Assembly (NCBI GenBank): GCA_900315745.1
Contig: ONAG01000003.1
Span: forward strand, 30,507 to 94,506
Source of the DNA: an uncultured Prevotellaceae bacterium
GTDB taxonomy: Bacteria > Bacteroidota > Bacteroidia > Bacteroidales > Bacteroidaceae
Direction: 5' to 3'
DNA length: 64,000 nucleotides
Part shown: positions 1-64,000 of the stretch, piece by piece
How the letters are laid out: the number at the start of each line of letters is the position of its first letter
Position numbering within the stretch: the stretch's first letter is position 1
Made by a program: the position numbers and the translations under genes
The notes under the pieces: model-generated
The model's input: only the letters and a program-made list of their open reading frames with translations
The model's database searches: none
Told to the model about the DNA's origin: nothing

Positions 1-2121
1 TGCAATTCCAACAACATGCTAAAGCTGTCGGAAATGCTCAGCGACCGCACCGCCGACGCCAAATATGCCGACTTCTATGAAAACACCACATGGAACCACA
101 TCCTCACGACACAAGACCCCGAGACGGGAGGATATGTCTATTTCACCACACTCCGCCCACAAGGTTACCGCATCTACTCGCAAGTGAACCAAGGCATGTG
201 GTGCTGCGTAGGCACCGGAATGGAAAACCATTCCAAATACGGGCATTTCATCTACACACACGACGGTTCCAAAACGCTCTACGTCAACCTTTTCACACCA
301 AGCATCCTCGATGACGAGACCTTTGGCATAAGGCAAGAGACACTATTCCCCTGCATCGACCCCAAAGCCAGCAACATCCCCACGTCACAAACCGTGACCA
401 CAGAACTCACAGTGACTAAGGGTGGCTCATACGCCATAGCCGTGCGTCATCCCGCATGGGCAGGAGCAGAATACCAAGTGGATGTGAACGGAAACATGGT
501 GAATGCCGCCGTGACAAAAGGCAAGGCGAGCTACGTCACCATCGACCGCACGTGGACGGCAGGCGACCGCATCACGGTTTACCTGCCCATGGAGATGACA
601 TACGAAGAATGTCCCAACTACACCGACTACATAGCTTTCAAGTTCGGCCCCATACTGCTTGGCGCACAGACCACCGCCACATCCGAGGAAGAAGCAGGTG
701 AGACCGGTCTCATATACGAAAAACTGAAGAACGAATACGCCGGAGCAGGGCGCATGGACCATGCCCCAGGGAACATGGCAACCGCCAAGAACCTTGCTGC
801 ATCACCATTGCTCATTGGCGACCGTGCCGACGTGCTCAAGCGAATAACACAAATGGAAGGGGCTGCCGGTTGCCAACTGCACTTCAACATCGACGCCAGC
901 AGGAATGATGTGGCATCATACGCATGGGATAAACTCGAGCTGCGCCCATTCTACGAAATCCAGCATGCACGCTACATGTGCTACTGGTATCAGCAGACCG
1001 CCGAGAATTATGAGAAGAGCGACATGGCACAAAGCGAGGCAGCCAACGAGGCACTTGCAGCACGCACTCTCGACTTTGTGGCTCCTGGCGAACAACAAAG
1101 CGAGGCAGGTCACGAATACGACTATTCCAGCGACTCCAGCACAGGAGAATACAATACCGAACACTATCGTGACGCAAGGCCCAACGGGCACATACAATAC
1201 ACCCTCTTCAACGAACAACAGGTGTCTGAACGGCTTAGCGTGATGTTCAGATTCAACCTTGCAGACAGGGGAAGAATGGCAACACTCACCATCGATGGAA
1301 CGAAAGTGGCAGACATCACCATTCCGACATCCGCCAAAGGCAGCGACGCCAATGGCTTCTACAACATAGAATATGCCATCCCCGACAACCTTGTAAGGGA
1401 CTCCAACGGCGACGTGAAGAAACGCTTCGTGGTTAGACTCACAGCATCCTCCACCACCCTTTGCCCCGGCATCTACTATGTAAGACTGCTGCGCGACTAT
1501 CAAGACCAAGCCTATCGCTTCGTAGCCAACGAATGGACAACGGGCGACCCCAACCGAGTGGCAGCATCCAACATCACATACGACAATGTGAACAACATCA
1601 TCCATGTGAAAGCCAGCGGCAACAACAACGTGGCGTTGATGCTGAAATACCAAGAGCACGACTACACCATCGACAACAGCCAGATATACCTTGTGGCAAG
1701 AGGCACCAACCTGAGCAACGCCACAGGAGCATCGTACCTGTGGTGGCTGAACGGCTCCAACCACGGCACGCAGGTGGCTCCAACCAAAGTAGCTACGGTG
1801 AGCATTGACGGCAATGAACAAAGAGTGATAGCATGGGACATGACCAAGAGTGGAATCTACGAAAACTTCTCCGGCGACCATCCCAACGTATGCATGGGCC
1901 AGACCATCTTCGGCCTCACATCAACCAACGGACAAAGCGACATCTACGACATCAACTTCGTAAGCAATGTGGATGCATACCTTGACAACACTGTCGATAT
2001 CTCGCCGGTGGAAGCATTCATCAACGGCAAACCGACAAAATCCTTTACCATCGGTGGTGTCCGTTCCCATGGACATGCGGGCATCGTCATCAAGGACGGA
2101 AAGAAATACATAGAAAAATAG
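1..2121 (+). CDS. GH146/GH127-family beta-L-arabinofuranosidase-like glycosidase with extra C-terminal domains and T9SS-like tail (5' truncated by window edge)
   Basis: Frame 1 is open from base 1 (CNSNNMLKLS, matching the family C-N-x-x-N-M-L-K-L motif), so the true start lies upstream. WCCVGTGMENHSKYG is typical of GH146. C-terminus ...GIVIKDGKKYIEK resembles a Prevotella CTD tail. Confidence 0.8.
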   Translation, partial: CNSNNMLKLSEMLSDRTADAKYADFYENTTWNHILTTQDPETGGYVYFTTLRPQGYRIYSQVNQGMWCCVGTGMENHSKYGHFIYTHDGSKTLYVNLFTPSILDDETFGIRQETLFPCIDPKASNIPTSQTVTTELTVTKGGSYAIAVRHPAWAGAEYQVDVNGNMVNAAVTKGKASYVTIDRTWTAGDRITVYLPMEMTYEECPNYTDYIAFKFGPILLGAQTTATSEEEAGETGLIYEKLKNEYAGAGRMDHAPGNMATAKNLAASPLLIGDRADVLKRITQMEGAAGCQLHFNIDASRNDVASYAWDKLELRPFYEIQHARYMCYWYQQTAENYEKSDMAQSEAANEALAARTLDFVAPGEQQSEAGHEYDYSSDSSTGEYNTEHYRDARPNGHIQYTLFNEQQVSERLSVMFRFNLADRGRMATLTIDGTKVADITIPTSAKGSDANGFYNIEYAIPDNLVRDSNGDVKKRFVVRLTASSTTLCPGIYYVRLLRDYQDQAYRFVANEWTTGDPNRVAASNITYDNVNNIIHVKASGNNNVALMLKYQEHDYTIDNSQIYLVARGTNLSNATGASYLWWLNGSNHGTQVAPTKVATVSIDGNEQRVIAWDMTKSGIYENFSGDHPNVCMGQTIFGLTSTNGQSDIYDINFVSNVDAYLDNTVDISPVEAFINGKPTKSFTIGGVRSHGHAGIVIKDGKKYIEK

Positions 2122-2133
2122 AAGACACCTGAC

Positions 2134-2160
2134 TTTCTCGTCAAATCATAGGACGAGAAA
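2134..2160 (+). terminator. Hairpin downstream of GH146 gene (no U-tract)
   Basis: tttctcgtc (2134-2142) / gacgagaaa (2152-2160) perfect 9-bp inverted repeat. Confidence 0.4.
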
Positions 2161-2205
2161 CGACAGGATAAAAACACCATTGTTTATCTAAAAATCACAA
2201 GAACC

Positions 2206-3312
2206 ATGAAAATCGGAATTCCAAAAGAAATCAAGAACAACGAGAGCAGAGTGGGCATGACCCCTGCTGGTGTTTCCGAACTGGTACGCCACGGTCATGA
2301 AGTATTTGTTCAGCACACGGCAGGCGAAGGCAGCGGTTTTTCCGACAATGCCTACATCAAGGCAGGAGCCACCATCCTTCCCACCATCGAGGAGACATAC
2401 GCTGTGGCAGACATGATAGTGAAGGTGAAAGAGCCCATCGAGCCAGAATACAAGTTGGTGAAACCCGGACAGATACTCTTCACCTATTTCCATTTCGCCT
2501 GCGACCGTCCTCTCACCGACGCCATGATAGAAGCCGGCGGCGTATGCATTGCATACGAGACGGTGCAACGCCCCGACCGCTCGCTGCCTCTGCTCATCCC
2601 CATGAGCGAAGTGGCAGGACGCATGGCAACCATCAATGGAGCATACTACCTGCAAAAGACAAAAGGAGGCAAAGGCAAGCTGATTTGCGGAGTGCCAGGC
2701 GTTCGCCCTGCCAAGGTGTTGGTGCTTGGTGGCGGCACCGTGGGTCAAGCCGCCGCCCGTGTGGCAGCCGGAATGGGCGCCCGTGTCATCATCACCGACA
2801 TCTCCCTGCCTCTGTTGCGCACGCTGTCGCTGGAGATGCCAGCCAATGTGACGCCAGTGTATTCCAACAAGCACAACATCGAGATGGAACTGCCCGATGT
2901 GGACATCATTGTCGGTTCGGTGCTGATTCCAGGCGACAAGGCACCCCACCTCATCACTCGCGACATGCTGAAGATGATGGAGCCAGGCACCGTGCTCGTG
3001 GATGTGGCAATCGACCAAGGAGGCTGTTTTGAGACCTCACACCCCACCACACACTCCGAGCCGGTATATACTGTCGATGGCATCATACACTATGCCGTGG
3101 CCAACATCCCTGGAGCAGTGCCCAACACATCTACCATCGCCCTCACCAATGCCACACTGCGCTATGCCATAGCCCTCGCAGACAAAGGATGGCGTCAGGC
3201 ATGCAAGGATGACCACTCGCTTGCCCTTGGCCTGAATGTAGTGGAAGGAAAAGTGACCTTCAAGGCCGTCGCCGATGTATTCGGACTGCCCTATACGCCA
3301 ATAGAGCTATAG
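2206..3312 (+). CDS. ald: Alanine dehydrogenase
   Basis: MKIGIPKEIKNNESRVGMTP start, KVKEP, PMSEVAGR, GGGTVG Rossmann motif, DVAIDQGGCFETS, ANIPGAVP. Confidence 0.96.
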   Translation: MKIGIPKEIKNNESRVGMTPAGVSELVRHGHEVFVQHTAGEGSGFSDNAYIKAGATILPTIEETYAVADMIVKVKEPIEPEYKLVKPGQILFTYFHFACDRPLTDAMIEAGGVCIAYETVQRPDRSLPLLIPMSEVAGRMATINGAYYLQKTKGGKGKLICGVPGVRPAKVLVLGGGTVGQAAARVAAGMGARVIITDISLPLLRTLSLEMPANVTPVYSNKHNIEMELPDVDIIVGSVLIPGDKAPHLITRDMLKMMEPGTVLVDVAIDQGGCFETSHPTTHSEPVYTVDGIIHYAVANIPGAVPNTSTIALTNATLRYAIALADKGWRQACKDDHSLALGLNVVEGKVTFKAVADVFGLPYTPIEL

Positions 3313-3342
3313 TAGAAAAATCTTTTTTACTCCAGATTAAGG

Positions 3343-3379
3343 AAAAGGTGGGAAGAATTTCGTTTTCTTCCCACCTTTT
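3343..3379. terminator. Bidirectional intrinsic terminator between convergent genes
   Basis: aaaaggtgggaagaa (3343-3357) / ttcttcccacctttt (3365-3379), 15-bp perfect stem. Confidence 0.85.
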
Positions 3380-3404
3380 GGATTATCATTTATAAGGCAT
3401 GTCA

Positions 3405-4427
3405 TCACCCTTGCATATCGACAAGGATGCGGAACACCTTTCCTGGGTTATCAGCCCATTGCTGCATGGCGTCGGGAGCCTCCTCTGGCTTCACCACCCT
3501 TGATATGAGTTGGTCCACGGGACAAGTGCCACGCTCAAGGTAATGTATCACGGCACGGAAATCCGACGGTTGAGCATTGCGTGAGCCACGGATGTCAAGT
3601 TCCTTCTGCACAAAGAACTTTGTTTGGAACGACACCTCAGTCTTGGCATATCCTATGCACACAGTCCTTCCGGTGAAAGCCACCTCGTTGACCGCCATCT
3701 GGTATGTCGGAGCGCTGCCCACAGCCTCGATGACCACATCAGGTCCGAAGCCAGAAGTGATTTCCATCAGTCGGGCATGAACATCCTCTGTTTTGGAATT
3801 GATGGTGTAACTGGCACCCATCTGATGAGCAAGCACCAACTTGTCATCGTCTATGTCGGCAGCCACCACTGTAGCACCACGCTGGGCACTACGTACAATG
3901 GCACCCATGCCCACCATGCCGCAGCCGATGACGAGCACTACGTCGATGTCGGTGACTTGTGCACGCGACACGGCATGGAATCCCACGCTCATGGGTTCCA
4001 CAAGTGCGCAAGTACGTGGAGTGAGCAGTCCTGCAGGTATGATTTTCTCCCAAGGCAAAGCGATGTATTCCCTCATGGCACCATCACGCTGCACGCCAAG
4101 AGTCTCATTATGCTGACAGGCATTCACCCTGCCATTGCGACAAGAAGCGCACTTGCCACAGTTGGTGTAAGGGTTGACGGTGACCACCATTCCCGGCTTC
4201 AGGCCCTCTGGCACATCCTCACCCACTTTCTCTATTACAGCACCCACCTCATGTCCTGGTATTACAGGCATTTTCACCATAGGATTCTTACCTAAAAAAG
4301 TGCTGAGGTCGGAGCCGCAGAACCCCACATAATTGAGACGCAGGAGCACCTCGTTGGCTTTCATCACAGGCTGGTCAATCTCGACCACTCCCATCTGCCT
4401 CTCGGCAAATATTTGTATTGCTTTCAT
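3405..4427 (-). CDS. Zinc-dependent medium-chain dehydrogenase, L-galactonate 5-dehydrogenase-like
   Basis: GFCGSD, GHEVG and CGKCASCRNGRVNAC zinc motifs, GCGMVG nucleotide motif; adjacent to an L-galactose-dehydrogenase-like AKR. Confidence 0.8.
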   Translation of the reverse strand: MKAIQIFAERQMGVVEIDQPVMKANEVLLRLNYVGFCGSDLSTFLGKNPMVKMPVIPGHEVGAVIEKVGEDVPEGLKPGMVVTVNPYTNCGKCASCRNGRVNACQHNETLGVQRDGAMREYIALPWEKIIPAGLLTPRTCALVEPMSVGFHAVSRAQVTDIDVVLVIGCGMVGMGAIVRSAQRGATVVAADIDDDKLVLAHQMGASYTINSKTEDVHARLMEITSGFGPDVVIEAVGSAPTYQMAVNEVAFTGRTVCIGYAKTEVSFQTKFFVQKELDIRGSRNAQPSDFRAVIHYLERGTCPVDQLISRVVKPEEAPDAMQQWADNPGKVFRILVDMQG

Positions 4428-4457
4428 TTCTATATTAATCTATACTAAAAAACTTGT

Positions 4458-5393
4458 TCAACTGTTTTTCCATCTCACGCGTTGCTGGTCGCCTATGATG
4501 GCACGCACCTCCTCCACCAGCTGCTGGTCGGCAGGCTGACTGATATATTCAATGTTTTTGAGCACATTGTCGGGATTGGCGCTGGAGAACAGCGTGGTTG
4601 CAATCCTTGGGTTCAAGCTCGTGGAATATTGCATGGCAAGTCTCTCGATGGGATACCCCTTCTCTGTGCAGAATGCGGCAGCTTTACGACAAGCCTCTTT
4701 GAGAGCTTCAGGAGCCGGATGCCAGTCGGGCGTACCACGCTGTGAAAGCAGTCCCATGGACAGTGGCGAGGCATTTATCACGCCTATGCCGCGCTGTTCG
4801 AAGAAGTCAAGGTAGTCGAGCAGCATGTCGTCGTTGAGGCAATAATGGCAGAAGCACAGCACACTCTCCACCGTTCCCTCTTCAGAATGCTCTATCACCC
4901 ATTTCAGGTTCTCCGGCTGCAAGTCAGTGATGCCCACATGCCCCACCACGCCCTTTCGGCGCAGTTCCACCAATGCCGGCAATGTCTCGTCCACCACCTG
5001 TTGGAGGTCGGCAAATTCCACATCATGAACATTGATGATGTCGATGTAATCTACATTCAAGCGTTCCATGCTCTCATACACGCTCTCCGTAGCACGCTTG
5101 GCAGAATAGTCCCACGTGTTGACGCCATCCTTGCCGTAGCGTCCCACCTTTGTCGAGAGGTAGTATTTGTCGCGTGGGATGTCCTTGAGCGCCTTGCCCA
5201 AGACCATTTCAGCCTTCAGATGACCATAATAAGGTGACACATCGATGAAATTGATGCCATTGTCGATGGCGACATTTACAGCTCTGATGCCCTCGTCTTC
5301 ACGAACACCATGAAAGACGCCACCGAGCGACGAGGCGCCGAAACTGAGGTTCGACAATCGCAACCCTGTTTTTCCTAATTCATTGTAAATCAT
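4458..5393 (-). CDS. Aldo/keto reductase, L-galactose dehydrogenase-like
   Basis: LSFGASSLGGVF, IDVSPYYG, STKVGRYG, NVHDVEF, ASPLSMGLL: pattern of plant/Bacteroides L-galactose dehydrogenases. Confidence 0.8.
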   Translation of the reverse strand: MIYNELGKTGLRLSNLSFGASSLGGVFHGVREDEGIRAVNVAIDNGINFIDVSPYYGHLKAEMVLGKALKDIPRDKYYLSTKVGRYGKDGVNTWDYSAKRATESVYESMERLNVDYIDIINVHDVEFADLQQVVDETLPALVELRRKGVVGHVGITDLQPENLKWVIEHSEEGTVESVLCFCHYCLNDDMLLDYLDFFEQRGIGVINASPLSMGLLSQRGTPDWHPAPEALKEACRKAAAFCTEKGYPIERLAMQYSTSLNPRIATTLFSSANPDNVLKNIEYISQPADQQLVEEVRAIIGDQQRVRWKNS

Positions 5394-5446
5394 TATAAAG
5401 CAAGTCTTTACAAATAAAACAAATTTTACCTTAATTCATTATGGTG

Positions 5447-5454
5447 CAAATTTA
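5447..5454 (-). promoter_or_regulatory. Bacteroidetes -7 promoter box for AKR/MDR operon
   Basis: TAAATTTG on minus strand, 54 nt upstream of the ATG. Confidence 0.65.
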
Positions 5455-5546
5455 CGGCAAATACATCAAATGACAAAAAAAAAGAGGTTAGTTCTATCAG
5501 GAAAAACAAAAACATGCAATTTCTTTGAAAAATGCCATATTATAGC

Positions 5547-5554
5547 TATTTTTG
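5547..5554 (+). promoter_or_regulatory. Bacteroidetes -7 promoter box for fabK-like gene
   Basis: TATTTTTG; implies the real start is ATG 5649, not 5532. Confidence 0.65.
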
Positions 5555-5648
5555 CGTTTTGAATAGCAAACTGGCACGAGATGAATTCAACCAGCAATTC
5601 ATTGCCATCAAAACAAACAAGCGCAACGCAGAAATCAAAAGAAAAGAC

Positions 5649-6593
5649 ATGAACAAGAACAGAATCACAACACTTTTCGGAATAGAATATCCCATCATCC
5701 AGGGCGGAATGGTATGGATAAGTGGCTGGCGCCTTGCCTCAGCAGTGAGCAACGCCGGAGGCCTGGGTCTTCTTGGTGCAGGTTCGATGCACCCAGAGAC
5801 CTTGGTGGAGCACATACACAAGATGAAAGAAGCCACCGACAAGCCATGGGGCGTGAATGTGCCTCTGATGTATCCAGAAATCGACAAGTTGGTGGACATC
5901 CTAATATCTGAAGGAGTGAAGATAGTCTTCACGTCGGCTGGCAGTCCGAAAAAATACACACAACGTTTCCACGAAGCAGGCATGAAGGTGGCACATGTGG
6001 TGTCGAGTTCCAAGTTTGCCCGCAAATGCGAGGAAGCCGGCGTGGATGCCATCGTGGCAGAAGGATTCGAGGCTGGCGGCCACAATGGACGAGAGGAGAC
6101 CACCACCCTGACACTAATCCCTCAGGTGCGTCAAGCCACCACCCTGCCATTGATAGCCGCAGGCGGCATTGGTTCTGGTCAGGCGATGCTTGCCAGCATG
6201 GCATTGGGTGCAGAAGGTGTGCAGATAGGCACGCTATTCGCCCTCACCACCGAGAGCAGCGCTTCAGAAGCCTACAAAGAGCGATGCACCAATCTGGAAG
6301 AAGGCGACACCATGCTTACGCTGAAGCTCATCTCCCCCACCCGACTGGTGAAGAACGACCTCTACTGCCGCATACTACAAGCAGAGAAGGAAGGAGCCGC
6401 CGTGGAAGACCTGAGAGCTATCCTTGGACAAGCCGCTGCCAAGAGAGGCATATTCGAAGGAGACCTGGAAAATGGAGAGTTGGAAATAGGACAGATAGCC
6501 TCCGCCGTAAAAGCCATCCGCCCCGTAAGCGAAGTGATGCAGCAGTTAGTGGAAGAGTTCGACCGCACCAAGGCAGCCGTGGCAAACCTATAA
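5649..6593 (+). CDS. FabK-like enoyl-ACP reductase / nitronate monooxygenase family flavoprotein
   Basis: YPIIQGGMVW, AEGFEAGGHNG, IAAGGIG, GVQIGT, GELEIGQ; start chosen downstream of the promoter box. Confidence 0.85.
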   Translation: MNKNRITTLFGIEYPIIQGGMVWISGWRLASAVSNAGGLGLLGAGSMHPETLVEHIHKMKEATDKPWGVNVPLMYPEIDKLVDILISEGVKIVFTSAGSPKKYTQRFHEAGMKVAHVVSSSKFARKCEEAGVDAIVAEGFEAGGHNGREETTTLTLIPQVRQATTLPLIAAGGIGSGQAMLASMALGAEGVQIGTLFALTTESSASEAYKERCTNLEEGDTMLTLKLISPTRLVKNDLYCRILQAEKEGAAVEDLRAILGQAAAKRGIFEGDLENGELEIGQIASAVKAIRPVSEVMQQLVEEFDRTKAAVANL

Positions 6594-6628
6594 AGATGTT
6601 GATGGGATGAGACAACCCTTGTCCCGTC

Positions 6629-8002
6629 TCATCCTTTCATCCATTTCACAGTGAACAACCTCACGGTGTGCATGATACCACGCAACGTCAATTCAATTGC
6701 CATTGCAACCCACACACCCACCAAACCATATTGCATGGCGAGGAAATAAGCCAAGGAAAGGCGCACCAGCCACATACTGCACAGACTGATGACGGCAGGC
6801 ATGAGAGTGTCGCCAGCGCCCACACAGACGCATACCGCCACTATCGACGCAGCAAACATCGGTTCGGCAAACGCCTCTATGCGAAGGCAAGAGGCCCCCA
6901 ACAGCTGGATTTCCTCCACCGGGGTCATCAGCGCCATCATCTCTTTTGCAAAGACGAACATCACTGCACCCATCACAGCCATGACAATCATGCCGCTAAA
7001 AAGTGTCATGCGAGAAAAACTGCGGCACAAGTCCTTGCGCCCCGCGCCCACACTCTGGCCTATCAAGGTGGTGGCAGCTTCTCCAATGCCATAGCCAGGC
7101 ATATAGCAAAGGCTCTCAGCCGTGATGCCAAGAGTATTGGCAGCGATGGCGATGTTGCCCAATGGAGCAACAATCATGGTGCTTACAATCTGGGCACCTG
7201 TCATCAGCACTGACTGCACAGCCATGGGCAGACCAATCTTCAAGGCATTCCACAGATAGTCGCCTACCCAGAAGAAATGCTCTCCTACACGGCGCAGCGA
7301 CAACATGGTGTTGCGGAAGACGGCGATATATACCTGCACCGACCCACAAATAACTATTGACAGCGACGTGCCTATGGCAGCACCCATGACACCCAGGTGG
7401 AACTGATAGATGAGAATGTAATTGAAAACCACGTCAAGCACACACATCACCACACTGATGAGGCTGGGAATGCGCATGTTGCCTGTGCATTTGAGCATGG
7501 CGCCGGAAAGGCCATTCAACTGGAAAAAAGGTCCGGAAAGGGCAAAGATAAGGAAATACAAGGAAGCATCACGTGCGATGTCCTCCCCCCCACCGAGCCA
7601 ATATGGCAAAGGTCGTGCTATGGAGACAGCCACCACTAACAACAGCAGGCTGAGCACGGTGGTGACAACAAGCGCATGACGAAACACCTGCCGAGCCTTG
7701 ACAAAGTCGTTGGCACCAATGAAATGCGCCACCTGGACAGAAAAGCCCATGGATGCAGCCCCGGTCAGACTGCCCAGCAACCATGTGGAAGTCTCCACCA
7801 AACCACATGCGGCAGAAGCCTTCTCACCAAGATGCCCCACCATTGCCTGGTCGATGAAAAACATCACGACGCTGGTAATCTGAGCCAAAATGGAAGGTAT
7901 GCTCAACTGCACGATAAGGTTGAGCTTGTCGGCACCCGTCAATGGTCTTCCATCCCGGATGAATTCCAGCAATTCGTCACTTTTGCCATTGAAAACTTTC
8001 AT
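6629..8002 (-). CDS. MATE-family efflux transporter
   Basis: About 12 hydrophobic segments, IDQAMVGHLG, GNMRIP, duplicated halves; start MKVFNG lies 7 nt after TATTTTTG box at 8010-8017. Confidence 0.9.
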   Translation of the reverse strand: MKVFNGKSDELLEFIRDGRPLTGADKLNLIVQLSIPSILAQITSVVMFFIDQAMVGHLGEKASAACGLVETSTWLLGSLTGAASMGFSVQVAHFIGANDFVKARQVFRHALVVTTVLSLLLLVVAVSIARPLPYWLGGGEDIARDASLYFLIFALSGPFFQLNGLSGAMLKCTGNMRIPSLISVVMCVLDVVFNYILIYQFHLGVMGAAIGTSLSIVICGSVQVYIAVFRNTMLSLRRVGEHFFWVGDYLWNALKIGLPMAVQSVLMTGAQIVSTMIVAPLGNIAIAANTLGITAESLCYMPGYGIGEAATTLIGQSVGAGRKDLCRSFSRMTLFSGMIVMAVMGAVMFVFAKEMMALMTPVEEIQLLGASCLRIEAFAEPMFAASIVAVCVCVGAGDTLMPAVISLCSMWLVRLSLAYFLAMQYGLVGVWVAMAIELTLRGIMHTVRLFTVKWMKG

Positions 8003-8066
8003 GAAGATGCAAAAATAGTGCAAAAAACGCTGATACCAAAATTTAAATTAATAAAATAAGAAAGCT

Positions 8067-9638
8067 ATGAAAAAGTATTTTGTTTTCCTGTTCCTTGCAC
8101 TCTTTGGCATGGTCCTCAACCTCCAAAGCCAGCCATTGTTGAGGACAAACGTAGAAACAGGCGCCGTGGAAGGCGTGCTTGTGGAAGGCAACCTTGCCGT
8201 ATATCGCGCCATACCCTACGCAGCACCCCCTGTAGGCGACCTTCGCTGGCGTGAGCCACAACCCGCCACCGCCTGGGAAGGAGTGAGAGTATGCGACAAG
8301 TTTGGTCCTTGGCCACCACAGCCATGGCGCCGCAACAGTCCACGCCCCGAGATGAGTGAGGACTGTCTCTACCTTGGCATTGCCACCCCTGCCACCTCCA
8401 CCACCGACCGCCTGCCTGTGATGGTGTGGATTCATGGTGGTGGTTTCCAAACAGAACATTACGGAGGCGACCTTTGGACGAGCCTTGCCCATCGTGGAGT
8501 GGTTATTGTCAGCATAGAATACCGCACGGGAGCCCTTGGCTTCATGGCACATCCCGAATTAGCGAAAGAGTCGGCAGGAGGTCACAGCGGCAACTATGGC
8601 ATTCTCGACCAGATTTACGCCCTGAAATGGGTTCAGCGCAATATCTCCAATTTCGGTGGCGACCCCTCCAAGGTCACCATCTTCGGTGAGTCAGCCGGAG
8701 CCATCAGTTGCAGCATCCTCTGTGGTTCGCCTCTCGCCAAAGGGCTCTTCAGAGCCGCCATCAGCCAGAGCGGCGGTTCGTTCGCCCCTTGGTCCGACTC
8801 CCCTCGCACGCTCATCGTCAACGCCTCGCAGAAAGGTGCAGAGGCACAAGGACTTGCATTCCAAAAGCACTTGAAAAAGAAGTCGCTCAAGCAACTGCGC
8901 AAGATGGATGCCATGGAATTGTGCGGCAATGATGTTGGCTTTGGTGGTTTCTGGCCTTGTGTCGATGGTTATGTCATCACCGACGACCTCTATAGGAATT
9001 ACGAGCGAGGCGACTACAACGACGTGCCTGTGATAATAATGACCAACAGCGACGAGGGAGTTCTCTTCACCGGCAACATCAAGCCAGAGGAATACAAGGC
9101 GGCAGCCCGTGGCATTTTCGGCAACTACATCGACGAGGCCCTCAAACTCTATCCCGGCAACACCCCCGACGAGGCATTCCACGGCAACGCCGATGCCTTC
9201 CGTGACGTAGGCTTCGCATGGCCATCGTTCGCATGGGCGAACCTTCAAAGCAAGACAGGCAAAAGTCCTGCTTACGCAGCCTTCCTCGCACAACCCTCGG
9301 AGCGCAGTTTCTCACAAGACAAACGCAGGCGGGGCGTGTCGCATGCAGACGACATCCTATATCTCAATGGTGAATTCCAATCAAAACCAGAAAAATATCC
9401 TGCCGAGGCAGCATTGGCAGAGATAATACAGCAATATTGGGTGAATTTCGCCAAGACCTGCAACCCCAACGGCAAAGGTCTGCCCTACTGGCCCACATTC
9501 GATGAGTCAAAACCCACCACGATGCAGTTCAGCAATGGCGCATCGCTCATCATGGTACCAAACAGAGACAAGATAGACTTCCTGGAGCGCTTCTTCAAGA
9601 GCAAAAGAGAAGAAACTGAAAGCCAAAGGGTTAAGTAA
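8067..9638 (+). CDS. Secreted carboxylesterase type B
   Basis: Signal peptide, IPYAAPPVGDLRW, SEDCLYL, WIHGGGF, GESAG nucleophile, NSDEG and SHADD triad motifs. Confidence 0.92.
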   Translation: MKKYFVFLFLALFGMVLNLQSQPLLRTNVETGAVEGVLVEGNLAVYRAIPYAAPPVGDLRWREPQPATAWEGVRVCDKFGPWPPQPWRRNSPRPEMSEDCLYLGIATPATSTTDRLPVMVWIHGGGFQTEHYGGDLWTSLAHRGVVIVSIEYRTGALGFMAHPELAKESAGGHSGNYGILDQIYALKWVQRNISNFGGDPSKVTIFGESAGAISCSILCGSPLAKGLFRAAISQSGGSFAPWSDSPRTLIVNASQKGAEAQGLAFQKHLKKKSLKQLRKMDAMELCGNDVGFGGFWPCVDGYVITDDLYRNYERGDYNDVPVIIMTNSDEGVLFTGNIKPEEYKAAARGIFGNYIDEALKLYPGNTPDEAFHGNADAFRDVGFAWPSFAWANLQSKTGKSPAYAAFLAQPSERSFSQDKRRRGVSHADDILYLNGEFQSKPEKYPAEAALAEIIQQYWVNFAKTCNPNGKGLPYWPTFDESKPTTMQFSNGASLIMVPNRDKIDFLERFFKSKREETESQRVK

Positions 9639-9689
9639 GGCTATTTTTTGAACGCCCAACTTATAATTAACACTTTGTAGAACTAAAAC

Positions 9690-9718
9690 GGGCGGACACC
9701 GACATTTCGGGTCCGCCC
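9690..9718. terminator. Likely bidirectional terminator hairpin
   Basis: gggcggac/gtccgccc plus inner ccga/tcgg, flanked by aaaa on the left and tctttt on the right. Confidence 0.7.
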
Positions 9719-9769
9719 ATTCTTTTATATAAATTAATAAGTTATACTTTCTATTTTACCATGTCCGAG

Positions 9770-9850
9770 TTACTGTTTCTCTATTGTGTTCTCGAACAGA
9801 AATCCTGATGCAATCATTATTGCAAAAATCAATACAATTGTCATGTTCAT
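9770..9850 (-). CDS. Candidate 26-aa hydrophobic small protein MNMTIVLIFAIMIASGFLFENTIEKQ
   Basis: Read manually; A-rich sequence before the ATG; lies between the orphan promoter 10174-10181 and the terminator 9690-9718. Confidence 0.35.
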   Translation of the reverse strand: MNMTIVLIFAIMIASGFLFENTIEKQ

Positions 9851-10173
9851 CTTTTTACCCTTTCTTTAATTTTTAATGAAACAATACGCTGCTACCATCA
9901 CGGCATGAGCGGTTAACCTGAATTTTACACAATCTTTTTTTTTGATGGGTCACTTACCCATAATTGTCATCCTTTATACAATCCTTTTTCCTTAACCAAT
10001 ACCTTTTATCCTTACTTTTTATTTTTATTTCTTGCTTCTCTATTTCTCTTTTTCACATAACATCTTTTCTACCTTAAACCAATACCATGCTAATCTTTTT
10101 TCTTCTTGGCCAAGCCTATTTATATGCTGATCTTTTATTGCTGACCTTGGTCTGTTTTATCCTTTTGACGATG

Positions 10174-10181
10174 CAAAGGTA
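10174..10181 (-). promoter_or_regulatory. Orphan -7 promoter box
   Basis: TACCTTTGCATC on minus strand with no annotated ORF downstream. Confidence 0.6.
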
Positions 10182-10200
10182 GTGCTGTTTGCGCACACAA

Positions 10201-10244
10201 CAAGAAATCTGGCACATTTTTTCGCTAAATATGCCAGATTCTTG
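10201..10244. repeat. Imperfect 13-14 bp inverted repeat just downstream of the 10262 stop codon
   Basis: caagaaatctggca (10201-10214) / tgccagattcttg (10232-10244). Confidence 0.6.
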
Positions 10245-10261
10245 ATGTAGGTCAAAGTTGG

Positions 10262-11914
10262 TCAATCCAAAATTATTGCAACCACAAGGGTTACATCATT
10301 CACGCCTATAGATTGGTTATCGTCCAGGTCCGCGTTCTCAATATGGAAGTTTTCATTCTCGTATCCCAAGATATATTCCACTATCATCATCACGTCGTTC
10401 ACATCCACCACACCATCGACATTCACATCCCCCAAAAGTCCTCTTGGGCGATAGTTGAGCACCACTGGTTGGCTGGGAGCACCCACATTCCCCATCGACA
10501 TGAAAGCAACATCACGGTCGGCATTTGCCTCATACTCCCTCATGGTGTCATAGTCAAAAACTTTGAAATTAACTTCCTGAGACTCCGCCGTGAGACTTCT
10601 CACTCTCATGATACCATAATCAGCGGTCTCGAAGACAGCATATCCCACACATTCGTCACCGATGAAAGCCCCTACAGCCATGTTGGAATAGTCGTCAACC
10701 CTTTCTCCGTTCTTCTCCACCACAGCATATACAGTCATGTCGTATTGGTAATCAAAAGCATTGGTGTGCCATGGAGTCCGCACGATATTGCGTGAGCCAC
10801 CAGTCCAAGTGTCATCACCATCCACCTTTATAGGCGTGGTCTCCATGCCCATTGCCACAATATTGACCTCTCCCGCCGTCTGCTTCAAGTCGGCATCCAC
10901 ATAAATGCCCCCACATCTTAACGTGTCGCCCATGGCATCCATCATTCCATCTCCAAGGGCGTAGATGTTGGTCACACCACCACTGATGTTCACGAAGCCA
11001 CCATTGAGCACGGTGGACAGTTCACTAATCCTCTTTCCTTTGATTGCCTTGCTGCCTTTTCCAGTCACCATGACATGGATGTCACCCCCTGAAATGTCAA
11101 CAGAGTAACGAGCACGTATGCCTTCACTGTCATCCCCCGTTACCGACACGTTCACCGTTCCCCCAGTCACAGCCACTATGCTGTCAGCCTTCAAGGCTGT
11201 GGCTGCGTCGCCCACATTCAGGCTCAGCGCCCCACCATTTATTCTGATGGTTCCATAGTCGTCGGTGTCGATGCCATCACTGCCCACATTGGTGATGTCC
11301 ACCGTGCCACCATCCATAAGGAAGTAGTTGTTGCCATCCCCCGGGTTGCCTTTGCCGCAATGTATGCCATCACTGACAGCGCCGAGAATGTTTATGCATC
11401 CAGTAGAACTTTTCAGTTCCATGTATTCCTTGGCGCAGATGGCATGTTTCAGCCTTCCCGTCACATTCAGAGTCCCCGACAATTTGAATTCGGGATGCCC
11501 CTTGAAATACAATGCCGCCTTTTGCGCCCCCATTGGAGAGTCTGCCAAGGAGCTAACAGTGCCTTCAACCAATTCCACGGCGACCCGCTTGCCACACTCC
11601 ACATCAATAGCCGCACCACCATGAGCGTTGGTGAGTTGCACGCCATCCAGACGTAGCGTAAACTTGTAGGAGCCATAAATGGTGAGCGAACCATCATCAG
11701 AAGAGCCAGACACATTATATATATACTCTGTTGTGGTGGTTGTGGAACTAATTACCACATTAGCCCCCGAAACGGAATAGGTGACCCCTTGCACGTCATC
11801 TGGAACAGTCACCTCTGCCGTCGTGCCATGGTATTTCACCTCCACCATGCCCTGGGCGTGCAATCCGCATACCGCCATGACCAACATCACCAAAGAAAAA
11901 ATCTTTTTCTTCAT
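10262..11914 (-). CDS. Secreted Cthe_2159-like (DUF4353) beta-helix carbohydrate-binding protein with C-terminal dockerin-like module
   Basis: Signal peptide; YxxSGSSxDGSL, LxLDGVxLTN, repeated DGIH/DGID/GGT beta-helix turns; C-terminal GDVNVDGVVDVNDV...ADLDDNQSIGVNDV tandem EF-hand pair (10262-10432). Confidence 0.75.
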   Translation of the reverse strand: MKKKIFSLVMLVMAVCGLHAQGMVEVKYHGTTAEVTVPDDVQGVTYSVSGANVVISSTTTTTEYIYNVSGSSDDGSLTIYGSYKFTLRLDGVQLTNAHGGAAIDVECGKRVAVELVEGTVSSLADSPMGAQKAALYFKGHPEFKLSGTLNVTGRLKHAICAKEYMELKSSTGCINILGAVSDGIHCGKGNPGDGNNYFLMDGGTVDITNVGSDGIDTDDYGTIRINGGALSLNVGDAATALKADSIVAVTGGTVNVSVTGDDSEGIRARYSVDISGGDIHVMVTGKGSKAIKGKRISELSTVLNGGFVNISGGVTNIYALGDGMMDAMGDTLRCGGIYVDADLKQTAGEVNIVAMGMETTPIKVDGDDTWTGGSRNIVRTPWHTNAFDYQYDMTVYAVVEKNGERVDDYSNMAVGAFIGDECVGYAVFETADYGIMRVRSLTAESQEVNFKVFDYDTMREYEANADRDVAFMSMGNVGAPSQPVVLNYRPRGLLGDVNVDGVVDVNDVMMIVEYILGYENENFHIENADLDDNQSIGVNDVTLVVAIILD

Positions 11915-11926
11915 TATTGGAAGTTT

Positions 11927-14900
11927 TTATTTAATATTTACCTTTCTACAAGTGCCATCTGCAAATTTCACCACATAAAGTCCAGAGGGCAGGTCTTTTG
12001 AGCGAGAAGAGACCTTCACGCCACCAATGCTGTAGAATCCCTCGATGGTAGAGTCCGCGCCATTGGCAATGTCTGCAAGTCCTGTAGGCACGTTTTCACC
12101 CTCCACCATCTCGCCTATGGCAAGCACGCATGGAGACGACATGCTGCCTTTCACCATTGGTTGGAAAGCAAAGCGTTCAGCTATCTCATACATAGAGCCA
12201 TCCATCTGGTCGAGAGCTCTGAAATACAGGTCTTCCCCTCCCTCGCCATAAATAGTGACGAAGCCAAGGTCATCGACCCATTTGCCGGCACCTCTACACA
12301 CGTCGTCGGAATAAGCCACGATGATGAATCGCCCCGACTCCACAGGCACTCCGTCCTTCTCAAGCACAGCCACCATGCCCATCACATTAGGATAAGCGTG
12401 CTTGTCCACTCCAAATTGTCGTTCCATGAGTCCGCTTCTCCGAGCCTTGTTGATGTTCACAGGCACCATCGGACTTGCAAACCTCAATATTTTCGCCCTA
12501 TTGGTGAAGAGCAGGTATCCATGTCCTGTCTCCATTGCGTTCAAGGAACCGGTCCACGTTCCATCAGCAAAGATGGAGAAGCCATCCTGACCCACTATCT
12601 GGTCGCCATCATCGGCAGGATAGTCAGCAAGAGCCGCTGCAAGAGTCTGAGTCCCATCCACAGGATAGCCTATCCAGTTCCACCCGGGGAGGAGAGCGAT
12701 AGGCATGTCGCTCCTGCACGAAGCCACATCGCTGGTGAACAAGTCTGCGTCGTCCATCTTCACCTTGTACAAATTGCCTGCTGCCATGCTCTTGAGCGAG
12801 CCCACCATTCCGTAAGTGGCATCGAGGAAAGCCTCCTTGTCATGTCCCACTATTCTTGCGGCCTTGTTGGAGAATTTGCCAACAGCGACATCCTCCGACA
12901 AGTTGTGCGACACCCAGTTCCATCCTTTAGCCAAGTTGAGGGCAAACGGACTATCGCTGAGCATCAAGTTCTGGTCCTCTCCCACCAAAGAGTCGCAAGA
13001 GAGAATGGTGTTTGTGCGCTCTATAGTTGGTTTCGACATCTTATAGAAATACCGTCCACCGTCAGGATAGCGCCCCACCGTCTGGTCGCCCCCATGTGCG
13101 ATGTAGGTCATTCCCTCCACGAAGGAGCGCATGGCAGGATGAGAGGCGAAGTAATGGCTGTTGCGTGCCACGAAGTCATCGCTGCTGCTTACCAACACCA
13201 TGTTGCCATCAACATTTGCCAACTTGAAATTGGTGTGTATCTGCGAGATGCTTTCCAATTTGTCCGCCCATACTATCAAGTGTCCACCAGCCGGTATGAT
13301 GGTATTCACCACACCGTTGCCCTCAGGGATTTGGTATTTCAGTGGTTGGTCGATATCGTCGCTAACATAAAGTCCAGCCACATCGAGGGACTCGTCGGTG
13401 TTGTTGAAGAGTTCGAACCAGTCGTTTTTCTTCATCCAGTCATTCACATACACGCTGTTGCCGGCACTCACTTCGTTCACCTTGACAGGCGTGGCGATGT
13501 CCCTCACCAAATCGGCATCAGAAGCCATCGCCTTGAAAGAAGCCACGAGCGTGAGATTGCCTTTCGTGGAGATGTCAAAATCCTTTTCAGAGGACACAAC
13601 GCCTCCATTTTCGTCGAGCCATCCCTGGAAGACATACCCTTCAGGAGCAGATGCCGTGAGGACCATTGGTGCGAACAGCGTACCATCGAATCTACCCGTG
13701 GGCACATCCAGTCCGTTCACCTGCAAAGAAGCGGTATTTATGTTGGAAGACAACTTCACTCGCTGTCCTGCCGTATTCAGTTGCGCGAGGTTCCAGTTTT
13801 CCAGTCCATTCATCATGGTGTTGCGCCTTGTCTCTGTTAGCACCCCTTTCATATACCCTGCCGTAGGTTCAGTGGACAGACCCTCAAGAGCCAGTGCCGG
13901 GTTCATCTCGTCGGACATGCGGTTGATGATTTCCGCACAGCGACCAGGTTCAAACACGCTTCCCCCCACCAGGCAGAAGGTGTCGATAAATTGCTTTCGG
14001 AAGGTATCGTTTTGCATCATGTTGAGGAATATCGATACCAGAGGGCAGTTGCCACTATTAGCTATGTGTGTGAAAGCATAAGCGTCGAAGCGCAAAGCCT
14101 GGTCGATGTCGAAGAGCACAATATGGAATTTCCCATCATTCCCCTTGAATGCCTTGCAATTGTTTCCTGGCCAGTCGTCGCCACCAAGGAATATCTGTGT
14201 TGCCATGTAGTTGATGAACTCGTCGATGTCAACCAAGTCGCATATTTGCTTGTAGGTACTTTCCTGAGCAGCCGAAGCAGACAGTTCCCTCCATCTGTTG
14301 AAAGCGTCAAGATTGCCCACCTTCAGGTCTATGCCCCCACCAAGTTCCATTTGGTCCATCAAGTCGGTGTCGATGCCGTAGTTGGAGTATGCGAAATGTT
14401 TGTTGCTTGGCTCTCGCATGTTGAGCATTCCCGTATATTGTCCGTTGATGAAGCCATGCACAGGCATGTAGTCCTGGCAGTCGAGATGGAAACCACTGGA
14501 GATGATGATGTGTTGCAGCGAGGCATCCTTTATGCGGCACAAGAGGTCGTTGCCGCCATTTCTCACTTGCAGCACCTTGTGTTTGAGATATGGTTTGTTT
14601 CCAAAGAAAGGATAATCCATATAGTTGAGGTTTTCGTACACCTTCTGTGCATTCAACTTGAAGTTGTAAGGATACCACGAGCGGCTCCAACCACCAAAAC
14701 GAGACATATCGACTTCCTGGCTGTAAGTTTCGCCTTTGTTACCGTCGATATAGTCGAAATTGGCGGGGCGATCCCATTCCATGTTCCAGTTGCAATTGAA
14801 GTTGATGCCACTTCCCGTAATTCCGTTTGTGCCGGTGACCAATATGCCCATTTTGTCATCGTAGAGGTTGACAGGAGCAGACACCACCGAAAGGACAGGC

Positions 14901-17662
14901 AGCATGTAGTCCTTGTCGTTGTAAATATAGGAGCATGTCTTCACCGCACTTGGCAACATACCCTGTTTGAACAGTCTCAGTCGCAGAATGGTGGTTTTGT
15001 TCACCTCAAAGGTGCCGTCGCTGCTCACCATCCCGTTTGTTTCCGTTGGTGTGGAGCCGTCAGTAGTATAATACAACGTCGCCCCTTGTGGAATGTCCAC
15101 ATTCATAGTGAACGCCCCCTTGAAGAGTTGCGACTCATGGCTTACCACGGGCATTTCCAATCGTGTATAATTCGAAGCATTTATGAACACCTTGCAATAA
15201 GCATTGCTTTTCCCTGGCGTGGGATACGCCGTAATTGCCCATCCGTCGTGACCGTCGATGATTCTTGTATATGACGTACGTGTCACGGCAGGTGGATACG
15301 TCTCACTTGCTATGACATTGCCATTGGCATCGCTTAGGTAAATAGTTCCTCCGTCCATGTCGAGCTTGAAGTCCACTTGCCCGTCGTATGTCTCACGGTG
15401 GTCGAACCATATCAGTCCGAAGCCTTTAGCAGGCACAGCCCCACTTTTTGATGTAAGGCGGCATTTCAGAAGATTGGAGGCATCATCGCTAACATAAAGG
15501 TTTCTCAACGATACACCTTTGTCTGAAGGATTGTATAGTTCGATATATCCTCCGTAGTTGTATGACGGGTCAACAAACATATCTGTGTTCGACACTTGTA
15601 TCTCATTTATTTTCAATGAATACACGTTAGGATATCCATTCCCTACGGTAATGGGAATGAAAGCCATCAACGTCCCACCGTCAGCACCGCATGCCCTCAC
15701 GGTGATGGTGGCGCTTCCCTCACCTCGTGCCGTCAACAACCCATTGGCATCCACCTCAACAACCGAAGTGTTGGATGATGACCATAGGAGCGTAGTATCC
15801 GAAGCCTCTGCCGGCATCACCTTGGCGCTCAACTGTCTCTTTTCATAGACAACCATGTCGATGGTATTCCTATCCACATTGATTCCTTCCACATAGACAA
15901 GACTGTCCTTTCCAAGATATTCGAGTCTGAAGTTGTCCCAACAAGCCCAGTCGTATTTGTACCCCAATGATTTTTTCACTCCCACGGTCAGCGTGCCATC
16001 AGTGACAGGCACAAGCAGTTCCACAGGATATTCTCCATTGCTGAACGCCTCTGTCGCCCCACCTTGAGTGTTGGGCACCCATCCCAATTCTGTTTCGTAG
16101 TCGTCGGTATGTGTCTTTTCTTCGTGAGCGTAGTCAAAAGGAGAAGGCAGACCAACGGCAACGCGGTTTCCATACAGCATGGCGAGGTGTTTCTCCAATC
16201 CTAATTTTCTGCTTATCACAGCATACGGTATGGTGTACATGGCATACATGTTGTTGGCATCGTTTTCCTCCCATCCTCCACCATAATAAGACTTGTGTTG
16301 CTCCTCTTTATAGTCGCCATATCTATAAAAGCCCTGGGCTTTCAGACGATACCAGCCATTTGGCAGACCATTGATTTTTTGGTTTACATCAAACGTAGTG
16401 TTGTATTTCTCGGCATTGGTGTTGTATCCCCATCCACCGATGACAGGTGCCCCCGCCCACCCGCTCGTATTTTGGAACTGAGGATTGACAATCTTTGATG
16501 TCATGTCGATGGGATTGTCGAAGGAAGCATTGTCATAGTCCGTATTGCCATTTCCTCCGCTCACGTCATAGTCACTATTGTCACCGAGAGCCAGCAGAGT
16601 GAGTTCGAAGTTGTCCCAAATGGTCCAGTCGCAGCCATCCTGCCGTGTCTTCCTCACGCCAATGGTGAGATGGTGGTCGGTGACATTGACCACCACCTGG
16701 TTGTCGGTATAAAGTCCAGCCGAGAAGGCGTTGGCGGCTTCGGTCATGGAGAAGGGAAGATCTGAATTTCCTCCTTCCAGCCCCAGTTGTATCATATGCT
16801 CCCTCTCACTTACAATACTTTGCAAGGAAGTCTCCACATCGTTGGCATAAAGTTTTGAATACAGTTGTTCCATTCCCCATTGATGTGTTTGCACTGCCAC
16901 GCTGTTGGTGTTGCGATTTGTATTGTTATACCGATAGAAGCCTTGTATCTTGAGACGATACTGTCCATTAGGCACATTCTCCAAAGTCTGATTAACGTCG
17001 AAATTGGTGTTCCACACCTCGGCGCAAAAGTTACCATTGCCATTGCCGCCTGCCTCACCACCAACAGCGAATCCACTTCCTTCCCAATTGTTAGGTCCGA
17101 AATTACGGTCGAATCGAGGGTTGGAAATCAAGAAAGTGGCATCCACGGCATGATTGGCTGAGAGCATGCCTGTGAGCATCTGCTCTCGTGTGAGGAACTC
17201 CCACTGTGCGGCATCGCTTGCAGGGTTTTGCAAGTTGGTGGCGACAATTTTCGAACCATCATATCCCACATATCCCCCATTGGGATTGGGCATGACGTAG
17301 AAGCCATCCTGTCCGGCACGAATAGCCCATGCCTCACTACTCCTATCGAGATACAAATAGCCATTGTCCCACCCCAAGCATCTGTCTCCAGCCTCGCCAA
17401 AGCCAGTAAAAATATAGTAGGAACCCGATGCTGCCGCCTCAATGGTCATGGCAAGAGCATGTTCGCTCAAAACTGCCTGAGTACCCCACAAGGCGCCGGC
17501 ATTGAGATAAAGTCCCGAGGCTTTATTTCGCAAATAATATTCGCCCCTTTTCAATGTGTTCTGAGACAGGGCGTACACACTGCAAAGACTGAATATGAAT
17601 GACAACAGCAGCAACCGGCTGCACATAAGACGTTTAATCATTTTCATATAAGGTGTTTTCAA
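11927..17662 (-). CDS. 1911-aa secreted modular CotH-family kinase protein (lectin-like + 2 NPxF modules + Big_2 + lamin-tail + FN3-associated + CotH + lamin-tail + T9SS-like tail)
   Basis: INEIQVSN/YIELYNP and VNEVSAGN/WFELFN lamin-tail motifs; IYYTTDGSTP-type YYTTDGSTP; DEFINYM...DWPGNN...LFDID CotH motifs; C-terminal GFYSIGG...GLYVVK. Start may be at 17647 or 17641. Confidence 0.75.
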   Translation of the reverse strand: MKTPYMKMIKRLMCSRLLLLSFIFSLCSVYALSQNTLKRGEYYLRNKASGLYLNAGALWGTQAVLSEHALAMTIEAAASGSYYIFTGFGEAGDRCLGWDNGYLYLDRSSEAWAIRAGQDGFYVMPNPNGGYVGYDGSKIVATNLQNPASDAAQWEFLTREQMLTGMLSANHAVDATFLISNPRFDRNFGPNNWEGSGFAVGGEAGGNGNGNFCAEVWNTNFDVNQTLENVPNGQYRLKIQGFYRYNNTNRNTNSVAVQTHQWGMEQLYSKLYANDVETSLQSIVSEREHMIQLGLEGGNSDLPFSMTEAANAFSAGLYTDNQVVVNVTDHHLTIGVRKTRQDGCDWTIWDNFELTLLALGDNSDYDVSGGNGNTDYDNASFDNPIDMTSKIVNPQFQNTSGWAGAPVIGGWGYNTNAEKYNTTFDVNQKINGLPNGWYRLKAQGFYRYGDYKEEQHKSYYGGGWEENDANNMYAMYTIPYAVISRKLGLEKHLAMLYGNRVAVGLPSPFDYAHEEKTHTDDYETELGWVPNTQGGATEAFSNGEYPVELLVPVTDGTLTVGVKKSLGYKYDWACWDNFRLEYLGKDSLVYVEGINVDRNTIDMVVYEKRQLSAKVMPAEASDTTLLWSSSNTSVVEVDANGLLTARGEGSATITVRACGADGGTLMAFIPITVGNGYPNVYSLKINEIQVSNTDMFVDPSYNYGGYIELYNPSDKGVSLRNLYVSDDASNLLKCRLTSKSGAVPAKGFGLIWFDHRETYDGQVDFKLDMDGGTIYLSDANGNVIASETYPPAVTRTSYTRIIDGHDGWAITAYPTPGKSNAYCKVFINASNYTRLEMPVVSHESQLFKGAFTMNVDIPQGATLYYTTDGSTPTETNGMVSSDGTFEVNKTTILRLRLFKQGMLPSAVKTCSYIYNDKDYMLPVLSVVSAPVNLYDDKMGILVTGTNGITGSGINFNCNWNMEWDRPANFDYIDGNKGETYSQEVDMSRFGGWSRSWYPYNFKLNAQKVYENLNYMDYPFFGNKPYLKHKVLQVRNGGNDLLCRIKDASLQHIIISSGFHLDCQDYMPVHGFINGQYTGMLNMREPSNKHFAYSNYGIDTDLMDQMELGGGIDLKVGNLDAFNRWRELSASAAQESTYKQICDLVDIDEFINYMATQIFLGGDDWPGNNCKAFKGNDGKFHIVLFDIDQALRFDAYAFTHIANSGNCPLVSIFLNMMQNDTFRKQFIDTFCLVGGSVFEPGRCAEIINRMSDEMNPALALEGLSTEPTAGYMKGVLTETRRNTMMNGLENWNLAQLNTAGQRVKLSSNINTASLQVNGLDVPTGRFDGTLFAPMVLTASAPEGYVFQGWLDENGGVVSSEKDFDISTKGNLTLVASFKAMASDADLVRDIATPVKVNEVSAGNSVYVNDWMKKNDWFELFNNTDESLDVAGLYVSDDIDQPLKYQIPEGNGVVNTIIPAGGHLIVWADKLESISQIHTNFKLANVDGNMVLVSSSDDFVARNSHYFASHPAMRSFVEGMTYIAHGGDQTVGRYPDGGRYFYKMSKPTIERTNTILSCDSLVGEDQNLMLSDSPFALNLAKGWNWVSHNLSEDVAVGKFSNKAARIVGHDKEAFLDATYGMVGSLKSMAAGNLYKVKMDDADLFTSDVASCRSDMPIALLPGWNWIGYPVDGTQTLAAALADYPADDGDQIVGQDGFSIFADGTWTGSLNAMETGHGYLLFTNRAKILRFASPMVPVNINKARRSGLMERQFGVDKHAYPNVMGMVAVLEKDGVPVESGRFIIVAYSDDVCRGAGKWVDDLGFVTIYGEGGEDLYFRALDQMDGSMYEIAERFAFQPMVKGSMSSPCVLAIGEMVEGENVPTGLADIANGADSTIEGFYSIGGVKVSSRSKDLPSGLYVVKFADGTCRKVNIK

Positions 17663-17721
17663 TATGACGGATAATGATTGTTTTTGTCATATCAAGAAAA
17701 CTTCTAATTTGGGGTAGAGGG

Positions 17722-17766
17722 ATCGGAATAATAGGAATAATCGGAGTACTCGGAATACTCTGAGGT
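17722..17766. repeat. 9-nt imperfect tandem array (ATCGGAGTA family)
   Basis: atcggaata ataggaata atcggagta ctcggaata ctctgaggt. Confidence 0.7.
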
Positions 17767-17776
17767 GGCAGGCAAC

Positions 17777-17808
17777 AAAAAAGCCCGATGCTGGCTCAAG
17801 CATCGGGC
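17777..17808 (-). terminator. Intrinsic terminator of the 17859-18350 gene
   Basis: gcccgatgct / agcatcgggc 10-bp stem followed by a U6 tract on the minus strand. Confidence 0.85.
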
Positions 17809-17858
17809 GAGTGTTGTAATAATGATTTAATAAATCTGCTCGGAAAAATCTATTTCTG

Positions 17859-18350
17859 TCATTTTGTCTGACCGAGATAACTGGAGACATTTGACTTGAC
17901 GATGTTCTGACCTTCATAGAAGCTGGTTTCCATTAGGTTGTGACCACCCTGATAGCTGGTGAACACGTCTGGCTGATTCACGAAGAACTGTCCCTCATTG
18001 TATCGGTCGTTGACAGCCAATGTCCAACCTTCGGCTTTGCATGTGAAGGGCTTGTTGAACCAATCGCAGGTGAGGTATTGGTTGTATTGCCAGTCGGAGA
18101 GCACCAGTTTCATGTCGCGGTTACGAATTTCCCACATGTAGCCGAACATATCTGACTCATCTTCAACGTTGAGCAAGTAGTCGAGGTTTATCTCATACAC
18201 TGCATCAAGCTGTGATTCTGTCAAGTTGAGTTCGTAAGCCATCTTGTCACTGAGGAACAGGGCTTTGTTGCTTGCTTCTGTATATGGCATTGCTGAACTT
18301 GTGAGTGCAACCATCATCATTGCTACCATTATTGAAATCTTTGTTTTCAT
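17859..18350 (-). CDS. Conserved Prevotella-type secreted hypothetical protein
   Basis: Signal peptide followed by ALFLSDKMAYELNLTESQLDAVYEINLDYL, a motif I recognise from Prevotella hypothetical proteins. Confidence 0.7.
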   Translation of the reverse strand: MKTKISIMVAMMMVALTSSAMPYTEASNKALFLSDKMAYELNLTESQLDAVYEINLDYLLNVEDESDMFGYMWEIRNRDMKLVLSDWQYNQYLTCDWFNKPFTCKAEGWTLAVNDRYNEGQFFVNQPDVFTSYQGGHNLMETSFYEGQNIVKSNVSSYLGQTK

Positions 18351-18435
18351 TTTTGAATTCTTTTTTATGTTTTACTTTTTGTTTTTTTATCTCTTTTTTG
18401 TGTGACAGGCTCGCCTGTCTTTGTTTTTTCTGGTG

Positions 18436-18443
18436 CAAAAGTA
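18436..18443 (-). promoter_or_regulatory. -7 promoter box
   Basis: TACTTTTGCACC on minus strand. Confidence 0.65.
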
Positions 18444-18591
18444 ATGCGGTTTTGATGGCGCATAATGATTTTTCTTGATTTTCGCTTAAAAAGCGTGCGA
18501 CAAGCAACGGATTTTACGACAGATGGCGCTCATACCCCCAAAACCTGTCGCAAAAGAGGCGCAGATGAGGGGAAAGAAGGGGGAGAGGGGG

Positions 18592-18729
18592 ATAGATGCT
18601 ATAGAAACTATAGATGCTATAGAAGCTATAGATGCTATAGATGCAATAGGGGGGATAGATGCTATAGAAGCTATAGATATAAAAAGAAACTCTATAGAAT
18701 CTATAGAAGGCTATAGACACTATAGAGCT
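18592..18729. repeat. About 13 copies of a 9-nt unit ATAGA(T/A)GCT creating repeated CTATAG palindromes
   Basis: atagatgct atagaaact atagatgct atagaagct atagatgct ... Confidence 0.85.
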
Positions 18730-18750
18730 GTATTGAGATAGCAAAGAACT

Positions 18751-18819
18751 CTTGCTATCAGTTTTTTGCTATTAGCTTTTTACTATTAGCTTTTTGCTAA
18801 CTGTTTTTTTGCTATTAGT
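18751..18819. repeat. 14-15 nt imperfect tandem repeat (TTGCTATTAGCTTT) at the ilvC 3' end
   Basis: Five copies read directly; also gatagcaa/ttgctatc hairpin at about 18737-18759. Confidence 0.65.
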
Positions 18820-19858
18820 TGTTCTCGGGGCGCAGTTTGCGGACGGTCTCACCGGCTCTCCACATCTCCATGTTGCGCATTGCCTCAAGTTCTTTTTCGA
18901 GTCCTGCACGATAATCCTCCTTTGAGTTGGAGTCGATGGAAATCTGAGCCTCCTTGCCTGTTTGCACGGAGAGATACAGCCATTCCATCACCGGTTTGAT
19001 GGCCTGCTTGAACCGTGGTGCCCAGTCGAGAGCTCCACGCTGAGCTGTTGTAGAGCAGTTGGCATACATCCAGTCCATACCTTTCTGTCCGAAGAGCGGG
19101 CCAAGGCTTTGTGTTAGTTCCTCCACCGTCTCGTTGAAAGCCTCAGAAGGCGAGTGTCCATGTTCGCGCAGCACCTCGTACTGAGCTTCGAGCAGTCCTT
19201 CGATGGCTCCCATGAGCGAACCACGCTCACCCGTGAGGTCTGAAGTTGCCTCACGCTCGAAAGTGGTCTTGAAGAGATATCCAGCACCTATGCCGATTCC
19301 GAAAGCGATGGTGCGTTCCTCAGCCTTGCCAGTAGCATCTTGATAAACGGCGTAGGAACAGTTGAGTCCACGTCCTTCGAGGAACATGGTGCGCAGTGAT
19401 GTACCCGAGCCTTTAGGAGCCACGAGGATGACATCCACATCCTCTGGTGGCACAACACCTGTGCGGTCGCTCCAATTGATGGCGAAGCCATGAGAATAAT
19501 ACAGAGCCTTGCCAGGTGTGAGATGTGGCTTGATTTTTGGCCAAGCCTGAATTTGTCCTGCATCAGAAAGGAGCATGCACACGATGGTACCCTTCTCTGC
19601 AGCCTCCTCTATGGAGAAAAGAGTCTTGCCAGGCACCCATCCGTCAGCCACAGCCTTCTCGTATGTCTTGCCAGGACGCTGTCCCACGATAACATTGAAA
19701 CCATTGTCGCGCAGGTTGCAAGCCTGGCCTGGTCCCTGAATGCCATAGCCAATTACGGCTATAGTCTCATCTTTAAGTACTTCACGTGCTTTCTCCAAAG
19801 AGAACTCCTTGCTGGTGACAACAGTCTCGATCACGCCACCAAAATTCATTTCTGCCAT
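18815..19858 (-). CDS. ilvC: Ketol-acid reductoisomerase
   Basis: VIGYGIQGPGQ, SHGF, VAPKGSG, SDLTGERGSLMG, EAFNETVEE. Confidence 0.96.
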   Translation of the reverse strand: MAEMNFGGVIETVVTSKEFSLEKAREVLKDETIAVIGYGIQGPGQACNLRDNGFNVIVGQRPGKTYEKAVADGWVPGKTLFSIEEAAEKGTIVCMLLSDAGQIQAWPKIKPHLTPGKALYYSHGFAINWSDRTGVVPPEDVDVILVAPKGSGTSLRTMFLEGRGLNCSYAVYQDATGKAEERTIAFGIGIGAGYLFKTTFEREATSDLTGERGSLMGAIEGLLEAQYEVLREHGHSPSEAFNETVEELTQSLGPLFGQKGMDWMYANCSTTAQRGALDWAPRFKQAIKPVMEWLYLSVQTGKEAQISIDSNSKEDYRAGLEKELEAMRNMEMWRAGETVRKLRPENN

Positions 19859-19971
19859 AAACGTTTTTCTTATAAACAAACAGGCGACAAGCAGCCAATT
19901 CTTTCAGCCCCTTTCCATCCTGCCTGATGTTGATGATATAATGTATTAGTAAATTGTCGTAAAAAACGCCG

Positions 19972-19979
19972 CAAAGTTA
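19972..19979 (-). promoter_or_regulatory. Internal -7 promoter box for ilvC
   Basis: TAACTTTGCGG on minus strand. Confidence 0.6.
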
Positions 19980-20019
19980 CGAATTAAAAGCGAAACAGCC
20001 AAAAATACTTTCAATCTTG

Positions 20020-20781
20020 TCAGAATTTGACAAGGGTTCTGCATATTTCCACCTCGTCCTGACCATCCTGTCCCTCTCGGCACAACCGGAAGTGCCAGGT
20101 GTCTTCCTCCGCTTTCTCTCTATAAACATTCACAGTGTCGCCACAATGCGCCTCTGCCACGTATGCTATCTCCAATCTTCTCACGGGATGGCTATTGTGC
20201 CAATCGAGGTCGAAAAGGTCGAGCACATGTTCGATATATTTCACGCTATTAAGATGCCCATTGATGTCGATGTCGGTGTATTTAACCAAAAAAGAGCCAA
20301 CCATGGGAGCCTCAGCTCCAACATTCACCCTTGAACTTTTGGCTATGGGACATTCCTTTCCCTTTTCCACATAGTCTGACAATGTGCCCTTGTTGATGCC
20401 GAGCAAATCTGCCGGCTGCCTTGTCTCAGTATCGATCATCGCCCACACGGAGCGTCCATATCCATAAACCTTCCCGTTGCCAGAATCCACCACCTTGAAG
20501 TTACGGTTGGTGAAGAATCTCATGGCACTCTCCACCCATGTCTCCACATTGAACTTGGCATACATTGGAGGCATTTCCTCCATCTCGATGGCGAGACGCG
20601 AGAGCACCCACGTCTTGTTGATGCTATTGAGGAAAGCCATGCCAAATCCACGTTCAGAGGAATGGAAGTCGGCGGCATTGAGCAAATGGTTTCCCAGATG
20701 CCCCATCATCAGTCTTTTGGAACAGTCGCAATGGAAAGGTTCTGCCAAGAAGGGATAGCACCCCACCTTATCTTTTAACAT
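20020..20781 (-). CDS. Acyl-ACP thioesterase (FatA/FatB-like double hotdog)
   Basis: WVLSRLAIE, ETWVES, SVWAMID, DIDINGHLNSVKY. Confidence 0.9.
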   Translation of the reverse strand: MLKDKVGCYPFLAEPFHCDCSKRLMMGHLGNHLLNAADFHSSERGFGMAFLNSINKTWVLSRLAIEMEEMPPMYAKFNVETWVESAMRFFTNRNFKVVDSGNGKVYGYGRSVWAMIDTETRQPADLLGINKGTLSDYVEKGKECPIAKSSRVNVGAEAPMVGSFLVKYTDIDINGHLNSVKYIEHVLDLFDLDWHNSHPVRRLEIAYVAEAHCGDTVNVYREKAEEDTWHFRLCREGQDGQDEVEICRTLVKF

Positions 20782-21319
20782 CTTGATAATCTTTTTCTTG
20801 TTGTTCAAGGAAAGCACTCACCTCCTCCTCTGTGCTGCGAGTGATGGCAATCCTTCCGCTACGGGTGTATTGCAACACACAGCCAAAAGAGTTGAGGGCA
20901 TGGAACATCGACACTATGTCTTCCGTCATTCCACTTTTCACCACTGCGACATAAGTGGGGTTGACCTCTGTGATTTGCGCATCATATCGTCTGATGATGC
21001 GTGACACCTCAGAATTGTTGAGCACCTCCTGGGTGGACAGTTTGAACAGTCCCGACTCGCATATGAACAATTGGTCGTCGGTATAGAATTTCGCCTTCAC
21101 CACATCGATTTTCTTCTCTATCTGCTTGGTGATTTTCTCTATCTGGTCTTGGTCACTCCATGCCGTGATGGTGTACTTGTGTACACCATCGATGCTTGAC
21201 GCCGACACGTTGAGACTTTCTATGTTCACTTGTCGGCGTGTGAAGACAGCCGTTATCTGGTTGAGGATACCGGCGATATTCTCAGAATACACCAACAACG
21301 TATAAAATTTCTTTTCCAT
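20768..21319 (-). CDS. ilvN: Acetolactate synthase small subunit
   Basis: ENIAGILNQITAVFTRRQVNIESLNV ACT domain; RSGRIAI. Confidence 0.95.
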   Translation of the reverse strand: MEKKFYTLLVYSENIAGILNQITAVFTRRQVNIESLNVSASSIDGVHKYTITAWSDQDQIEKITKQIEKKIDVVKAKFYTDDQLFICESGLFKLSTQEVLNNSEVSRIIRRYDAQITEVNPTYVAVVKSGMTEDIVSMFHALNSFGCVLQYTRSGRIAITRSTEEEVSAFLEQQEKDYQDVKR

Positions 21320-21326
21320 AAACCCG

Positions 21327-23033
21327 TCAGATTTCCAATTGCATTTCGTCCACGTTCTTTCCCGGTGGGGTCATTGGCAGCACGTCGTCATCTTCCTTTA
21401 TTGCACATTCCAACAAGAAAGGACCGTCGGCAGCCAACATCTCTTCTATCGCCGCAGAGAGGTCAGCACGGTCCTGCACCACCCTATATCCTATGTTGTA
21501 GGCTGAGGCAATAAGTTCATATTGAGGATTCATCATCCTCGTGAATGATTTACGCTTGTTCCAGAACATGTCTTGCCATTGCCGCACATTCCCGAGATAG
21601 TTGTTGTTGAGAAGAATCATCTTCACTGGCGTGCGTTGCTCCATGATGGTGCCAAACTCCTGTATGCTCATCTGCAGACCACCGTCACCCATGAAGCAGC
21701 AGATGGTGCGGTCGTGGGCGCCAAAGGCAGCCCCAATGGCCGCTGGCAATCCAAAGCCCATGGTACCAAGGCCACCGCTGCTCACCACAGAGCGTTTTTT
21801 CCTGTATTTGAAATAACGACATGAGAACAGTTGGTTTTGCCCCACATCGGTTACCAATACAGCATCACCCTTGGTTGCCTCTGCCACGGCGTTCACCACC
21901 TCACCCATCAGCAGCGGACCATCTTGAGGATGAATGGCAGGTGCCACCACTCTCTCATACTCCATCTTGTCGAGGTCGCGAAAACTCTCCCGCCATTCAT
22001 CGTGTCGGGTTTTCTTAAGCAGCCTGGTGATTGCCGGCAATGTCACCTTGCAGTCCCCCACCACAGCCACGTCAGTCTTCACGTTCTTGTCTATTTCCGA
22101 CTTGTCGATGTCGAGGTGTATCACCTTCGCCTGCCGAGCATAAGTAGCAGTGTTTCCTGTCACCCTATCGCTGAAGCGCATGCCGATAGCTATGAGCACG
22201 TCGCATTCCTGCTCCTTGATATTGGGTGCATAGTTGCCATGCATTCCGAGCATTCCCACATTGAGAGGATGATCGGAAGGCAACGCCGACAGTCCCAGCA
22301 TTGTTCTGCCTGCGGGTATGCCAGCCTTCTCGATGAATTCCAGCAATTCGTTGTGTGCATTTCCCAGTTCCACTCCCTGTCCTACGAGAGCTAACGGCTT
22401 TTGCGCCTTGTTGATTATTTCGGCAGCCTTTCTCACCGCCTGTTCATCAGGTTTTGGGAACGGCACATAACTTCTTATGAAATCCACATGCTTTGGTTCC
22501 CATTCCGTGGTATGCACCTGCGCGTTTTTAGGGAAGTCGAGAACCACAGGTCCCGGTCTTCCACTCCTTGCGATGAAGAAAGCCCTGCTCACAGCCCAAG
22601 CCACGTCTTCCGGTCTCCTTATCTGATAGCTCCATTTGGATATTGGCTGTGCCACGCCCACGAGGTCCACCTCTTGGAAGGCATCCGTGCCCAATGCACC
22701 CACGCCCACCTGTCCTGCTATGACGACTATGGGAGTGGAGTCCATCATTGCATCCGCCACACCTGTAAGAGTGTTGGTGGCACCAGGACCACTTGTCACT
22801 ATGCACACCCCCACCTCGCCACTGACGCGGGCATATCCCTCGGCAGCATGTGTGGCAGCCTGCTCATGTCTAACCAAGATATGGTCGAAGGCTTTCTTCT
22901 CGCCTCTGGTATAGTCGTACAAGGCATCATAAACAGGCATGATGGCACCTCCAGGATAGCCGAAGATGGTTTTCACGCCCTCGGCGCACAATGAGCGCAT
23001 CAAAGCCTCTGCACCTGTGATGATTTCTTTCAT
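21327..23033 (-). CDS. ilvB: Acetolactate synthase large subunit
   Basis: FGYPGGAIMP, RHEQAA, TSGPGATN, GMLGMHG, GDGGLQM ThDP motif. Confidence 0.97.
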   Translation of the reverse strand: MKEIITGAEALMRSLCAEGVKTIFGYPGGAIMPVYDALYDYTRGEKKAFDHILVRHEQAATHAAEGYARVSGEVGVCIVTSGPGATNTLTGVADAMMDSTPIVVIAGQVGVGALGTDAFQEVDLVGVAQPISKWSYQIRRPEDVAWAVSRAFFIARSGRPGPVVLDFPKNAQVHTTEWEPKHVDFIRSYVPFPKPDEQAVRKAAEIINKAQKPLALVGQGVELGNAHNELLEFIEKAGIPAGRTMLGLSALPSDHPLNVGMLGMHGNYAPNIKEQECDVLIAIGMRFSDRVTGNTATYARQAKVIHLDIDKSEIDKNVKTDVAVVGDCKVTLPAITRLLKKTRHDEWRESFRDLDKMEYERVVAPAIHPQDGPLLMGEVVNAVAEATKGDAVLVTDVGQNQLFSCRYFKYRKKRSVVSSGGLGTMGFGLPAAIGAAFGAHDRTICCFMGDGGLQMSIQEFGTIMEQRTPVKMILLNNNYLGNVRQWQDMFWNKRKSFTRMMNPQYELIASAYNIGYRVVQDRADLSAAIEEMLAADGPFLLECAIKEDDDVLPMTPPGKNVDEMQLEI

Positions 23034-23043
23034 GTCAACGAGT

Positions 23044-24867
23044 TTATTCTATGATTCTCACACCACCCTTGTCGGCAGAGCTAACACTTTGTGCGTAGGA
23101 CTTGAGAGCCTTGCTCACCTCACGCTTGCGTGTGAGAGGACGGGGACTGCGCGCAGCAAGTTCCTCATCGGTCAGTTCCACCATGATGCTGCGGTTGGGT
23201 ATGTCGATTACGATGATGTCCCCATCGACTATTTTTCCTATTTCGCCTCCAGAGGCAGCCTCTGGTGAGATGTGTCCTATGCTCAGTCCCGACGTACCGC
23301 CAGAGAAGCGTCCGTCGGTGATGAGAGCACATTCCTTGCCCAGGTGCATGCTCTTTATATATGATGTGGGATAAAGCATCTCCTGCATTCCAGGACCACC
23401 CTTTGGACCTTCGTGGGTTATCACCACGCAGTCGCCACTCTTCACTTGTCCTCCGAGTATTCCGTCGCAGGCAGCCTCTTGGGAGTCGAACACCTTTGCT
23501 GGTCCGCGGAAATGCCACAATTCCTCATCCACGCCGGCGGTCTTCACCACGCAGCCATCCTTGGCGATGTTGCCGAAGAGCACAGCCAAGCCACCATCCT
23601 TGGTGTAAGCGTGGCTGATGTCGCGTATGCAACCATTTTCGCGATCGGTATCGAGTTCATGCCATTCAGCATCCTGCGAACCCATTTTGGTGGAGAACTT
23701 GCCTCCAGGAGCGCTCTTGTAGATGCGCAGCGCCTCGTCGTCGATGCCTTCAGATAATGCCACCGGGTCTGAGATGCTGTATTTTCCTATTGCCTCTTCC
23801 AATGTCAGTCCATCCACTCGGATGGCACTGCCATCCACCAGACCACCTTGGTATAGTTCTCCAATGATACCGAGGATGCCGCCAGCCCTACCACATTCCT
23901 GCACGCTATATTTCTGCGTGTTGGGTGATAGTTTGCAGAGGCATGGCACCTTCCGGCTCAGGTTGTCGATGTCAGCCATCTTGAAGTCCACGCCAGCCTC
24001 CTGCGCCACTGCGAGCAGATGGAGCACGGTATTGGTGGAGCCGCCCATAGCGATATCGAGAGCCATTGCATTGAGGAAAGTCTTTCTTGTTGCGATGCTT
24101 CGAGGCAACACGCTATCGTCGCCATCGCGATAATACTTGAATGCATTTTCCACAATCAACTTTGCAGCGTCCTTGAACAAGCGCACGCGATTGGCATGTG
24201 TAGCCACGATGGTGCCGTTGCCAGGCAATGACAATCCTATTGCCTCGGTTAGCGAGTTCATGGAGTTGGCAGTGAACATGCCCGAACAACTGCCACATCC
24301 CGGACAGGCACATTGTTCGAGTTCTGCCACGTCGTCATCGCTCATGGTGGGGTCGGCGCCCTTCACCATTGCAGTGATGAGGTCGGCATTCTCTCCTCTC
24401 CACCTTCCAGCCTCCATAGGTCCGCCACTGACGAACACTGCAGGTATGTTGAGCCTCATAGCCGCCATGAGCATTCCAGGGGTCACTTTGTCGCAGTTGG
24501 AGATGCACACCATGGCATCAGCCTTGTGCGCATTGACCATGTATTCCACAGAATCGGCTATGATGTCTCTTGATGGAAGGGAATAGAGCATTCCATCGTG
24601 CCCCATGGCGATGCCATCGTCAATGGCGATGGTGTTGAACTCTGCGGCATAGCATCCCATTTGCTCTATCTCTGCCTTAACGATCTGACCTATCTCGTGC
24701 AGATGTGTGTGGCCAGGCACAAACTGTGTGAACGAGTTGACTATGGCGATGATGGGTTTTCCAAACTGCTCATGCTTCATGCCAGCAGCCACCCATAACG
24801 CCCTTGCTCCTGCCATCTTGCGACCCTCGGTGCAAACAGCACTTCTCAACTGATGTTTATAATCCAT
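23044..24867 (-). CDS. ilvD: Dihydroxy-acid dehydratase
   Basis: [55 protein letters not shown]; start MDYKHQLRS. Confidence 0.97.
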
Positions 24868-24950
24868 AATGATTGTCTTTCTACCTTTGTTTCGTGTGAA
24901 ACATACCGCGCCAACACCACGACGCTTGTCAATGCGCACAATATCAGCGG

Positions 24951-24958
24951 CAAAGTTA
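24951..24958 (-). promoter_or_regulatory. -7 promoter box of ilv operon
   Basis: TAACTTTGCCG on minus strand. Confidence 0.65.
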
Positions 24959-25133
24959 CTTACATTTTATGGAAAGGCAAAATAAACACCACGTTTTTAT
25001 GTCTTTAGCCGAAGGAAAATGACACAAATGAAGAAACCTCACGAGCGATAAGGGTATAATGCTTAGTTGAATCCACCTAACAAGAAAAAAACATAAAAAA
25101 CGTTTTTTGTTGTGTTATTTTGGAAAAAAGGCG

Positions 25134-25141
25134 TAATTTTG
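25134..25141 (+). promoter_or_regulatory. -7 promoter box of mlaEF
   Basis: TAATTTTGCAG. Confidence 0.65.
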
Positions 25142-25160
25142 CAGTTCACATAACGTCACC

Positions 25161-25907
25161 ATGTTTATCATCAATTCGCTGCAAACATTCGGAGAATACC
25201 TTATTCTCATGGGCAGGACCTTTTCACGCCCAGAGCGCTTCAGGATGTTTCTCAAGAAATATGTGAAGGAAATGTCGGCACTTGGTGTCGATTCCATCGG
25301 CATCGTGCTGCTCATCTCCTTTTTTATTGGAGCTGTGATATGCATCCAAATGAAGCTCAACATCCAAAGCCCTTGGATGCCAAAATTCGTCACTGGTTAC
25401 ACCACTCGCGAAATCATGCTTTTGGAGTTCTCCTCATCCATCATGTGTCTCATCCTGGCAGGCAAGGTTGGGTCGAACATCGCTTCAGAATTGGGCACCA
25501 TGCGTGTCACCCAACAGATAGATGCATTGGAGATAATGGGTGTGAACTCGGCAAGCTACCTCATTCTTCCCAAGATTCTTGGAATGCTCACCATCATGCC
25601 CTTTCTGGTGATTTTCAGTGCTGCCACCGGCATTTTGGGAGCCTATGCCACAGCTTTCTTCGGGCACGTTCTTAGCGTGGAAGACCTCACTGTTGGCCTC
25701 CAGCACGATTTCAACCCATGGTTCATGTGGATGAGCATCATAAAGAGTCTTTTCTTTGCCTTCATCATTTCGAGTGTGTCGTCATATTACGGCTATTCGG
25801 TGGAAGGCGGTTCGGTGGAAGTAGGCAAGTCGAGCACCGACGCCGTGGTGTCGAGCAGCGTGCTGATACTCTTCTCCGACGTGTTTCTCACCCAACTACT
25901 GTCATGA
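25161..25907 (+). CDS. mlaE: MlaE-family ABC permease
   Basis: GKVGSNIASELGTMRVTQQIDALEIMG signature. Confidence 0.92.
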   Translation: MFIINSLQTFGEYLILMGRTFSRPERFRMFLKKYVKEMSALGVDSIGIVLLISFFIGAVICIQMKLNIQSPWMPKFVTGYTTREIMLLEFSSSIMCLILAGKVGSNIASELGTMRVTQQIDALEIMGVNSASYLILPKILGMLTIMPFLVIFSAATGILGAYATAFFGHVLSVEDLTVGLQHDFNPWFMWMSIIKSLFFAFIISSVSSYYGYSVEGGSVEVGKSSTDAVVSSSVLILFSDVFLTQLLS

Positions 25908-25937
25908 CAAGTTCCACAAGCCAACAACGATCATCAG

Positions 25938-26714
25938 ATGATAGAAATAAAGAATCTCTGCAAATCATTTGAAGACAAGGAAGTGCTGCACGACATAAGC
26001 ACAGTCTTCGAGAATGGCAAGACCAACCTCATCATAGGACAAAGCGGTTCGGGAAAGACCGTATTGATGAAGAATCTTGTGGGACTGCTTGACCCCACCA
26101 GCGGACAAGTATTGTATGATGGCCGTGATTTCGTTGCCATGAGCAAGCGTGAGAAGGTTAGGCTACGCCGCGAGATGGGCATGATATTCCAAAGTGCCGC
26201 CCTATTCGACTCACTCTCGGTATTGGAGAATGTTATGTTCCCTCTCGACATGTTCTCGTCGATGAATTACCGTGAGCGCGTACGCCGTGCCCGAGAATGT
26301 CTCGACAGGGTGAACCTTGTGGAGGCAGAGAATAAATATCCTGGAGAAATCTCTGGAGGCATGCAGAAACGCGTTGCCATAGCAAGGGCCATAGCCCTCA
26401 ACCCGCAATACCTTTTCTGCGACGAGCCAAACTCAGGCCTTGACCCAAAGACCTCGCTCGTCATCGACGACCTGCTCAGCAGCATCACCAAGGAATACAA
26501 CACGACGACCATCATCAACACTCACGACATGAACAGTGTGATGGGAATAGGCGAGAACATCATCTTCATCTACAAGGGTCACAAGGACTGGCAAGGGCAT
26601 AGCGGTGAAATCATGAATTCTACGAACAAGCGCCTCACCGACTTCATTTTTGCCAGCGACTTGCTGAAGGAGATGCGCACAGCCGTCAACAAGAACCAAC
26701 ACAATGACGAGTAG
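25938..26714 (+). CDS. mlaF: MlaF-family ABC ATP-binding protein
   Basis: GQSGSGKT Walker A, FQSAALFDSL, ISGGMQKRV, CDEPNSGLDP. Confidence 0.92.
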   Translation: MIEIKNLCKSFEDKEVLHDISTVFENGKTNLIIGQSGSGKTVLMKNLVGLLDPTSGQVLYDGRDFVAMSKREKVRLRREMGMIFQSAALFDSLSVLENVMFPLDMFSSMNYRERVRRARECLDRVNLVEAENKYPGEISGGMQKRVAIARAIALNPQYLFCDEPNSGLDPKTSLVIDDLLSSITKEYNTTTIINTHDMNSVMGIGENIIFIYKGHKDWQGHSGEIMNSTNKRLTDFIFASDLLKEMRTAVNKNQHNDE

Positions 26715-26744
26715 GCAACAGCAATTTTGACAACCTGATTAGAA

Positions 26745-26779
26745 CAAATGCGGGCGGATTTGCCATCCACCCGCATTTG
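26745..26779. terminator. Hairpin between convergent mlaF and epimerase-like gene
   Basis: caaatgcggg(c)ggat / atcc(a)cccgcatttg. Confidence 0.7.
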
Positions 26780-26803
26780 TCATGCTTTGTCTTGTTCCAT
26801 TTT

Positions 26804-27898
26804 TCATGAGAGGAGTATTTGCACGATGCGCTCGGCAGCCCTCCCGTCCCATCGATCGGGAATGTTGCTTGACTTCCATCGCCCTGCAACCATGTCGGCA
26901 ACAGCCTCACCCAACCTTTGCGGATCTTCACCCACGAGCACGTTGCTGCCCGTGCGCACAGTCTCTATATGCTCCGTGTAGCTGTTGAGCGTTGCACAAG
27001 GCACCCCATTGAACGTTGCCTCCTCCGCCACATTGCCCGAATCAGTCACTATACCCTTGGCATGAGCCGTGAGATAGCCAAATTCCAGATACCCCATGGG
27101 CGGAACAAAATGGAACTTGTCGAGAGGCACGTTGATAGTAGCCAATAGCGATGCCACCACCTTCTTGGCATTATCCCTTAATGGAGCTACGATGTGCGTA
27201 TCGCCAGCAGCCTCCAACATCGCCTTGAGCATCAGCCTGAGATTGTCGCCATCAGCCATCAAAGCCTTGCGATTGAGTGTGAACACCAGATATTGTCCTT
27301 GGTCGAGGTGCAGTTGGTCGAGCACTTCAGGGCGCCGCAGACGTCCATAATTTGCCCTGAGAGTGTCCATGAGGATGTTGCCCACCTGATAGACCTGCGA
27401 CCTCTGCACACCCTCTCTTGATACGGTGTTGCTTGCCCCCTCGCCAGCAGTAAAGAGCAAGTCGGAGAGCCCGTCGATGACAAGACGGTTGATTTCCTTC
27501 GGCATCTTTATATCGAACGAGCGAGTGCCGGCTACGAGATGTGCCAATCGTATTCCTTGTTTCTTTGTCACGATGGCAGCCGCCATGGTAGAAGCCAGGT
27601 CATCAACCACGATAACGACGTCTGTGGGATTTTGTTCGAGATATTTTTCAAACTCTCCCATCACCCTTCCCGTCAGTTCATTGAGACTGACACAGTCCAC
27701 CCCCATGAACACGTCGGGTCGTCGCATCTGCAAGTCGTCGAACAGCGATTGCTCCAGCGTGGAGTCATTCTCCATACCGGCATAGACAAGTTTGCAGTTC
27801 ACGTCCCTGCCTTGAGACCTCACCTTGTCGATAGCTTTCATGATTGGCGCCACCTTTATGAAATTAGGGCGGGCACCTGCCACGATACAAATATTCAT
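26804..27898 (-). CDS. Divergent UDP-N-acetylglucosamine 2-epimerase (WecB-like) paralogue
   Basis: GARPNFIK, AGTRSFD, EINR, VGNILMD, TDSG, WDGRAAERI; several catalytic positions substituted (see findings). Confidence 0.8.
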   Translation of the reverse strand: MNICIVAGARPNFIKVAPIMKAIDKVRSQGRDVNCKLVYAGMENDSTLEQSLFDDLQMRRPDVFMGVDCVSLNELTGRVMGEFEKYLEQNPTDVVIVVDDLASTMAAAIVTKKQGIRLAHLVAGTRSFDIKMPKEINRLVIDGLSDLLFTAGEGASNTVSREGVQRSQVYQVGNILMDTLRANYGRLRRPEVLDQLHLDQGQYLVFTLNRKALMADGDNLRLMLKAMLEAAGDTHIVAPLRDNAKKVVASLLATINVPLDKFHFVPPMGYLEFGYLTAHAKGIVTDSGNVAEEATFNGVPCATLNSYTEHIETVRTGSNVLVGEDPQRLGEAVADMVAGRWKSSNIPDRWDGRAAERIVQILLS

Positions 27899-27905
27899 TA
27901 CGTTC

Positions 27906-28859
27906 TTATCCTTGTTTGAAAAGATCTTTTATGCCACCCAAGCTGCCAAGCAAGTTTGTAGCCTCGTAAGGCAGGTAGATGGTCTTGGAATCCTGCCCTG
28001 AAGCCAGTTCTTGGAGCATCTGAATATATTTCTGCGCCAAGAGATAGTTGGCAGGGTTTGAGGAGTCACCGACAGCCTCGGTGATTTTCTGAATTGCCAC
28101 AGCCTCTGCCTCAGCCTTCCTGATGCGAGCCTGTGCCACACCTTCAGCCTCGAGAATAGCTTGCTGTTTCAGAGCCTCAGCGCGGTTGATGGTGGCAGCC
28201 TTGTCGCCTTCCGACTGCAAGATTTGAGATTGTTTCTGACCTTCGCTGGTAAGGATGACGGCACGCTTGTTTCGCTCTGCCTGCATCTGTTTCTCCATTG
28301 CCTGCAGCACACTCTGTGGAGGTGTGATGTCTTGCAATTCCACGCGATTCACCTTGATGCCCCACTTGTTGGTGGCATCATCGAGCACAGCACGCAACTT
28401 GGTGTTCACTGTGTCGCGCGAGGTGAGAGTCTGGTCGAGTTCCATCTCGCCAATGATGTTTCTCAGGGTGGTCTGTGTCAGTTTTTCGATAGCATTAGGC
28501 AGGTTGCTGATTTCATATACAGCCTTGAAAGGATCTACGATTTGGAAATAAAGCAAAGCATTGATTTGCATTTGGATATTATCCTTTGTGATTACGTTCT
28601 GCTTGTCAAAATCATAGACCTGCTCTCTAAGGTCGATGTCGCTTGAATAGACATATCTTCCCCTTGTAAGTGTCACGATGCTTTTGGCGCTGTCGATGAA
28701 AGGGATGATGATGTTGATGCCTGGTTGCAGAGTGGCATGATATTTTCCAAGTCGCTCAATGATTTTCGTTTCCGACTGTGGTATTATGACAAGAGTCTTC
28801 TTTGCGATGAGCACCACCAAGGCAATGATGGCCAGCAATACGATTACAGTAGTGGACAT
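27906..28859 (-). CDS. SPFH/stomatin-like (paraslipin) protein
   Basis: IERLGKY, ITKDN, TTLRNIIG, RVELQDI, MEKQMQAER, AEGVAQA. Confidence 0.92.
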   Translation of the reverse strand: MSTTVIVLLAIIALVVLIAKKTLVIIPQSETKIIERLGKYHATLQPGINIIIPFIDSAKSIVTLTRGRYVYSSDIDLREQVYDFDKQNVITKDNIQMQINALLYFQIVDPFKAVYEISNLPNAIEKLTQTTLRNIIGEMELDQTLTSRDTVNTKLRAVLDDATNKWGIKVNRVELQDITPPQSVLQAMEKQMQAERNKRAVILTSEGQKQSQILQSEGDKAATINRAEALKQQAILEAEGVAQARIRKAEAEAVAIQKITEAVGDSSNPANYLLAQKYIQMLQELASGQDSKTIYLPYEATNLLGSLGGIKDLFKQG

Positions 28860-28911
28860 TGTGTTCTGTGTTTAAGTTATAAAAATTTCCTTACTAAATA
28901 ACAAAAGTGAG

Positions 28912-29361
28912 TCAGATCTTCTCCACAGTGATGATGATGCTGTCTCTTCCTATCACCTTCACTTGTGCTCCAACCTCTATCTTGCTGCCATCCGCAGAAA
29001 GAGCCTTCCAGTCGTCTCCGTCGATTGACACTCTGCCGAATCCCTTTTCCTCTATTGCCTGCGACACCTTACCTATGCGCCCGATTATAGCATCGGCATT
29101 GCTCACCCTGTTTTCGTCATTTCGATGCAAGTATCTCAATGCCACTGGTCTTATGAAATATATGCTCAACAGAGAGCATAGCGCCATGGCTATAAGCTGA
29201 GGAATGATTCCCATGCCAATGGCTGCGGTGAGAGAAGCACCCAGTCCGCCGATGGCGAAGCAAAGGATGAACAAGTCGCCGGACCCCAACTCAAGCATGA
29301 GGCAAACCACAGATACAAGAATCCAGATGAGCCAGACGTGTTGTGTGAGATATTCTATCAT
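28912..29361 (-). CDS. NfeD-family membrane protein
   Basis: N-terminal TM helices, C-terminal OB fold GRVSIDGDDWKA; classic partner of SPFH genes. Confidence 0.88.
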   Translation of the reverse strand: MIEYLTQHVWLIWILVSVVCLMLELGSGDLFILCFAIGGLGASLTAAIGMGIIPQLIAMALCSLLSIYFIRPVALRYLHRNDENRVSNADAIIGRIGKVSQAIEEKGFGRVSIDGDDWKALSADGSKIEVGAQVKVIGRDSIIITVEKI

Positions 29362-29376
29362 GATTGTATTTTTTTT

Positions 29377-29457
29377 AGTAATCGGAGTAATCAGAGTAAT
29401 TAGAGTACTCTGAGTAATCAGAATACTCGAAAAACTCGGAGTACTCTGATTACTCGA
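29377..29457. repeat. 9 copies of a 9-nt unit (ATCGGAGTA/CTCTGAGTA family) containing GAGTACTC palindromes
   Basis: Read directly; same family as 17722-17766. Confidence 0.8.
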
Positions 29458-29466
29458 TTTATATTA

Positions 29467-30285
29467 TTACTTTCTGTAATATTTTAATGCCTCTGGCAAG
29501 ATTTTCTTCAAGTTTGCCACACGCTGGGCATCCGATGGGTGTGTGCTCAACCATTGAGGAGTGGACGAACCGCCACTGCTGGATGCCATTCTTTGCCAGA
29601 AACTTATTGCCTCGTTGGGGTCGTAACCCGCCATGGCGGCAAAGATAAGTCCTATGTGGTCGGCTTCCGTCTCATTGTCTCTTGAATATTTCAAAGTAGC
29701 CATGTTGGAGCCGAGACCATAAAGTTGTGACAACACGGAAGAGGTGGCAGTATTTTGGCCTGTAACAGCCGTTATTGCGGTATTGACAATGCCTCCCAGC
29801 ATTTGTTGGTTTTGCTGCTTTGTCATCTGTTCCGAAGAGTGGTAAGCCACGGCATGCGCTATCTCATGTCCCAATACCACTGCCAGCGCAGCTTCCGTCT
29901 TGGTGACAGGGAGCAATCCTTCGTAAACGACGATTTTTCCTCCCGGCATGCAGAATGCATTCATTTGCTTGTCCTGCACAAGATTGAATTCCCAGTTATA
30001 GTTGCTCACTTCACTGGCATATCCATTGTTTTTCAGGTATGTCTCCACGGCAGTAGCAAGTTTCTGCCCCACCCTCCTTACCATTGCCGTATTAGCGGCA
30101 TTGGTAGATAGTTTCGAGGAACTGACGTATTTTTTGTATTCATTGAGACTCAACGACAACAAAGTAGCATTGTCGGCACTCACTTTCTGCTTTCGCCCGG
30201 TTACGGGCACCACACGTGTCACACCAGCACATGCCAACAGCAACAGTGAGACCAGTGTCAAGGTTATTAATTTCGTCTTTTTCAT
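29467..30285 (-). CDS. M48-family zinc metallopeptidase lipoprotein
   Basis: Lipobox LLLAC, NAFCMPGGKI, GHEIAH, YSRDNETEAD, STHPS. Confidence 0.92.
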   Translation of the reverse strand: MKKTKLITLTLVSLLLLACAGVTRVVPVTGRKQKVSADNATLLSLSLNEYKKYVSSSKLSTNAANTAMVRRVGQKLATAVETYLKNNGYASEVSNYNWEFNLVQDKQMNAFCMPGGKIVVYEGLLPVTKTEAALAVVLGHEIAHAVAYHSSEQMTKQQNQQMLGGIVNTAITAVTGQNTATSSVLSQLYGLGSNMATLKYSRDNETEADHIGLIFAAMAGYDPNEAISFWQRMASSSGGSSTPQWLSTHPSDAQRVANLKKILPEALKYYRK

Positions 30286-30342
30286 AACAATTAAGTGTTA
30301 ATCAATTTATTGGTATTTTTGTTTTTTGTTATTGCAACAATC

Positions 30343-30858
30343 TTATATTGTCAACTTGCCGTCAGGCAGGTTTGCAGACTTTGCCCCTTCGGTCATCATG
30401 GTGCTGATCTTATCTATCTGCTCGTTTATTCTCGTGCTGAACCACATTGGATTTCGCACATATTTGAACACGTCCTTCTCCTCTCCCGTAGAAACGATGA
30501 CATCTCCATAATTAAGGATTCGTCCCATGACAGACTGTCTTACGTTGATGCTTTCGCATTTCCTGAGCATCAGTTCCTTAGAGTTGCGCATTATGATTCC
30601 CGTCTTGAGAATTATGCGCTTGTTTGTCAGCACGAACTTCTTCCCGTTGTTGATTACCAGATACCATAAAGCAGCGAGCACTATCAAGATGCCGCTGAAT
30701 ATGAGTCGTGTGCCCAGGGTGTTTTCCCCTATGGGTATGAACGGGAACACTATGGCGAGCAGCGCCAATGATATAGGCAGGAGAAACATGATATAGTGGA
30801 ATTTTGCCTCGCAAATCACCACTTCACCCTCCATCATGTTGCTTTTTGTTATCGACAT
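30343..30858 (-). CDS. Membrane protein with bacterial PH (bPH_2) domain
   Basis: Two TM helices then LTNKRIILKTG...QSVMGRILNYGDVIV. Confidence 0.8.
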   Translation of the reverse strand: MSITKSNMMEGEVVICEAKFHYIMFLLPISLALLAIVFPFIPIGENTLGTRLIFSGILIVLAALWYLVINNGKKFVLTNKRIILKTGIIMRNSKELMLRKCESINVRQSVMGRILNYGDVIVSTGEEKDVFKYVRNPMWFSTRINEQIDKISTMMTEGAKSANLPDGKLTI

Positions 30859-30883
30859 ATCTTAAACGTGTTGTTTTCATCAG

Positions 30884-30891
30884 CAAATGTA
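30884..30891 (-). promoter_or_regulatory. -7 promoter box for PH-domain gene
   Basis: TACATTTG on minus strand, TTTG about 22 nt upstream. Confidence 0.6.
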
Positions 30892-31034
30892 GTCATTTTT
30901 TTTTAATTGGATGCAAAAAGGGAGTAAAAAGATGAAGGTACGTGTCTTTTTCGCACCTCTGATTAATCCATCCCTTTTCAATGCAGGTTGAAAATCCATC
31001 ATTTTTAGGTATTGCAGAGAAGCCTGCCAACACT

Positions 31035-31042
31035 TACCTTTG
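31035..31042 (+). promoter_or_regulatory. Orphan -7 promoter box
   Basis: TACCTTTGCACC with TTG about 20 nt upstream; next gene has its own promoter. Confidence 0.6.
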
Positions 31043-31138
31043 CACCGAGAAAGCATAATGACGAAAAAAGGCTCTTTTTTTGTATATGCGGTACAAAATG
31101 TCAAGTTTTATTGACCTATCGTTACGATAGAAACCATT

Positions 31139-31278
31139 GTAAGTGATTCATAATGTTTGTGTATAGTGTTGAATGTCAGACGGGATTATGATATCAGCCC
31201 AACATTCGCAATCAATGGGCTGCCCGTAGTGATACGCGCATCATTCCCTGACATTCTCCCTTTTTCATGAATCCATAC
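31139..31278. ncRNA. Candidate rod-shaped structured RNA
   Basis: Nested stems gattcat/atgaatc, gaatgtca/tgacattc, ggga/tccc, atga/tcat, tatc/gata, agccc/gggct. Confidence 0.35.
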
Positions 31279-31397
31279 CCCTTGTCACTTGGATGTCAGA
31301 TACCTATCAAGCATGAAACAGCACATCAAAGGGTGGAAAACTTCTGTAAAATGTTGTAAAAAAACCAAACATAGGCTGATAGTTGGCAAAAAAGTCG

Positions 31398-31405
31398 TAA
31401 TTTTG
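31398..31405 (+). promoter_or_regulatory. -7 promoter box for GH51 gene
   Basis: TAATTTTGC. Confidence 0.65.
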
Positions 31406-31428
31406 CAAAAACAAACCGCAAGATTACA

Positions 31429-33978
31429 ATGAAATCGTTTCTGTTCACCGCCATCACCATCTGCTTGCTGACGGTGTGTCCATCCACCACAAAAGCCCAA
31501 AACGAGGGCGACGACATCCTCAGACAAATCTTCATCTATTGTCCGGGAGAGCGCGACGGCTTGCATGCCGCCTATCTCGATTTCGACAACATCTGGCATG
31601 AGATAGGACAGCTCTGCGCCTCAGACTACGGTCCTTGGGGAGTGGAGAAAAAGATGTATGAGCCCAACTTGGCAAGAGCCAACGACGGCACTTGGAGGGC
31701 AGTATGGCAATTGAACAACAACACCCCATGCTTTGCCGCCGCATACAGTCCCGACCTGATAACATGGCGGCCTCAGGACTATCCCCTAATGAGCACGAAG
31801 AACTGCTTGCAACCCATAGTCTTCGAAGGAGATGACGGCACCTTCGACATATATTACAAGACAGACACCGACCGACGCTACGTGACCGCCTCGCACGACT
31901 TCCGCACCTTCTCTGCTGACGAGCCAAGCAGCATCAGCGACTTGGCATGGGGAAATACCGGAGTAACGATAGGGGACAAGGTATATCAAGGACAAATTTT
32001 CGACATCAGCCAAGGAGAGCTGATAAACATCCTGACGCATTTCGAGATGCAGCGCAGAGACAGCGAGATGAGTTCGGAGCGAATGGGTGATGATGCCAAC
32101 AGATTCAAGGGGATGAGTGAAGCAAAAGCCAAGCTGACGGTCTTCCCCAACAAGAAAAAGGCAATCAGCGACAAGCTTGTGGGCATATTCTTTGAAGACA
32201 TCAGCTATGCCGCCGATGGAGGATTGTATGCCGAACTGGTGCAGAACAGAGACTTCGAATACAATGCCAAAGACCGCAGGGAATGGAACTCCACCACTGC
32301 GTGGCACTCCACAACAGACATCACTATAGCCACAGACAATCCACTGAGTGAAAACAACCCACACTATGCTGTGCTCGAAAGCGACCCCATAACCAATGAA
32401 GGATGGGATGGCATCTACGACCCTGCACCAGGCAACATCTACGACTTCTCCATGCAGGTGAGGCACATCGACTGCAAGAAAAAGAAATGGCTTGTGCAAC
32501 TGGTCACCTCAGACGGTGATGTTATAGCAGAGAACAAGCTGACAACCAAGGGCACAGGATGGCAAAAGTACGTTCTTGAACTCAACACCAACCAACCCAA
32601 GACACGCCAAGAAGGGAAAAACCATGACTGCCAACTGCGCATCATCCCCCTGAAGAAAGGCAAGGTGGCAGTGGATATGGTGAGTCTCTTCCCCCGAGAG
32701 ACATTCAAAAGCCACAAGAACGGACTTAGAAAAGACCTGGCACAGACCATAGCCGACCTTCATCCCAAATTTGTGAGATTCCCTGGAGGGTGCATGAGCC
32801 ACGGACAAGGACTCGACAACATATACCACTGGCACCACACCGTGGGACCACTGGAAGAACGCAAGCCCGACTTCAACATCTGGCACTATCATCAGACACG
32901 CGGTTTGGGATTCTATGAATATTTCCAATTTTGCGAGGATATCGGTGCAGAGCCACTACCAGTGCTTGCCGCCGGAGTGCCCTGCCAGAACTCAGGAGCC
33001 AACGCCAAGGGGTATGCCGGACAGCAAGGAGGCATACCAATGGCAGACATGCCAGCATATTGTCAGGAGATACTCGACATGATAGAATGGGCAAATGGCG
33101 ACCCTGCCACCAGCAAATGGGCAAAGATGAGAGCCGAAGCGGGACACCCCGCACCATTCAACCTGAAATACGTGGGCATTGGCAACGAAGACATCATCTC
33201 CACCACCTTCGAAGAGCGATATGGCATGATTTGCCAAGCCATAAAGGAGAAATACCCCAACATCATCGTCTGCGGAACAGTTGGTCCTTTCCATGCACCA
33301 TCAGCCGACTATGTTGAGGGATGGGACTACGCCAAGAAACATGCGAACATAATAGACATGGTGGATGAGCATTACTACGAAAGCACGGGGTGGTTCATCA
33401 ACCATCAAGATTATTACGACGACTACGACCGTTCGGCACCCAAAGTATATCTCGGCGAATATGCCGCAAGCACAAATGCAAAGCGCAGCAATGTGGAGAC
33501 AGCACTTGCAGAGGCAATACATCTCTGCAATGTGGAGCGCAATGGCGATGTGGTGGCGATGACATCATACGCCCCGCTGTTGGCAAAGGACAAGCATCAC
33601 AACTGGAATCCGGATCTGATATACTTCACCAACAACAGCGTGCGTACCACTCCGAGCTATGAGACGCAACGCCTTTTCTCCAAATACAGTGGCGACCGCC
33701 ATGTGGCATCCAGCATCTCCGCCGACGAGACCATCAGCCGACGGGTGGTGGCAAGCGTGGTGGAAGACAGCAAAAGTGGACATCGCTACCTCAAGCTCGT
33801 AAACGCACTGCCTGTGGCACTGTCGCTGACCGTGGAAGGCATCACCCTGCCACAAGGCACCACATACGAGGGATTCAATGGAAAGCCCGACAACCAAAGC
33901 GTGACAATAGAACAAGGCTCTTGCAAAGAGGGCACGCTCATATTGCCACCATATTCGATGAGAGTGTATCAATTCTGA
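31429..33978 (+). CDS. GH51 alpha-L-arabinofuranosidase with N-terminal beta-propeller-like extension
   Basis: GGLYAELVQNRDFE, RFPGGC, YVGIGNED acid/base, DEHYY, VYLGEYA nucleophile, YAPLL. Confidence 0.9.
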   Translation: MKSFLFTAITICLLTVCPSTTKAQNEGDDILRQIFIYCPGERDGLHAAYLDFDNIWHEIGQLCASDYGPWGVEKKMYEPNLARANDGTWRAVWQLNNNTPCFAAAYSPDLITWRPQDYPLMSTKNCLQPIVFEGDDGTFDIYYKTDTDRRYVTASHDFRTFSADEPSSISDLAWGNTGVTIGDKVYQGQIFDISQGELINILTHFEMQRRDSEMSSERMGDDANRFKGMSEAKAKLTVFPNKKKAISDKLVGIFFEDISYAADGGLYAELVQNRDFEYNAKDRREWNSTTAWHSTTDITIATDNPLSENNPHYAVLESDPITNEGWDGIYDPAPGNIYDFSMQVRHIDCKKKKWLVQLVTSDGDVIAENKLTTKGTGWQKYVLELNTNQPKTRQEGKNHDCQLRIIPLKKGKVAVDMVSLFPRETFKSHKNGLRKDLAQTIADLHPKFVRFPGGCMSHGQGLDNIYHWHHTVGPLEERKPDFNIWHYHQTRGLGFYEYFQFCEDIGAEPLPVLAAGVPCQNSGANAKGYAGQQGGIPMADMPAYCQEILDMIEWANGDPATSKWAKMRAEAGHPAPFNLKYVGIGNEDIISTTFEERYGMICQAIKEKYPNIIVCGTVGPFHAPSADYVEGWDYAKKHANIIDMVDEHYYESTGWFINHQDYYDDYDRSAPKVYLGEYAASTNAKRSNVETALAEAIHLCNVERNGDVVAMTSYAPLLAKDKHHNWNPDLIYFTNNSVRTTPSYETQRLFSKYSGDRHVASSISADETISRRVVASVVEDSKSGHRYLKLVNALPVALSLTVEGITLPQGTTYEGFNGKPDNQSVTIEQGSCKEGTLILPPYSMRVYQF

Positions 33979-34026
33979 GAAAAACGCCATCACTACAGAT
34001 GACATGCAAATAAAGACAAATTGACT

Positions 34027-35151
34027 ATGACAAAAAGAAAAATAATAGTGGCATTGGCAATTGCCAGTGTCATGACAGTGGCAAACGCACAAACAGCAAC
34101 CGATGTTGCCAACCTACGCAAGAGCGCCAATGCCGGTAACGTGAAAGCTCAGGTGGAATTGGGCAACTGCCTGCTGGGCGGCAAAGGCGTGAGGTCCAAT
34201 TTCACAGAAGCAGTGGAATGGTATTCCAAGGCAGCCCAGCGAGGCAACACCGAAGCCCAATTCAACCTTGCCTACTGCCTGGAAAACGGCTATGGCGTGG
34301 AGAAAGACCTCCACAAAGCAGTGGAATGGTATGGCAAGGCAGCTGCAAAAGGAAACATACAAGCAATGAACAGCATCGGACATTGCTATGACGTGGGAGG
34401 CGAAGGATTCGACAAGAACTATGCCAAGGCAACAGAATGGTATCGCAAGGCAGCCGAAAAAGGGCACGCCGGAGCACAATTCAACCTCGGTCTGTGCTAT
34501 GCTCAGATGAAAGGTGTAGATATAGACTACAAGGAAGCCCTAAAATGGTGGGAGAAAGCAGCCGCCCAAGGCAACAGCAACGCCATCTACAGTCTTGCCT
34601 ACAGCTATCAAAAGGGTGAAGGCGTGGAGAAAGACCCTCATAAAGCATTAGAATACTACATGAGACTCGCCAATGCGGGCGACGCTCGCGCACAATACGA
34701 AGTGGGCAAGATGTACTCCAACGGAGAGGGAGTGGAGCAAAACGACGAGAAGGCATTTGAGTTTTTCTCCAAGAGTGCGGAGAAGGGCTTTGCCTTGTCA
34801 CAGCTCATCATAGGAAGGTACTACGACTCAGGCAGATACGTTGACAAGGACTACGAGTTGGCAGCCAAATGGTATATGAAAGCCGCCGAGCAAGGCAGTC
34901 TGGAGGCACAATACAATATCGGCAACATGTATTTCAACGGCATGGGCATAGAGAAGAACTACGAAGAGGCGTTCAAATGGATGGACAAGGCAGCCCAGCA
35001 AGGTTATGCAGCCGCCCAGACCGGCGTAGGCATCTGCTACTATTACGGCTATGGTGTGAAGCGCAACAGGGAGTTGGGTCGCGAATGGATAAACAAGGCA
35101 GCCATCATGGGCGATAGCTATGCCAAGGAGACTCTGAAAAAACTGAAGTAG
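34027..35151 (+). CDS. Secreted Sel1-like repeat protein
   Basis: Signal peptide and about nine 36-aa repeats A-x-x-W-Y-x-K-A-A-x-x-G...AQFNLG. Confidence 0.93.
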   Translation: MTKRKIIVALAIASVMTVANAQTATDVANLRKSANAGNVKAQVELGNCLLGGKGVRSNFTEAVEWYSKAAQRGNTEAQFNLAYCLENGYGVEKDLHKAVEWYGKAAAKGNIQAMNSIGHCYDVGGEGFDKNYAKATEWYRKAAEKGHAGAQFNLGLCYAQMKGVDIDYKEALKWWEKAAAQGNSNAIYSLAYSYQKGEGVEKDPHKALEYYMRLANAGDARAQYEVGKMYSNGEGVEQNDEKAFEFFSKSAEKGFALSQLIIGRYYDSGRYVDKDYELAAKWYMKAAEQGSLEAQYNIGNMYFNGMGIEKNYEEAFKWMDKAAQQGYAAAQTGVGICYYYGYGVKRNRELGREWINKAAIMGDSYAKETLKKLK

Positions 35152-35854
35152 GACCATTGTTGGGGAGAGAACGATGCTCCACCGACACTTGCACGCTAAA
35201 CGAAGGGTTGAAATTATAGCGCAGAGCCGCCCCTATCCTGTCTCCCAAATCCCCTATGTCGTAGAGAGGATAAGGCACGTGCCCTTGGTTGGAAATAGAC
35301 TTTTGTCCATAGAGATACCCCTCCCAGTGTTCGTTGAAACGATATCCCATGACAGCCGACAAGCCAGCCTCGCGCACAGGCGTGTGGTTCCAATACAAGT
35401 TGTTGAAATACCCTCCAACGGCAAAGGACAGTTTTGATGTCAGCGGCATGGCATACATGGCAGAGATAGTCTGCCCAAAACCCACGCCACCATGCGCATG
35501 TTTGCCAAATTGTGCAAACACAGATGCTCCAAGGCTTACATTCAGTCCCTGGTGCAAGTCCCATGTTGTCCATCCATACCTATAGAAAGGGTAACACCCC
35601 ACAAGCACATGCCCGTCGTGTGTGAAAGAGGGCAGGTGCAAGCTGTCAGTCACGAAAGGTAACGGGCATGCAGGCTCCACTGAAGACAGTCCGTACGGTT
35701 CATACATGCGTATGGAATGCGCGGCATTATAGGTGTCGGCGGGCATCATTTCTGGAGCCACCACTTCTACAACATTGGCAGTGTCGCCAACAATCTCTTG
35801 AGCACCCGCCACCATAGGGAGAAGCATGGCCGTCAATATAATGAATTTTCTCAT
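35105..35854 (-). CDS. Secreted hypothetical protein, probable small outer-membrane beta-barrel
   Basis: Signal peptide MRKFIILTAMLLPMVAGA; alternating aromatic/hydrophobic strands; TATATTTG box at 35861-35868. Confidence 0.6.
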   Translation of the reverse strand: MRKFIILTAMLLPMVAGAQEIVGDTANVVEVVAPEMMPADTYNAAHSIRMYEPYGLSSVEPACPLPFVTDSLHLPSFTHDGHVLVGCYPFYRYGWTTWDLHQGLNVSLGASVFAQFGKHAHGGVGFGQTISAMYAMPLTSKLSFAVGGYFNNLYWNHTPVREAGLSAVMGYRFNEHWEGYLYGQKSISNQGHVPYPLYDIGDLGDRIGAALRYNFNPSFSVQVSVEHRSLPNNGPTSVFSESPWHSYRP

Positions 35855-35922
35855 AGGGTGCAAATATAACGCTTTCCAAGATTGAAGCCAAGTATTTTAA
35901 TTATATTTCACCAAGGAGAAGT

Positions 35923-38667
35923 TTATTTCACTAAAGAGAATAGACCCACAATCCCAAGCCCCGTGAGACTGGCAGCCCCGCCATACATCAGAATGGAACC
36001 GAGCAAGTTGCGTTTCTTTGGTGACTTCTCAACAAAATGGAACACCGTCTGCGACTTGTAAGTCTCGCCAGGCCTTAGAACAGTTGGCGGGAACTCGCTT
36101 TGATTTGGGCTATCAGCGAGATGCATTGTCTCCAAGCACAGAGCCGTTTGTTTCTGGTAAGCCAAGCCACCCTTCCCCACCATGCTGCCGTTTAGTCCAT
36201 TGGCTGTATAAAGATGAAGCACCGGTTCTGTGGTAAATACTTCAAGCATTCTCCCGCTCGCCTCGTCGTACAAAGTGGCTGCCGGGCGCTTTTTGTCACG
36301 GCTGTGCCTCAACACGAAGGAATGGTCGTAGCCCTTGGTAATGCTCATTTGCTCGTCGTATATTTCGATGTCAGTTCCTATGGCTTTTGGCGAAGTGAAA
36401 TCAAAGGGAGTGTTTTTCACCCTCATGAATTTTCCATCAAGGTTTTTCATCTTGTCGTATGTGGCGATATACTTGCCATCAATGAACAATTGCTGCTTCA
36501 ATACTGACGAAGAGAGGTCTCCAGAGATATTGAAGAAATGGTGGTTTGACAGGTTCAACACCGTGGGCTTGTCGGTGACCGCCTGGAAATCCATGGTGAC
36601 GGCGTTGTTGGCAAGAGTGTAAGTCACCTTTACCGTGAGTGTGCCTGGGAATCCATTTTCTCCATCAGGTGAGACATATTTCAAGCACAATGTGGAATCG
36701 CTCTTTTCTTCCACCTCCCACACCTTGTCGGCGAAGCCTGGGTATCCACCATGAGAGATGTGATTGCTGCCCGTCTTCTGCAAGTCATACGACACTCCAT
36801 CGAGGGTGAAGCTGGCATTCTTTATCCTTCCGACATACCTACCCACCACGCTTCCGAAATTCTGCTTTCTCAGATGGTAGTCATCGATGTTGTCGAATCC
36901 GAGCACGACATCCTCAAACTGTCCTTTATTGTTGGGCACCATGAGCGACACCATCCTTGCGCCATAGTTGGTGATGCATGCTTCCATCCCGCTGTTTCTC
37001 AGGACATAAAGAGCCGTTGGCTTGCCTTCCACTTTTGAGACGAACCTCTGCGGGTCGAGCCCCGACATTGTGGTTTCTCTTGGTTTCAGGCTATTAATCA
37101 TCGCCACCATGTTGTGGATGTAAGTTCGTGTTGAGATGCCTTTTACATTTGAATTTTCGTATGGAGACGTGTCATACTCATCGCCTGCCATTGTCTGAGC
37201 GTAAGCATCATCCTCACTTTCCATGTTCATTGTCTGAGGAACAGGCTTGAAAGAGTTCGACACCTGTCTCAGCGTTGATGGCCAATAACCCTCGTCATTT
37301 AGTTTGGATGCTATGTCGTCGGCATCGAGCTCCGGCAAACGGGCACCGACACGATTGCTGAAATCATAAAAATACTCCTTGGGACCCGACTTGGCAGCAG
37401 CCGCGAGAGGCGAGTTCCTGACCAAGTCGGCATGGAACAATCTCTTGCATTGCTGCAAGGCATCCCTTAACCGATTTGGATTGACAGTGGCGAACGAACT
37501 AAAATGAGCAATTGTGCCCTCAGGGTTTTCGTCGGTATAATAATTACCATTAGCCACATTGCCACCTTTACGGTGAACATACAAAGGTCTTCCGTTATCT
37601 GGATTGATGAATCGCGGCACAAGGATTTCACCCTCCTGCAAAGGCATTTTCCTCACCTTTGCCACCAATTCATCAGGCAATTTCAAGCTTTCGAGGAAAT
37701 CAATGGCATCCTTGACGCCATCAAGGTATCTGCTGTCTCCTGTAAGCTTGTAGAACTCCATCATCTTGAGTATCATGTTCATAGTGGTACCCGTATTCAC
37801 CGATCTTGGTTCATACGACCGTGCATGAGCAGGTTTCAGGTCATCAGGAGTATATTGGTCAGCCCATCCTGCCAAAGGCTTGGGTTGCTGGAGGTCGTGC
37901 AGTAGGTTCATAGCCTTCAGTATTGGCTCTTTGAGTTTTTCCATTCCAAGCGATGTGTAGCACTGCATCAGGAAGTCGATGTTGTCCACCATTACATTGT
38001 CGTTGAGTGTCACAAAAGGGGAATAGTCGGCTTTTCCCTTGAAAGGATGGTCGTTCATAAGGGGGAACCGTTGCGGCCATCCCCCGTTGGCATATTGGCT
38101 TTCGAGCACGAAGTCAATAGCTTTTTTCAGAGATGGCAGGAAAGCGTCATCATGTTTTTCAAGATAGAGTCTCAGAATGAATTCCGCACAATGTTTCGTG
38201 ACCCCGTCGTCGAAGGTGGCATTGCCATAGTAATGTTGAAACTCCTCCAATCTCCAGGCTTGTCTTCCCACAGTATTGTACCATTGCAGCAGCGAGTCCT
38301 CTGGTTCAAGATCGAACATGTAGTTCCATCCTCCACAAGGCAGTTGTCCCTGCATTATGCAACGTGCCACGCACACAGCATTCTCGTAGTAGAACTCGTC
38401 TCCAGTGACATGGTAAGCATCGAGGAGCACTTCCCCCACATCCGGTGTGGATGGTGACTGCAGCCACACCATTGTGCGCCTTGCCTCCAATTCTCCCCAC
38501 TGTCTGGAATAGTCGGGCAAATAATTCCATACGAAGCCGCCATTATAAGAAGCCACATCCATCATGTAGGCAGTAGCCTTGTGCATGGCGTGCTTCACTT
38601 CGATGTCACCTCCCCGTGCAAGGATTGTGAAAATAGTGAAAATGAAGGTAAGTATCAGGTGTCTCAT
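35923..38667 (-). CDS. Fusion of PL10 (PelA-type) pectate lyase and aldose 1-epimerase, with C-terminal hydrophobic tail
   Basis: N-half: GGWNY, ATFDDGVT, NGGWPQRFP, TLNDN, WADQY, ARSYEP. From residue about 534 (M at 37068): ITNYGAR, VGRY, SHGG, DGENGFPG, NLSNH, CLET mutarotase motifs. Single uninterrupted frame. Confidence 0.85.
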   Translation of the reverse strand: MRHLILTFIFTIFTILARGGDIEVKHAMHKATAYMMDVASYNGGFVWNYLPDYSRQWGELEARRTMVWLQSPSTPDVGEVLLDAYHVTGDEFYYENAVCVARCIMQGQLPCGGWNYMFDLEPEDSLLQWYNTVGRQAWRLEEFQHYYGNATFDDGVTKHCAEFILRLYLEKHDDAFLPSLKKAIDFVLESQYANGGWPQRFPLMNDHPFKGKADYSPFVTLNDNVMVDNIDFLMQCYTSLGMEKLKEPILKAMNLLHDLQQPKPLAGWADQYTPDDLKPAHARSYEPRSVNTGTTMNMILKMMEFYKLTGDSRYLDGVKDAIDFLESLKLPDELVAKVRKMPLQEGEILVPRFINPDNGRPLYVHRKGGNVANGNYYTDENPEGTIAHFSSFATVNPNRLRDALQQCKRLFHADLVRNSPLAAAAKSGPKEYFYDFSNRVGARLPELDADDIASKLNDEGYWPSTLRQVSNSFKPVPQTMNMESEDDAYAQTMAGDEYDTSPYENSNVKGISTRTYIHNMVAMINSLKPRETTMSGLDPQRFVSKVEGKPTALYVLRNSGMEACITNYGARMVSLMVPNNKGQFEDVVLGFDNIDDYHLRKQNFGSVVGRYVGRIKNASFTLDGVSYDLQKTGSNHISHGGYPGFADKVWEVEEKSDSTLCLKYVSPDGENGFPGTLTVKVTYTLANNAVTMDFQAVTDKPTVLNLSNHHFFNISGDLSSSVLKQQLFIDGKYIATYDKMKNLDGKFMRVKNTPFDFTSPKAIGTDIEIYDEQMSITKGYDHSFVLRHSRDKKRPAATLYDEASGRMLEVFTTEPVLHLYTANGLNGSMVGKGGLAYQKQTALCLETMHLADSPNQSEFPPTVLRPGETYKSQTVFHFVEKSPKKRNLLGSILMYGGAASLTGLGIVGLFSLVK

Positions 38668-38850
38668 GGTCCACTGTATTAGAATTTTCTATTTGATAAT
38701 TAACACTTTTCAATAATTATCGGGTGCTAAATTAGTGAAAAATATTGAATCAGCAAAATTTTTCAAGTATTTTGCCGTTCAAGTTCAAGCCTCCATTCCT
38801 ATCATTTCACTTTTCCCCTCAATAACAAGAGGTAATCAAGCGATCAAACA

Positions 38851-39189
38851 TCAGAGGAAATCCTGCCTCATTGGACTGAAGGTGTCGATGAGTATGCCCG
38901 CCTCCAAGCATTCGCAACCATGTTCCAAGTCAGGTTCCACATAATATCCGTCGCCAGCTTCAAGAACCTTCTCTTCACCACCAATATTTAGTTTGAACTT
39001 GCCTGAAGCAACGTATGTTGCCTGACTGTGATAATGTGTGTGCGGTGTGCCTACAGCACCTTTTTCAAACTTCACCTTCACCATCATCAATTGTCCATCG
39101 TAAGCCATGATTTGGCGTTGTATTCCTGGAGCAGGATTCTGCCATTCCAGTTGTTTCTCCATCTGGTAGGTCTCGCTTCTTGTCTTCAT
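38851..39189 (-). CDS. kdgF: Cupin, KdgF-like (unsaturated uronate ring-opening)
   Basis: RQIMAYDGQLMMVKVKF, HTHYHSQ, EHG, LIDTFSPMRQDFL; immediately upstream of a pectate lyase. Confidence 0.75.
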   Translation of the reverse strand: MKTRSETYQMEKQLEWQNPAPGIQRQIMAYDGQLMMVKVKFEKGAVGTPHTHYHSQATYVASGKFKLNIGGEEKVLEAGDGYYVEPDLEHGCECLEAGILIDTFSPMRQDFL

Positions 39190-39217
39190 GTTTTCAAATT
39201 ATGTAGGTATTAATATA

Positions 39218-40042
39218 TCAATTATTTCCAAATTGTCCTGAAATGGAGTCCAATGCATTAGGGTCCAATTCAAGCAATTGTTTCATGTCTTCCTCTGCGC
39301 CAGCCTTGTCACCCATGGCAAGTCTTAGTGCACCACGTTCCTTGAAAGCCTCTATGGAGAATGGGTTGTGTTCCACCATCTTGTCGTAAATGGCAAGAGC
39401 TTCAGACTGTTGTCCCTTTGCCACCAACACATTGGCTTTCAACTTCATCACATCCTCCACACCTTCTGCCAGTCCATATAGATAGTCGGCATCTTCAGCC
39501 GCTCCTTCCACATCCCCCATGCCCAACAGCAGTCTGCCACGCTCCAGGTAGGCGTCAGCAAATTGCGGGTTGAGCATTATGCACTTTGTGAACATAGCCA
39601 CGGCATTCACCAAGTCGCCTTGCCCTCGCGAAGCCCTGGCGTACAAGAACATCACCTCGGCATTGTCTTTGTCAATCAGCATCGCCTTTTCGCACATCGC
39701 CGCCATGGCATTGTAATCCTCCATCATGTAGTTCACCCGTATCATCATCAAGATGATATTGATGTTGTCGGGTTGCGCCTCGGCAAGGATGTTTAGTTTT
39801 TCGAGAGCCTCACCCAACTGGTCGTTGCGTATGAGAGCTTGTGACAAATAGTCAAGTGTTTCCAAGTCATCTCTCAGTTCGAGTGCTTTTTTGAAACATT
39901 TCACTGCCATGTCCGCCTTGCCCATTCTCAATGCCTTCACGCCATCTGTCTTCAACACGTCGAAGTCACGTGCTTCTTCTCTCTTTCTTTTTTCCTCAGG
40001 AGACTCTTCCTTGCCTCCAAAAAATGATTTCAGGAATCCCAT
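39218..40042 (-). CDS. Tetratricopeptide repeat protein
   Basis: Serial 34-aa helical repeats with A..Y..RG/LA pattern. Confidence 0.85.
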   Translation of the reverse strand: MGFLKSFFGGKEESPEEKRKREEARDFDVLKTDGVKALRMGKADMAVKCFKKALELRDDLETLDYLSQALIRNDQLGEALEKLNILAEAQPDNINIILMMIRVNYMMEDYNAMAAMCEKAMLIDKDNAEVMFLYARASRGQGDLVNAVAMFTKCIMLNPQFADAYLERGRLLLGMGDVEGAAEDADYLYGLAEGVEDVMKLKANVLVAKGQQSEALAIYDKMVEHNPFSIEAFKERGALRLAMGDKAGAEEDMKQLLELDPNALDSISGQFGNN

Positions 40043-40129
40043 GTATTATCAGTTGTTATGGTAATAGGACAATTACACCTTATAATATTATATAGGGAAT
40101 TGTCACGCACCTTGTTTTCTATGTCCTTG

Positions 40130-40137
40130 CAAAGTTA
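40130..40137 (-). promoter_or_regulatory. -7 promoter box for TPR gene
   Basis: TAACTTTGC on minus strand. Confidence 0.6.
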
Positions 40138-40315
40138 CGAAAAATCGAGAGCAGAACGAAAAAAACAAGATTATTTCTTATGCCGAGACGGAGTAAGTTA
40201 GACTTATTAGCCAAAGATATACGAAAAAATAGGAGCAACTTATCCAAAGAGCCAACAAAATGGCAACAAAAGCCAAAAAAACATCAAAATGTTTTTGCAA
40301 TTTGTAAAAAAGATG

Positions 40316-40323
40316 TAATTTTG
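40316..40323 (+). promoter_or_regulatory. -7 promoter box of aromatic amino acid operon
   Basis: TAATTTTG with TTTG at 40294-40297. Confidence 0.7.
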
Positions 40324-40351
40324 CAATCGAAAGCGATAGAGAAGCTACAAA

Positions 40352-40429
40352 ATGAAAGTTCAGAACGCATACTTTTACTACTATTTTTACTTTGCATGCC
40401 AATGCGAAGCGGGAAGTTGCGTTTTGTAA
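40352..40429 (+). CDS. Tyr/Phe-rich attenuator leader peptide MKVQNAYFYYYFYFACQCEAGSCVL
   Basis: Eight consecutive Tyr/Phe codons; sits between the promoter and a terminator upstream of pheA. Confidence 0.88.
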   Translation: MKVQNAYFYYYFYFACQCEAGSCVL

Positions 40430-40462
40430 ACGAACATAAGAAAGCAATCCAAAAACCATACC

Positions 40463-40495
40463 ATCCCGCTTCAGACAGAGGCGGGATTCTTTTTT
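40463..40495 (+). terminator. Attenuator terminator
   Basis: atcccgcttc / gaggcgggat stem then tctttttt; its 5' arm tcccgcttc is the exact complement of gaagcggga (40406-40414). Confidence 0.88.
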
Positions 40496-40503
40496 AAATA
40501 GAG

Positions 40504-41346
40504 ATGAAGAGAATAGCCATACAAGGGCGCATCGGTTCGTTCCACGACATAGCCGCCCACCTGTATTTCGAGGGAGAGCAAGTGCAACTGGTATGCTGCT
40601 CCACATTCGAGGAGGTATATGACAACATACGCCGCGACCCCACCATCATCGGTCTGACAGCCATTGAGAACACCATCGCGGGAAGTCTGTTGCACAACTA
40701 CGAGCTGCTGCGCGATTCAGGCACCACGGTAGTTGGCGAGCACAAGCTCCACATCCGACACTGCATCTGCTGCCTGCCAGAAGATGATTGGGACAGCATC
40801 GACGAGGTGCATTCCCACCCCGTGGCATTGATGCAATGCCGGCACTATCTCGCCAAGCACCCCGAGCTGAAGGCAGTGGAGACAGAAGACACCGCCGGAG
40901 CTGCAGAAGAGATAATGACAAAGCACCTGCGAGGAAAAGCCGCCATTTGCCATGCCACAGCAGCGAGGCAGCACGGCATGAAAGTGCTGGAAGATTCAAT
41001 AGAAGACAACAAGCACAACTTCACGAGATTCCTCGTCGTTTGCGACCCAAGAAAGGCAGACTTCCTCAGGCCACTTGAGAAATCCAACAAGGCAAGCATA
41101 GTATTCTCGCTGCCACATGAAGAAGGTTCGCTATCGAAAGTGCTAACCATTCTCTCGTTCTACAACATCAACATGACAAAGATACAATCGCTGCCAATCA
41201 TAGGGCACGAATGGGAATACCTATTCTACGTTGATGTCACCTACAACAACCTCACAAGATACAGGCAAAGCATTGACGCCATAATACCACTCACATCAGA
41301 ACTCAAAATATTAGGAGAATACGAAAATGGACGACAGACAAACTGA
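40504..41346 (+). CDS. pheA: Prephenate dehydratase
   Basis: AIENTIAG, SHPVALMQC, NFTRF, C-terminal ACT with NMTKIQSLP and YLFYVD. Confidence 0.95.
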   Translation: MKRIAIQGRIGSFHDIAAHLYFEGEQVQLVCCSTFEEVYDNIRRDPTIIGLTAIENTIAGSLLHNYELLRDSGTTVVGEHKLHIRHCICCLPEDDWDSIDEVHSHPVALMQCRHYLAKHPELKAVETEDTAGAAEEIMTKHLRGKAAICHATAARQHGMKVLEDSIEDNKHNFTRFLVVCDPRKADFLRPLEKSNKASIVFSLPHEEGSLSKVLTILSFYNINMTKIQSLPIIGHEWEYLFYVDVTYNNLTRYRQSIDAIIPLTSELKILGEYENGRQTN

Positions 41347-42505
41347 CATACGCCCGGCAGAACGGCTCAGCCTGGTACAAGAATACTACTTCAGCCGCAA
41401 GCTCAAGGAAGTGGCACGCCTAAATGCCGAAGGGCAGGACATCATCAGTCTTGCCATTGGCAGTCCCGACATGCCCCCATCACCCGCCACCATAGAACGC
41501 CTTTGCGACGTGGCACGACAAGGCGACGCCCACGGCTACCAGCCCACCATGGGCACTCCCGAACTACGAGAGGCGATGTCGCGCTTCTACAAAAGATGGT
41601 ATGGCGTCACCCTCGACCCAGGCAAAGAGGTGTTGCCGTTAATAGGGAGCAAGGAAGGCATATTGCACGTCACATTGGCTTTCGTCAACCCTGGTGACGG
41701 AGTGCTGGTGCCCAACCCGGGATATCCCACATACACATCACTAAGCCGCCTGCTTGGCGCACGCATCATAAACTACAACCTGCGTGAAGACAACGGTTGG
41801 CAACCCGACTTCGACGAATTGGAACAAATGGACCTTGACGGAGTAAAGCTCATGTGGACCAATTACCCCAACATGCCCACTGGTGGCAACGCAAGGATGG
41901 AAACATACGAGCGACTTGTTGACTTCGCAAGGAGGAAAGGCATTGTGGTGGTGAACGACAACCCCTACTCTTTCATTCTCAACGAAAAGCCAATATCACT
42001 GCTGCAAGTGGAAGGAGCAAAGGACTGCTGCATAGAGTTCAACTCGATGAGCAAGAGTCACAACATGCCAGGATGGCGCGTGGGACTGTGCGCCACCAAC
42101 GCAACCTTCATCTCGTGGATATTGAAAGTGAAAAGCAACATCGACAGCGGCACTTTCAGGGGCATACAACTGGCGGCGGCAGCTGCCTACGACAACGACG
42201 AAGCCTGGCACAAGGAAGCCAACATCGCCACATACTCAAGAAGGCGCTCGATAGCAGAAGAGATAATGGATGTCATGGGATGCACCTACGACCCCGCTCA
42301 AGTAGGCATGTTCCTCTGGGGGAAAATCCCCGACAGCTATCCCGATGCAGAGGAACTGACAGAGCGCGTGCTTCACGATGCAAGGGTGTTCATCACCCCC
42401 GGGTTCATCTTCGGTTCCAATGGCAGGAGATATGTACGCATCTCTCTCTGTGCAAAGGAAGAGAAAATGCGCCAGGCACTTGAAAGGATACGCCAGGCGC
42501 TATAG
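41327..42505 (+). CDS. PLP-dependent class I/II aminotransferase
   Basis: LAIGSPD, GSKEG, PNPGYPTY, NYPNMPTG, SMSKSHNMPGWRVG (PLP lysine). Confidence 0.92.
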   Translation: MDDRQTDIRPAERLSLVQEYYFSRKLKEVARLNAEGQDIISLAIGSPDMPPSPATIERLCDVARQGDAHGYQPTMGTPELREAMSRFYKRWYGVTLDPGKEVLPLIGSKEGILHVTLAFVNPGDGVLVPNPGYPTYTSLSRLLGARIINYNLREDNGWQPDFDELEQMDLDGVKLMWTNYPNMPTGGNARMETYERLVDFARRKGIVVVNDNPYSFILNEKPISLLQVEGAKDCCIEFNSMSKSHNMPGWRVGLCATNATFISWILKVKSNIDSGTFRGIQLAAAAAYDNDEAWHKEANIATYSRRRSIAEEIMDVMGCTYDPAQVGMFLWGKIPDSYPDAEELTERVLHDARVFITPGFIFGSNGRRYVRISLCAKEEKMRQALERIRQAL

Positions 42506-42611
42506 GAAGACAGAGGAAGACAGAGGAAGCAATAGGAAATCCTAGGAGGCCATAGGAAGCCCTAGGAAGCCCTAGGAAATCCTAGGAAATTCTAAGAAAT
42601 CCCAGGAAGCC
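42501..42611. repeat. About 11 copies of a 10-nt unit (CCTAGGAAGC family) with CCTAGG palindromes
   Basis: cctaggaggc cataggaagc cctaggaagc cctaggaaat cctaggaaat ... Confidence 0.85.
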
Positions 42612-42660
42612 CCCACGAGACAACCCCATCACGCAAACAAATATAAAAACACAGATATTT

Positions 42661-43728
42661 ATGGAACTTACACTCCAACCATTGAATTTGCCAAGTGACA
42701 ACGAACGCCCCATGGTGATTGCCGGCCCCTGCTCGGCAGAAACAGAGGAGCAAGTGATGACTACCGCCACCCAACTGGCTAAAAAAGGCTGCCACTCTTT
42801 CAGGGCAGGCGCATGGAAGCCACGCACCAAGCCAGGAGGTTTCGAGGGACATGGCGAAAAGGCCATGCCATGGCTCAAACGGGTGAAAGAGGAAACGGGG
42901 ATGCTTGTGGCAGTGGAAGTTGCGACCCCCGAGCACGTGGAGATAGCGCTCAAATACGACATCGACATCTTGTGGATTGGAGCACGCACATCTGCAAACC
43001 CCTTTGCTATGCAAGCCTTGGCAGATTCGATGAAAGGCATCAGCAACCCCGTATTGGTGAAGAACCCCGTCAATCCTGACCTTGAGCTGTGGATAGGTGC
43101 GCTGGAACGCATCAACCAGGCAGGCGTGCAACGCTTGGCAGCGGTTCATAGAGGATTCTCAAGCTACGACAAGAAAATATACCGCAACCTCCCCATGTGG
43201 CAAATACCCATCGAACTGCGCCGTAGGATACCCAACCTGCCCATCTTCTGCGACCCGAGCCACATAGGCGGCAGGCGCGAACTGGTGGCGCCACTCTGCC
43301 AGCAAGCCATGGACTTAGGATTCGACGGACTGCTCGTGGAGTCACACTGCGACCCCGACCAGGCATGGAGCGATGCCAAGCAACAGGTGACGCCCGACAT
43401 CCTCGACTACATCCTATCGCTGCTCGTGATACGCGATGAAAAAATGACCACTGAAGGCATACACGAGCTCAGAGGGCAGATAGACGAGTTAGACAACCAA
43501 CTGATGGAACTGCTTGCAAAGCGAATGAGAGTGTGCAGGGAAATAGGACAATATAAAAAGGAGCACAACATGACTGTGCTGCAACCCACACGATATGGGG
43601 AAATACTCGACAAGCGTGGGGCACAAGGCTCGCTCTGCGGCATGGACTCCGACTTCATCAGAAAGGTGTTCGAGAGCGTGCATGAGGAAAGCGTTAGACA
43701 GCAAATGGAAATAATAAACAAACAATAG
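42661..43728 (+). CDS. Bifunctional DAHP synthase (Ibeta) / chorismate mutase
   Basis: IAGPCSAE, KPRT, IGAR, CDPSH, ESH, SDAKQQ; C-terminal AroQ LRGQIDELD...KRM. Confidence 0.93.
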   Translation: MELTLQPLNLPSDNERPMVIAGPCSAETEEQVMTTATQLAKKGCHSFRAGAWKPRTKPGGFEGHGEKAMPWLKRVKEETGMLVAVEVATPEHVEIALKYDIDILWIGARTSANPFAMQALADSMKGISNPVLVKNPVNPDLELWIGALERINQAGVQRLAAVHRGFSSYDKKIYRNLPMWQIPIELRRRIPNLPIFCDPSHIGGRRELVAPLCQQAMDLGFDGLLVESHCDPDQAWSDAKQQVTPDILDYILSLLVIRDEKMTTEGIHELRGQIDELDNQLMELLAKRMRVCREIGQYKKEHNMTVLQPTRYGEILDKRGAQGSLCGMDSDFIRKVFESVHEESVRQQMEIINKQ

Positions 43729-43738
43729 TCAGCACAAG

Positions 43739-44527
43739 ATGAGAATATTAGTCATGGGAGCAGGCAAGATGGGAAGTTTTTTCCTCGACCTGCTTAGTTT
43801 CGAGCATGAGACGGCAGTATATGAAAAAGACCCGCGCCGCATGAGGTTCACATACAACACGCAACGGTTCACCACAACAAAAGAAATAGAGGAATTCAAG
43901 CCTGAGTTGGTAATCAATGCCGTGACAGTGAAATACACCATTCCTGCATTCGAAGAAGTGCTGCCCTACCTGCCATCCGACTGCATCATCAGCGACATTG
44001 CATCTGTGAAAACCGGGCTGAAGGAGTATTACGACCAATGCAACCACAGATATGTGTCAACACACCCCATGTTCGGCCCCACCTTCGCCAACCTGCAACA
44101 GTTGAGCGAAGAGAATGCCATCATCATCAGCGAGGGCGACTACATGGGCAGGATATTCTTCAAGGACCTGTACCAGCGATTAGGTCTTAACATCTACGAA
44201 TACACATTCGACGAACACGACCGCACCGTGGCATACTCGCTGAGCATACCCTTCGTGAGCACTTTTGTCTTTGCTGCTGTTATGAAGCATCAAGATGCTC
44301 CCGGCACCACCTTCAAGAGACACATGAAGATAGCAAAGGGAGTGTTGACAGAGGACGACTATCTATTGCAAGAGATACTATTCAATCCATACACCCACGA
44401 CCAGGTGTCGCAGATACGCACCGAGTTGAAAGAACTGCTTGAGATTATCGACAAGAAAGACGCCGACGGGATGAAGGGATACCTTGCCAAAATAAGAAAG
44501 AACGTGAAAAGGGACATAGAAGGATGA
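43739..44527 (+). CDS. tyrA: Prephenate dehydrogenase
   Basis: GAGKMG, DIASVK, THPMFGP, EHD. Confidence 0.92.
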   Translation: MRILVMGAGKMGSFFLDLLSFEHETAVYEKDPRRMRFTYNTQRFTTTKEIEEFKPELVINAVTVKYTIPAFEEVLPYLPSDCIISDIASVKTGLKEYYDQCNHRYVSTHPMFGPTFANLQQLSEENAIIISEGDYMGRIFFKDLYQRLGLNIYEYTFDEHDRTVAYSLSIPFVSTFVFAAVMKHQDAPGTTFKRHMKIAKGVLTEDDYLLQEILFNPYTHDQVSQIRTELKELLEIIDKKDADGMKGYLAKIRKNVKRDIEG

Positions 44528-44626
44528 TTATGTAGCTTTAATGATTACAAGAAACATTAAAAAAGAAAAAATAGTGGGAAAAAAAGAAAAAAGAAACTGA
44601 TTGCTTGCATATTCACTATTTTTTTA

Positions 44627-44634
44627 TACTTTTG
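44627..44634 (+). promoter_or_regulatory. -7 promoter box of cassette 1
   Basis: TACTTTTGCATC; places the real start at 44697. Confidence 0.7.
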
Positions 44635-44696
44635 CATCGCATTATATGTGCTATAAAGACAATCATGATGGTTTTTTAAATTTTACAAGTACAAAT

Positions 44697-45977
44697 ATGA
44701 GGAAAAAACTACTTTTCATCATGTTGGCGTTATTGGCTTGCTTTTCCAACGTCAATGCCGACCCAACCAACGACAGGATTACGATAAAGGATGTAACTGT
44801 CAAGCGAGGCCAACAAGCCCTTGTCACGATGAAATATGACATTACATACGACGATGACAACCAAAGGTATAGAGGATTCCAGATTCTCATGAGACTTCCC
44901 CAAGGCATAAAATTGGTCAACGACACTGTCTTTCCTGGCAAAGACCTAATACAGGCTGTACCTAAAGCTCACATCAAATGCAACACCAAAAGTAATGGAG
45001 AAACGGTAATCCTCGGTTTCCAAATTGACAATAAAGATTACCCACAAGGTCAAGGTGAACTGTTGAATTTTGTTATAGAAGCAGATGCAAGTGCCGATTT
45101 GGGAACATTAACTTGCACCACGACACATATAGAATTTTCAGAACATCCGAGTGGTAATGCTGTAATTTTGGATAACTCTTCTTTCAATATCAACGTAGTC
45201 GAATATGAGAGAAGGGTAATCGATGAAAACGATACTGATATCGCATTAGCCAGTGTGTGGCAAGAAGACATTGAGGTGAAGCGTTCGATAAAAGCAGGCA
45301 TTTGGTCCACACTTTGCTTGCCATTCCCCATGACTACCGCACAAGTCAAGGAAGTGTTTGGAGAAAATGTGCAATTGGCACAGTTCAAAAGCAACTCCAC
45401 AGAATACAAGCAAAGAGAACTTTCCAATGGAACCATCCGCGAAGATACAGTTTTTGTAATCAACTTTGAAAGCTGCAACCTTGCAGAGGGCATAATAGCG
45501 AACCATCCCTATATCATCAAGAGTGAGAATTCGTTTGAAAGCTTCAATGTGGATAACGTAATTGTTGAACCAGACGAAGAAGGGGCATTTATTGAATATG
45601 AGGAACAAATAGCCCCACGTCGCACAGAATGGCGTGGATCCATGTTTGGAATTCTCAATAAACAGGTTATACCAAACCATGCCCTCTACTTAAGCGACAA
45701 CAAGCTATATTCGTCAAATAACACGACCATGAAAGCTTTCAGATGTTGGCTTGAAATTAAAGGATGGGAAGCTATTTATTCCAACATCTCCAGCCTTACC
45801 TTTGCAGTTGACGGAGAGACCACAGGAATTGAGGGACTGACAGTGAACGGCAAGGAAATTGTGGATGGCAAGGTGTACACCTTGAGTGGAGCTTGTCTTG
45901 GCAATGCCCAAGACCTTCAAGGGAAACTACCTCGTGGAATCTATATCGTGAACAACAAGAAAGTGATTGTCAAATAA
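44697..45977 (+). CDS. Secreted protein: cohesin-like N-domain + Prevotella WSTLCLPF beta-domain + T9SS-like tail (paralogue 1)
   Basis: Signal peptide MRKKLLFIMLALLACFSNVNA; RGFQILMRLPQGI...GELLNFVIEA cohesin-like pattern; tail TTGIEG...VYTLSG...RGIYIVNNKKVIVK. Confidence 0.65.
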   Translation: MRKKLLFIMLALLACFSNVNADPTNDRITIKDVTVKRGQQALVTMKYDITYDDDNQRYRGFQILMRLPQGIKLVNDTVFPGKDLIQAVPKAHIKCNTKSNGETVILGFQIDNKDYPQGQGELLNFVIEADASADLGTLTCTTTHIEFSEHPSGNAVILDNSSFNINVVEYERRVIDENDTDIALASVWQEDIEVKRSIKAGIWSTLCLPFPMTTAQVKEVFGENVQLAQFKSNSTEYKQRELSNGTIREDTVFVINFESCNLAEGIIANHPYIIKSENSFESFNVDNVIVEPDEEGAFIEYEEQIAPRRTEWRGSMFGILNKQVIPNHALYLSDNKLYSSNNTTMKAFRCWLEIKGWEAIYSNISSLTFAVDGETTGIEGLTVNGKEIVDGKVYTLSGACLGNAQDLQGKLPRGIYIVNNKKVIVK

Positions 45978-45993
45978 ACAATACTAAAAAATC

Positions 45994-46194
45994 ATGACAA
46001 AATTGAAATATAAGGCTCCAGAGGCAGAGTTGATAGGTCTTTCCACATACGAGATTTGCATCATTTCATTTGATTTAAACGTGGGTGACTTACCATCAGA
46101 ATTCGGAGAATTCGGAGGTACAGACGATGGTACCCACAACCCAGATGCAAACAGATGGGATCATTTCGACAACAGTTTTGACTCCAAATTATAA
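45994..46194 (+). CDS. 66-aa small protein with N-terminal YxxP motif and acidic/Trp C-terminus
   Basis: MTKLKYKAPEAELIGL...ANRWD; 16 nt after the upstream stop, A-rich initiation region. Confidence 0.7.
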   Translation: MTKLKYKAPEAELIGLSTYEICIISFDLNVGDLPSEFGEFGGTDDGTHNPDANRWDHFDNSFDSKL

Positions 46195-46209
46195 AAATAA
46201 CATTAAATA

Positions 46210-46243
46210 GGCTTTCAAAAGGTGAAAAAACCTTTTGAAAGCC
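46210..46243. terminator. 14-bp hairpin closing cassette 1
   Basis: ggctttcaaaaggt / accttttgaaagcc. Confidence 0.75.
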
Positions 46244-46324
46244 TCCAAAACAAAAAAAAGGCAACAACCCCAAAAAAAAGAGAAAAAAAAAAGAAAATTT
46301 TATGTTGGTTTGAGATATTTTTCT

Positions 46325-46332
46325 TATATTTG
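46325..46332 (+). promoter_or_regulatory. -7 promoter box of cassette 2
   Basis: TATATTTGCACC. Confidence 0.7.
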
Positions 46333-46441
46333 CACCGTCGTATGAAAAACGGCAGCTACTTTCGCTACATATTCTTTTCTTATTTTAAGTAGAAACTGTA
46401 CACGGTCACGAGACAACATCATTTATTAACACATATCAGAT

Positions 46442-47704
46442 ATGAAACAGAAACTACTATTACTTGCAATGGGTCTTTTTGCTGCCATGGGCACAATTAA
46501 GGCCGACAACGTGTACTTCACGGTTGACAAAGTTGACGTGATGCAAGGCAAATCAGCCAAAGTCACAATGTGCTACAATGCAGATGGTCAAACAGAGTAC
46601 AAAGGAGCACAGGTGGAGTTCATCATGCCAGACGGACTTACTGTTACTTCTGCAGAATTAGGTGCTGCTGTGAAGGCCAACAACCCTGAGATGACTTTGC
46701 AATTCAACCCAAAGCGTGAAAGCGACGACCACGCCGTGTTCCTCGCATTCCAGATTGCTCTTACCCCAATGCCAATGGGTGAAGGTGTAGAACTCATGTC
46801 ATTCACCGTTCAGGCTGATGAGGATTGCCCACTTGGAGAATATCCAGTAGAGACTTTGAAGATTGAATTTGCTTCTGACAACAAGGCTACATTCGGCCCA
46901 GAGACAATCATTTTCAATGTGATTCCATACGCTGCAAGAGTTCTTGCTGACACCGAAACAGACGTTCCTGTTGCTTCTGAAGCTCCAGAAGATGTAATCG
47001 TACAACGTACAATCAAGGGTGACACATGGTCAACCATCTGCTTGCCATTCAGCTTGACAGCAGACCAACTGAAGGAAATCTTTGGTGAGACAGTACAATT
47101 GGCAGACTTCACCAGCACTGAATTTGTTGGCGATGCTCTTCAAGTTAACTTCGAACGCACAGACATCAATGAAGGTTTGGAAGCCAACCATCCATATTGT
47201 ATCTATTCAGAGAACCAGCTGAGTGAATTCACAGTAACCGACGTAATGGTTTCTCCAGACGAGGAAGCTGCAAGAATTGATGTTAACAATGGCAAGTCTG
47301 GAAGACAAAGAGTAGATTATGGTGTATTCTTCGGAACTCTGAAGGCTGGTCAATATACTCCTGACGAGGAAGGCCTTTGCTTACTCTATCTCAAGGACAA
47401 CATGTTCTACTACAATGAGACCTCCATCCAGATGAACGCTTATCGCGGATTCTTCGAGTTCTACGATTTCGACCCATCATTGGAGAACTACTACGGAACT
47501 GATGGTACAGACAAAGCCGTGAACAACGTGATCTTCGCTATTGATGGAGAAGCTACTGCTATCGAAGGCATCAACTTCAGCACTCGTGCAACAGGTGAAG
47601 TTTACAATTTGAATGGCATGTACATGGGTCGTGCAGAGGACGTGATGAACAGTCTCCCACGTGGTATCTATGTAATCAACAACAAGAAGGTAGTTGTAAA
47701 ATAA
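46442..47704 (+). CDS. Secreted protein: cohesin-like N-domain + WSTICLPF beta-domain + T9SS-like tail (paralogue 2)
   Basis: Signal peptide; KGAQVEFIMPDGL...ELMSFTVQA; aligns end to end with the 44697 product; tail RGIYVINNKKVVVK. Confidence 0.65.
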   Translation: MKQKLLLLAMGLFAAMGTIKADNVYFTVDKVDVMQGKSAKVTMCYNADGQTEYKGAQVEFIMPDGLTVTSAELGAAVKANNPEMTLQFNPKRESDDHAVFLAFQIALTPMPMGEGVELMSFTVQADEDCPLGEYPVETLKIEFASDNKATFGPETIIFNVIPYAARVLADTETDVPVASEAPEDVIVQRTIKGDTWSTICLPFSLTADQLKEIFGETVQLADFTSTEFVGDALQVNFERTDINEGLEANHPYCIYSENQLSEFTVTDVMVSPDEEAARIDVNNGKSGRQRVDYGVFFGTLKAGQYTPDEEGLCLLYLKDNMFYYNETSIQMNAYRGFFEFYDFDPSLENYYGTDGTDKAVNNVIFAIDGEATAIEGINFSTRATGEVYNLNGMYMGRAEDVMNSLPRGIYVINNKKVVVK

Positions 47705-47731
47705 TAAATAATAAAAAGAAAGGAAACAATT

Positions 47732-47914
47732 ATGAAGAAGACATATTTGAATCCCTCATGCAAGTACATTGAATTCAAGTCAGAAGGCATCATGAACGGA
47801 ACAAATCCTGCTGGTCCTGGTGGCGGTCCTGGTGCTGGTGGCCCTGGTGGTCCTGGTGACGGTGGTGGTGACATCAACCAGTTCAATGTATGGGGTGACG
47901 ACGAAGAAGAATAA
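47732..47914 (+). CDS. 60-aa small protein with YxxP motif, Gly/Pro-rich core and WGDDEEE end
   Basis: MKKTYLNPSCKYIEFKSEGIMNGT...FNVWGDDEEE; A-rich initiation region. Confidence 0.75.
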   Translation: MKKTYLNPSCKYIEFKSEGIMNGTNPAGPGGGPGAGGPGGPGDGGGDINQFNVWGDDEEE

Positions 47915-47933
47915 ACAACAACCCTTAATTATC

Positions 47934-47972
47934 AACCTCCCCTGCGGTTCTGCCGCTTGGGGAGGTTTTTTA
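47934..47972 (+). terminator. Intrinsic terminator closing cassette 2
   Basis: aacctcccc...ggggaggtt stem with inner gcgg/ccgc, followed by a T-run. Confidence 0.8.
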
Positions 47973-47998
47973 TTCCAAGACATGAAATAAGAATAAGC

Positions 47999-48949
47999 AT
48001 GTTCGCATTTGCACTCACCATTCTCTTCACCTTTGTGGAACTAAATTGCGAGAATTTCTTTGACTATTCACATGATGAAGGGAAAAATGACATGGAATAC
48101 CTGCCTAACTCCATCAGGAAATGGGACAAGGGCAAATACTGGCACAAGGTAAACCAAATAGCCCAAGAGATAATATCATGCGGAGGTGAGGGAACCGAAT
48201 GGACGCTACCCGACATGGTAGCCTTGACGGAGGTGGAGAACGACAGCGTATTAAACGACCTCACATGCCATGGTCCACTCCGCAATGCCGGCTACCACTA
48301 TGTGATGACCAATTCGGACGACGAACGTGGCATCGACGTCGCCCTGCTCTACTCCCCCTATTCCTTTCGTCTCATAGACAGCCATTCCCTGCGTGTAGCC
48401 CCACCCAAAGGACACCATGCCACCCGCGACATACTCCACGCCTATGGAGAATTGCTCTCCGGCGACACCCTCCACATTTTCGTAGTACACGCACCAAGTC
48501 GAGTAAATGGAAAACGTGCCACAAAACCATACCGCCTCAAGGTAGCCGACCGCATCTGTGAAGCTGTAGATTCAATACGAGCCACAGGAAGCAAGGGAAA
48601 CATCATCGTAGCTGGCGACTTCAACGACTATTCAGGCGATGAAGCCTTGCAGCGTCTGATTGCCCACGGCATGGCGCACCTATCAAAAGATGCAACAGGA
48701 AAGAACGGGGCACGAGGAACTTACAAGCATCAAGGCAAATGGGGCAGCCTCGACCACATCTTTGCAGATGTAAAAATGGCATCAAGAACGGTGTCGTGCG
48801 AGATACACGACGCTCCTTTCCTATTGGAGGATGACGAGAAATACGGAGGAGTGCAGCCACGCCGCACCTACATAGGCTATCGCTATCACCGTGGCTACAG
48901 CGACCACCTGCCCCTTGTAGCAAGATTGACATTAGACAAAAAACAATAG
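47999..48949 (+). CDS. Endonuclease/exonuclease/phosphatase family protein
   Basis: NCENFFD, LTEVEN, RGIDVALLY, HAPSR, AGDFND, LDHIF, YSDHLP. Confidence 0.9.
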   Translation: MFAFALTILFTFVELNCENFFDYSHDEGKNDMEYLPNSIRKWDKGKYWHKVNQIAQEIISCGGEGTEWTLPDMVALTEVENDSVLNDLTCHGPLRNAGYHYVMTNSDDERGIDVALLYSPYSFRLIDSHSLRVAPPKGHHATRDILHAYGELLSGDTLHIFVVHAPSRVNGKRATKPYRLKVADRICEAVDSIRATGSKGNIIVAGDFNDYSGDEALQRLIAHGMAHLSKDATGKNGARGTYKHQGKWGSLDHIFADVKMASRTVSCEIHDAPFLLEDDEKYGGVQPRRTYIGYRYHRGYSDHLPLVARLTLDKKQ

Positions 48950-49153
48950 GCAAAAAGTGCTAAAACCACAAAAATCTCGTTCCTTATCGCACATTCTAAA
49001 AAAAAATACCTATATTTGCATTTTGATAATAACAAAAGCGAATAAAAACAGAATAAAGATGGGATTTTTAAAATATGGCTTGTCATGACGAGCAGAAACC
49101 CATCATTTTTAAACTATCCGTGGTGAAGAACCACCTAAAGAAAACGACAAAAG

Positions 49154-50509
49154 ATGTTTGAGAACCTAAGCGAGAGACTGGAGCGTTCGTTCAAGATCCT
49201 CAAAGGTGAGGGCAAGATAACCGAACTGAATGTAGCTGCCACGATGAAAGACGTGCGCAAGGCACTGATGGAAGCCGACGTGAGCTACAATGTGGCAAAG
49301 AAATTCACCAACGACGTAAAGGAGAAAGCCTTGGGCATGAACGTGCTGACAGCCGTCAAGCCAGGCCAAATGCTGGTGAAGCTCGTTCACGACGAGATGG
49401 CAGTCCTCATGGGTGGCGAGGCAGTAGATATCAACCTCAGCAGCAAGCCCTCCATCATCCTCATGTCTGGACTTCAAGGCTCAGGTAAGACCACCTTCAG
49501 CGGCAAGCTTGCCAACATGCTCAAGACAAAGAGGCGCAAGAACCCACTATTGGTGGCTTGCGACGTATATCGCCCTGCAGCCATCAACCAGTTGCAAGTG
49601 GTAGGCGAGCAAGTAGGCGTGCCCGTCTATACAGAAGAAGGCAACAAGGATGTGGTGGAGATAGCCAATCATGCCATCCGTGAAGCCAAGGCAAAGGGAT
49701 ACGATGTCATCATCATCGACACCGCCGGCCGTCTTGCCATCGACGAGGACATGATGCAGGAGATAGAAAAGCTCAAGAAAGCCGTCACCCCCGACGAGAC
49801 CCTCTTTGTGGTGGACTCCATGACAGGTCAAGATGCGGTGAACACAGCCAAGACCTTCAACGACCGCCTGGACTTCGATGGCGTGGTGCTCACCAAGCTC
49901 GATGGCGACACACGAGGTGGTGCAGCCCTCTCCATCCGCAATGTGGTTGACAAGCCCATCAAGTTCATAGGCACAGGCGAGAAGATGGAAGCCATCGATG
50001 CCTTCCACCCCTCTCGCATGGCAGACCGCATCCTTGGCATGGGCGACGTGGTGAGCCTTGTGGAGCGTGCACAGCAGCTCTACGACGAGAAAGAGGCAGA
50101 GGCGTTGGTGAAGAAGATACAGAAGAACAAATTCGACTTCGACGACTTCATGGCGCAAATCCAGCAAATAAAGAAGATGGGCAACCTGAAGGACCTTGCC
50201 TCGATGATACCTGGCGTTGGCAAAGCCATCAAAGATGTGGATATCGACGACGATGCCTTCAAGGGCATAGAGGCCATCATCCAGAGCATGACGCCCAAAG
50301 AGCGTTCCAACCCGCAGATACTCAACAGCAGCCGTCGCATGCGCATAGCCAAAGGCTCTGGCACAAGCATCCAGGAAGTCAACAAGCTCATCAAGCAATT
50401 TGACCAGACCCGCAAGATGATGCAGATGGTGACCAACACCTCGAAGATGAACATGATGATGAACGCCATGAGGGGCAAGATGCCAAAGATGCCCGACATG
50501 CCACAATAA
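49154..50509 (+). CDS. ffh: Signal recognition particle protein
   Basis: GLQGSGKTT, DTAGR, TKLDGDTRGG, Met-rich M domain, RIAKGSG; TATATTTG box near 49011. Confidence 0.98.
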   Translation: MFENLSERLERSFKILKGEGKITELNVAATMKDVRKALMEADVSYNVAKKFTNDVKEKALGMNVLTAVKPGQMLVKLVHDEMAVLMGGEAVDINLSSKPSIILMSGLQGSGKTTFSGKLANMLKTKRRKNPLLVACDVYRPAAINQLQVVGEQVGVPVYTEEGNKDVVEIANHAIREAKAKGYDVIIIDTAGRLAIDEDMMQEIEKLKKAVTPDETLFVVDSMTGQDAVNTAKTFNDRLDFDGVVLTKLDGDTRGGAALSIRNVVDKPIKFIGTGEKMEAIDAFHPSRMADRILGMGDVVSLVERAQQLYDEKEAEALVKKIQKNKFDFDDFMAQIQQIKKMGNLKDLASMIPGVGKAIKDVDIDDDAFKGIEAIIQSMTPKERSNPQILNSSRRMRIAKGSGTSIQEVNKLIKQFDQTRKMMQMVTNTSKMNMMMNAMRGKMPKMPDMPQ

Positions 50510-50518
50510 GGAAACGAC

Positions 50519-51394
50519 ATGACAATAATAGACGGAAAAGCCACGGCGGCAGCCATAAAGCAAGAGATTGCAGAAGAAGTGAAGACCATCATTGCCAATG
50601 GAGGCAAGCAGCCCCATTTGGCAGCCATCCTTGTAGGCCACGATGGTGGTTCGGAAACATACGTGAAGAACAAGGTGCTTGCTTGCGAGGCATGTGGGTT
50701 CAAGTCAACGCTCATCCGTTTTGAGGATGACGTGACCGAGGCCGAACTGCTCGCCAAGGTATCTGAGCTCAATGAAGACCCTGATGTCGATGGATTCATC
50801 GTTCAGCTTCCCCTTCCCCGCCACATCGACGAGCAAAAGGTGATAATGGCAATCGACTACCGCAAGGATGTCGATGGTTTCCACCCCATCAATGTAGGTC
50901 GCATGGCAATCGGCCTGCCGTGCTTCATCTCCGCCACACCACTTGGCATCCTCACCCTGCTCCGCCGCTATGGTGTTGAGACCAGTGGCAAGAAATGCGT
51001 GGTGTTGGGGCGCAGCAACATAGTGGGCAAGCCAATGGCACAACTGATGATGCAGAAGCAATATGGCGACTCCACAGTTACCGTATGCCACAGCCATTCC
51101 GCCACGCTGAAGGAGGAATGTCGCCAGGCAGACATCATCATCGCCGCCATCGGCCAGCCCGACTTTGTCACCGCCGACATGGTGCGCGAGGGAGTTGTAG
51201 TGATTGACGTAGGCACCACGCGCGTGCCCGACGCCACCCGCAAGAGCGGCTACCGCCTCAATGGCGATGTGAAGTTTGATGAAGTGTCTGCCAAGGCATC
51301 GATGATAACCCCCGTTCCAGGTGGCGTAGGTCCCATGACCATCTGCTCGCTAATGAAAAACACATTGGAAGCAGCCAAGAAGACATATTTTTAG
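50519..51394 (+). CDS. folD: Methylenetetrahydrofolate dehydrogenase/cyclohydrolase
   Basis: [34 protein letters not shown]. Confidence 0.97.
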
Positions 51395-51399
51395 AAACG

Positions 51400-51612
51400 A
51401 TGGCTCCGCAAACACAAAGAGAAGACTCAATCAAGACTGCCGAAGAGTATTATCAGAAAGGCAATGAATACCGTCGTGAGGGGAACTGGCAAATGGCTCT
51501 AAACAACTATCTTGAAGCCATAGCATTAGACCCTGACAGTCCGGCGGTGCATGCCAAGGAGATGCTCGACGACATACTCAGCTTCTATCATAAAGACTAT
51601 TATAATCCCTAA
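51400..51612 (+). CDS. Small TPR protein
   Basis: YYQKGNEYRREGNWQMALNNYLEAIALDP single TPR; ends YYNP. Confidence 0.8.
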   Translation: MAPQTQREDSIKTAEEYYQKGNEYRREGNWQMALNNYLEAIALDPDSPAVHAKEMLDDILSFYHKDYYNP

Positions 51613-51652
51613 CACCTCCCCATCGACATTTGGGGGGACAAATCTGCATAAT

Positions 51653-51886
51653 ATGAGTAAAATCAAAGGTCAAATCCTGGTAAACACGAACAGATGCAAA
51701 GGATGCTCCCTGTGCATTGAGGCTTGTCCGAAGGACGTCATCGCCCTTGCCGCCAAGAAGGTCAATGTGTCGGGCTATCCATACATCGAAGCCGTCAATC
51801 CCGACAACTGCATCGGATGCGCATCCTGCGCCATCGTATGCCCTGACGGATGCATCACAGTGTACCGCAAAAAAATGGAGGGTTAA
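51653..51886 (+). CDS. 2[4Fe-4S] ferredoxin-like delta subunit of 2-oxoacid:ferredoxin oxidoreductase
   Basis: CKGCSLCIEACP and CIGCASCAIVCPD. Confidence 0.92.
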   Translation: MSKIKGQILVNTNRCKGCSLCIEACPKDVIALAAKKVNVSGYPYIEAVNPDNCIGCASCAIVCPDGCITVYRKKMEG

Positions 51887-51889
51887 CTG

Positions 51890-52975
51890 ATGGCAGAACA
51901 AGAAGTAACATTGATGAAAGGCAATGAGGCGATAGCTCATGCCGCCATTCGCTGTGGTGCAGACGGGTACTTCGGATACCCCATCACACCTCAGAGTGAA
52001 GTGATAGAGACGCTGTGCGCCCTGAAGCCTTGGGAGACCACCGGCATGGTGGTGGTGCAGGCAGAGAGCGAGGTAGCCTCCATCAACATGGTTTATGGTG
52101 CAGCCGGTGCGGGCAAGAAAGCCCTGACATCATCGTCAAGCCCTGGCGTGGCTCTCATGCAAGAAGGCATAGCCTACTTGGCAGGTGCCGAGTTGCCAGG
52201 AGTATTTGTCAACGTTCAGCGCGGCGGTCCCGGTCTTGGCACCATCCAGCCGTCCCAGAGCGACTATTTCCAAGCCACACGTGGTGGTGGCAATGGCGAC
52301 TACTACGTCATCACCCTGGCACCCTCATCGGTGCAAGAGATGGCTGATTTTGTGGACTTGGCATTCGAACTTGCCTTCAAGTACCGCAACCCTGCAATGA
52401 TTCTCTCCGATGGTGTCATTGGTCAGATGATGGAGAAGATAGTGCTGCCTCCTTACAAGCGTCGCCGCACCGACGAGGAAGTGATAGAGCAATGCCCATG
52501 GGCATCGGTAGGCAAGCCCCGCAACCGTCAAGTCAACGTCATCACCTCTTTGGAACTGAAGCCAGAGGTCATGGAAGAGCGCAACATCCATTTGCAGGCA
52601 AAATATCAGGAAATCAGGGAAAAGGAGGTAAGATACGAGACCATGCATTGCGATGATGCCGAATATCTTATTGTGGCATTCGGTAGTGCAGCCCGCATCT
52701 CGGAGAAAGCCATCGAACTGGCACGTGCCGAGGGCATAAAGGTAGGTTTGCTGCGCCCAATCACTGTATGGCCATTCCCCAGCAAGGAAGTAGCATCCCT
52801 GGCACGCGGCAAGAAAGGAGTCTTGGTAGCAGAGATCAATGCCGGTCAGATGGTGGAAGACGTGCGTCTTGCCATCAACGGTGAAGTTCCTGTGGAGTAT
52901 TTCGGCAGACTCGGCGGCATAGTGCCAGAGCCGGAAGAGATAGTAGAGGCATTGAAAACCAAATTGATGAAGTGA
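51890..52975 (+). CDS. vorB: 2-oxoacid:ferredoxin oxidoreductase alpha subunit (VorB-type)
   Basis: KGNEA, GYPITPQSE, QAESE, SSSPG, QRGGPGLG. Confidence 0.88.
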   Translation: MAEQEVTLMKGNEAIAHAAIRCGADGYFGYPITPQSEVIETLCALKPWETTGMVVVQAESEVASINMVYGAAGAGKKALTSSSSPGVALMQEGIAYLAGAELPGVFVNVQRGGPGLGTIQPSQSDYFQATRGGGNGDYYVITLAPSSVQEMADFVDLAFELAFKYRNPAMILSDGVIGQMMEKIVLPPYKRRRTDEEVIEQCPWASVGKPRNRQVNVITSLELKPEVMEERNIHLQAKYQEIREKEVRYETMHCDDAEYLIVAFGSAARISEKAIELARAEGIKVGLLRPITVWPFPSKEVASLARGKKGVLVAEINAGQMVEDVRLAINGEVPVEYFGRLGGIVPEPEEIVEALKTKLMK

Positions 52976-53745
52976 TGGAAGCAAACGAAATAATCAGCCC
53001 TGAGAACCTGGTTTACAAGAAACCGACTCTCTTGAACGACAACCCCATGCACTACTGCCCTGGGTGCTCCCACGGCGTGGTCCACAAGCTCATAGCCGAA
53101 GTGATAGAAGAAATGGGCATGGAAGAGAAGACCATCGGCGTGTCGCCAGTAGGATGCGGCGTATTTGCATACAGGTATATCGACATAGACTGGCAGGAAG
53201 CCGCCCATGGTCGTGCTCCCGCCGTAGCCACAGGCATCAAGCGCCTCTGGCCCGACCGTCTGGTGTTCACCTACCAAGGAGATGGCGACCTCGCTTGCAT
53301 TGGAGCTTGCGAGACCATCCACGCCCTCAACCGTGGCGAGCACATTGTCATCATCTTCATCAACAATGCCATTTATGGCATGACAGGCGGCCAGATGGCA
53401 CCTACCACCCTCATTGGTCAGAAGACATCCACCTGTCCATACGGTCGTGAGCCAGCCTTGCATGGTTATCCCTTGAAAATGACAGAGATAGCCGCCACCC
53501 TCGAAGGCACCTGCTATGTCACCCGCCAGAGTGTGGAGAATGTGGCAGCCATCCGCAAGGCAAAGAAAGCCCTGCGCAAGGCATTCGAGGCTTCGATGGC
53601 AGGAAAAGGCTCCTCGCTTGTGGAGTTTGTGAGCACCTGCAACAGCGGATGGAAGCTCACCCCGAAGCAAGCCAACGAATGGATGCAGGAAAACATGTTC
53701 AAGTTCTATCCCAAAGGCGACTTGAAGGATACCACTGGAGAATAA
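52972..53745 (+). CDS. 2-oxoacid:ferredoxin oxidoreductase ThDP-binding beta subunit
   Basis: YCPGCSHG, PVGCG, HGRA, GDGD, NNAIYGMTGGQ; start may be 52975. Confidence 0.92.
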   Translation: MMEANEIISPENLVYKKPTLLNDNPMHYCPGCSHGVVHKLIAEVIEEMGMEEKTIGVSPVGCGVFAYRYIDIDWQEAAHGRAPAVATGIKRLWPDRLVFTYQGDGDLACIGACETIHALNRGEHIVIIFINNAIYGMTGGQMAPTTLIGQKTSTCPYGREPALHGYPLKMTEIAATLEGTCYVTRQSVENVAAIRKAKKALRKAFEASMAGKGSSLVEFVSTCNSGWKLTPKQANEWMQENMFKFYPKGDLKDTTGE

Positions 53746-53772
53746 GCGGAAACCCAAAAAGCAGAAAAAGAC

Positions 53773-54315
53773 ATGAAAAAAGAAATCATCATATCCGGCT
53801 TCGGCGGACAGGGAGTGCTCTCCATGGGCAAGATTTTGGCATACTCCGGCCTGATGGAAGGCAAGGAAGTGACATGGATGCCCGCTTATGGCCCCGAACA
53901 ACGTGGCGGCACTGCCAACGTCACCGTCATTGTCAGCGACGAGCGCATATCGTCGCCCATCCTCAGCCGATACGACATCGCCATCGTGCTCAACCAGCCC
54001 TCACTCGACAAGTTTGAGCCAAAGGTGAAGCCAGGCGGCATTCTCATTTACGACAGTTACGGCATCATCAACCCGCCCACGCGCAAGGACATCGAGGTCT
54101 ATAGCATCAATGCCATGGACAAGGCAGCCGAGATGAAGAATGCAAAGATTTTCAACATGATAGTGCTTGGCGGCTTGTTGCATGTATGTCCTGTCATCAC
54201 CAGTGCAGGACTGGAGAAAGCCCTTCGCAAGACACTTCCCGAGCGTCACCACAATCTAATCCCTCTCAACATGGAGGCATTACGCACTGGCGGTGAAATC
54301 ATGGAAAAGAAATGA
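53773..54315 (+). CDS. 2-oxoacid:ferredoxin oxidoreductase gamma subunit
   Basis: SGFGGQGVL, YGPEQRGG, NMIVLG. Confidence 0.92.
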   Translation: MKKEIIISGFGGQGVLSMGKILAYSGLMEGKEVTWMPAYGPEQRGGTANVTVIVSDERISSPILSRYDIAIVLNQPSLDKFEPKVKPGGILIYDSYGIINPPTRKDIEVYSINAMDKAAEMKNAKIFNMIVLGGLLHVCPVITSAGLEKALRKTLPERHHNLIPLNMEALRTGGEIMEKK

Positions 54316-54319
54316 CAAC

Positions 54320-54350
54320 AATCCCCACCTCAATCGGGTGGGGATTTTTT
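54320..54350. terminator. Intrinsic terminator
   Basis: aatccccacc / ggtggggatt 10-bp stem followed by a T-run. Confidence 0.85.
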
Positions 54351-54374
54351 ATTGATAAAAGGCAACGCCTTGGT

Positions 54375-55547
54375 TCACAAATTCTTATTGAAGAACTGCA
54401 GCATCCTTTCCTGCACCCTGAATCCACAAGAATGTGGTATCTCCCAAATCTCCGTCTCCAACTTGCTGTCAGCCCCCTGACTCTTCCATGTGTCGTGCAT
54501 GGTCTTGAAAGCCGCCTCCACGCCACGTATGGGAAAGAGATGGTCTTTTGTGCCATTGATGAAGAGCATTGGCTTAGGGCAAGCCATTGACGCTATGTGA
54601 GGATAGTCGAGATATTGCCGCAAACCAGGGAGGCAGTTGGCAAAGCCCCCATTTTCCTTCTTCTTGTCGGCAGTTGACATCTGCACGTCGGTAGTCACCA
54701 TCCAGCAAATGGCAGCACCCGCCTTGATGCGGTCGGAGAGAGCCGACAACATCCATGCGCGGTATGCCCCCATGGAGCATCCAAGGCATCCTATTCGCTT
54801 GTTGTCCACCATTGGCAATGTTGCCATGAAGTCGGTGGAATAGATATCGTCATAGTGCATGAATCCACAGAGGTCACGGCCAAGCATCATCATGTTGCCA
54901 GCAATGATGTCATACTTGCTGCGGTCAACACCTTCCTCCCGACCACGCTCCCCCCACAGAGGCGCATCCATGGAAAACACCACATATCCGTTTTTGGCAA
55001 GATAGTCGCCCACGAACTGTCCTTCGTATAGGTTGTCTGCCCATGCCTGTGCATCGTCGAGGACCTCCTGCTCCACGCCGAACGGCCGAATCATCTTTTC
55101 TTTTCCTATAAACAAATGAGCCCCATGGTCGTGTAGTGCATTGATGGCAGGGAAAGGACCTTTTCCATCAGGAATGAGCAAGTAGGCAGTCACCTTTGAA
55201 TACGCATTCACCTGAAAAGCAATGCGTTGCGCAGTATATCCATCACGTTTTTCGGTGGCGAGCACCTCATAATCAAACTTCTCCACCGGTCTCGGTGGAG
55301 TCATCATGCACTCGAAGACTTTCTTTCTTGCCTCCTTCTTCCATTTGGCAAAATTCTTTATCGGGCTGTTACCCCAAGCCAAGGGATAAGTGAGTTCCTT
55401 CTTCAACTGCTCAACATATACAGGCAATTCAAAAGAATACTCGAAATTCCCTCTTTTTTGCACAGGCTTCTTCTGAGCCTTCACCGGCAAGGAAATCCCC
55501 AAAGCAAAAAGCAGGGCGAAAAACAATGAAAAATGTTTAAATATCAT
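54375..55547 (-). CDS. Secreted alpha/beta hydrolase (dienelactone-hydrolase-like esterase)
   Basis: Signal peptide, AYLLIP, LHDHG, GCSMG nucleophile elbow, NGTKDHLF, C-terminal HSC; TATTTTTG box at 55577-55584. Confidence 0.8.
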   Translation of the reverse strand: MIFKHFSLFFALLFALGISLPVKAQKKPVQKRGNFEYSFELPVYVEQLKKELTYPLAWGNSPIKNFAKWKKEARKKVFECMMTPPRPVEKFDYEVLATEKRDGYTAQRIAFQVNAYSKVTAYLLIPDGKGPFPAINALHDHGAHLFIGKEKMIRPFGVEQEVLDDAQAWADNLYEGQFVGDYLAKNGYVVFSMDAPLWGERGREEGVDRSKYDIIAGNMMMLGRDLCGFMHYDDIYSTDFMATLPMVDNKRIGCLGCSMGAYRAWMLSALSDRIKAGAAICWMVTTDVQMSTADKKKENGGFANCLPGLRQYLDYPHIASMACPKPMLFINGTKDHLFPIRGVEAAFKTMHDTWKSQGADSKLETEIWEIPHSCGFRVQERMLQFFNKNL

Positions 55548-55656
55548 ATTTGTTTCAAGCAGATTTGTTCGTGCGACAAAAATACTTCTTTTTCCCGACA
55601 AACGAAAACAAATGTCAGGAAAAAACGACAGGAGCACAAGGAAAAGAAGAGGGGGA

Positions 55657-55765
55657 GAGGATGGAAGAGGAGACAAGAGGATATAAGAGGGTGGAGAGGA
55701 TGAAGAGGATGAAGAGGATGAAGAGGATGAAGAGGAGGGAGGGATGGAGAGGATGGAGAGGATGG
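55657..55765. repeat. Purine-rich 9-nt tandem array GAGGATG(A/G)A
   Basis: gaggatgaa x4 plus degenerate copies. Confidence 0.8.
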
Positions 55766-55822
55766 CATTCCTCTAAAAAAACTTAAATAGACAATGAAAG
55801 GACATGATATAATGAGAAAAAC

Positions 55823-56182
55823 ATGTACTTTTACATCGTGAAAGGACAAAAGCTACAAGGCAAATGGCAGGCATGGGTGCTGATAATGGTGTTCGTGCCA
55901 ATGATGATGTTGTCCTTTTTCCATGTACATGCGTCAGAAACCAACATCACCACAGAATGCCATGAATGCCTGCTCCACATCCATCACAGCCATTTTGGCT
56001 CAGCCGACCAATGCATCGACCAATGCGTGCTGTGCCAGTTCCTGAGCCTCACATTCATATCCCTCACCTCGGCAATAATCCTGTTTGCCCCCATTGGCAG
56101 CAAACATAATAATATTATTGCCACCATTGCCGCCACCGACAACACATCATGCCGGATAAGCGGAAGAGCACCCCCGATGTGA
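55823..56182 (+). CDS. DUF2946/CruR-like upstream ORF: N-terminal TM, two CxxC motifs, His cluster, C-terminal RAPP
   Basis: WVLIMVFVPMMMLSFFHVH; CHEC, HIHHSH, CVLC; ends SGRAPPM-stop. Start could be GTG 55838 after a TACTTTTA near-promoter box. Confidence 0.75.
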   Translation: MYFYIVKGQKLQGKWQAWVLIMVFVPMMMLSFFHVHASETNITTECHECLLHIHHSHFGSADQCIDQCVLCQFLSLTFISLTSAIILFAPIGSKHNNIIATIAATDNTSCRISGRAPPM

Positions 56183-56206
56183 CACTCCTTGTTTTTTCAT
56201 TTTACT

Positions 56207-56234
56207 CTTGTTGTGGATGACAATTCACAACAAG
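56207..56234 (+). promoter_or_regulatory. 12-bp hairpin in the uORF-TBDR spacer
   Basis: cttgttgtggat-gaca-attcacaacaag; a second irregular hairpin (gatgc/gcatc, agg/cct) follows. Confidence 0.5.
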
Positions 56235-56316
56235 CATAACTACGTGTGGAGATGCGAGAGGCAGAAGTCCTCGAACAGCATCCTCACGCGAAACAAACAA
56301 AGACTACACATCAATT

Positions 56317-58668
56317 ATGAAAAAAGCATACAGCATACTCCTACTACTATGTGTTGTAGTGGGTGCAATGGCAGACCTGCCAGCCAATTACACGACGCTG
56401 AAAGGAACGGTGAAAGATGCCGTGGACAACGAGCCACTAATAGGCGTCACTTTATACATACCCGAACTGAAGACCACCACGGTGACCGACATCAACGGTC
56501 GGTACCAATTTGAAAGACTGCCAAAAAAGACGGTAACCATCCAAGTGAGCTATGTAGGCCACCAAACCATCATAAAGGAAGCAGACCTATCTTTAGAGAC
56601 AAGCATCGACTTCACGATGCAAGAAAGCAATGCGATGATAAACGAAGTTGTGGTGACCGGCATAGCGGGGAGCCAACTGTTGAAAGACTCCCCCACCCCA
56701 GTTACCATCGTCAGCCAGCGCGACATGCAGACCACCACTTCCACAAACATCATCGACGCCATAGCCCGCCAGCCAGGACTGGCACAGGTGACCACCGGCA
56801 GCGGCATCTCAAAGCCCGTGATACGTGGACTGGGCTACAACCGCATCGTGACAGTGTCCGACGGCATCCGCCAAGAAGGACAGCAATGGGGCGACGAACA
56901 TGGCATAGAAGTAGATGCGAACAGCGTACACAGCATAGAGATACTGAAAGGTCCAGCCTCGCTGATGTATGGGTCAGACGCCATGGCGGGAGTGGTGATA
57001 TTCCACGGAAAGCCCTCTTTGCCTTTAGGACAAATACGCGGCTCCGCCTCCACCGAATACCAAAGCAACAATGGCATGATGTCATATTCCTTAGGCATTG
57101 GCGGCAACCAGCACGGCAACGTGTGGAACGTGCGCTATTCGGAAAAGATGGCACATGCCTACAAGAACAGATACGACAGCTACGTGCTGGGCACCCAATG
57201 GCGCGAGCGAGCCGTAAGCGGCATGGCAGGCATCAACCGCCAATGGGGCTTCAGTCACCTCAAGCTGAGCTACTACCATCTCACACCCACCATGACAGAA
57301 GGCGAACGCGACGAGACAACAGGAGAATTTCTCAAGCCCGACTTTATAAATGGTGAAGAGACTATGACTACAGCCACGCGCCACGACATGCACACCTACA
57401 GCCACGGTTTCCCCTATCAGCAAGTTCGGCATTACAAGGCTGTTGCAGACCAATCCATATACATAGGCAACGGCACACTGCAACTTGTAATGGGTTACCA
57501 GAACAACCGCCGCCAGGAATTCGAGGAGGTGGAGACACCCAACGACTGCGGTCTCGACTTCATGCTTCACACCATCATTTGCAACGCCAACTATTCGTGG
57601 CAAGGAGGCGAACGGCTGAAACTGAATGCCGGTATCAGCGGACTTTGGCAGCAATCGATAAACCGAGGAGAAGAATATCTCATCCCCGACTACGTACACA
57701 ACGACATCGGAGGATACGCCACAGCAGGTTACAAGATGAGAGGATGGTCGTTCAGCGGCGGTCTTCGTCTGGATCGTCGCCACGTACACGCTTTCGCCCT
57801 TGGCGACCGTTTCGCACGCATCTCCCGTTCTTTCGACGCCGTCACAGGCAGTGTGGGAGCCGTGCGCAGCATAGGCGAGAATTCCAACTTGCGAATCAAC
57901 GTGGCACGTGGGTTCCGCGCACCCAACCTCAGCGAACTTGGTTCGAATGGAGAACACGAAGGCACCTTCCGCTATGAGGTAGGCAACGCGCAGCTCAATC
58001 CAGAATACAGTTGGCAAGCCGACATAGGCTGGGACTACACCTCCCCTATCGTGTCGGCACAGCTGTCACTATTCGCCAACATCATCGACAACTACATCTT
58101 CGCCAACCGCAACGGCAACGTGACAGAAGAAGGGACACCAGTATATGTCTTCACCCAAGGCGACGCACGACTCCTTGGCGGCGAGGCCACCATCGACATC
58201 CATCCAATAGACCGTCTGCACTTTGAAAACAGCTTCTCGTTTGTGGATGCCCGTCAGTCACACCAGCCAGCCGACAGGCGTTATCTTCCCCGCACTCCAG
58301 CCCCCAGATGGGTGTCGGAAATAAGCTACGACCTCGTGCGCGATGGGAAAGTGCTAAACAACACCTTCATAAGCTTCGGCTTGGAATGTTATCTGCGACA
58401 AGACCACATCTATTCCGCCGACGACACAGAGACAGCCACGCCATCCTACACACTGCTCAACTTCTCAGCAGGCACCGACATCCTATGGCACCGGCACAAT
58501 GTGTGCACGTTGACATTCACCGCCGACAACCTGACAGACAGAGCCTATCAAAGTCACCTCAGCAGACTGAAATATGCTGGTTTAAATCCCAAGACAGGTC
58601 GTCAAGGAATCTACAACATGGGGCGCAATTTCTGCATCAAGGCATCATTCCCAATAAGGGTGAAATAA
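56317..58668 (+). CDS. TonB-dependent outer-membrane receptor, probably for a metal or metallophore
   Basis: Signal peptide, CarboxypepD_reg-like N-domain, plug GISKPVIRG...EGQQWGDEHG...KGPASLMYG, RGFRAPNLSEL, YNMGRNF; not followed by a susD-like gene. Confidence 0.9.
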   Translation: MKKAYSILLLLCVVVGAMADLPANYTTLKGTVKDAVDNEPLIGVTLYIPELKTTTVTDINGRYQFERLPKKTVTIQVSYVGHQTIIKEADLSLETSIDFTMQESNAMINEVVVTGIAGSQLLKDSPTPVTIVSQRDMQTTTSTNIIDAIARQPGLAQVTTGSGISKPVIRGLGYNRIVTVSDGIRQEGQQWGDEHGIEVDANSVHSIEILKGPASLMYGSDAMAGVVIFHGKPSLPLGQIRGSASTEYQSNNGMMSYSLGIGGNQHGNVWNVRYSEKMAHAYKNRYDSYVLGTQWRERAVSGMAGINRQWGFSHLKLSYYHLTPTMTEGERDETTGEFLKPDFINGEETMTTATRHDMHTYSHGFPYQQVRHYKAVADQSIYIGNGTLQLVMGYQNNRRQEFEEVETPNDCGLDFMLHTIICNANYSWQGGERLKLNAGISGLWQQSINRGEEYLIPDYVHNDIGGYATAGYKMRGWSFSGGLRLDRRHVHAFALGDRFARISRSFDAVTGSVGAVRSIGENSNLRINVARGFRAPNLSELGSNGEHEGTFRYEVGNAQLNPEYSWQADIGWDYTSPIVSAQLSLFANIIDNYIFANRNGNVTEEGTPVYVFTQGDARLLGGEATIDIHPIDRLHFENSFSFVDARQSHQPADRRYLPRTPAPRWVSEISYDLVRDGKVLNNTFISFGLECYLRQDHIYSADDTETATPSYTLLNFSAGTDILWHRHNVCTLTFTADNLTDRAYQSHLSRLKYAGLNPKTGRQGIYNMGRNFCIKASFPIRVK

Positions 58669-58754
58669 GATGAGATAAAGCATGAAAACAACCCTCTTAG
58701 GGGAGATTTTTATGTTTTTTCTCCCAGGGGAGCATCATCATCCAATAAAAAAGT

Positions 58755-58762
58755 TATCTTTG
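58755..58762 (+). promoter_or_regulatory. -7 promoter box
   Basis: TATCTTTGC; places the start at 58784. Confidence 0.7.
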
Positions 58763-58783
58763 CATTCTAAACACCCAACAATC

Positions 58784-61156
58784 ATGCAACTACTTAAAAC
58801 CCTTCTAACAATAATCATTACACCCCTATTGGCTTCAAACACCCTATTGGCAGCCAATACGCCGACAGTGAAGACCGACAAACGCTTTGCCCGCGGTGCC
58901 ACCATGGCATTCGGGCGAATGAGCTACACGGGAGTGTCATCATACGACGTGACAGAACAAGGATTCTGTTATGGAGAATGCGACGAGCCAACCATCAATG
59001 ACAGCCGCACCACCAAGTACCTCGAAAACAACGGGCGCATCTACTGGCTTGAGAACCTGAAGCCAGCCACAGAATACCACATGCGTGCATACGTCATCAC
59101 AAGAAGCGGCCAAGTGGGATACGGAGACGTGATAAGATTCTACACCATACCAAAAGGACAAATCACCCTTACCATGCGCTCAAGCAGCGACGCGGCAGCC
59201 GACGCACGCATCAAGACGGCAGCCGAGACAGCCATCAACTACTGGAACAACCTGACCGAGATGAAGGGATTCGCACCCAACATCGGCTACAACAGCGGCG
59301 TGCCAACGGCAGAATGCTCCTACGGAGGATGGATGAGCGTGGGCAGCAACCAGTCGTACCAGCGGCCAGGCACCATCATGCACGAGATGCTTCATGGGAT
59401 TGGCGTGATACCATGGGCAGACACCGAATGGAGCCGCTTCAACCTGCGCTCAGGAACATCCAATGGTGCAGGCTTCACCACTGGCTCCGGCCTGTGGCTC
59501 GGCGACAGAGTGACCGAGGTGCTTCGCTTCTGGGACAACAGCACCACATCGCAGCTCAACGGCGACTACCAGCACATGTGGCCCTATGGCATCAACGGGG
59601 CACACGAGGACAACGGCAGCGATGTTCTGTATATCGGCAACTCGCTGATATGCCAGGCTTTGGGAGAAGACGGACTGCAACACACCAGCCAAATATTCGC
59701 CGAACCCTACCACGCCTTCGACCACCAGAAAGACGTGAAATACTACATCAAGAACGAGGATGCCGAAAGAGGACTATACACCTCATACCTTATTGTCAAC
59801 AGCAGTGGCATTCTGACATGGCGCGCCTTGTCACCCGACGAGGCAACAGCCAATGACAGTTGCGCCTGGACAATAAGCTTCACGCCAGAAAACCAATACT
59901 ACCAATTGCGCAACGTGGCAACAGGCAGATACATATCCTACTCGTTCAACACCATGCGCACGACACCACGCACGACACCCACAAGCAGCGAGAACTTCCA
60001 ATTAATGAAAGGAAGGGTGGATGTGGAAGCCACAGGGCATAGAGGCTATTGGATAATACACCCCGAGACCAACTGGTCTCCACTCTGCCTGCAAGCCAAT
60101 GCCAACGGCGCCACAGGGGCAGCCACCTTCAACATCGCCAACAACGCAACAGCACAACGGTGGCTGATACTAACCGAAGAGGAAATGCGCTCAATCGACA
60201 ACTACATGGTGGCAGAGATGCAAAACCAAGTGAACATGAGACTCGACCATATAAGAGCTCTCCTGGCCGTGCCGCACTCAGAAGATGTCGAAGGAGTGGA
60301 TGCAGCACTCGAAGGCAAGGTGAGCGACATAGAACAACAGATGGCAAACGCCAACACCACCCAACTGATGGCACTCGCCGACGAAGCCACACAAGCCACA
60401 TTCAACTTCCTCTGCAATGCCACACCAAGAGACATGGACCAACCATTCGACCTCACCTACATGATGCAGAACCCAGGCCTGGACAGCACCGAAGGATGGT
60501 CGGACTCACCAACCCTCAACTACTCCTGCGCCGAATACTACCAGATGACATTCGACTTCTACCAAATCGTGAAGAACCTGCCCGGCGGCACCTATCAGAT
60601 GCGCAGCAACGCCTTCCAACGCCCAGGCAAGGCAGAGGAATGCACCGACAGGACAACCACCGCATACATATATGCCGGCAGCGACAGCCGCAACTTGGCA
60701 CACATCACCTCAGACGCGCAAACCAAGAAATTGGGAGGCGCAGAGTCGTATGTCAACGGCAAATACTTCCCCAACGACATGCAGGCGGCAAGCATATACT
60801 TCGGCAAAGGACTATATGAGAACCATGTGACAACAAGCCTCGCAAACGATGGCGGACAGCTAAGGATGGGCATAAGAGGAACCACTGCCGACGGTTACTA
60901 TTGGAGCATCTTCGACAATTTCCGCCTTTACTATTATGGTTCGCTCGATTCCGACAGAGTGGATGGTTACCACTGGATGAAAGGCGACGTGAACTGCGAC
61001 GGTACGGTGTCAGTGGCCGACGTTACAGAACTCGTGCAGCATATTCTTGGCATCACACCCAAAATATTCAGCTTCAAGGCAGCAAATGTAAACGAAGACA
61101 ATGATATATCCGTGGCAGACGTAATAGGCATAGTGGACATCATTCTCGGAAACTGA
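58784..61156 (+). CDS. Secreted FN3 + HExxH zincin-like + beta-trefoil-like + NPxF module + dockerin protein
   Basis: LKPATEYHMRAY (FN3), MHEMLHG, HMWPYG, YQLRNVATGRY, C-terminal GDVNCDG...ANVNEDND dockerin-like pair (60983-61156). Confidence 0.7.
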   Translation: MQLLKTLLTIIITPLLASNTLLAANTPTVKTDKRFARGATMAFGRMSYTGVSSYDVTEQGFCYGECDEPTINDSRTTKYLENNGRIYWLENLKPATEYHMRAYVITRSGQVGYGDVIRFYTIPKGQITLTMRSSSDAAADARIKTAAETAINYWNNLTEMKGFAPNIGYNSGVPTAECSYGGWMSVGSNQSYQRPGTIMHEMLHGIGVIPWADTEWSRFNLRSGTSNGAGFTTGSGLWLGDRVTEVLRFWDNSTTSQLNGDYQHMWPYGINGAHEDNGSDVLYIGNSLICQALGEDGLQHTSQIFAEPYHAFDHQKDVKYYIKNEDAERGLYTSYLIVNSSGILTWRALSPDEATANDSCAWTISFTPENQYYQLRNVATGRYISYSFNTMRTTPRTTPTSSENFQLMKGRVDVEATGHRGYWIIHPETNWSPLCLQANANGATGAATFNIANNATAQRWLILTEEEMRSIDNYMVAEMQNQVNMRLDHIRALLAVPHSEDVEGVDAALEGKVSDIEQQMANANTTQLMALADEATQATFNFLCNATPRDMDQPFDLTYMMQNPGLDSTEGWSDSPTLNYSCAEYYQMTFDFYQIVKNLPGGTYQMRSNAFQRPGKAEECTDRTTTAYIYAGSDSRNLAHITSDAQTKKLGGAESYVNGKYFPNDMQAASIYFGKGLYENHVTTSLANDGGQLRMGIRGTTADGYYWSIFDNFRLYYYGSLDSDRVDGYHWMKGDVNCDGTVSVADVTELVQHILGITPKIFSFKAANVNEDNDISVADVIGIVDIILGN
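58871..60765 (+). repeat. Copy 1 of a ~1.9 kb nucleotide-level duplication (copy 2 at 62103-64000)
   Basis: Long identical runs, e.g. gccaccatggcattcgggcgaatgagctacacgggagt and cagtcgtaccagcggcc, in both copies at an offset of about 3232. Confidence 0.9.
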
Positions 61157-61214
61157 CATGAAACATAAAGACCATATCCCAATGAGACATCACATAGAAA
61201 AACCATACAATACC

Positions 61215-64000
61215 ATGAAAAAAGTCAAGACATTACTGATGGCAGCCATCGCCATCTTCTGCACAGCAGGGGCATCGGCACAAGACCTTCATGACATCAC
61301 CACATTCTACATCACCAATGCGGGATTCGACACGGACTTCGACTATACCATCCATGACACCGGCAATGTGGCACAAGAGATCCTTGAAGTGAAAGGATGG
61401 ACAAAGAACTTCAGTGCCAACTACACCATCACGGGAGTATATCAGATAGGCACTAAAAAGACATTCAACGGGGCGCCCGTACCAGCCACCGGACAAGACG
61501 GCACCACCCAGGGCGGCGTGCTCGCCCTGAGCACCGGATGGTCGCAGTCGATGCTGTTCTATCAAGAGGTGGAACTGCCAAAGGGCAAATACGCCCTTGT
61601 CTCCGCTTTTTGGAATGGTGTGGATAAGACAACCGGCAGAAGTCGTGTGTCATGGATGCCCACCGGACAAGCCATGAATCAATCGACGGTGGCATCCTTC
61701 CCCACCGGCACATGGATTACCGACACCATACGCTTCGAGTTGACCACCAACACCAAGGGGAGAATACAGATAGGATTCTTCGCCAATGGCGACAGCGGTT
61801 CGGCAAACTTTGCCAAGCCATGCCTTGACTTCGTGAAACTGCTGCGCGACAGCGACATCAATGAAGACGACATAGCAGTCTATAAACACAAGCTGCAAGA
61901 CCTGCTCGACAATGCCAACACCCTGTACGCCGACGGCAGCGGCGAGGGAGCGGCAGCGCTGAAGACCGCCATAGACGCAGCACAAGCAGTCATGGATGAC
62001 AGAGGCGCCACAAAGACACAAGTCGATGACGCCTGCGCACAACTTGAGGCAGCCATCGACACATATCTTTGGGCAAATCCCACAGGCAGCAAGCCATCGG
62101 TAAAGACCGACACCCGCTATGCTCGTGGAGCCACCATGGCATTCGGGCGAATGAGCTACACGGGAGTTGCTGTCGCCGACGTGGTGGAACAAGGATTCTG
62201 CTACGGCGAATGCGACGAGCCAACCATCAATGACAGCCGCACCACCAAGTATCTCGAAAACAACGGGCGCATCTACAAGCTCGACGACCTCAAGCCCGGC
62301 ACAGAATACCACATGCGCGCATACGTCATCACCAAAGGACGTCAGGTGGGATATGGAGACGTGATAAGATTCTACACCATACCAAAAGGACAAATCAACC
62401 TCTCCTTCCGCTCAAGTAGTGACGCGGCAGCCGACGCACGCATCAAGGCGGCAGCCGAGACAGCCATCAACTACTGGAACAACCTGACCGAGATGAAGGG
62501 ATTCACACCCAACATCGGCTACAACAGTGGCGTGCCAACGGCAGAATGCTCCTACGGAGGATGGATGAGCGTGGGCAGCAACCAGTCGTACCAGCGGCCG
62601 GGCACCATCATGCACGAGATGCTCCACGGCTGCGGCGTGATACCCTGGGCAGACACCGAATGGAGCCGCTTCAACCTGCGCTCCGGAACATCCAACGCAC
62701 CCGGCTTCGTTGTCGGCTCCGGCTTGTGGCTCGGCGACAGAGTGACAGAGGTGCTTCGCTTCTGGGACAACAGCACCACCTCGCAACTCAACGGCGACTA
62801 CCAGCACATGTGGCCCTATGGCATCAACGGGGCAAGTGAGGACAACGGCACCGAATTGCTCTACATAGGCAATTCCTTGGTATGTCAGGCATTGGGAGAA
62901 GACGGACTGCAGCACACCAACCAGCTATTCGCCGAACCCTACCACGCCTTCGACCACCAGAAAGACGTGAAATACTACATCAAGAACGAGGATGCCGAGC
63001 GCGGACTATACACATCATACCTCATGCCCACCAGCAGCGGCACTCTGACATGGCGCGCCATGACACCCGACGAAGCCGCAGCCAACGACAGTTGTGCATG
63101 GTACATCGACTTCACACCATCCAACCAATATTATCAACTGCATAACGCCGCCACAAACCAATACCTCACATACAGCACATCCACCATACGCACCGTGGCA
63201 CGCACAACACCTATGGCAAGCGACAACTTCCAAATGATGAAAGGCAGAGTGGATGTTGGCTCGAAAGGCATCAGAGGCTACTGGATAATACACCCGACAG
63301 CCAACTGGTTGCCGGCTTGCCTCCAAGCCAACGCCAACGGCACCACCACAACCGCCACCTTCGACATCGCCAATAGTGCTACAACACAGAGATGGCTCAT
63401 TCTCAACGAAGAGGAGATGCGCACACTCAACACACTGCTTCTGGCAGACATGATAAAGACAGTGAACACAAAAATAGAACACATAAAAGCCTTGGCAGAA
63501 GTTCCCCACACGGAAGATGTGGAGGGCACTGACGATGCTCTCGCCAACGCCTTGGGCAGCATCGAGCAACGACTGGCAACGGCGGCAAGCACCACCGAAC
63601 TACAAGCATTGGCAGACGAAGCCGAACAAGCAGCATTCTCTTTCCTTTGCAACGCCACTCCAAGCGACATGGAACAGCCCTTCGACCTGACATACATGAT
63701 GACCAACCCCGACATGAGCAGCACCGACGGATGGTCGGACTCACCCACAGTGAACTTCTCATGTGCAGAATATTATGAGAAGACCTTCGACTTCAACCAG
63801 ACCATAAAGAACCTGCCCGGCGGCACATACCAATTGCGCTGCAACGCCTTCCAACGTCCTGGCAAGGCAGAAGAATGCACAAACCGACAAACCACCGCCT
63901 ACATCTATGCAGGAACCAAGAGCGAACGATTAGCACACATCACTTCGGGAGCACAAGCCACCAAACAAGGAGGAAGCGAATCATACGTGGGCGGGAAATA
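61215..64000 (+). CDS. Paralogous secreted HExxH protein with extra N-terminal NxGFD and FIVAR-like domains (3' truncated; absent from the ORF track)
   Basis: Translated manually: MKKVKTLLMAAIAIFCTAGASAQDLHDIT...; frame stays open into the duplicated FN3/MHEMLHG module and to the window end. Confidence 0.8.
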   Translation, partial: MKKVKTLLMAAIAIFCTAGASAQDLHDITTFYITNAGFDTDFDYTIHDTGNVAQEILEVKGWTKNFSANYTITGVYQIGTKKTFNGAPVPATGQDGTTQGGVLALSTGWSQSMLFYQEVELPKGKYALVSAFWNGVDKTTGRSRVSWMPTGQAMNQSTVASFPTGTWITDTIRFELTTNTKGRIQIGFFANGDSGSANFAKPCLDFVKLLRDSDINEDDIAVYKHKLQDLLDNANTLYADGSGEGAAALKTAIDAAQAVMDDRGATKTQVDDACAQLEAAIDTYLWANPTGSKPSVKTDTRYARGATMAFGRMSYTGVAVADVVEQGFCYGECDEPTINDSRTTKYLENNGRIYKLDDLKPGTEYHMRAYVITKGRQVGYGDVIRFYTIPKGQINLSFRSSSDAAADARIKAAAETAINYWNNLTEMKGFTPNIGYNSGVPTAECSYGGWMSVGSNQSYQRPGTIMHEMLHGCGVIPWADTEWSRFNLRSGTSNAPGFVVGSGLWLGDRVTEVLRFWDNSTTSQLNGDYQHMWPYGINGASEDNGTELLYIGNSLVCQALGEDGLQHTNQLFAEPYHAFDHQKDVKYYIKNEDAERGLYTSYLMPTSSGTLTWRAMTPDEAAANDSCAWYIDFTPSNQYYQLHNAATNQYLTYSTSTIRTVARTTPMASDNFQMMKGRVDVGSKGIRGYWIIHPTANWLPACLQANANGTTTTATFDIANSATTQRWLILNEEEMRTLNTLLLADMIKTVNTKIEHIKALAEVPHTEDVEGTDDALANALGSIEQRLATAASTTELQALADEAEQAAFSFLCNATPSDMEQPFDLTYMMTNPDMSSTDGWSDSPTVNFSCAEYYEKTFDFNQTIKNLPGGTYQLRCNAFQRPGKAEECTNRQTTAYIYAGTKSERLAHITSGAQATKQGGSESYVGGK
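62103..64000 (+). repeat. Copy 2 of the ~1.9 kb duplication
   Basis: Aligns by eye with 58871-60765. Confidence 0.9.

What the first reader, a model, noticed from the sequence alone, without database searches (positions are those of the whole stretch)
40316..40500. Unannotated Tyr/Phe dual-sensing ribosome attenuator controlling pheA-aminotransferase-DAHP/CM-tyrA
Seen: promoter (40316), then a 25-aa leader MKVQNAYFYYYFYFACQCEAGSCVL with 8 consecutive aromatic codons (5 Tyr, 3 Phe). A protector pairing is possible (cagaacgca near 40361 with tgcgttttg near 40418). The antiterminator gaagcggga (40406-40414) is exactly complementary to tcccgcttc (40464-40472), which is the 5' arm of a U-tailed terminator ending 9 nt before pheA. 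Established: this is classical E. coli pheL/trpL-type attenuation logic. Inference: a mixed Tyr+Phe sensor governing the whole terminal aromatic pathway, which is poorly documented in Bacteroidota. The leader is below the ORF-track size cutoff.
Basis: partly seen in the sequence, partly recalled or inferred. Interest (0 to 1): 0.62.

Follow-up and report, generated by a model that had tools for sequence, protein, structure and literature searches.

The report
Phe/Tyr leader-peptide attenuator before pheA
A 25-codon mini-gene packed with tyrosine and phenylalanine codons, followed by competing RNA hairpins and a transcription stop signal, sits in front of this rumen Prevotella's Phe/Tyr biosynthesis operon; it is a real and widely conserved but textbook-style attenuator that most likely turns the operon up when either amino acid runs short.

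Summary

Comparative evidence makes it a real element:
- A Phe/Tyr-rich leader ORF lies upstream of pheA in 21/21 same-genus, 9/9 other Bacteroidales-family and 31/33 other same-class loci.
- It was found in only 3/34 loci from other classes of the phylum.
- It was found in 77/79 named Prevotellaceae-type records, including Segatella copri.
- All 61 real leaders carry at least 2 Phe and at least 2 Tyr codons.
- The antiterminator strand tracks each lineage's own terminator arm (-12.8 against -8.8 kcal/mol for cross-pairings).

The operon (pheA, aminotransferase, prephenate dehydrogenase, DAHP synthase/chorismate mutase) is conserved with the leader.

The mechanism is classical ribosome-mediated attenuation with two sensed amino acids. 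It is in no Rfam family. A homologous element upstream of pheA-aspC3 was already annotated in Flavobacterium psychrophilum (PMC9723704, supplement). This scan has noted the same element 65 times in at least 64 other genomes.

Verdict: a sound new member of a known kind, of modest interest.

The parts
40294..40323 (+). Bacteroidetes-type promoter: TTTG (-33, 40294-40297) and TAATTTTG (-7 motif TAnnTTTG, 40316-40323). The inferred transcription start is near 40329.
   Evidence: Sequence. TAnnTTTG lies within 70 nt upstream of the leader ATG in 31/53 related loci, against 0/53 shuffled controls, usually about 35 nt before the ATG as here (36 nt). The transcription start is inferred, not measured.
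40352..40429 (+). Leader ORF, 25 codons plus stop: MKVQNAYFYYYFYFACQCEAGSCVL*
   Evidence: Translation. Equivalent ORFs occur in relatives. The exact peptide is not in the 15-billion-protein collection, so it was never called as a gene.
40370..40393 (+). Regulatory codons 7-14: TAC TTT TAC TAC TAT TTT TAC TTT (5 Tyr, 3 Phe).
   Evidence: Across 61 real leaders the median is 4 Phe and 4 Tyr codons, with a minimum of 2 each, and both synonymous codons of each are used. Within the genus, Phe and Tyr swap at the upstream positions and other residues are infrequent.
40358..40376 (+). Region 1: 5' strand of the outer protector helix. It pairs with 40412-40431.
   Evidence: MFE structure. On the genus alignment 82% of cells are paired, against 35-58% when the partner is slid, and 4 pairs have changes on both sides.
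40390..40409 (+). Inner hairpin. The last regulatory codons plus GCA (CUUUGCAUG) pair with UGCGAAG, which holds the first 4 nt of the antiterminator strand. It may also act as a pause hairpin.
   Evidence: MFE, -9.3 kcal/mol. It is recovered by RNAalifold, with a compensatory closing pair (AU 11, GC 5, UA 2, UG 2).
40406..40414 (+). Region 2 core: antiterminator strand GAAGCGGGA.
   Evidence: It is the exact complement of 40464-40472. In the genus 89% of cells are paired, against 34-51% when slid. Across the class it co-varies with the terminator arm. Third codon positions of GCG GGA are invariant in the genus, which indicates an RNA-level constraint.
40412..40431 (+). 3' strand of the outer protector helix. 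It overlaps the end of the antiterminator strand and the leader stop codon (40427-40429).
40463..40495 (+). Intrinsic terminator (regions 3 and 4): a 10-bp stem at 40463-40472/40478-40487, a loop at 40473-40477, and a U-tract up to 40495.
   Evidence: Terminator scan. The hairpin is -16.9 kcal/mol. RNAalifold finds the stem with compensatory changes in 8 pairs of the whole consensus structure. No + strand gene lies upstream for it to terminate.
40504..41346 (+). pheA: prephenate dehydratase with an ACT domain.
   Evidence: Pfam PF00800, E = 1.1e-52.
41327..42505 (+). Class I/II aminotransferase (aromatic/aspartate type).
   Evidence: Pfam PF00155, E = 2.2e-59.
42661..43728 (+). DAHP synthase fused to chorismate mutase.
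   Evidence: Pfam PF00793 and PF01817.
43739..44527 (+). Prephenate dehydrogenase (tyrA).
   Evidence: Pfam PF02153, E = 1.4e-10. Orthologous PDH genes sit in the same operon across Bacteroidia.

Best explanation
This is a ribosome-mediated (leader-peptide) transcription attenuator. It controls the operon pheA - aminotransferase - DAHP synthase/chorismate mutase - tyrA.

Proposed steps (all inferred from sequence and comparison, none measured):
1. Transcription starts near 40329 from a Bacteroidetes-type promoter.
2. A ribosome translates the 25-codon leader.
3. If Phe-tRNA and Tyr-tRNA are plentiful, the ribosome runs on to codons 16-25 or the stop codon. There it covers GAAGCGGGA (40406-40414), or the 1:2 helices re-form behind it. 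The terminator (40463-40495) then folds and RNA polymerase stops 8 nt before pheA.
4. If either charged tRNA is scarce, the ribosome stalls on the eight interleaved Tyr/Phe codons (40370-40393). This melts the protector helices and leaves GAAGCGGGA free to pair with UCCCGCUUC, the terminator's 5' arm, before the 3' arm is made. Polymerase then reads through into the operon.

Because Phe and Tyr codons alternate, the leader acts as an OR gate for the two end products of an operon that makes both. The operon also encodes the pathway's entry enzyme.
For: - Anatomy: every part is present and the fold is far more stable than shuffles.
- Conservation: the leader ORF occurs in 21/21 genus, 9/9 order and 31/33 class loci, against 3/34 from other classes, and in 77/79 named Prevotellaceae-type records.
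- Codon-level selection: at least 2 Phe and at least 2 Tyr codons in all 61 real leaders. Synonymous usage is mixed (TTT 216, TTC 71, TAC 123, TAT 121). Phe and Tyr swap between species.
- RNA-level selection downstream: wobble positions of GCG GGA are invariant in the genus.
- Antiterminator: each locus's own region 2 against its own terminator arm averages -12.8 kcal/mol. Cross-locus pairs average -8.8 and shuffled region 2 averages -6.5 (permutation p about 1e-4). Lineage-specific matching pairs include TTGGGA/TCCCAA, AACCGGGA/TCTCGGTT, GGCTGGG/CCCAGCC and TCAGGAT/ATCCTGA. Genus pair counts are, and RNAalifold covariation is.
- Geometry: with a 28-nt footprint, an A site at any of codons 2-15 gives the full 9-bp antiterminator in the nascent RNA. 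An A site at codons 16 to stop gives none.
- Operon logic: pheA, aminotransferase, PDH and DAHPS/CM are co-linear wherever the leader occurs. Lineages without the leader have pheA alone or a chorismate mutase-prephenate dehydratase fusion.
- Precedent: the F. psychrophilum homologue has a mapped transcription start. Its authors report read-through under specific conditions and highest operon expression in minimal nutrient media.
Against:
- At equilibrium the full-length leader always folds into the terminator, even with a stalled ribosome.
- The untranslated nascent RNA slightly prefers the antiterminator (-28.9 against -26.6 kcal/mol). Both default termination and starvation read-through therefore rest on co-transcriptional kinetics, which were not modelled.
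- Within the genus the 2:3 helix is mostly invariant, so covariation there is weak. The stronger evidence comes from across the class.
- Transcription-translation coupling has not been shown in Bacteroidota (my own knowledge).
Confidence: 0.85

Rival explanations
1. It is an attenuator, but it effectively senses only one amino acid (Phe, as in E. coli pheL). The Tyr codons would be tolerated filler, kept because TTT and TAT differ by one base and both keep the tract U/A-rich and unstructured.
For: Phe and Tyr interchange freely at several positions. The published Flavobacterium annotation labels the element 'phenylalanine biosynthesis'.
Against: No leader among the 61 lacks Tyr or lacks Phe, and the median is 4 of each. 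Other one-step neighbours of TTT/TAT (Ser, Cys, Leu, Asn, His) are infrequent inside the tract. tyrA is in the operon throughout Bacteroidia. Both kinds of codon lie in the window where a stall permits the antiterminator.
Confidence: 0.07
2. The 3:4 hairpin acts mainly on translation of pheA, by occluding the unstructured A-rich start region that Bacteroidota ribosomes need, and not by terminating transcription. Alternatively it acts through Rho.
For: The stem ends only 16 nt before the pheA ATG. At equilibrium the hairpin is favoured even in read-through-length RNA.
Against: The hairpin is followed by a canonical U-tract here and in nearly all relatives. The distance from terminator to pheA varies among relatives (leader stop to pheA ATG 35-176 nt), which argues against a fixed start-site mask.
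Confidence: 0.04
3. The small ORF encodes a functional or arrest peptide. It would be either a hydrophobic FYFYF micropeptide or a nascent chain that senses free Phe/Tyr as TnaC senses Trp, so tRNA charging would not be the signal.
For: FYF is present in 53 of 62 and YFYF in 37 of 62 unique peptides (61 real leaders plus one chance ORF), across deep branches. CEAGSCV is conserved at the C-terminus within the genus.
Against: - Length, flanks and C-terminus are not conserved outside the genus.
- The genus-level CEAGSCV conservation includes wobble bases and coincides with the RNA helices.
- No arrest motif is shared.
- The peptide is absent from protein collections.
Confidence: 0.03
4. It is a chance ORF next to an ordinary terminator, or the real gene here is the overlapping 105-aa (+) or 142-aa (-) ORF.
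For: Both longer ORFs exist in the window.
Against: Neither long ORF stays open in the 20 same-genus loci. No + strand gene lies upstream for the terminator to end. The aromatic leader is conserved across a bacterial class.
Confidence: 0.01

Closest known systems
[quoted passage not shown] 2021, PMC9723704, Table S7 and SI D9)
   Same: - Same phylum and class.
- Same position, upstream of pheA and an aminotransferase.
- A Phe/Tyr(/Trp)-rich short ORF (MNTNNTFYSNNSFYFYWNIGRDCYMVI), a GGGA-containing strand complementary to a UCCCG terminator arm, and a U-tailed terminator.
- No Rfam hit.
- Same-class loci sampled here carry near-identical peptide types, for example MLVTTTFYFNNSFYYFWREIRDCYAIH.
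   Different: - Different order (Bacteroidales/Prevotella here).
- Different leader flanks; CEAGSCV is genus-specific.
- Different gene order: tyrA is last here, whereas most non-Bacteroidales Bacteroidia sampled have pheA-aminotransferase-tyrA-DAHPS/CM.
- The publication labels it a phenylalanine element and does not discuss Tyr sensing.
- That element has transcriptome support; this one has none.
Escherichia coli pheL-pheA attenuator (Rfam Phe_leader RF01859)
   Same: A short leader ORF with a run of regulatory codons, 1:2 / 2:3 / 3:4 alternative helices, and an intrinsic terminator just before pheA. This comparison is from established knowledge.
   Different: - pheL has Phe codons only and controls pheA alone; E. 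coli tyrA is controlled by TyrR.
- There is no sequence or structure homology: no RF01859 match even at E <= 10, and no match at gathering score in 20 loci.
- This element uses a Bacteroidetes promoter and an initiation context without a Shine-Dalgarno sequence.
Multivalent enterobacterial attenuators (thrL with Thr+Ile codons; ilvL with Ile/Leu/Val codons)
   Same: One leader carries codons for more than one amino acid, so shortage of any of them relieves termination. This comparison is from established knowledge.
   Different: The amino-acid pair is different (Phe+Tyr), the codons are strictly interleaved, and the phylum is different.
Bacteroid-trp leader (Rfam RF01692)
   Same: A leader-peptide attenuator family of Bacteroidota amino-acid operons. 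It shows that the mechanism is used in the phylum.
   Different: It has Trp codons and lies upstream of trpE. It was not detected in this genome, although the control genome B. thetaiotaomicron matched.

Membership tests
Classical ribosome-mediated (leader-peptide) transcription attenuator | Short ORF in the 5' leader with clustered codons for the pathway's end product(s). | tested here: met
   The 25-codon ORF has 8 consecutive Tyr/Phe codons. It is conserved in relatives.
Classical ribosome-mediated (leader-peptide) transcription attenuator | Intrinsic terminator between the leader ORF and the first structural gene. | tested here: met
   A 10-bp GC-rich stem plus U-tract at 40463-40495. It is present in relatives. 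This is a sequence-level prediction only.
Classical ribosome-mediated (leader-peptide) transcription attenuator | An antiterminator helix mutually exclusive with the terminator, and a protector helix mutually exclusive with the antiterminator. | tested here: met
   There is an exact 9-nt complement. The antiterminator co-varies with the terminator arm across the class. The inner and outer 1:2 helices overlap region 2.
Classical ribosome-mediated (leader-peptide) transcription attenuator | Geometry: a ribosome stalled on the regulatory codons frees region 2, and a ribosome at the end of the ORF blocks it. | tested here: met
   Footprint-masked folding gives the antiterminator for an A site at codons 2-15 and none for codons 16 to stop. 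Caveat: the equilibrium model does not reproduce default termination without a ribosome.
Classical ribosome-mediated (leader-peptide) transcription attenuator | Termination and read-through respond to the supply of charged tRNA, and the leader is translated. | not testable with these tools
There are no reporter or Term-seq data.
Rfam Phe_leader (RF01859, enterobacterial pheL) | Match to the family covariance model. | tested here: not met
   No RF01859 hit at E <= 10 in 39000-42000. No Rfam family matched at gathering score in 20 related loci.
Bacteroidota pheA Phe/Tyr leader (as annotated in F. psychrophilum, PMC9723704) | An aromatic (F/Y, occasionally W) leader ORF plus a U-tailed terminator directly upstream of a pheA-aminotransferase operon, conserved beyond the species. 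| tested here: met
   There is a continuum of leaders from Prevotella through other Bacteroidales families to Flavobacterium-like peptides.
Riboswitch, T-box or other curated cis-regulatory RNA | Match to a curated RNA family. | tested here: not met
   Only chance-level hits to unrelated eukaryotic or viral families. None at gathering score.

The most novel reading that the evidence does not exclude
The interleaved Phe/Tyr leader may be an ancient RNA family found across the class Bacteroidia and missing from Rfam. It would work as a true two-input OR gate over both exits (pheA, tyrA) and the entry step (DAHP synthase) of the aromatic pathway. Its near-universal retention would imply that ribosomes follow RNA polymerase closely enough for attenuation in a phylum that largely lacks Shine-Dalgarno-guided initiation. 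In some lineages the unit is duplicated in series, which would give a two-stage gate.
Probability: 0.55. Interest if true: 0.4.

Novelty: new member of a known kind. Interest (0 to 1): 0.3.

Why it matters
- It fixes the regulation of Phe/Tyr biosynthesis in Prevotella and relatives, which are dominant rumen and gut bacteria, to a simple testable RNA switch that genome annotation misses.
- It gives a clean example of two-amino-acid sensing by one leader.
- It is indirect evidence that transcription and translation are coupled in Bacteroidota.
- A curated RNA family for it would improve annotation of thousands of genomes.
- It does not reveal a new principle.

Tried and rejected
- Three-state thermodynamic simulation over 53 loci: stalled ribosomes always allowed pairing of the terminator arm. 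The no-ribosome and stop-codon states were not discriminated, because a truncated transcript's MFE pairs the free arm with whatever is available. I report only the specific 2:3 result for the window, with the kinetic caveat.
- My crude terminator finder missed bulged stems (for example L004, L005, L007). RNAfold shows terminators there, so 'orf-only' is not absence.
- Genome-wide scan for other leader peptides: very noisy for Trp, Thr and His. Only the pheA leader and one leuA candidate looked real.
- The search for related loci with a diverse pheA alignment returned only close Prevotellaceae relatives. These were useful for names but not for breadth.
- Literature searches found no description of the Bacteroidales element. 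These were Naville and Gautheret 2010, the B. thetaiotaomicron transcriptome paper and its supplements, and three further searches. Older subscription papers (for example Vitreschak et al. 2004, recalled from memory) could not be checked.
- The overlapping 105-aa and 142-aa ORFs were rejected as genes.
- An Rfam family assignment was rejected.

Full report
**Observation**

- A Bacteroidetes-type promoter: TTTG at 40294-40297 and TAATTTTG at 40316-40323.
- A 25-codon ORF at 40352-40429 encoding MKVQNAYFYYYFYFACQCEAGSCVL. Codons 7-14 are five Tyr and three Phe codons.
- An intrinsic terminator: ATCCCGCTTC-AGACA-GAGGCGGGAT at 40463-40487, then TTCTTTTTT up to 40495.

The RNA from 40340 to 40503 folds at -43.5 kcal/mol, with z = -4.7 against 200 dinucleotide shuffles, none of which is as stable. 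The fold has three elements:
- An outer helix, 40358-40376 paired with 40412-40431.
- An inner hairpin, 40390-40409.
- The terminator.

GAAGCGGGA (40406-40414) is the exact reverse complement of the terminator's 5' arm, TCCCGCTTC (40464-40472). It overlaps both the inner hairpin and the outer helix, so three mutually exclusive pairings exist.

**Downstream genes**

Pfam identifies prephenate dehydratase with an ACT domain, a class I/II aminotransferase, a DAHP synthase-chorismate mutase fusion and prephenate dehydrogenase, all co-oriented. The operon therefore makes both Phe and Tyr and also encodes the entry enzyme of the shikimate pathway.

**Is it more than chance?**

I took pheA loci from related genomes and looked for a short ATG-ORF with an aromatic run within 450 nt upstream.

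| Group | Loci with the leader ORF |
|---|---|
| Same genus, including the window's own locus | 21 of 21 |
| Other families of the order, with enough upstream sequence | 9 of 9 |
| Further loci of the same class | 31 of 33 |
| Other classes of the phylum | 3 of 34, plus one obvious chance ORF |

The three positives from other classes carry the Bacteroidia-type operon. One of the two class-level negatives has pheA immediately downstream of another coding frame, so it looks operon-internal.

A scan of named genomes found the leader in 77 of 79 Prevotellaceae-type records. These include Segatella copri, Segatella paludivivens, Xylanibacter ruminicola, Hoylesella enoeca, Palleniella intestinalis and Prevotellamassilia timonensis.

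In the window's own 4.6-Mb genome this is the only small ORF with 8 of 8 aromatic residues followed by a terminator. The two longer ORFs that overlap the leader in the window (105 aa on the plus strand, 142 aa on the minus strand) are not open in the 20 same-genus relatives.

**What is selected**

- Across the 61 real leaders, every one has at least 2 Phe and at least 2 Tyr codons. The median is 4 of each, and a single Trp codon occurs in about a third.
- Both synonymous codons of each amino acid are used: TTT 216, TTC 71, TAC 123, TAT 121.
- Within the genus, the upstream part of the tract swaps Phe and Tyr between species and varies at wobble positions. Position -4 is only ever Phe or Tyr and position -3 is Tyr in 20 of 21 leaders; Ser, Gly or Arg appear at some positions further upstream.
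- The last three aromatic codons (TTT TAC TTT) and the downstream codons GCG GGA are invariant even at wobble positions. These are exactly the stretches that form the inner hairpin and the antiterminator.

The upstream part of the tract is therefore constrained as 'a Phe or Tyr codon', and the 3' part is constrained as RNA. The genus-specific peptide tail CEAGSCV is a by-product of that RNA constraint.

**Structures**

RNAalifold on the 21 genus sequences recovers the inner hairpin and the terminator. Of 23 predicted pairs, 8 have compensatory changes.

For the helices I named myself:
- The antiterminator is paired in 89% of cells, against 34-51% when the partner is slid by 1-3 columns.
- The outer protector helix is paired in 82% of cells, against 35-58% when slid, and 4 of its pairs change on both sides.

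Within the genus the antiterminator barely varies, so the stronger test is across the class. For 43 non-redundant loci, the duplex between a locus's own post-tract segment and its own terminator 5' arm averages -12.8 kcal/mol. All cross-locus combinations average -8.8, and shuffled segments average -6.5. A permutation of the pairings never reached the observed mean in 10,000 trials.

Lineages with different terminator arms have matching region-2 sequences:

| Region 2 | Terminator arm |
|---|---|
| GAGCGGGA | TCCCGCTC |
| TTGGGA | TCCCAA |
| AACCGGGA | TCTCGGTT |
| GGCTGGG | CCCAGCC |
| TCAGGAT | ATCCTGA |
| ACGAGG | CCTCGT |

Relatedness among loci means the p-value is not exact. The compensatory pattern is nevertheless plain.

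**Mechanism**

I masked a 28-nt ribosome footprint and folded the nascent RNA up to the terminator loop.
- With the A site at any of codons 2-15, which include all eight Tyr/Phe codons, the full 9-bp antiterminator forms.
- With the A site at codon 16 through the stop codon, it cannot form.

Both Phe and Tyr codons therefore sit where a stall is productive, which is the geometry expected for an OR gate.

There are limits to this model.
- At equilibrium the complete leader always prefers the terminator. By my recollection of the published stabilities this is also true of the E. coli trp leader.
- The untranslated nascent RNA slightly prefers the antiterminator, -28.9 against -26.6 kcal/mol.
- A generic version of the simulation over 53 loci could not separate the no-ribosome and stop-codon states.

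The switch must therefore be kinetic. The 1:2 helices fold first, and the ribosome decides whether region 2 is free when region 3 emerges. This step is inferred, not shown.

**Operon association**

Wherever the leader occurs, pheA is followed by the aminotransferase and DAHPS/CM. In most non-Bacteroidales loci sampled, a 280-300-aa gene sits between them. In the four examples tested it is a prephenate dehydrogenase, with PDH_N and PDH_C at E of about 1e-34 and 1e-23.

In the other classes of the phylum, pheA stands alone or is fused to chorismate mutase, and it has no leader.

**Comparison with what is known**

- No Rfam 15 family matches. This holds at E <= 10 around the element and at gathering score in 20 diverse loci. 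The element is therefore not a member of the enterobacterial Phe_leader family, although it works like it.
[quoted passage not shown] It is listed in a supplementary table. Its authors mapped a transcription start and a 5' transcribed region, and report read-through under specific conditions and conservation in other Flavobacteriaceae (PMC9723704).
- I found no description of the Bacteroidales version. The B. thetaiotaomicron transcriptome paper mentions leader-like small ORFs only in general terms. Older subscription papers could not be searched.
- Leaders that carry codons for more than one amino acid are established for thr and ilv in enterobacteria (my knowledge). The Phe+Tyr combination is a variation on that theme.
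- The exact leader peptides are absent from a 15-billion-protein collection, so gene callers do not annotate them.
- This scan has already recorded the same element 65 times in at least 64 other genomes, and earlier follow-ups reached the same conclusion. I reached the Flavobacterium paper independently before reading those notes.

**Verdict**

The element is a well-conserved, unannotated but mechanistically conventional two-amino-acid attenuator. It is a new member of a kind already noted in the same class, and it still lacks direct experimental proof in any Bacteroidales.

Noticed in passing
L036, L058, L096, L029 (upstream of pheA; first leaders about 295-325 nt before the ATG): Four Bacteroidia loci carry two complete Phe/Tyr leader-plus-terminator units in series upstream of pheA. 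Examples of the first leader are MAYRSAYYFYFFCFFSSCRG and MNNTFTNNSFYFFYFFSKG. Each first leader has its own U-tailed hairpin. The window itself has only one unit.
   Followed up: partly
Outside the window: G000 contig C113, 7937-8005 (- strand): MNIGIIIISISILRLQIEDGSD is followed by a GC-rich hairpin with a U-tract. A 499-aa ORF starting MTDRLFIFDTTLRDGEQ (2-isopropylmalate synthase-like) begins 92 nt after the leader stop. This is a candidate Ile/Leu leader attenuator of the leu operon in the same genome.
   Followed up: partly
Whole genome G000: The Bacteroid-trp leader family (RF01692) was not detected in this genome (93% complete), although the control genome B. thetaiotaomicron matched.
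   Followed up: no
window 40504-44527 compared with L091-L118: Gene order differs between lineages. The window and some other Bacteroidales have pheA-aminotransferase-DAHPS/CM-tyrA. Most other Bacteroidia sampled have pheA-aminotransferase-tyrA-DAHPS/CM, with a much more divergent prephenate dehydrogenase (21-28% identity).
   Followed up: partly
L152, L165, L175: Records titled Lachnospiraceae bacterium, Waltera intestinalis and Acutalibacteraceae bacterium carry a Prevotella-type pheA (73-77% identity) with the Prevotella-type leader. They are probably mislabelled or contaminated bins.
   Followed up: no
window 40180-40497 (+) and 40178-40606 (-): ORFs of 105 aa and 142 aa overlap the leader region. 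Neither stays open in the 20 same-genus relatives, so they are chance ORFs that an annotator could miscall.
   Followed up: yes
L059-L089: In the other classes of the phylum, pheA stands alone or is an approximately 380-aa chorismate mutase-prephenate dehydratase fusion (some frames of about 690 aa have DAHPS-like sequence downstream). There is no aromatic leader, so regulation there must differ.
   Followed up: no

Follow-up and report, generated by a model that had tools for sequence, protein, structure and literature searches.

Two tandem cassettes and their transcription

The window, a stretch of 64,000 nucleotides of DNA from an uncultured Prevotellaceae bacterium (a rumen Prevotella), holds the same unit twice on its + strand: a TAnnTTTG motif, a gene for a signal-peptide protein of 426 or 420 aa, a small ORF, and a strong hairpin. 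In cassette A, a pattern scan finds a putative -7 promoter motif of the Bacteroidetes type (TAnnTTTG, TACTTTTG; 44627-44634), whose function is read from the motif only. The ORF list then gives bigA (44697-45977; 426 aa from MRKK), with a signal peptide, a cohesin-like domain, a region that we call domain X (about 45240-45770), and a short T9SS-like tail. Beginning 16 nt after the bigA stop, smA (45994-46194) encodes a 66-aa acidic mini-protein, which a leave-out HMM recognises as a divergent member of a YxxP...GG.D...W family. A perfect 15-bp hairpin lies 3' of it (46209-46244; -23.6 kcal/mol, z -6.4).

Cassette B has its own candidate -7 motif from the same scan (TAnnTTTG, TATATTTG; 46325-46332), followed by the ORF of the secreted protein bigB (46442-47704; 420 aa). 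In its AF2 model, the signal peptide covers residues 1-21 and the cohesin fold residues about 22-166. Domain X spans residues ~178-352 (46973-47497; WSTICLPF...ANHPY.I...AYRGFFEF) and is beta-rich in the model, and the C-terminal tail (residues ~353-420, 47498-47701), T9SS-like at sub-threshold level, ends in ...VYNLNGMYMG...LPRGIYVINNKKVVVK. After a gap of 27 nt comes smB (47732-47914), picked by the same leave-out HMM. It encodes a 60-aa acidic mini-protein with a middle of low-complexity Gly/Pro/Asp sequence, and an intrinsic terminator follows (47934-47973; -25.1 kcal/mol, z -5.05), made of a G+C-rich stem-loop (47934-47967) and U6. The two large proteins are paralogues (36% identity over the full length, E 7e-84), sharing a hydrophobic signal peptide and the C-terminal end ...GIYI(V)NNKKV(I/V)VK. 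This layout had been described in an earlier note on the same DNA; every element is found where that note placed it, and all the peptide strings it quoted are present.

The metatranscriptome contig X20 (46343-47975) spans both bigB and smB, from the promoter through to the terminator. It starts 11 nt downstream of the cassette B -7 motif and ends at the terminator, and bigB is well covered by rumen metatranscriptome contigs: bigB and smB are on one transcript. Cassette A is less clearly self-contained, because no U-run follows its hairpin on the + strand and a second RNA contig (X7, 46049-46473) passes through it. The earlier description of two self-contained cassettes with strong hairpins thus holds for the strength of both hairpins, and less clearly for the separateness of cassette A.

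Architecture of the upstream proteins

The AF2 model of bigB has a mean pLDDT of 84.8. Its N-terminal domain matches type I cohesins in Foldseek (E 2e-7 to 1e-5, TM 0.67-0.77 normalised to the cohesins), and the fold therefore bears out the first description of these proteins as cohesin-like. At the Pfam gathering score neither bigA nor bigB matches PF00963 (Cohesin), which is found in two of their relatives, P0056 and P0062; some relatives carry dockerins.

Domain X is a beta-rich unit of ~170 aa just before the short tail, with the pattern WSTxCLPF...PYIIK...KAFRAYF. In bigB it is modelled with pLDDT above 90. It has no match in Pfam, and none in the PDB by Foldseek (best E 0.05, TM ~0.1). 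Its invariant residues are W, P, G, F, T, N, and R, and it is acidic, with a median charge of -8; bigA is included in alignments A1 and A5. The N-terminal parts mounted on this one C-terminal module are diverse: cohesin, BspA-LRR with dockerin, C10 peptidase with Spi inhibitor, DUF5013, Big_2, and calycin.

The tail had been called T9SS-like. It does resemble the T9SS type A sorting domain, with strings such as ...VYNLNG... and ...GIYVINNKKVVVK that recall T9SS motif D/E, but it fails to reach the TIGR04183 model: bigA and bigB have no match at E<=10, and among 10 relatives a single one scores 13.5 bits, against a curated cutoff of 23 bits. A SprA_N gene is present near the locus of one relative.

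A family of small proteins that follows domain X

Between themselves, smA and smB have no BLASTP similarity. When the family HMM is built from other members and run against 1,200 window ORFs, it picks out these two alone (smB E 5e-10, smA E 3.6e-5, next best 2.8), a pattern that goes beyond chance. Both are members of a large and hitherto unnamed family of ~60-aa acidic leaderless proteins, as profile searches indicate: at least 1,687 representatives at 50% identity and 442 clusters at 90% identity, with E-values down to 1e-27. Members measure 46-100 aa and are all free-standing, no fusion to another domain being found among the top 150 matches. The family has no match in Pfam, NCBIfam, PHROG, or PDB. 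Its consensus is MKKTYxQP..EVV....MICxS.GVTS..GIGYGGVDxxGxxDPASRR..DVWDDEEEE, or as a pattern MKKxYxxP...S...G[YF]GG.D..G..DP...W[DE]n. The YxxP pair singled out at first sight is sound, with Y5 and P8 invariant across the family (alignments A2 and A4). The Gly/Asp/Pro core described as "hypervariable" is confined to the smB clade; in most of the family the segment is a conserved GIGYGGVDxDGxxDP. Over 12 residues, the hydropathy of the small proteins peaks at about 1.1, as against 2.6-3.1 for the signal peptides of the large ones, in agreement with the initial view that they have no Sec signal peptide.

Selection on the encoded amino acids maintains the small gene. For the invariant Y, P, S, G, and D residues, family members use a mixture of synonymous codons, with both AGY and TCN for Ser. 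Strain variants differ by indels of 6 and 9 nt that preserve the reading frame, smB occurs as in-frame versions of 60, 62, and 63 aa, and smA is intact in two syntenic strains (L090 and L091). Changes between close strains are mostly non-synonymous and lie in the middle segment (dN/dS 0.5-1.5, from very few sites).

The neighbours of homologues were surveyed in 740 kb of de-duplicated related loci, where about 13,000 ORFs were scanned with the family HMM. Matches are confined to one position: for 73/74, a gene with domain X or the tail is found no more than 200 nt to the 5' side, on the same strand and with a median gap of 21.5 nt. As the loci were gathered with the large protein as bait, the apparent linkage is inflated; two look-ups seeded by the small protein returned the same context, the other neighbours being variable housekeeping genes. 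The small ORF follows 70/89 domain X genes as compared with 3/28 genes that have the tail only (odds ratio 31, p = 1e-10). Since about 1 in 5 domain X genes is followed directly by a terminator or another gene instead, the small ORF is not universally required.

The two partners also diverge together. Distances between small proteins correlate with those between their domains X (Mantel r = 0.57, reached in 0/2,000 permutations), slightly more so for the C-terminal two-thirds of the small protein (r 0.63), and with the tail r is only 0.11. Small-ORF subtypes follow those of the upstream proteins. The small gene as such is indifferent to the passenger domains upstream. The subtype bearing the DxDGxxDP motif, which half of the family lacks, accompanies cohesin- or dockerin-bearing upstream proteins in 27/29 cases, plus L014 and L029. 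Such co-divergence can stem from the common inheritance of adjacent genes, with no contact needed. Together, these comparisons of sequence and gene order strongly support as partner a specific ~170-aa C-terminal domain of otherwise unrelated surface proteins, rather than the cohesin domain or the tail.

A probable dedicated partner for domain X

Because the family stands almost only behind one C-terminal domain, its members are most likely dedicated partners and not precursors of an antibiotic-like peptide. The earlier note had offered a dedicated partner of the upstream protein as one of two readings; the 70/89 linkage, the correlation of 0.57, and the single transcript bear out the genetic pairing and narrow it to domain X. 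The best reading is that domain X is a surface-protein sorting or anchoring module and the mini-protein its co-transcribed partner, with a mode of action that we infer. On balance, the family is probably a genetically dedicated partner of domain X that would serve as an escort, holdase, or small subunit. The mini-protein would be translated from the same mRNA right after the segment of domain X and tail, and would bind this segment one-to-one. Its invariant N-terminal Y-x-x-P and beta-strand would probably add onto a domain X sheet, and the Gly/Asp loop (DxDGxxDP, with a calcium-binding look) and the Trp-acidic tail would help binding. Once bound, it would act as a cargo-specific escort, holdase, or small subunit controlling how the module is folded, exported, or anchored at the surface. 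In the window, the pair would have been duplicated as a whole, giving two copies with cohesins, each accompanied by a mini-protein that co-diverged with it. The compartments are a difficulty: no export signal is recognisable in the mini-protein, whereas its partner is exported through Sec. The two would therefore have to meet transiently in the cytoplasm, unless the mini-protein is exported by some other route. As domain X is itself acidic, simple charge pairing is not the basis.

Database and literature searches found no described function for this protein pairing, as the earlier note had supposed, and the nearest known systems each differ from it. T9SS type B CTD cargo pairs with an adjoining cognate PorP/SprF-like partner, as in sprB-sprF (PMC9143113, PMC12618676). 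There, as here, a Bacteroidota surface protein has a C-terminal module for sorting or anchoring that is paired with a dedicated gene next door, and there are many paralogous pairs per genome with varying passenger domains. However, PorP/SprF-like proteins are outer-membrane beta-barrels of ~300 aa with signal peptides, and the protein described here is a 60-aa, acidic, leaderless one that tracks the domain upstream of the tail, the tail itself falling below both T9SS model thresholds. Dedicated secretion chaperones, such as those of class I in type III secretion, are likewise small, acidic, and encoded beside the one secreted protein they serve; they are cytoplasmic and bind a defined region of their cargo, as is predicted here too. 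They are dimers of ~130-aa subunits for one-step secretion systems, and in our case the putative bound region is C-terminal; we know of no such dedicated chaperone for Sec plus T9SS cargo. In Bacillus Rap-Phr a protein gene is also followed by a co-transcribed, co-diversifying small peptide gene, in paralogous cassettes, but Phr peptides are made with Sec signal peptides and return to act on a partner in the cytoplasm, so that the topology here is reversed. Finally, cohesin-dockerin pairs (PF00963, PF00404) come to mind from the cohesin fold of the bigA and bigB N-terminal domains and the dockerins of some relatives. Unlike a dockerin, the small ORF tracks domain X and not the cohesin, and has no detected dockerin similarity.

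A more ambitious form of the dedicated-partner reading, which we hold only tentatively, is that domain X and the mini-protein form an unrecognised two-part sorting and anchoring device of Prevotellaceae, a new C-terminal module distinct from the canonical T9SS CTD, whose surface display would depend on a cargo-specific 60-aa escort translated from the same mRNA. The escort would pass the module to the export machinery, or would exit by a non-Sec route and lock on with calcium.

It is rather unlikely that the mini-protein is instead an extracellular accessory peptide, a miniature dockerin-type adaptor or cap that leaves the cell by a non-Sec route (ABC, T1SS-type, lysis, or vesicles), folds on calcium through DxDGxxDP, and docks on surface-exposed domain X. 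Acidic, Gly/Asp-rich DxDGxxD sequences are typical of calcium-binding extracellular proteins such as thrombospondin type 3 and RTX-like proteins, the motif-bearing subtype keeps company with cohesins and dockerins, and calcium could bridge two acidic partners. But the likeness to calcium-binding repeats is by eye only, Dockerin_1, TSP_3, EF-hand, and RTX models have no match at E<=10 in 36 family members, and the motif is absent from half of the family. No transporter gene is seen linked to the loci, and export of the mini-protein is a prediction.

The other reading of the earlier note, that of a RiPP precursor to be processed in trans, is unlikely, and so is an exported signalling peptide of this kind. 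The YxxP leader would be bound by an RRE-type domain encoded elsewhere, of lasso-like or radical-SAM type, and the modified core would be the Gly/Asp segment or the Trp tail. The YxxP element of RRE-dependent leaders binds by beta-strand addition, and the family resembles lasso and other such leaders in being short, lacking a Sec signal, and having an invariant N-terminal Y-x-x-P followed by a strand-like stretch. In canonical members GIGYGGVD, which lies at a variable distance from Thr, could form a lasso ring closed between G1 and D8, with Trp as the plug. Against this, no Thr seems to be fixed at -2, and smB and L001 have low-complexity Gly/Pro/Asp there, incompatible with a defined ring. 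RiPP cores are usually variable, and this supposed core is the family's most conserved segment. Among 36 members tested with NCBIfam lasso precursor models none reaches threshold; one (1/36) grazes NF033528 lasso_cyano at E 0.065. No double-glycine (PCAT) leader is recognisable either: there is a GG in [YF]GG, but the preceding Gly/Ser/Thr-rich residues do not fit LSxxELxxIxGG. No lasso, RRE, rSAM, or C39 gene, including any C39-peptidase ABC transporter, lies beside a locus with annotated neighbours, which are housekeeping or surface-protein genes, and the initial remark that no modifying enzyme is encoded here stands for the largest window ORFs. A trans-processed precursor also has no reason to occur in several copies per genome, each tied to one surface-protein domain. 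In a published survey, rSAM loci are common in Prevotellaceae, but a lasso cyclase (LasC) occurs in 0/195 of their genomes (PMC10352776, Table 1).

Less probable still is an immunity-like or inhibitor pair. Domain X would then have an activity that damages the producing cell from within, and the leaderless acidic protein encoded downstream would block this activity until export. The order of a C-terminal domain and then directly a small, leaderless, co-varying ORF, with several paralogous pairs per genome, would suit such a pair. The invariant residues of domain X do not, however, look like a catalytic set, passengers are of adhesin or enzyme types (LRR, cohesin, C10 protease), a constant domain X behind variable N-terminal domains is the reverse of polymorphic toxins, and the small ORF is missing at 1 in 5 domain X genes. 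As for chance, non-functional 3' UTR ORFs retained only through overlap with terminator or RNA elements, the small size, the dissimilarity of the two window copies, and a close-strain dN/dS not clearly below 1 speak for it. Against it stand >1,600 representatives of constant length, profile E-values, synonymous codon diversity, in-frame indels, and matches at a single position, and family conservation rules it out.

The rumen and many guts are dominated by Prevotellaceae, whose way of displaying proteins on the cell surface is poorly understood. The present analysis delineates a mini-protein family of very large size and a domain whose fold is confidently modelled but unmatched, neither of them named so far; a simple genomic rule joins the two and ties them to proteins with cohesin or dockerin modules, LRR adhesins, and C10 proteases. 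A YxxP motif alone is insufficient for calling a RiPP precursor. Should the mini-protein act as a cargo-specific escort or subunit, it would be an added component of Bacteroidota surface-protein biogenesis and a handle for engineered surface display. If the two-part device is real, rumen Prevotella would follow a novel rule in fitting their surface with proteins that bear cohesins, dockerins, LRRs, and proteases.

Layout and transcription of the two cassettes

Two tandem units lie on the + strand in the region 44,600-48,000 of the window. Cassette A opens with a Bacteroidetes-type (-7) TAnnTTTG motif, found by pattern scan at 44627. It is followed by bigA (44697-45977), an ORF for a secreted cohesin-type protein of 426 aa with a signal peptide, and, 16 nt past its stop, by the small ORF smA (45994-46194, 66 aa). 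The hairpin 3' of smA (46209-46244; fold -23.6 kcal/mol, z -6.4) is a perfect 15-bp palindrome whose 3' side is A-rich and not U-rich, leaving the + strand without a U-run. Cassette B has the same arrangement: a second such motif at 46325, bigB (46442-47704, 420 aa, again with a signal peptide), smB 27 nt past its stop (47732-47914, 60 aa), and a hairpin with U6 at 47934-47967 (-25.1 kcal/mol, z -5.05). bigA and bigB are paralogues (36% identity, E 7e-84); BLASTP yields no alignment between smA and smB, and Pfam and NCBIfam models give no match that reaches threshold for any of the four products. The flanks are housekeeping, with a prephenate dehydrogenase gene upstream, and genes for an endonuclease/exonuclease/phosphatase-family protein, SRP54 and FolD downstream.

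The window sequence is present in three rumen metatranscriptome runs. In run X20, a contig of 1,633 nt (46343-47975) carries bigB and smB on one molecule; it starts 11 nt past the -7 motif and stops at the terminator. The contigs from runs X19 and X7 have one end inside bigB or slightly upstream of it and the other early in smB (at 47786 and 47745, respectively), before its Gly/Pro tract. Contig depth peaks at bigB, where the word depth in X7 is 57.8 vs values below 10 in bigA and the flanks, which suggests that bigB is highly expressed in vivo. Another X7 contig (46049-46473) passes through the hairpin after smA, so that transcription of cassette A may continue into cassette B. This evidence comes from assembled contigs, in which DNA carry-over is possible; that the X20 contig starts by the promoter and stops at the terminator speaks for an RNA origin.

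A shared C-terminal module behind variable passengers

The AlphaFold2 model of bigB, made from a 42-row alignment, is confident (mean pLDDT 84.8). Residues ~22-166 are modelled as a cohesin fold, and their Foldseek match to type I cohesins (E 2e-7, TM 0.67-0.77 normalised to these) bears out the 'cohesin-like' call of the earlier note. Residues ~178-352 form a beta-rich domain with pLDDT above 90, here called domain X, which carries the motifs W-S/N-T-x-C-L-P-F, A-N-x-P-Y-I-I-K and K-A-F-R-A-Y-F. Modelled alone, domain X gave nothing significant in a PDB fold search (best E 0.05, TM ~0.1); a PDB sequence search with the C-terminal module found nothing, and a homology search with domain X alone returned short fragments only, without names. 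A BFVD fold search of the module returned one virome-contig 'bacterial repeat domain' protein (E 1e-5, TM 0.40), which added no function.

The last ~65 residues of the big proteins resemble motifs D and E of the T9SS type A sorting domain (...VYNLNG... and ...LPRGIYVINNKKVVVK). TIGR04183 is not matched by the big proteins of the window, and one of ten relatives reaches 13.5 bits vs a cutoff of 23. Since the tail lies below this cutoff, the label 'T9SS-like' given to it earlier stands as a resemblance to motifs D and E, and not as membership. In the fetched locus L085, a gene with SprA_N (T9SS translocon; 7877-12189) lies downstream of a big-small pair, as the second gene after it. The lineage therefore possesses a T9SS, and the closeness of this gene to the pair is probably coincidental.

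Eighty genomic loci were fetched, each encoding a relative of the big protein and all from rumen or gut Prevotellaceae-type MAGs. Typical Prevotella-type pairs also occur in bins labelled Flexilinea, Acidaminococcaceae and Lachnospiraceae (L062, L069 and L076), labels that probably reflect mis-binning and not a broader taxonomic range. The upstream proteins are 300 to 1,700 aa long and have only their C-terminal ~240 residues in common. Their N-terminal parts differ, and include cohesin, BspA-type LRR with dockerin, C10 peptidase with Spi inhibitor, DUF5013, Big_2 and calycin-like domains. Type I dockerins, in some cases together with a cohesin, are present in relatives with the same module (proteins P0013 and P0016; L014 1019-5074; L029 1145-3484; L081 2007-5975), which hints at a cohesin-dockerin network among rumen Prevotellaceae surface proteins. 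Elsewhere in the window (10262-17662, - strand), a protein of 1,910 aa has CotH kinase, lamin-tail, Big_2 and Fn3-associated domains, and its gene adjoins that of a Cthe_2159-type carbohydrate-binding protein; a Cthe_2159 gene is present in L081-L084 too, ahead of the domain X gene.

The mini-protein family and its linkage to domain X

In most of the 80 loci, an ORF of 45-74 aa with a common pattern lies -4 to 113 nt past the stop of the big gene (median 21.5 nt). When the small-ORF HMM was run against ~13,000 ORFs of at least 30 aa in 757 kb, matches were confined to the position behind the big gene, in loci for which the big protein had been the bait. A family profile search gave 442 clusters at 90% identity. 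At 50% identity, it gave at least 1,687 representatives scoring E<=1e-3 (223 with E<=1e-10). Every member is 46-100 aa long, and among the best 150 matches, none is fused to another domain. An ORF of 158 aa behind a domain X gene (L017, 5178-5652) has a family-like start (MKKIYMTPEMEMV) and a long unrelated C-terminal part, and could be either a fused variant or a chimera of the assembly. The consensus of these acidic mini-proteins is MKKTYxQPxxEVVxxxxxxMICxSxGVTSDxGIGYGGVDExGxKDPASRRxxDVWDDEEEE, and none of the 61 rows of an alignment deviates at Tyr5, Pro8, the GG pair, Gly42 or Trp54. The family has no relative in Pfam, NCBIfam, PHROGs or PDB, and no name in any source searched. A metagenome scan with the small-ORF alignment yielded 277 pattern matches and only 2 confirmed loci, because the divergent smB served as the confirmation reference.

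The invariant positions use all synonymous codons (four for Pro, AGY and TCN for Ser, mixed for Gly and Asp). This diversity was used in place of pairwise dN/dS (NG86), whose values of 0.07-1.5, from a handful of sites, are uninformative because no more than ~6 pairs are close enough and the others are saturated. The syntenic strain variants L090 and L091 keep both small ORFs, and the Gly/Pro tract of smB (window 47800-47875; L090 5291-5479; L091 2837-3028) varies by in-frame indels only, giving proteins of 60, 62 and 63 aa. Amino-acid changes between strains fall mostly mid-segment in both small ORFs, with the N-terminus and the Trp-acidic end fixed. When the window peptides and their closest relative were left out of the HMM and 1,200 window ORFs were searched with it, smB scored E 5e-10 and smA E 3.6e-5 (next best 2.8); the two are therefore homologous via the family despite having no direct match. 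Judged at the sequence level, the codon mix, in-frame indels, strain retention and leave-out HMM together show selection on the small ORFs as proteins. A spurious small ORF is ruled out by conservation.

Once redundant loci had been removed, each ORF of all loci was scored with one HMM for domain X and another for the tail. A family member lies within 200 nt behind 70 of the 89 domain X genes vs 3 of the 28 tail-only genes (odds ratio 31, Fisher p = 1e-10). Look-ups seeded by the small proteins P0121 and P0206 led to this arrangement as well, and the genes around it were unrelated. A small ORF is missing behind roughly one domain X gene in five, where a terminator or the next gene comes directly. 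A single small-ORF match has no domain X or tail gene upstream; it belongs to a tandem pair of family members in L037 (2883-3089 and 3215-3421) flanked by domain X genes, the second of which (3431-4627) has no small ORF behind it.

Co-divergence was assessed from distance matrices of 58 pairs by Mantel test with 2,000 permutations. The small protein follows domain X (r 0.57), and its C-terminal two-thirds do so with r 0.63, values reached in 0 of 2,000 permutations each; against the tail, r is 0.11 (52 of 2,000). Neighbouring genes may diverge together like this without contact between their products. Of 29 small ORFs with the motif [YF]GG.D, 27 stand behind cohesin-type proteins of ~400 aa and two behind the dockerin-bearing proteins of L014 and L029; those without the motif are mostly behind long proteins. 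Domain X and tail, then mini-protein, form a two-gene module that is co-transcribed, co-inherited and co-diverging whatever the passenger domain, and that recurs several times per genome.

A proposed partnership and its alternatives

We infer that the mini-protein binds domain X. In RRE-leader complexes, elements such as a YxxP motif with a strand bind by beta-strand addition, and the invariant YxxP and strand of the mini-protein would add to domain X in the same manner. The Gly/Asp loop, which has a likeness to DxDGxxD calcium sites, and the Trp-acidic tail would aid this binding. A signal peptide is absent from the mini-protein: over 12 residues, hydropathy peaks at ~1.1, vs 2.6-3.1 for the big proteins. 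Since it lacks this signal and would be translated from the same mRNA just after the domain X module, its simplest role would be that of a cargo-specific cytoplasmic escort or holdase, or of a small subunit, affecting folding, export or anchoring. The weak point of the escort reading is a mismatch of compartments between a Sec-exported partner and a signal-less mini-protein, and export of the latter by an unknown route, followed by calcium-dependent extracellular docking, is a live alternative. Two further ideas about the pair were rejected: that the mini-protein is a strand split off from the big protein (profile-profile comparison aligns the MKK start only), and that the small protein and domain X are complementary in charge (both are acidic, with a weak correlation, rho -0.27).

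The earlier note had set a RiPP precursor processed in trans beside a dedicated partner of the upstream protein. The YxxP motif and the absence of a Sec signal do fit a precursor, and rSAM enzymes could act in trans, but no biosynthetic or transporter gene was found near the loci with annotated neighbours or among the ten largest window ORFs scanned. Moreover, lasso models are unmatched by the small family, and the putative core is its most conserved segment and is low-complexity in smB. Among 1,136 Bacteroidales genomes, one from Paludibacteraceae is reported to have a lasso cyclase, and the 195 from Prevotellaceae to have none (PMC10352776, Table 1). An immunity-like inhibitor of domain X would fit the gene architecture, but the invariant residues of the domain are not catalytic-looking, and it is the constant and not the variable part of these proteins.

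For a mini-protein that partners domain X, the closest parallel in logic is found in T9SS type B cargo and its adjacent cognate PorP/SprF-like partners (PMC9143113, PMC12618676), although these partners are large outer-membrane proteins, unlike the mini-protein. Dedicated secretion chaperones and Rap-Phr cassettes likewise combine a protein gene with a small co-diversifying neighbour. No sequence or fold is common to the pair and any of these three systems. The pair would represent a known logic, that of a cargo with its dedicated accessory, made of two undescribed families.

Follow-up and report, generated by a model that had tools for sequence, protein, structure and literature searches.

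The window analysed here, a 64,000-nt stretch of DNA from an uncultured rumen Prevotellaceae bacterium, contains a 119-aa ORF that is probably a CruR/CutF (DUF2946-like) regulatory uORF controlling translation of the TonB-dependent receptor (TBDR) gene that follows it. The class of RAPP/RGPP arrest peptides is already known; the features of the Bacteroidales subfamily described below and an anti-leader clamp in the spacer RNA are new. Little is understood of how Bacteroidota regulate genes post-transcriptionally, and Shine-Dalgarno-based initiation is largely missing from the phylum. To our knowledge, Bacteroidota have yet to yield a characterised translation-arrest peptide. The uORF-TBDR pair is a compact, sequence-defined system of two genes in which a membrane peptide, while still being made, would link periplasmic metal status to importer translation. 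It provides a direct way to probe RAPP arrest and leader unmasking without a Shine-Dalgarno sequence, as well as a handle on trace-metal acquisition in dominant gut and rumen commensals. It also allows a natural comparison with the CruR/CutF design, whose ligand set, length of ruler and output seem to have been retuned.

How would such a switch work? The basic N-terminus and first transmembrane segment (TM1) would direct the growing peptide to the translocon of the inner membrane, with the HxH/CxxC/HxxHxH/CxxC loop on the periplasmic side. The ribosome would then arrest at R-A-P-P, exactly 43 residues past the second CxxC, with its P and A sites on the two Pro codons. Because the arrested ribosome would occupy the first bases of the anti-leader (56176-56198), the leader of the receptor gene (56290-56312) would be left unpaired and the receptor translated. 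Once the arrest is released, termination would follow one codon on, the clamp would re-form, and the receptor would be switched off. By analogy with CruR, the likely release signal would be metal on the Cys4/His cluster, changing how strongly the nascent chain is pulled. Our computations establish the family and its membership, the invariant motifs with their spacing, the synteny with TBDRs, and the clamp with its modelled response to a stalled ribosome at many independent loci. We infer RAPP stalling of Bacteroidales ribosomes, metal binding by the Cys/His loop, the identity of the metal and the polarity of the switch.

Architecture of the uORF and its presumed target gene

The features of the locus are as follows.

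55823..56182, + strand: uORF, 119 aa, ending RAPP-M-stop; predicted divergent DUF2946/CruR-like nascent-chain sensor
55871..55921, + strand: TM1/signal-anchor, residues 17-33, AWxLLxVFVPMLxLS, after the basic N-terminus (hydropathy, conservation, AF2, hhalign)
55922..55993, + strand: predicted periplasmic ligand loop, with HxH at 34-36, CxxC at 46-49, and H52/H55/H57
56024..56041, + strand: second CxxC, CVLCQF, residues 68-73, putative equivalent of the DUF2946 CXXC (invariance, alignment)
56036..56098, + strand: second hydrophobic segment (H2), residues 72-92, poorly conserved in sequence
56099..56164, + strand: linker of constant length without sequence information, residues 93-114; joined to H2, it makes up the 43-residue ruler
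56165..56176, + strand: RAPP, residues 115-118, codons AGA GCA CCC CCG; predicted arrest site
56176..56198, + strand: anti-leader, 5' arm of the predicted clamp, comprising the last base of Pro118, the Met119 codon, UGA and 16 nt
56202..56239, + strand: inner hairpin 1, with a 12-bp core (56207-56218 / 56223-56234)
56244..56289, + strand: inner hairpin 2
56290..56312, + strand: A-rich TBDR leader, 3' arm of the predicted clamp, -27 to -5 relative to the AUG
56317..58668, + strand: TBDR, 783 aa, clade A; presumed regulated gene

The uORF translates as MYFYIVKGQKLQGKWQAWVLIMVFVPMMMLSFFHVHASETNITTECHECLLHIHHSHFGSADQCIDQCVLCQFLSLTFISLTSAIILFAPIGSKHNNIIATIAATDNTSCRISGRAPPM, followed by the stop codon. 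A preliminary description of this DNA had noted the hydrophobic segment, CHEC (residues 46-49), HIHHSH (52-57), CVLC (68-71) and the RAPP-M-stop ending, and all of these are found where it placed them; the tail after RAPP consists of Met alone. No other ORF of at least 40 aa, in any frame of the whole window, has a RAPP-type ending, and within the window a family HMM matches this uORF alone (E 1e-35). AF2 models the peptide as a helical hairpin (pLDDT 77), with one helix at residues 10-33 and another, at 69-109, that takes in the second hydrophobic segment. If the predicted arrest follows the pattern of the CruR toeprint (PMC12992588), Pro117 would occupy the P site and Pro118 the A site. As judged by sequence, the uORF belongs to the RAPP/RGPP arrest-peptide class: its product is a small membrane protein with R-[A/G]-P-P close to its C-terminus, and it is co-oriented with, and upstream of, the presumed regulated gene.

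A large Bacteroidales family related to DUF2946

A word-indexed homology search with the uORF returned one cluster only, 95% identical, so an exhaustive HMMER search was needed to reveal the family, which comprises at least 368 clusters at 50% identity in Bacteroidales. The family is found in cultivable Segatella copri and Hungate-collection Prevotella, and also spans hundreds of rumen and gut lineages; most of it is invisible to present Pfam/NCBIfam annotation. Across 109 members, C46, C49, C68, C71, R115, P117 and P118 are invariant, and H34, H36, H52, H55 and H57 are near-invariant (at least 90% conserved). The window copy is not peculiar in its doubled CxxC or its His cluster: both are invariant throughout the family. 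The CxxC-x18/19-CxxC arrangement resembles that of C4 zinc ribbons, and a few members weakly match TraR/DksA C4 models.

The preliminary description had made its reading depend on conservation of RAPP in orthologues. Among the 150 best family representatives, which share less than 50% pairwise identity, R[A/G/S]PP lies 1-9 residues from the C-terminus in 144 (mode 3; shuffled expectation 0.0004). The motif is RAPP in 116, RGPP in 25 and RSPP in 3, such that R[AG]PP is conserved in 141/150. The ruler from the second CxxC to RAPP is 43 aa in 130 of 140 members (range 42-44), and the linker carries 0.4-0.7 bits of information per column. The RAPP codons are synonymously variable between loci, suggesting that selection acts on the peptide; we count this in favour of the regulatory uORF.

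Is the family related to DUF2946? A check of the window protein against the DUF2946 HMM, proposed in the preliminary description, gave no match at E<=1; indeed, the protein matches nothing in Pfam at this threshold and nothing in NCBIfam. Having no Pfam match, it is not a Pfam-defined DUF2946 member; its family straddles the threshold. The family consensus (26.1 bits) and one member (P0199; 25.0 bits) exceed the PF11162 gathering cutoff of 23.7 bits, and both matches are almost full-length and end at RAPP. Weak DUF2946 matches are seen in 59/109 members, with most members below the Pfam threshold. When the 109 members were compared by hhalign with 13 RefSeq-annotated proteobacterial DUF2946 proteins, the latter drawn from a RAPP-selected list, the probability was 88.4% (E 2.8e-6) over 112 collinear columns that include TM1, CxxC and RAPP. 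The shared order is a basic N-terminus with a TM, CxxC, a fixed ruler and a C-terminal RAPP. TM1 aligns with the N-terminal TM of DUF2946, and the basic N-terminus, the hydrophobic stretch at 17-33 and the AF2 helix agree with this placement. CVLCQF pairs with CGYC of genuine DUF2946; C68/C71 thus correspond to the DUF2946 CXXC, and the C46-C49 CxxC is additional. Counted alike, the CXXC-RAPP ruler is 43 in the family versus 44-47 (mode 46) in genuine DUF2946, equally rigid but three residues shorter. These sequence comparisons support the family as a remote homologue of DUF2946/CruR and the Bacteroidales counterpart of the CruR/CutF switch. The earlier proposal of a Bacteroidota version of the DUF2946 switch stands as regards remote homology, architecture and synteny, but not as regards a Pfam match for the window protein itself.

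The receptor and its genomic context

The TBDR gene starts exactly 134 nt 3' of the uORF on the same strand, as previously described, and encodes CarbopepD_reg_2, Plug and TonB barrel domains (Pfam). It scores 99.5 bits against TIGR04056 (SusC/RagA), for which the cutoff is 368, and the next gene (58682-61156) has no match to a SusD domain. On these sequence grounds, the TBDR is not of the SusC type and there is no SusC/SusD polysaccharide-utilisation pair, in agreement with the earlier observation that a SusD partner is lacking. The 824-aa gene after the TBDR does not keep its position in L002, the one relative inspected, or in eight looked-up contexts, and was left out of the module because its position is not conserved.

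A survey of synteny between RAPP/RGPP-ending ORFs and TBDRs, also suggested at the outset, gave a uniform answer: a TBDR lies directly downstream of the uORF in 120/120 evaluable loci (14/14, plus 106/106 metagenomic). The neighbourhoods of these loci are otherwise unrelated, and the family precedes two different TBDR clades. Distant TBDR homologues from Sphingobacteriia/Chitinophagia (L006-L012) were set aside, being without a RAPP-type uORF.

What might the receptor import? In a PDB search, only the plug domain was matched, with ZnuD and heme receptors at the top; all matches in an NCBIfam scan were far below their cutoffs; and no substrate for this TBDR emerged from papers on BT1420/BT1419 or on Bacteroides under Zn limitation. 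His-rich mature N-termini occur in 53/109 family-linked TBDRs. The substrate is probably a metal cation or a metal chelate. The suggestion in the preliminary description that the switch is tuned to Ni, Zn or Co, not Cu, is purely speculative. Should the metal sensed not be copper, zinc would be the leading candidate because of the Cys4 and His5 site, the ZnuD-like best receptor matches and the His-rich receptor N-termini. We put forward only tentatively the fuller proposal: a sensor for a metal other than copper, most plausibly zinc, that unmasks a Shine-Dalgarno-less leader, with one design serving two unrelated receptor clades in hundreds of gut and rumen Prevotella/Segatella lineages. If true, Bacteroidota would gain their first described arrest-peptide riboregulator.

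A predicted anti-leader clamp in the spacer RNA

The spacer folds into the two hairpins that the preliminary description had proposed, one at 56207-56234 (12 bp; it can be lengthened to 56202-56239) and the other at 56244-56289. Enclosing both is a predicted helix in which 56176-56198 pairs with 56290-56312. The fold of 56140-56340 has a z of -4.2, and 0/200 shuffles are as stable. The sequestered leader, GAAACAAACAAAGACUACACAUC, is A-rich with no GGAGG-like element, as expected for Bacteroidota; the element hidden is not a Shine-Dalgarno sequence. The anti-leader lies inside, or borders, the footprint predicted for a ribosome stalled at RAPP. Placing a ribosome there lowers the predicted cost of opening the leader (-20..+10) from 7.94 to 4.61 kcal/mol (ddG 3.3), these energies being thermodynamic predictions for chosen windows and an assumed footprint of P-12..P+15. 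The ddG of the window clamp is reached by 0/30 shuffles, and moving the footprint 30 nt upstream leaves it nearly without effect. For the window, the model gives only partial relief: even with the ribosome stalled, weak pairing is possible between the U-run 56192-56200 and AUGAAAAAA where the TBDR begins. In the model, a helix sequesters the initiation region with its 5' arm near the stalled ribosome, the arrangement expected for stall-dependent unmasking of the SecM-secA and CutF-cutO type.

The clamp recurs across the family. At 54 independent, de-replicated loci, the median ddG is 3.6 kcal/mol, the control giving -0.03; at 25 of the 54, the ddG exceeds that of every shuffle (P 3.5e-23; Wilcoxon 1.8e-8). 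The clamp is found in 49/66 lineages (74%), with the same geometry in unrelated loci, and about one quarter of lineages are without it, the abundant L021-like subclade and L001 among them. Of the TBDRs in the scanned genomes, that of L001 is closest to the window TBDR (71% identity); its clamp ddG is -0.19, although MFE classification still places the clamp 3' arm of L001 21 nt from the AUG. The sole close relative, L024, shows no clamp covariation because its divergence is too low to inform. The post-RAPP codons are constrained as RNA.

Since the clamp is predicted to open under a RAPP-parked ribosome, the output is probably a SecM/CutF-like unmasking of the Shine-Dalgarno-less leader and not termination or RNA stability. 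The latter had been thought probable in the preliminary description, and we do not favour it: there is no + strand terminator, and the leader-sequestering helix is the dominant conserved feature. The missing Shine-Dalgarno sequence need not imply another mode of action: it is the A-rich leader that would be occluded in its place.

Relation to known systems and alternative explanations

SecM, ApdA and ApdP are RAGP/RAPP arrest peptides that monitor Sec/YidC activity and are released by pulling force. They share with the window uORF an export signal and a C-terminal R-A-[G/P]-P core at the peptidyl-transferase centre, and, as predicted here, their stalled ribosome remodels downstream RNA to turn the next gene on. 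They differ in having no Cys/His ligand loop, no metal sensing and other downstream genes. Another close parallel is CruR (Bp2923, DUF2946/PF11162), encoded as the first gene of its operon, which precedes the TBDT BfrG in Bordetella pertussis and for which coupling of Cu sensing to downstream expression is experimental; metal sufficiency turns uptake off through Rho termination, and the CXXC-RAPP spacing of 45 is conserved within 1-2 residues and functionally required (PMC9426467). In vitro, the two Pro codons of CruR occupy the P and A sites of the arrested ribosome, and motif-dependent arrest of this kind has also been shown for ApdA and ApdP; RAPP and RGPP, both EF-P-refractory, rank as the strongest arrest motifs, proteomes (Bacteroidota proteomes among them) being depleted of both and uORFs that precede TBDRs enriched in them (PMC12992588). 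CruR and the window uORF have in common a small exported or anchored peptide before a TBDT, a CxxC, a rigid ruler and RAPP near the C-terminus. In contrast to CruR, the Bacteroidales family belongs to Bacteroidota, a phylum missing from the CruR survey, and has an extra invariant CxxC, five conserved His, and a ruler of 43, not about 46. Its spacers are structured and mostly 33-90 nt, compared with a 162-nt, 72% GC intergenic region for CruR, and its TBDRs are not of the OprC/TonB-copper type, with no PepSY gene next. The EMBO J 2025 study that catalogues RAPP/RGPP small uORFs upstream of TBDRs (PMC12992588) has three family members in its source tables (WP_175549510.1, WP_018462630.1 and WP_091843536.1, the last named "DUF2946 domain-containing protein" in RefSeq). 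It lists them without analysing them and does not describe the Bacteroidales subfamily, its Cys4/His5 signature, its ruler of 43 residues, the pair of TBDR clades or the clamp.

Leader unmasking is the predicted Bacteroidales output, whereas that of CruR is Rho termination. The same sensor could nonetheless act as CruR does, with the stalled ribosome shielding the transcript from Rho and its release allowing Rho termination in the spacer or early TBDR, the helix being secondary. Among the family's uORF-TBDT pairs, CruR-BfrG alone has been characterised, and it acts in this way (PMC9426467), untranslated TBDR mRNA would be subject to Rho polarity anyway, and four lineages (L001, L016, L021 and L023) have unstructured, strongly G-depleted spacers (C/G 4-7) with little or no clamp effect. 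The window spacer, by contrast, is highly structured with a C/G of just 1.3, the family's spacers are mostly short for a rut site, and a pure Rho model leaves the clamp statistics unexplained; we judge this output improbable. Very different is the idea that the ORF product is a stable metal-binding protein with two helices in the inner membrane that cooperates with the receptor, perhaps as a periplasmic metal acceptor or chaperone, with RAPP structural and the RNA helix incidental. The confident AF2 hairpin would fit, the Cys4/His5 loop resembles a genuine metal site, with C4 zinc-ribbon-like spacing, and a finished peptide could have a second role. But the 22 residues before RAPP have no sequence information yet constant length, the tail after RAPP varies in sequence and in length (1-18 residues), RAPP and RGPP interchange though nothing else does and are both strongly counter-selected in ordinary proteins, and the post-RAPP codons are constrained as RNA. 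We consider this explanation very unlikely.

The RNA logic of the clamp has a precedent in CutF, a DUF2946 member that precedes cutO in Rhodobacter capsulatus (PMC9973294; bioRxiv 10.1101/2025.02.05.636593). Here too, experiments tie Cu sensing to expression of the next gene: the co-translationally exported nascent chain of CutF senses periplasmic metal, and a Cu-induced stall at a Pro-rich motif melts a stem-loop over the downstream RBS (bioRxiv 10.1101/2025.02.05.636593). In both cases, a stall at a C-terminal motif frees (or, for the clamp, would free) a hidden downstream initiation region. The CutF stem shields a Shine-Dalgarno RBS, whereas the window clamp would sequester an A-rich, SD-less leader, and the CutF target is a detoxifying, Cu-induced multicopper oxidase, whereas that of the window is an uptake receptor. 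CruR and CutF have opposite polarity (PMC9426467; bioRxiv 10.1101/2025.02.05.636593). Could the window switch have the CutF sign, with a metal or periplasmic substrate inducing or prolonging the stall and the receptor substrate-induced? None of our computations fixes the sign of the response. Uptake receptors are usually repressed by sufficiency, however, and the TBDT-linked homologue CruR behaves in this way, so that we regard the CutF polarity as unlikely, if worth keeping in view. Release of the arrest by metal remains our preferred reading.

Transcription of the locus

A + strand scan finds no TAnnTTTG promoter in the spacer, as the preliminary description had reported, or anywhere across 52750-58755; neither the uORF's own promoter nor a TSS was located. 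A sigma-70 scan is at background level, and Rfam has no known RNA family in 55600-56500. A terminator scan is likewise at background level, with none on the + strand. An intrinsic-terminator model was rejected, applying to only 1/66 lineages by MFE classification. A loose terminator criterion picks out 14/28 in the L021-like subclade, with no control set, a lead only. Metatranscriptome contigs span the uORF, spacer and TBDR at a depth that is low and flat across neighbours, with DNA carry-over possible, and are consistent with co-transcription of uORF and TBDR. One of these contigs extends over the divergent intergenic region.

A conserved uORF that ends in RAPP

The two genes at the centre of this analysis are the uORF and the gene for a TonB-dependent receptor (TBDR) downstream of it.

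55823–56182, + strand: uORF, 119 aa, with a hydrophobic N-terminal segment, CHEC (46–49), HIHHSH (52–57), CVLC (68–71) and the C-terminus SGRAPPM-stop
56317–58668, + strand: TBDR gene, 783 aa, with CarbopepD_reg_2, Plug and beta-barrel domains

Every uORF feature listed in the preliminary description is found in this ORF. Sequence comparison identifies the uORF as a real conserved gene, with RAPP as its most conserved feature. A word-indexed homology search returned nothing beyond one near-identical cluster; an exhaustive HMMER search returned a family of at least 368 representatives at 50% identity (E ≤ 1e-3), nearly all of them 105–130 aa long. Among the best 150 of these, a motif 1–9 residues from the C-terminus reads RAPP in 116, RGPP in 25 and RSPP in 3, against a shuffled-sequence rate of 0.0004 for R[A/G/S]PP near the C-terminus. 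The conservation in relatives on which the preliminary description's reading depended is thus borne out (R[A/G/S]PP in 144/150), and R115, P117 and P118 are invariant, together with C46, C49, C68 and C71, in an alignment of 109 members. Five His (H34, H36, H52, H55 and H57) reach at least 90% conservation in the same alignment. From N- to C-terminus, the family layout is a basic N-terminus, TM1 (17–33), HxH, CxxC-x2-H-x2-H-x-H, CVLCQF, a second hydrophobic segment (72–92), a linker of fixed length, then RAPP, then a tail that is short and variable. The spacing between the second CxxC and the RAPP Arg (the "ruler") ranges over 42–44 residues and equals 43 in 130 of 140 members, yet the 22 residues preceding RAPP are almost free of sequence information. 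Synonymous differences separate the RAPP codons of different loci (GCA, for example, is replaced by GCC in L024, a close relative at 95% identity), so selection acts on the peptide. The window holds no uORF paralogue and, with all frames searched, no other ORF of at least 40 aa ending in R[AG]PP. One further match, to the highly repetitive 1847-aa protein P0019 (11 stretches, E 8e-14), runs through a repeated Cys/His-containing unit (...GCSISGA...SKHVHITSP) and lacks RAPP; composition or a shared motif, not membership of the family, probably accounts for it.

Relationship to DUF2946 and CruR

How is this family related to characterised arrest-peptide uORFs? The class itself is already known from CruR (2022) and CutF (2023/2025), and the preliminary description had proposed a Bacteroidota version of it, to be checked against the DUF2946 profile (PF11162). 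By that check the window protein has no PF11162 match even at E ≤ 1, but its family straddles the gathering cutoff. The family consensus scores 26.1 bits (gathering cutoff 23.7), with residues 14–113 aligned to profile positions 9–117 of 117 and the alignment ending at RAPP, and one natural member, P0199, also passes the cutoff (25.0 bits). Weak PF11162 matches occur in 59 of 109 members, and any other Pfam family is matched by at most five. When the family was compared by hhalign with 13 proteobacterial proteins that RefSeq annotates as DUF2946, drawn from a RAPP-selected list (the source data of PMC12992588), the probability was 88% (E 2.8e-6) over 112 collinear columns, with correspondence at the basic/AW.. 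TM1, the second CxxC (to CGYC) and RAPP. These similarities argue for the proposed Bacteroidota version of a CruR-type switch, and the family is best described, from sequence, as a diverged Bacteroidales branch, sister to DUF2946 and at the edge of what its profile detects. Its distinguishing features are an additional CxxC, also invariant, a cluster of His and a ruler that is shorter by three residues: counted in the same way, genuine DUF2946 proteins have a spacing of 44–47 (mode 46), and CxxC-to-RAPP spacing is important for CruR function (Roy et al., PMC9426467).

The family is nearly unannotated: each named match, from Prevotella, Bacteroidales or Bacteroidaceae, is called a "hypothetical protein", and a precomputed PF11162 assignment exists for 1 of 120 among the matches listed. 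A 2025 motif survey reported that RAPP/RGPP uORFs precede TBDRs throughout Gram-negative bacteria (PMC12992588); its source tables list three members of the family, one of which RefSeq names DUF2946. In the searched literature we found no description of the Bacteroidales subfamily as such, of its Cys4/His5 signature and 43-residue ruler, of its link to two TBDR clades or of the conserved RNA clamp described below. The survey's tables also contain different Bacteroidota RGPP/RAPP uORFs before TBDR or RND genes (e.g., GRFL_RS16640, LH29_RS02950, LH29_RS20135), which are His-rich and lack CxxC pairs, so such peptides come in several classes in the phylum.

The downstream receptor

The TBDR gene starts exactly 134 nt 3′ of the uORF on the same strand, and a domain scan found no SusD domain in the gene after it; the preliminary description was correct on the co-orientation, the distance and the missing SusD partner. 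A SusC-type identity was rejected, as the TIGR04056 score (99.5 bits) falls far short of that model's cutoff (368 bits). The expected synteny is also found. The uORF is present at 5/5 orthologous TBDR loci with upstream sequence (Prevotellaceae MAGs, Segatella copri); 8/8 diverse members on long contigs lie directly upstream of a Plug and barrel TBDR in otherwise unrelated neighbourhoods; and a metagenomic scan for CVLCQF-N123-R[AG]PP found at least 120 loci, with a TBDR following in 106/106 evaluable cases among the matches listed. Low-depth metatranscriptome contigs, which may include DNA, hint at co-transcription of the pair. One 496-aa called protein, P0127, joins the TM1/CxxC region of the family to TBDR-like sequence; a frameshift, or a gene call that fused the two across the short spacer, is the probable cause, which fits the adjacency.

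The linked TBDRs form two clades that are ~28% identical to each other. The second (B) comprises L017, L019, L022 and, among the matches listed, 27 of the metagenomic loci (L025–L144). In L017, L019 and L022 the clade B gene is followed by one for a DUF4625 lipoprotein, a proposed TBDT "lid" (B. thetaiotaomicron BT1419/BT1420). At least three His within residues 16–45 occur in 53/109 linked TBDRs among the matches listed from the metagenomic scan, often in a single stretch immediately behind the signal peptide (AQDHHNHHNH, AQNEHHHHNH; e.g., L029, L035, L059, L095), and these His-rich mature N-termini suggest a metal-cation substrate. Unlike these relatives, the window TBDR has a CarboxypepD_reg-like N-terminal domain; its best PDB and NCBIfam similarities, to ZnuD and heme receptors, are weak and lie mostly within the plug.

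A predicted RNA clamp on the receptor leader

The region 56140–56340 folds better than any of 200 shuffles (z = −4.2). An Rfam scan of 55600–56500 matched no family. Both hairpins previously noted in the spacer are in the minimum-energy fold (56207–56234 and 56244–56289), and the absence of a TAnnTTTG promoter from the spacer was confirmed, with none on the + strand anywhere in 52750–58755, a range that includes the DNA 5′ of the uORF. Enclosing both hairpins is a predicted long-range clamp with two arms.

56176–56198, + strand: anti-leader, running from the final base of the second Pro codon through the Met and stop codons and a further 16 nt
56290–56312, + strand: A-rich leader, −27 to −5 of the TBDR AUG

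CruR toeprints place the arrest at the point where the first Pro codon occupies the P site (PMC12992588), and a stalled ribosome was modelled in this position with P−12 to P+15 forced unpaired; folding windows and footprint are assumptions. In the window, the predicted cost of opening the initiation region (−20 to +10) falls from 7.9 to 4.6 kcal/mol with the RAPP-stalled ribosome and stays at 7.2 kcal/mol with a control footprint 30 nt upstream; 0/30 shuffles of the post-RAPP segment reproduce the effect. The predicted relief is partial, as a U-run (56192–56200) could still pair weakly with AUGAAAAAA. Across the first 14 loci the modelled effect was mixed. In a second, independent set, made up of 54 de-replicated loci from the metagenomic matches listed, where TBDR start codons came from a simple signal-peptide heuristic that adds noise and should not create a clamp signal, the median effect was 3.6 kcal/mol versus −0.03 for the upstream-footprint control (Wilcoxon p = 1.8e-8). 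The effect exceeded 1 kcal/mol at 40/54 loci (control, 12/54) and was better than all 30 shuffles at 25/54 (~1.7 expected; P = 3.5e-23). Unrelated example loci share a geometry in which the stem begins right after RAPP, takes in the tail and stop codons, and closes with a 3′ arm whose end lies 2–25 nt short of the TBDR AUG; no U-tract is present. The clamp accounts for the variable length and sequence of the post-RAPP tail, which is constrained as RNA.

Mechanism and alternatives

The family, its motifs, ruler and synteny, and the clamp with its predicted ribosome dependence, were established computationally; the best reading is that the uORF is probably a nascent-chain switch of the CruR/CutF type. 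RAPP and RGPP cause robust ribosome arrest and are under-represented in proteomes, those of Bacteroidota among them (PMC12992588), and copper sensing is coupled to downstream expression by CruR (PMC9426467) and CutF (bioRxiv 10.1101/2025.02.05.636593). By extension, RAPP would arrest Bacteroidales ribosomes, the Cys4/His5 loop would bind metal, and arrest would be released by a metal-dependent change in pulling force, at the moment when 43 residues separate the CxxC from the peptidyl-transferase centre. The peptide is unlikely to have a purely structural role, since the linker before RAPP is fixed in length yet information-free and RAPP and RGPP interchange. The favoured polarity, by analogy with CruR, is that stalling would be the ON state and metal sufficiency the OFF state; the opposite, CutF-type polarity is less favoured.

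What would the output be? The preliminary description considered termination or RNA stability probable. The clamp in 49 of 66 lineages, alongside the median effect of 3.6 kcal/mol at the 54 loci, instead favours SecM/CutF-like unmasking of the downstream initiation region as the best reading for most lineages, probably including the window, here adapted to a leader without a Shine-Dalgarno sequence. In the other lineages, the minimum-energy class is a local hairpin (11) or no structure (6). Rho-dependent termination is a possible parallel or alternative output, above all where, in some lineages, the spacer is G-depleted and unstructured. In an L021-like subclade (28 loci, e.g., L028, L106, L109, L127), a short local hairpin has its 5′ arm built from RGPP and the tail codons (for example, GCCUCCUUCAG...CUGAAGGAGGC). 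UUUU often comes next, and after it an AU-rich leader in which the start context AAUCACAGAAUG is conserved. By a loose criterion used without a control, 14/28 of these loci have a terminator-like hairpin, and this may be an attenuation variant of the switch.

Flanking DNA

Just 5′ of the uORF, the divergent intergenic region carries a GA-rich tandem array (55630–55764) of ~12 copies of the 9-nt unit AGAGGATGA, nested within 38/44-nt periods. Contigs of two RNA runs (X25, X27) have 52 unrelated nt in place of 55652–55765, so the array differs from strain to strain; it could affect the putative uORF promoter. The product of the gene after the TBDR (58682–61156, + strand) is an 824-aa secreted protein; it has an HEMLH (HExxH) motif and a region resembling ricin-type lectins, and ends in a dockerin-like domain. 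Similar antisense ORFs at 58940–59161 and 61650–62393 suggest a tandem paralogue beyond ~61200. The 824-aa gene is not kept beside the TBDR in L002, the one relative inspected. The divergent neighbour (54375–55676, − strand) encodes an Abhydrolase_7/S9-like esterase, and L021 likewise has a homologous Abhydrolase_7 gene close to its uORF–TBDR pair, which may be coincidence.
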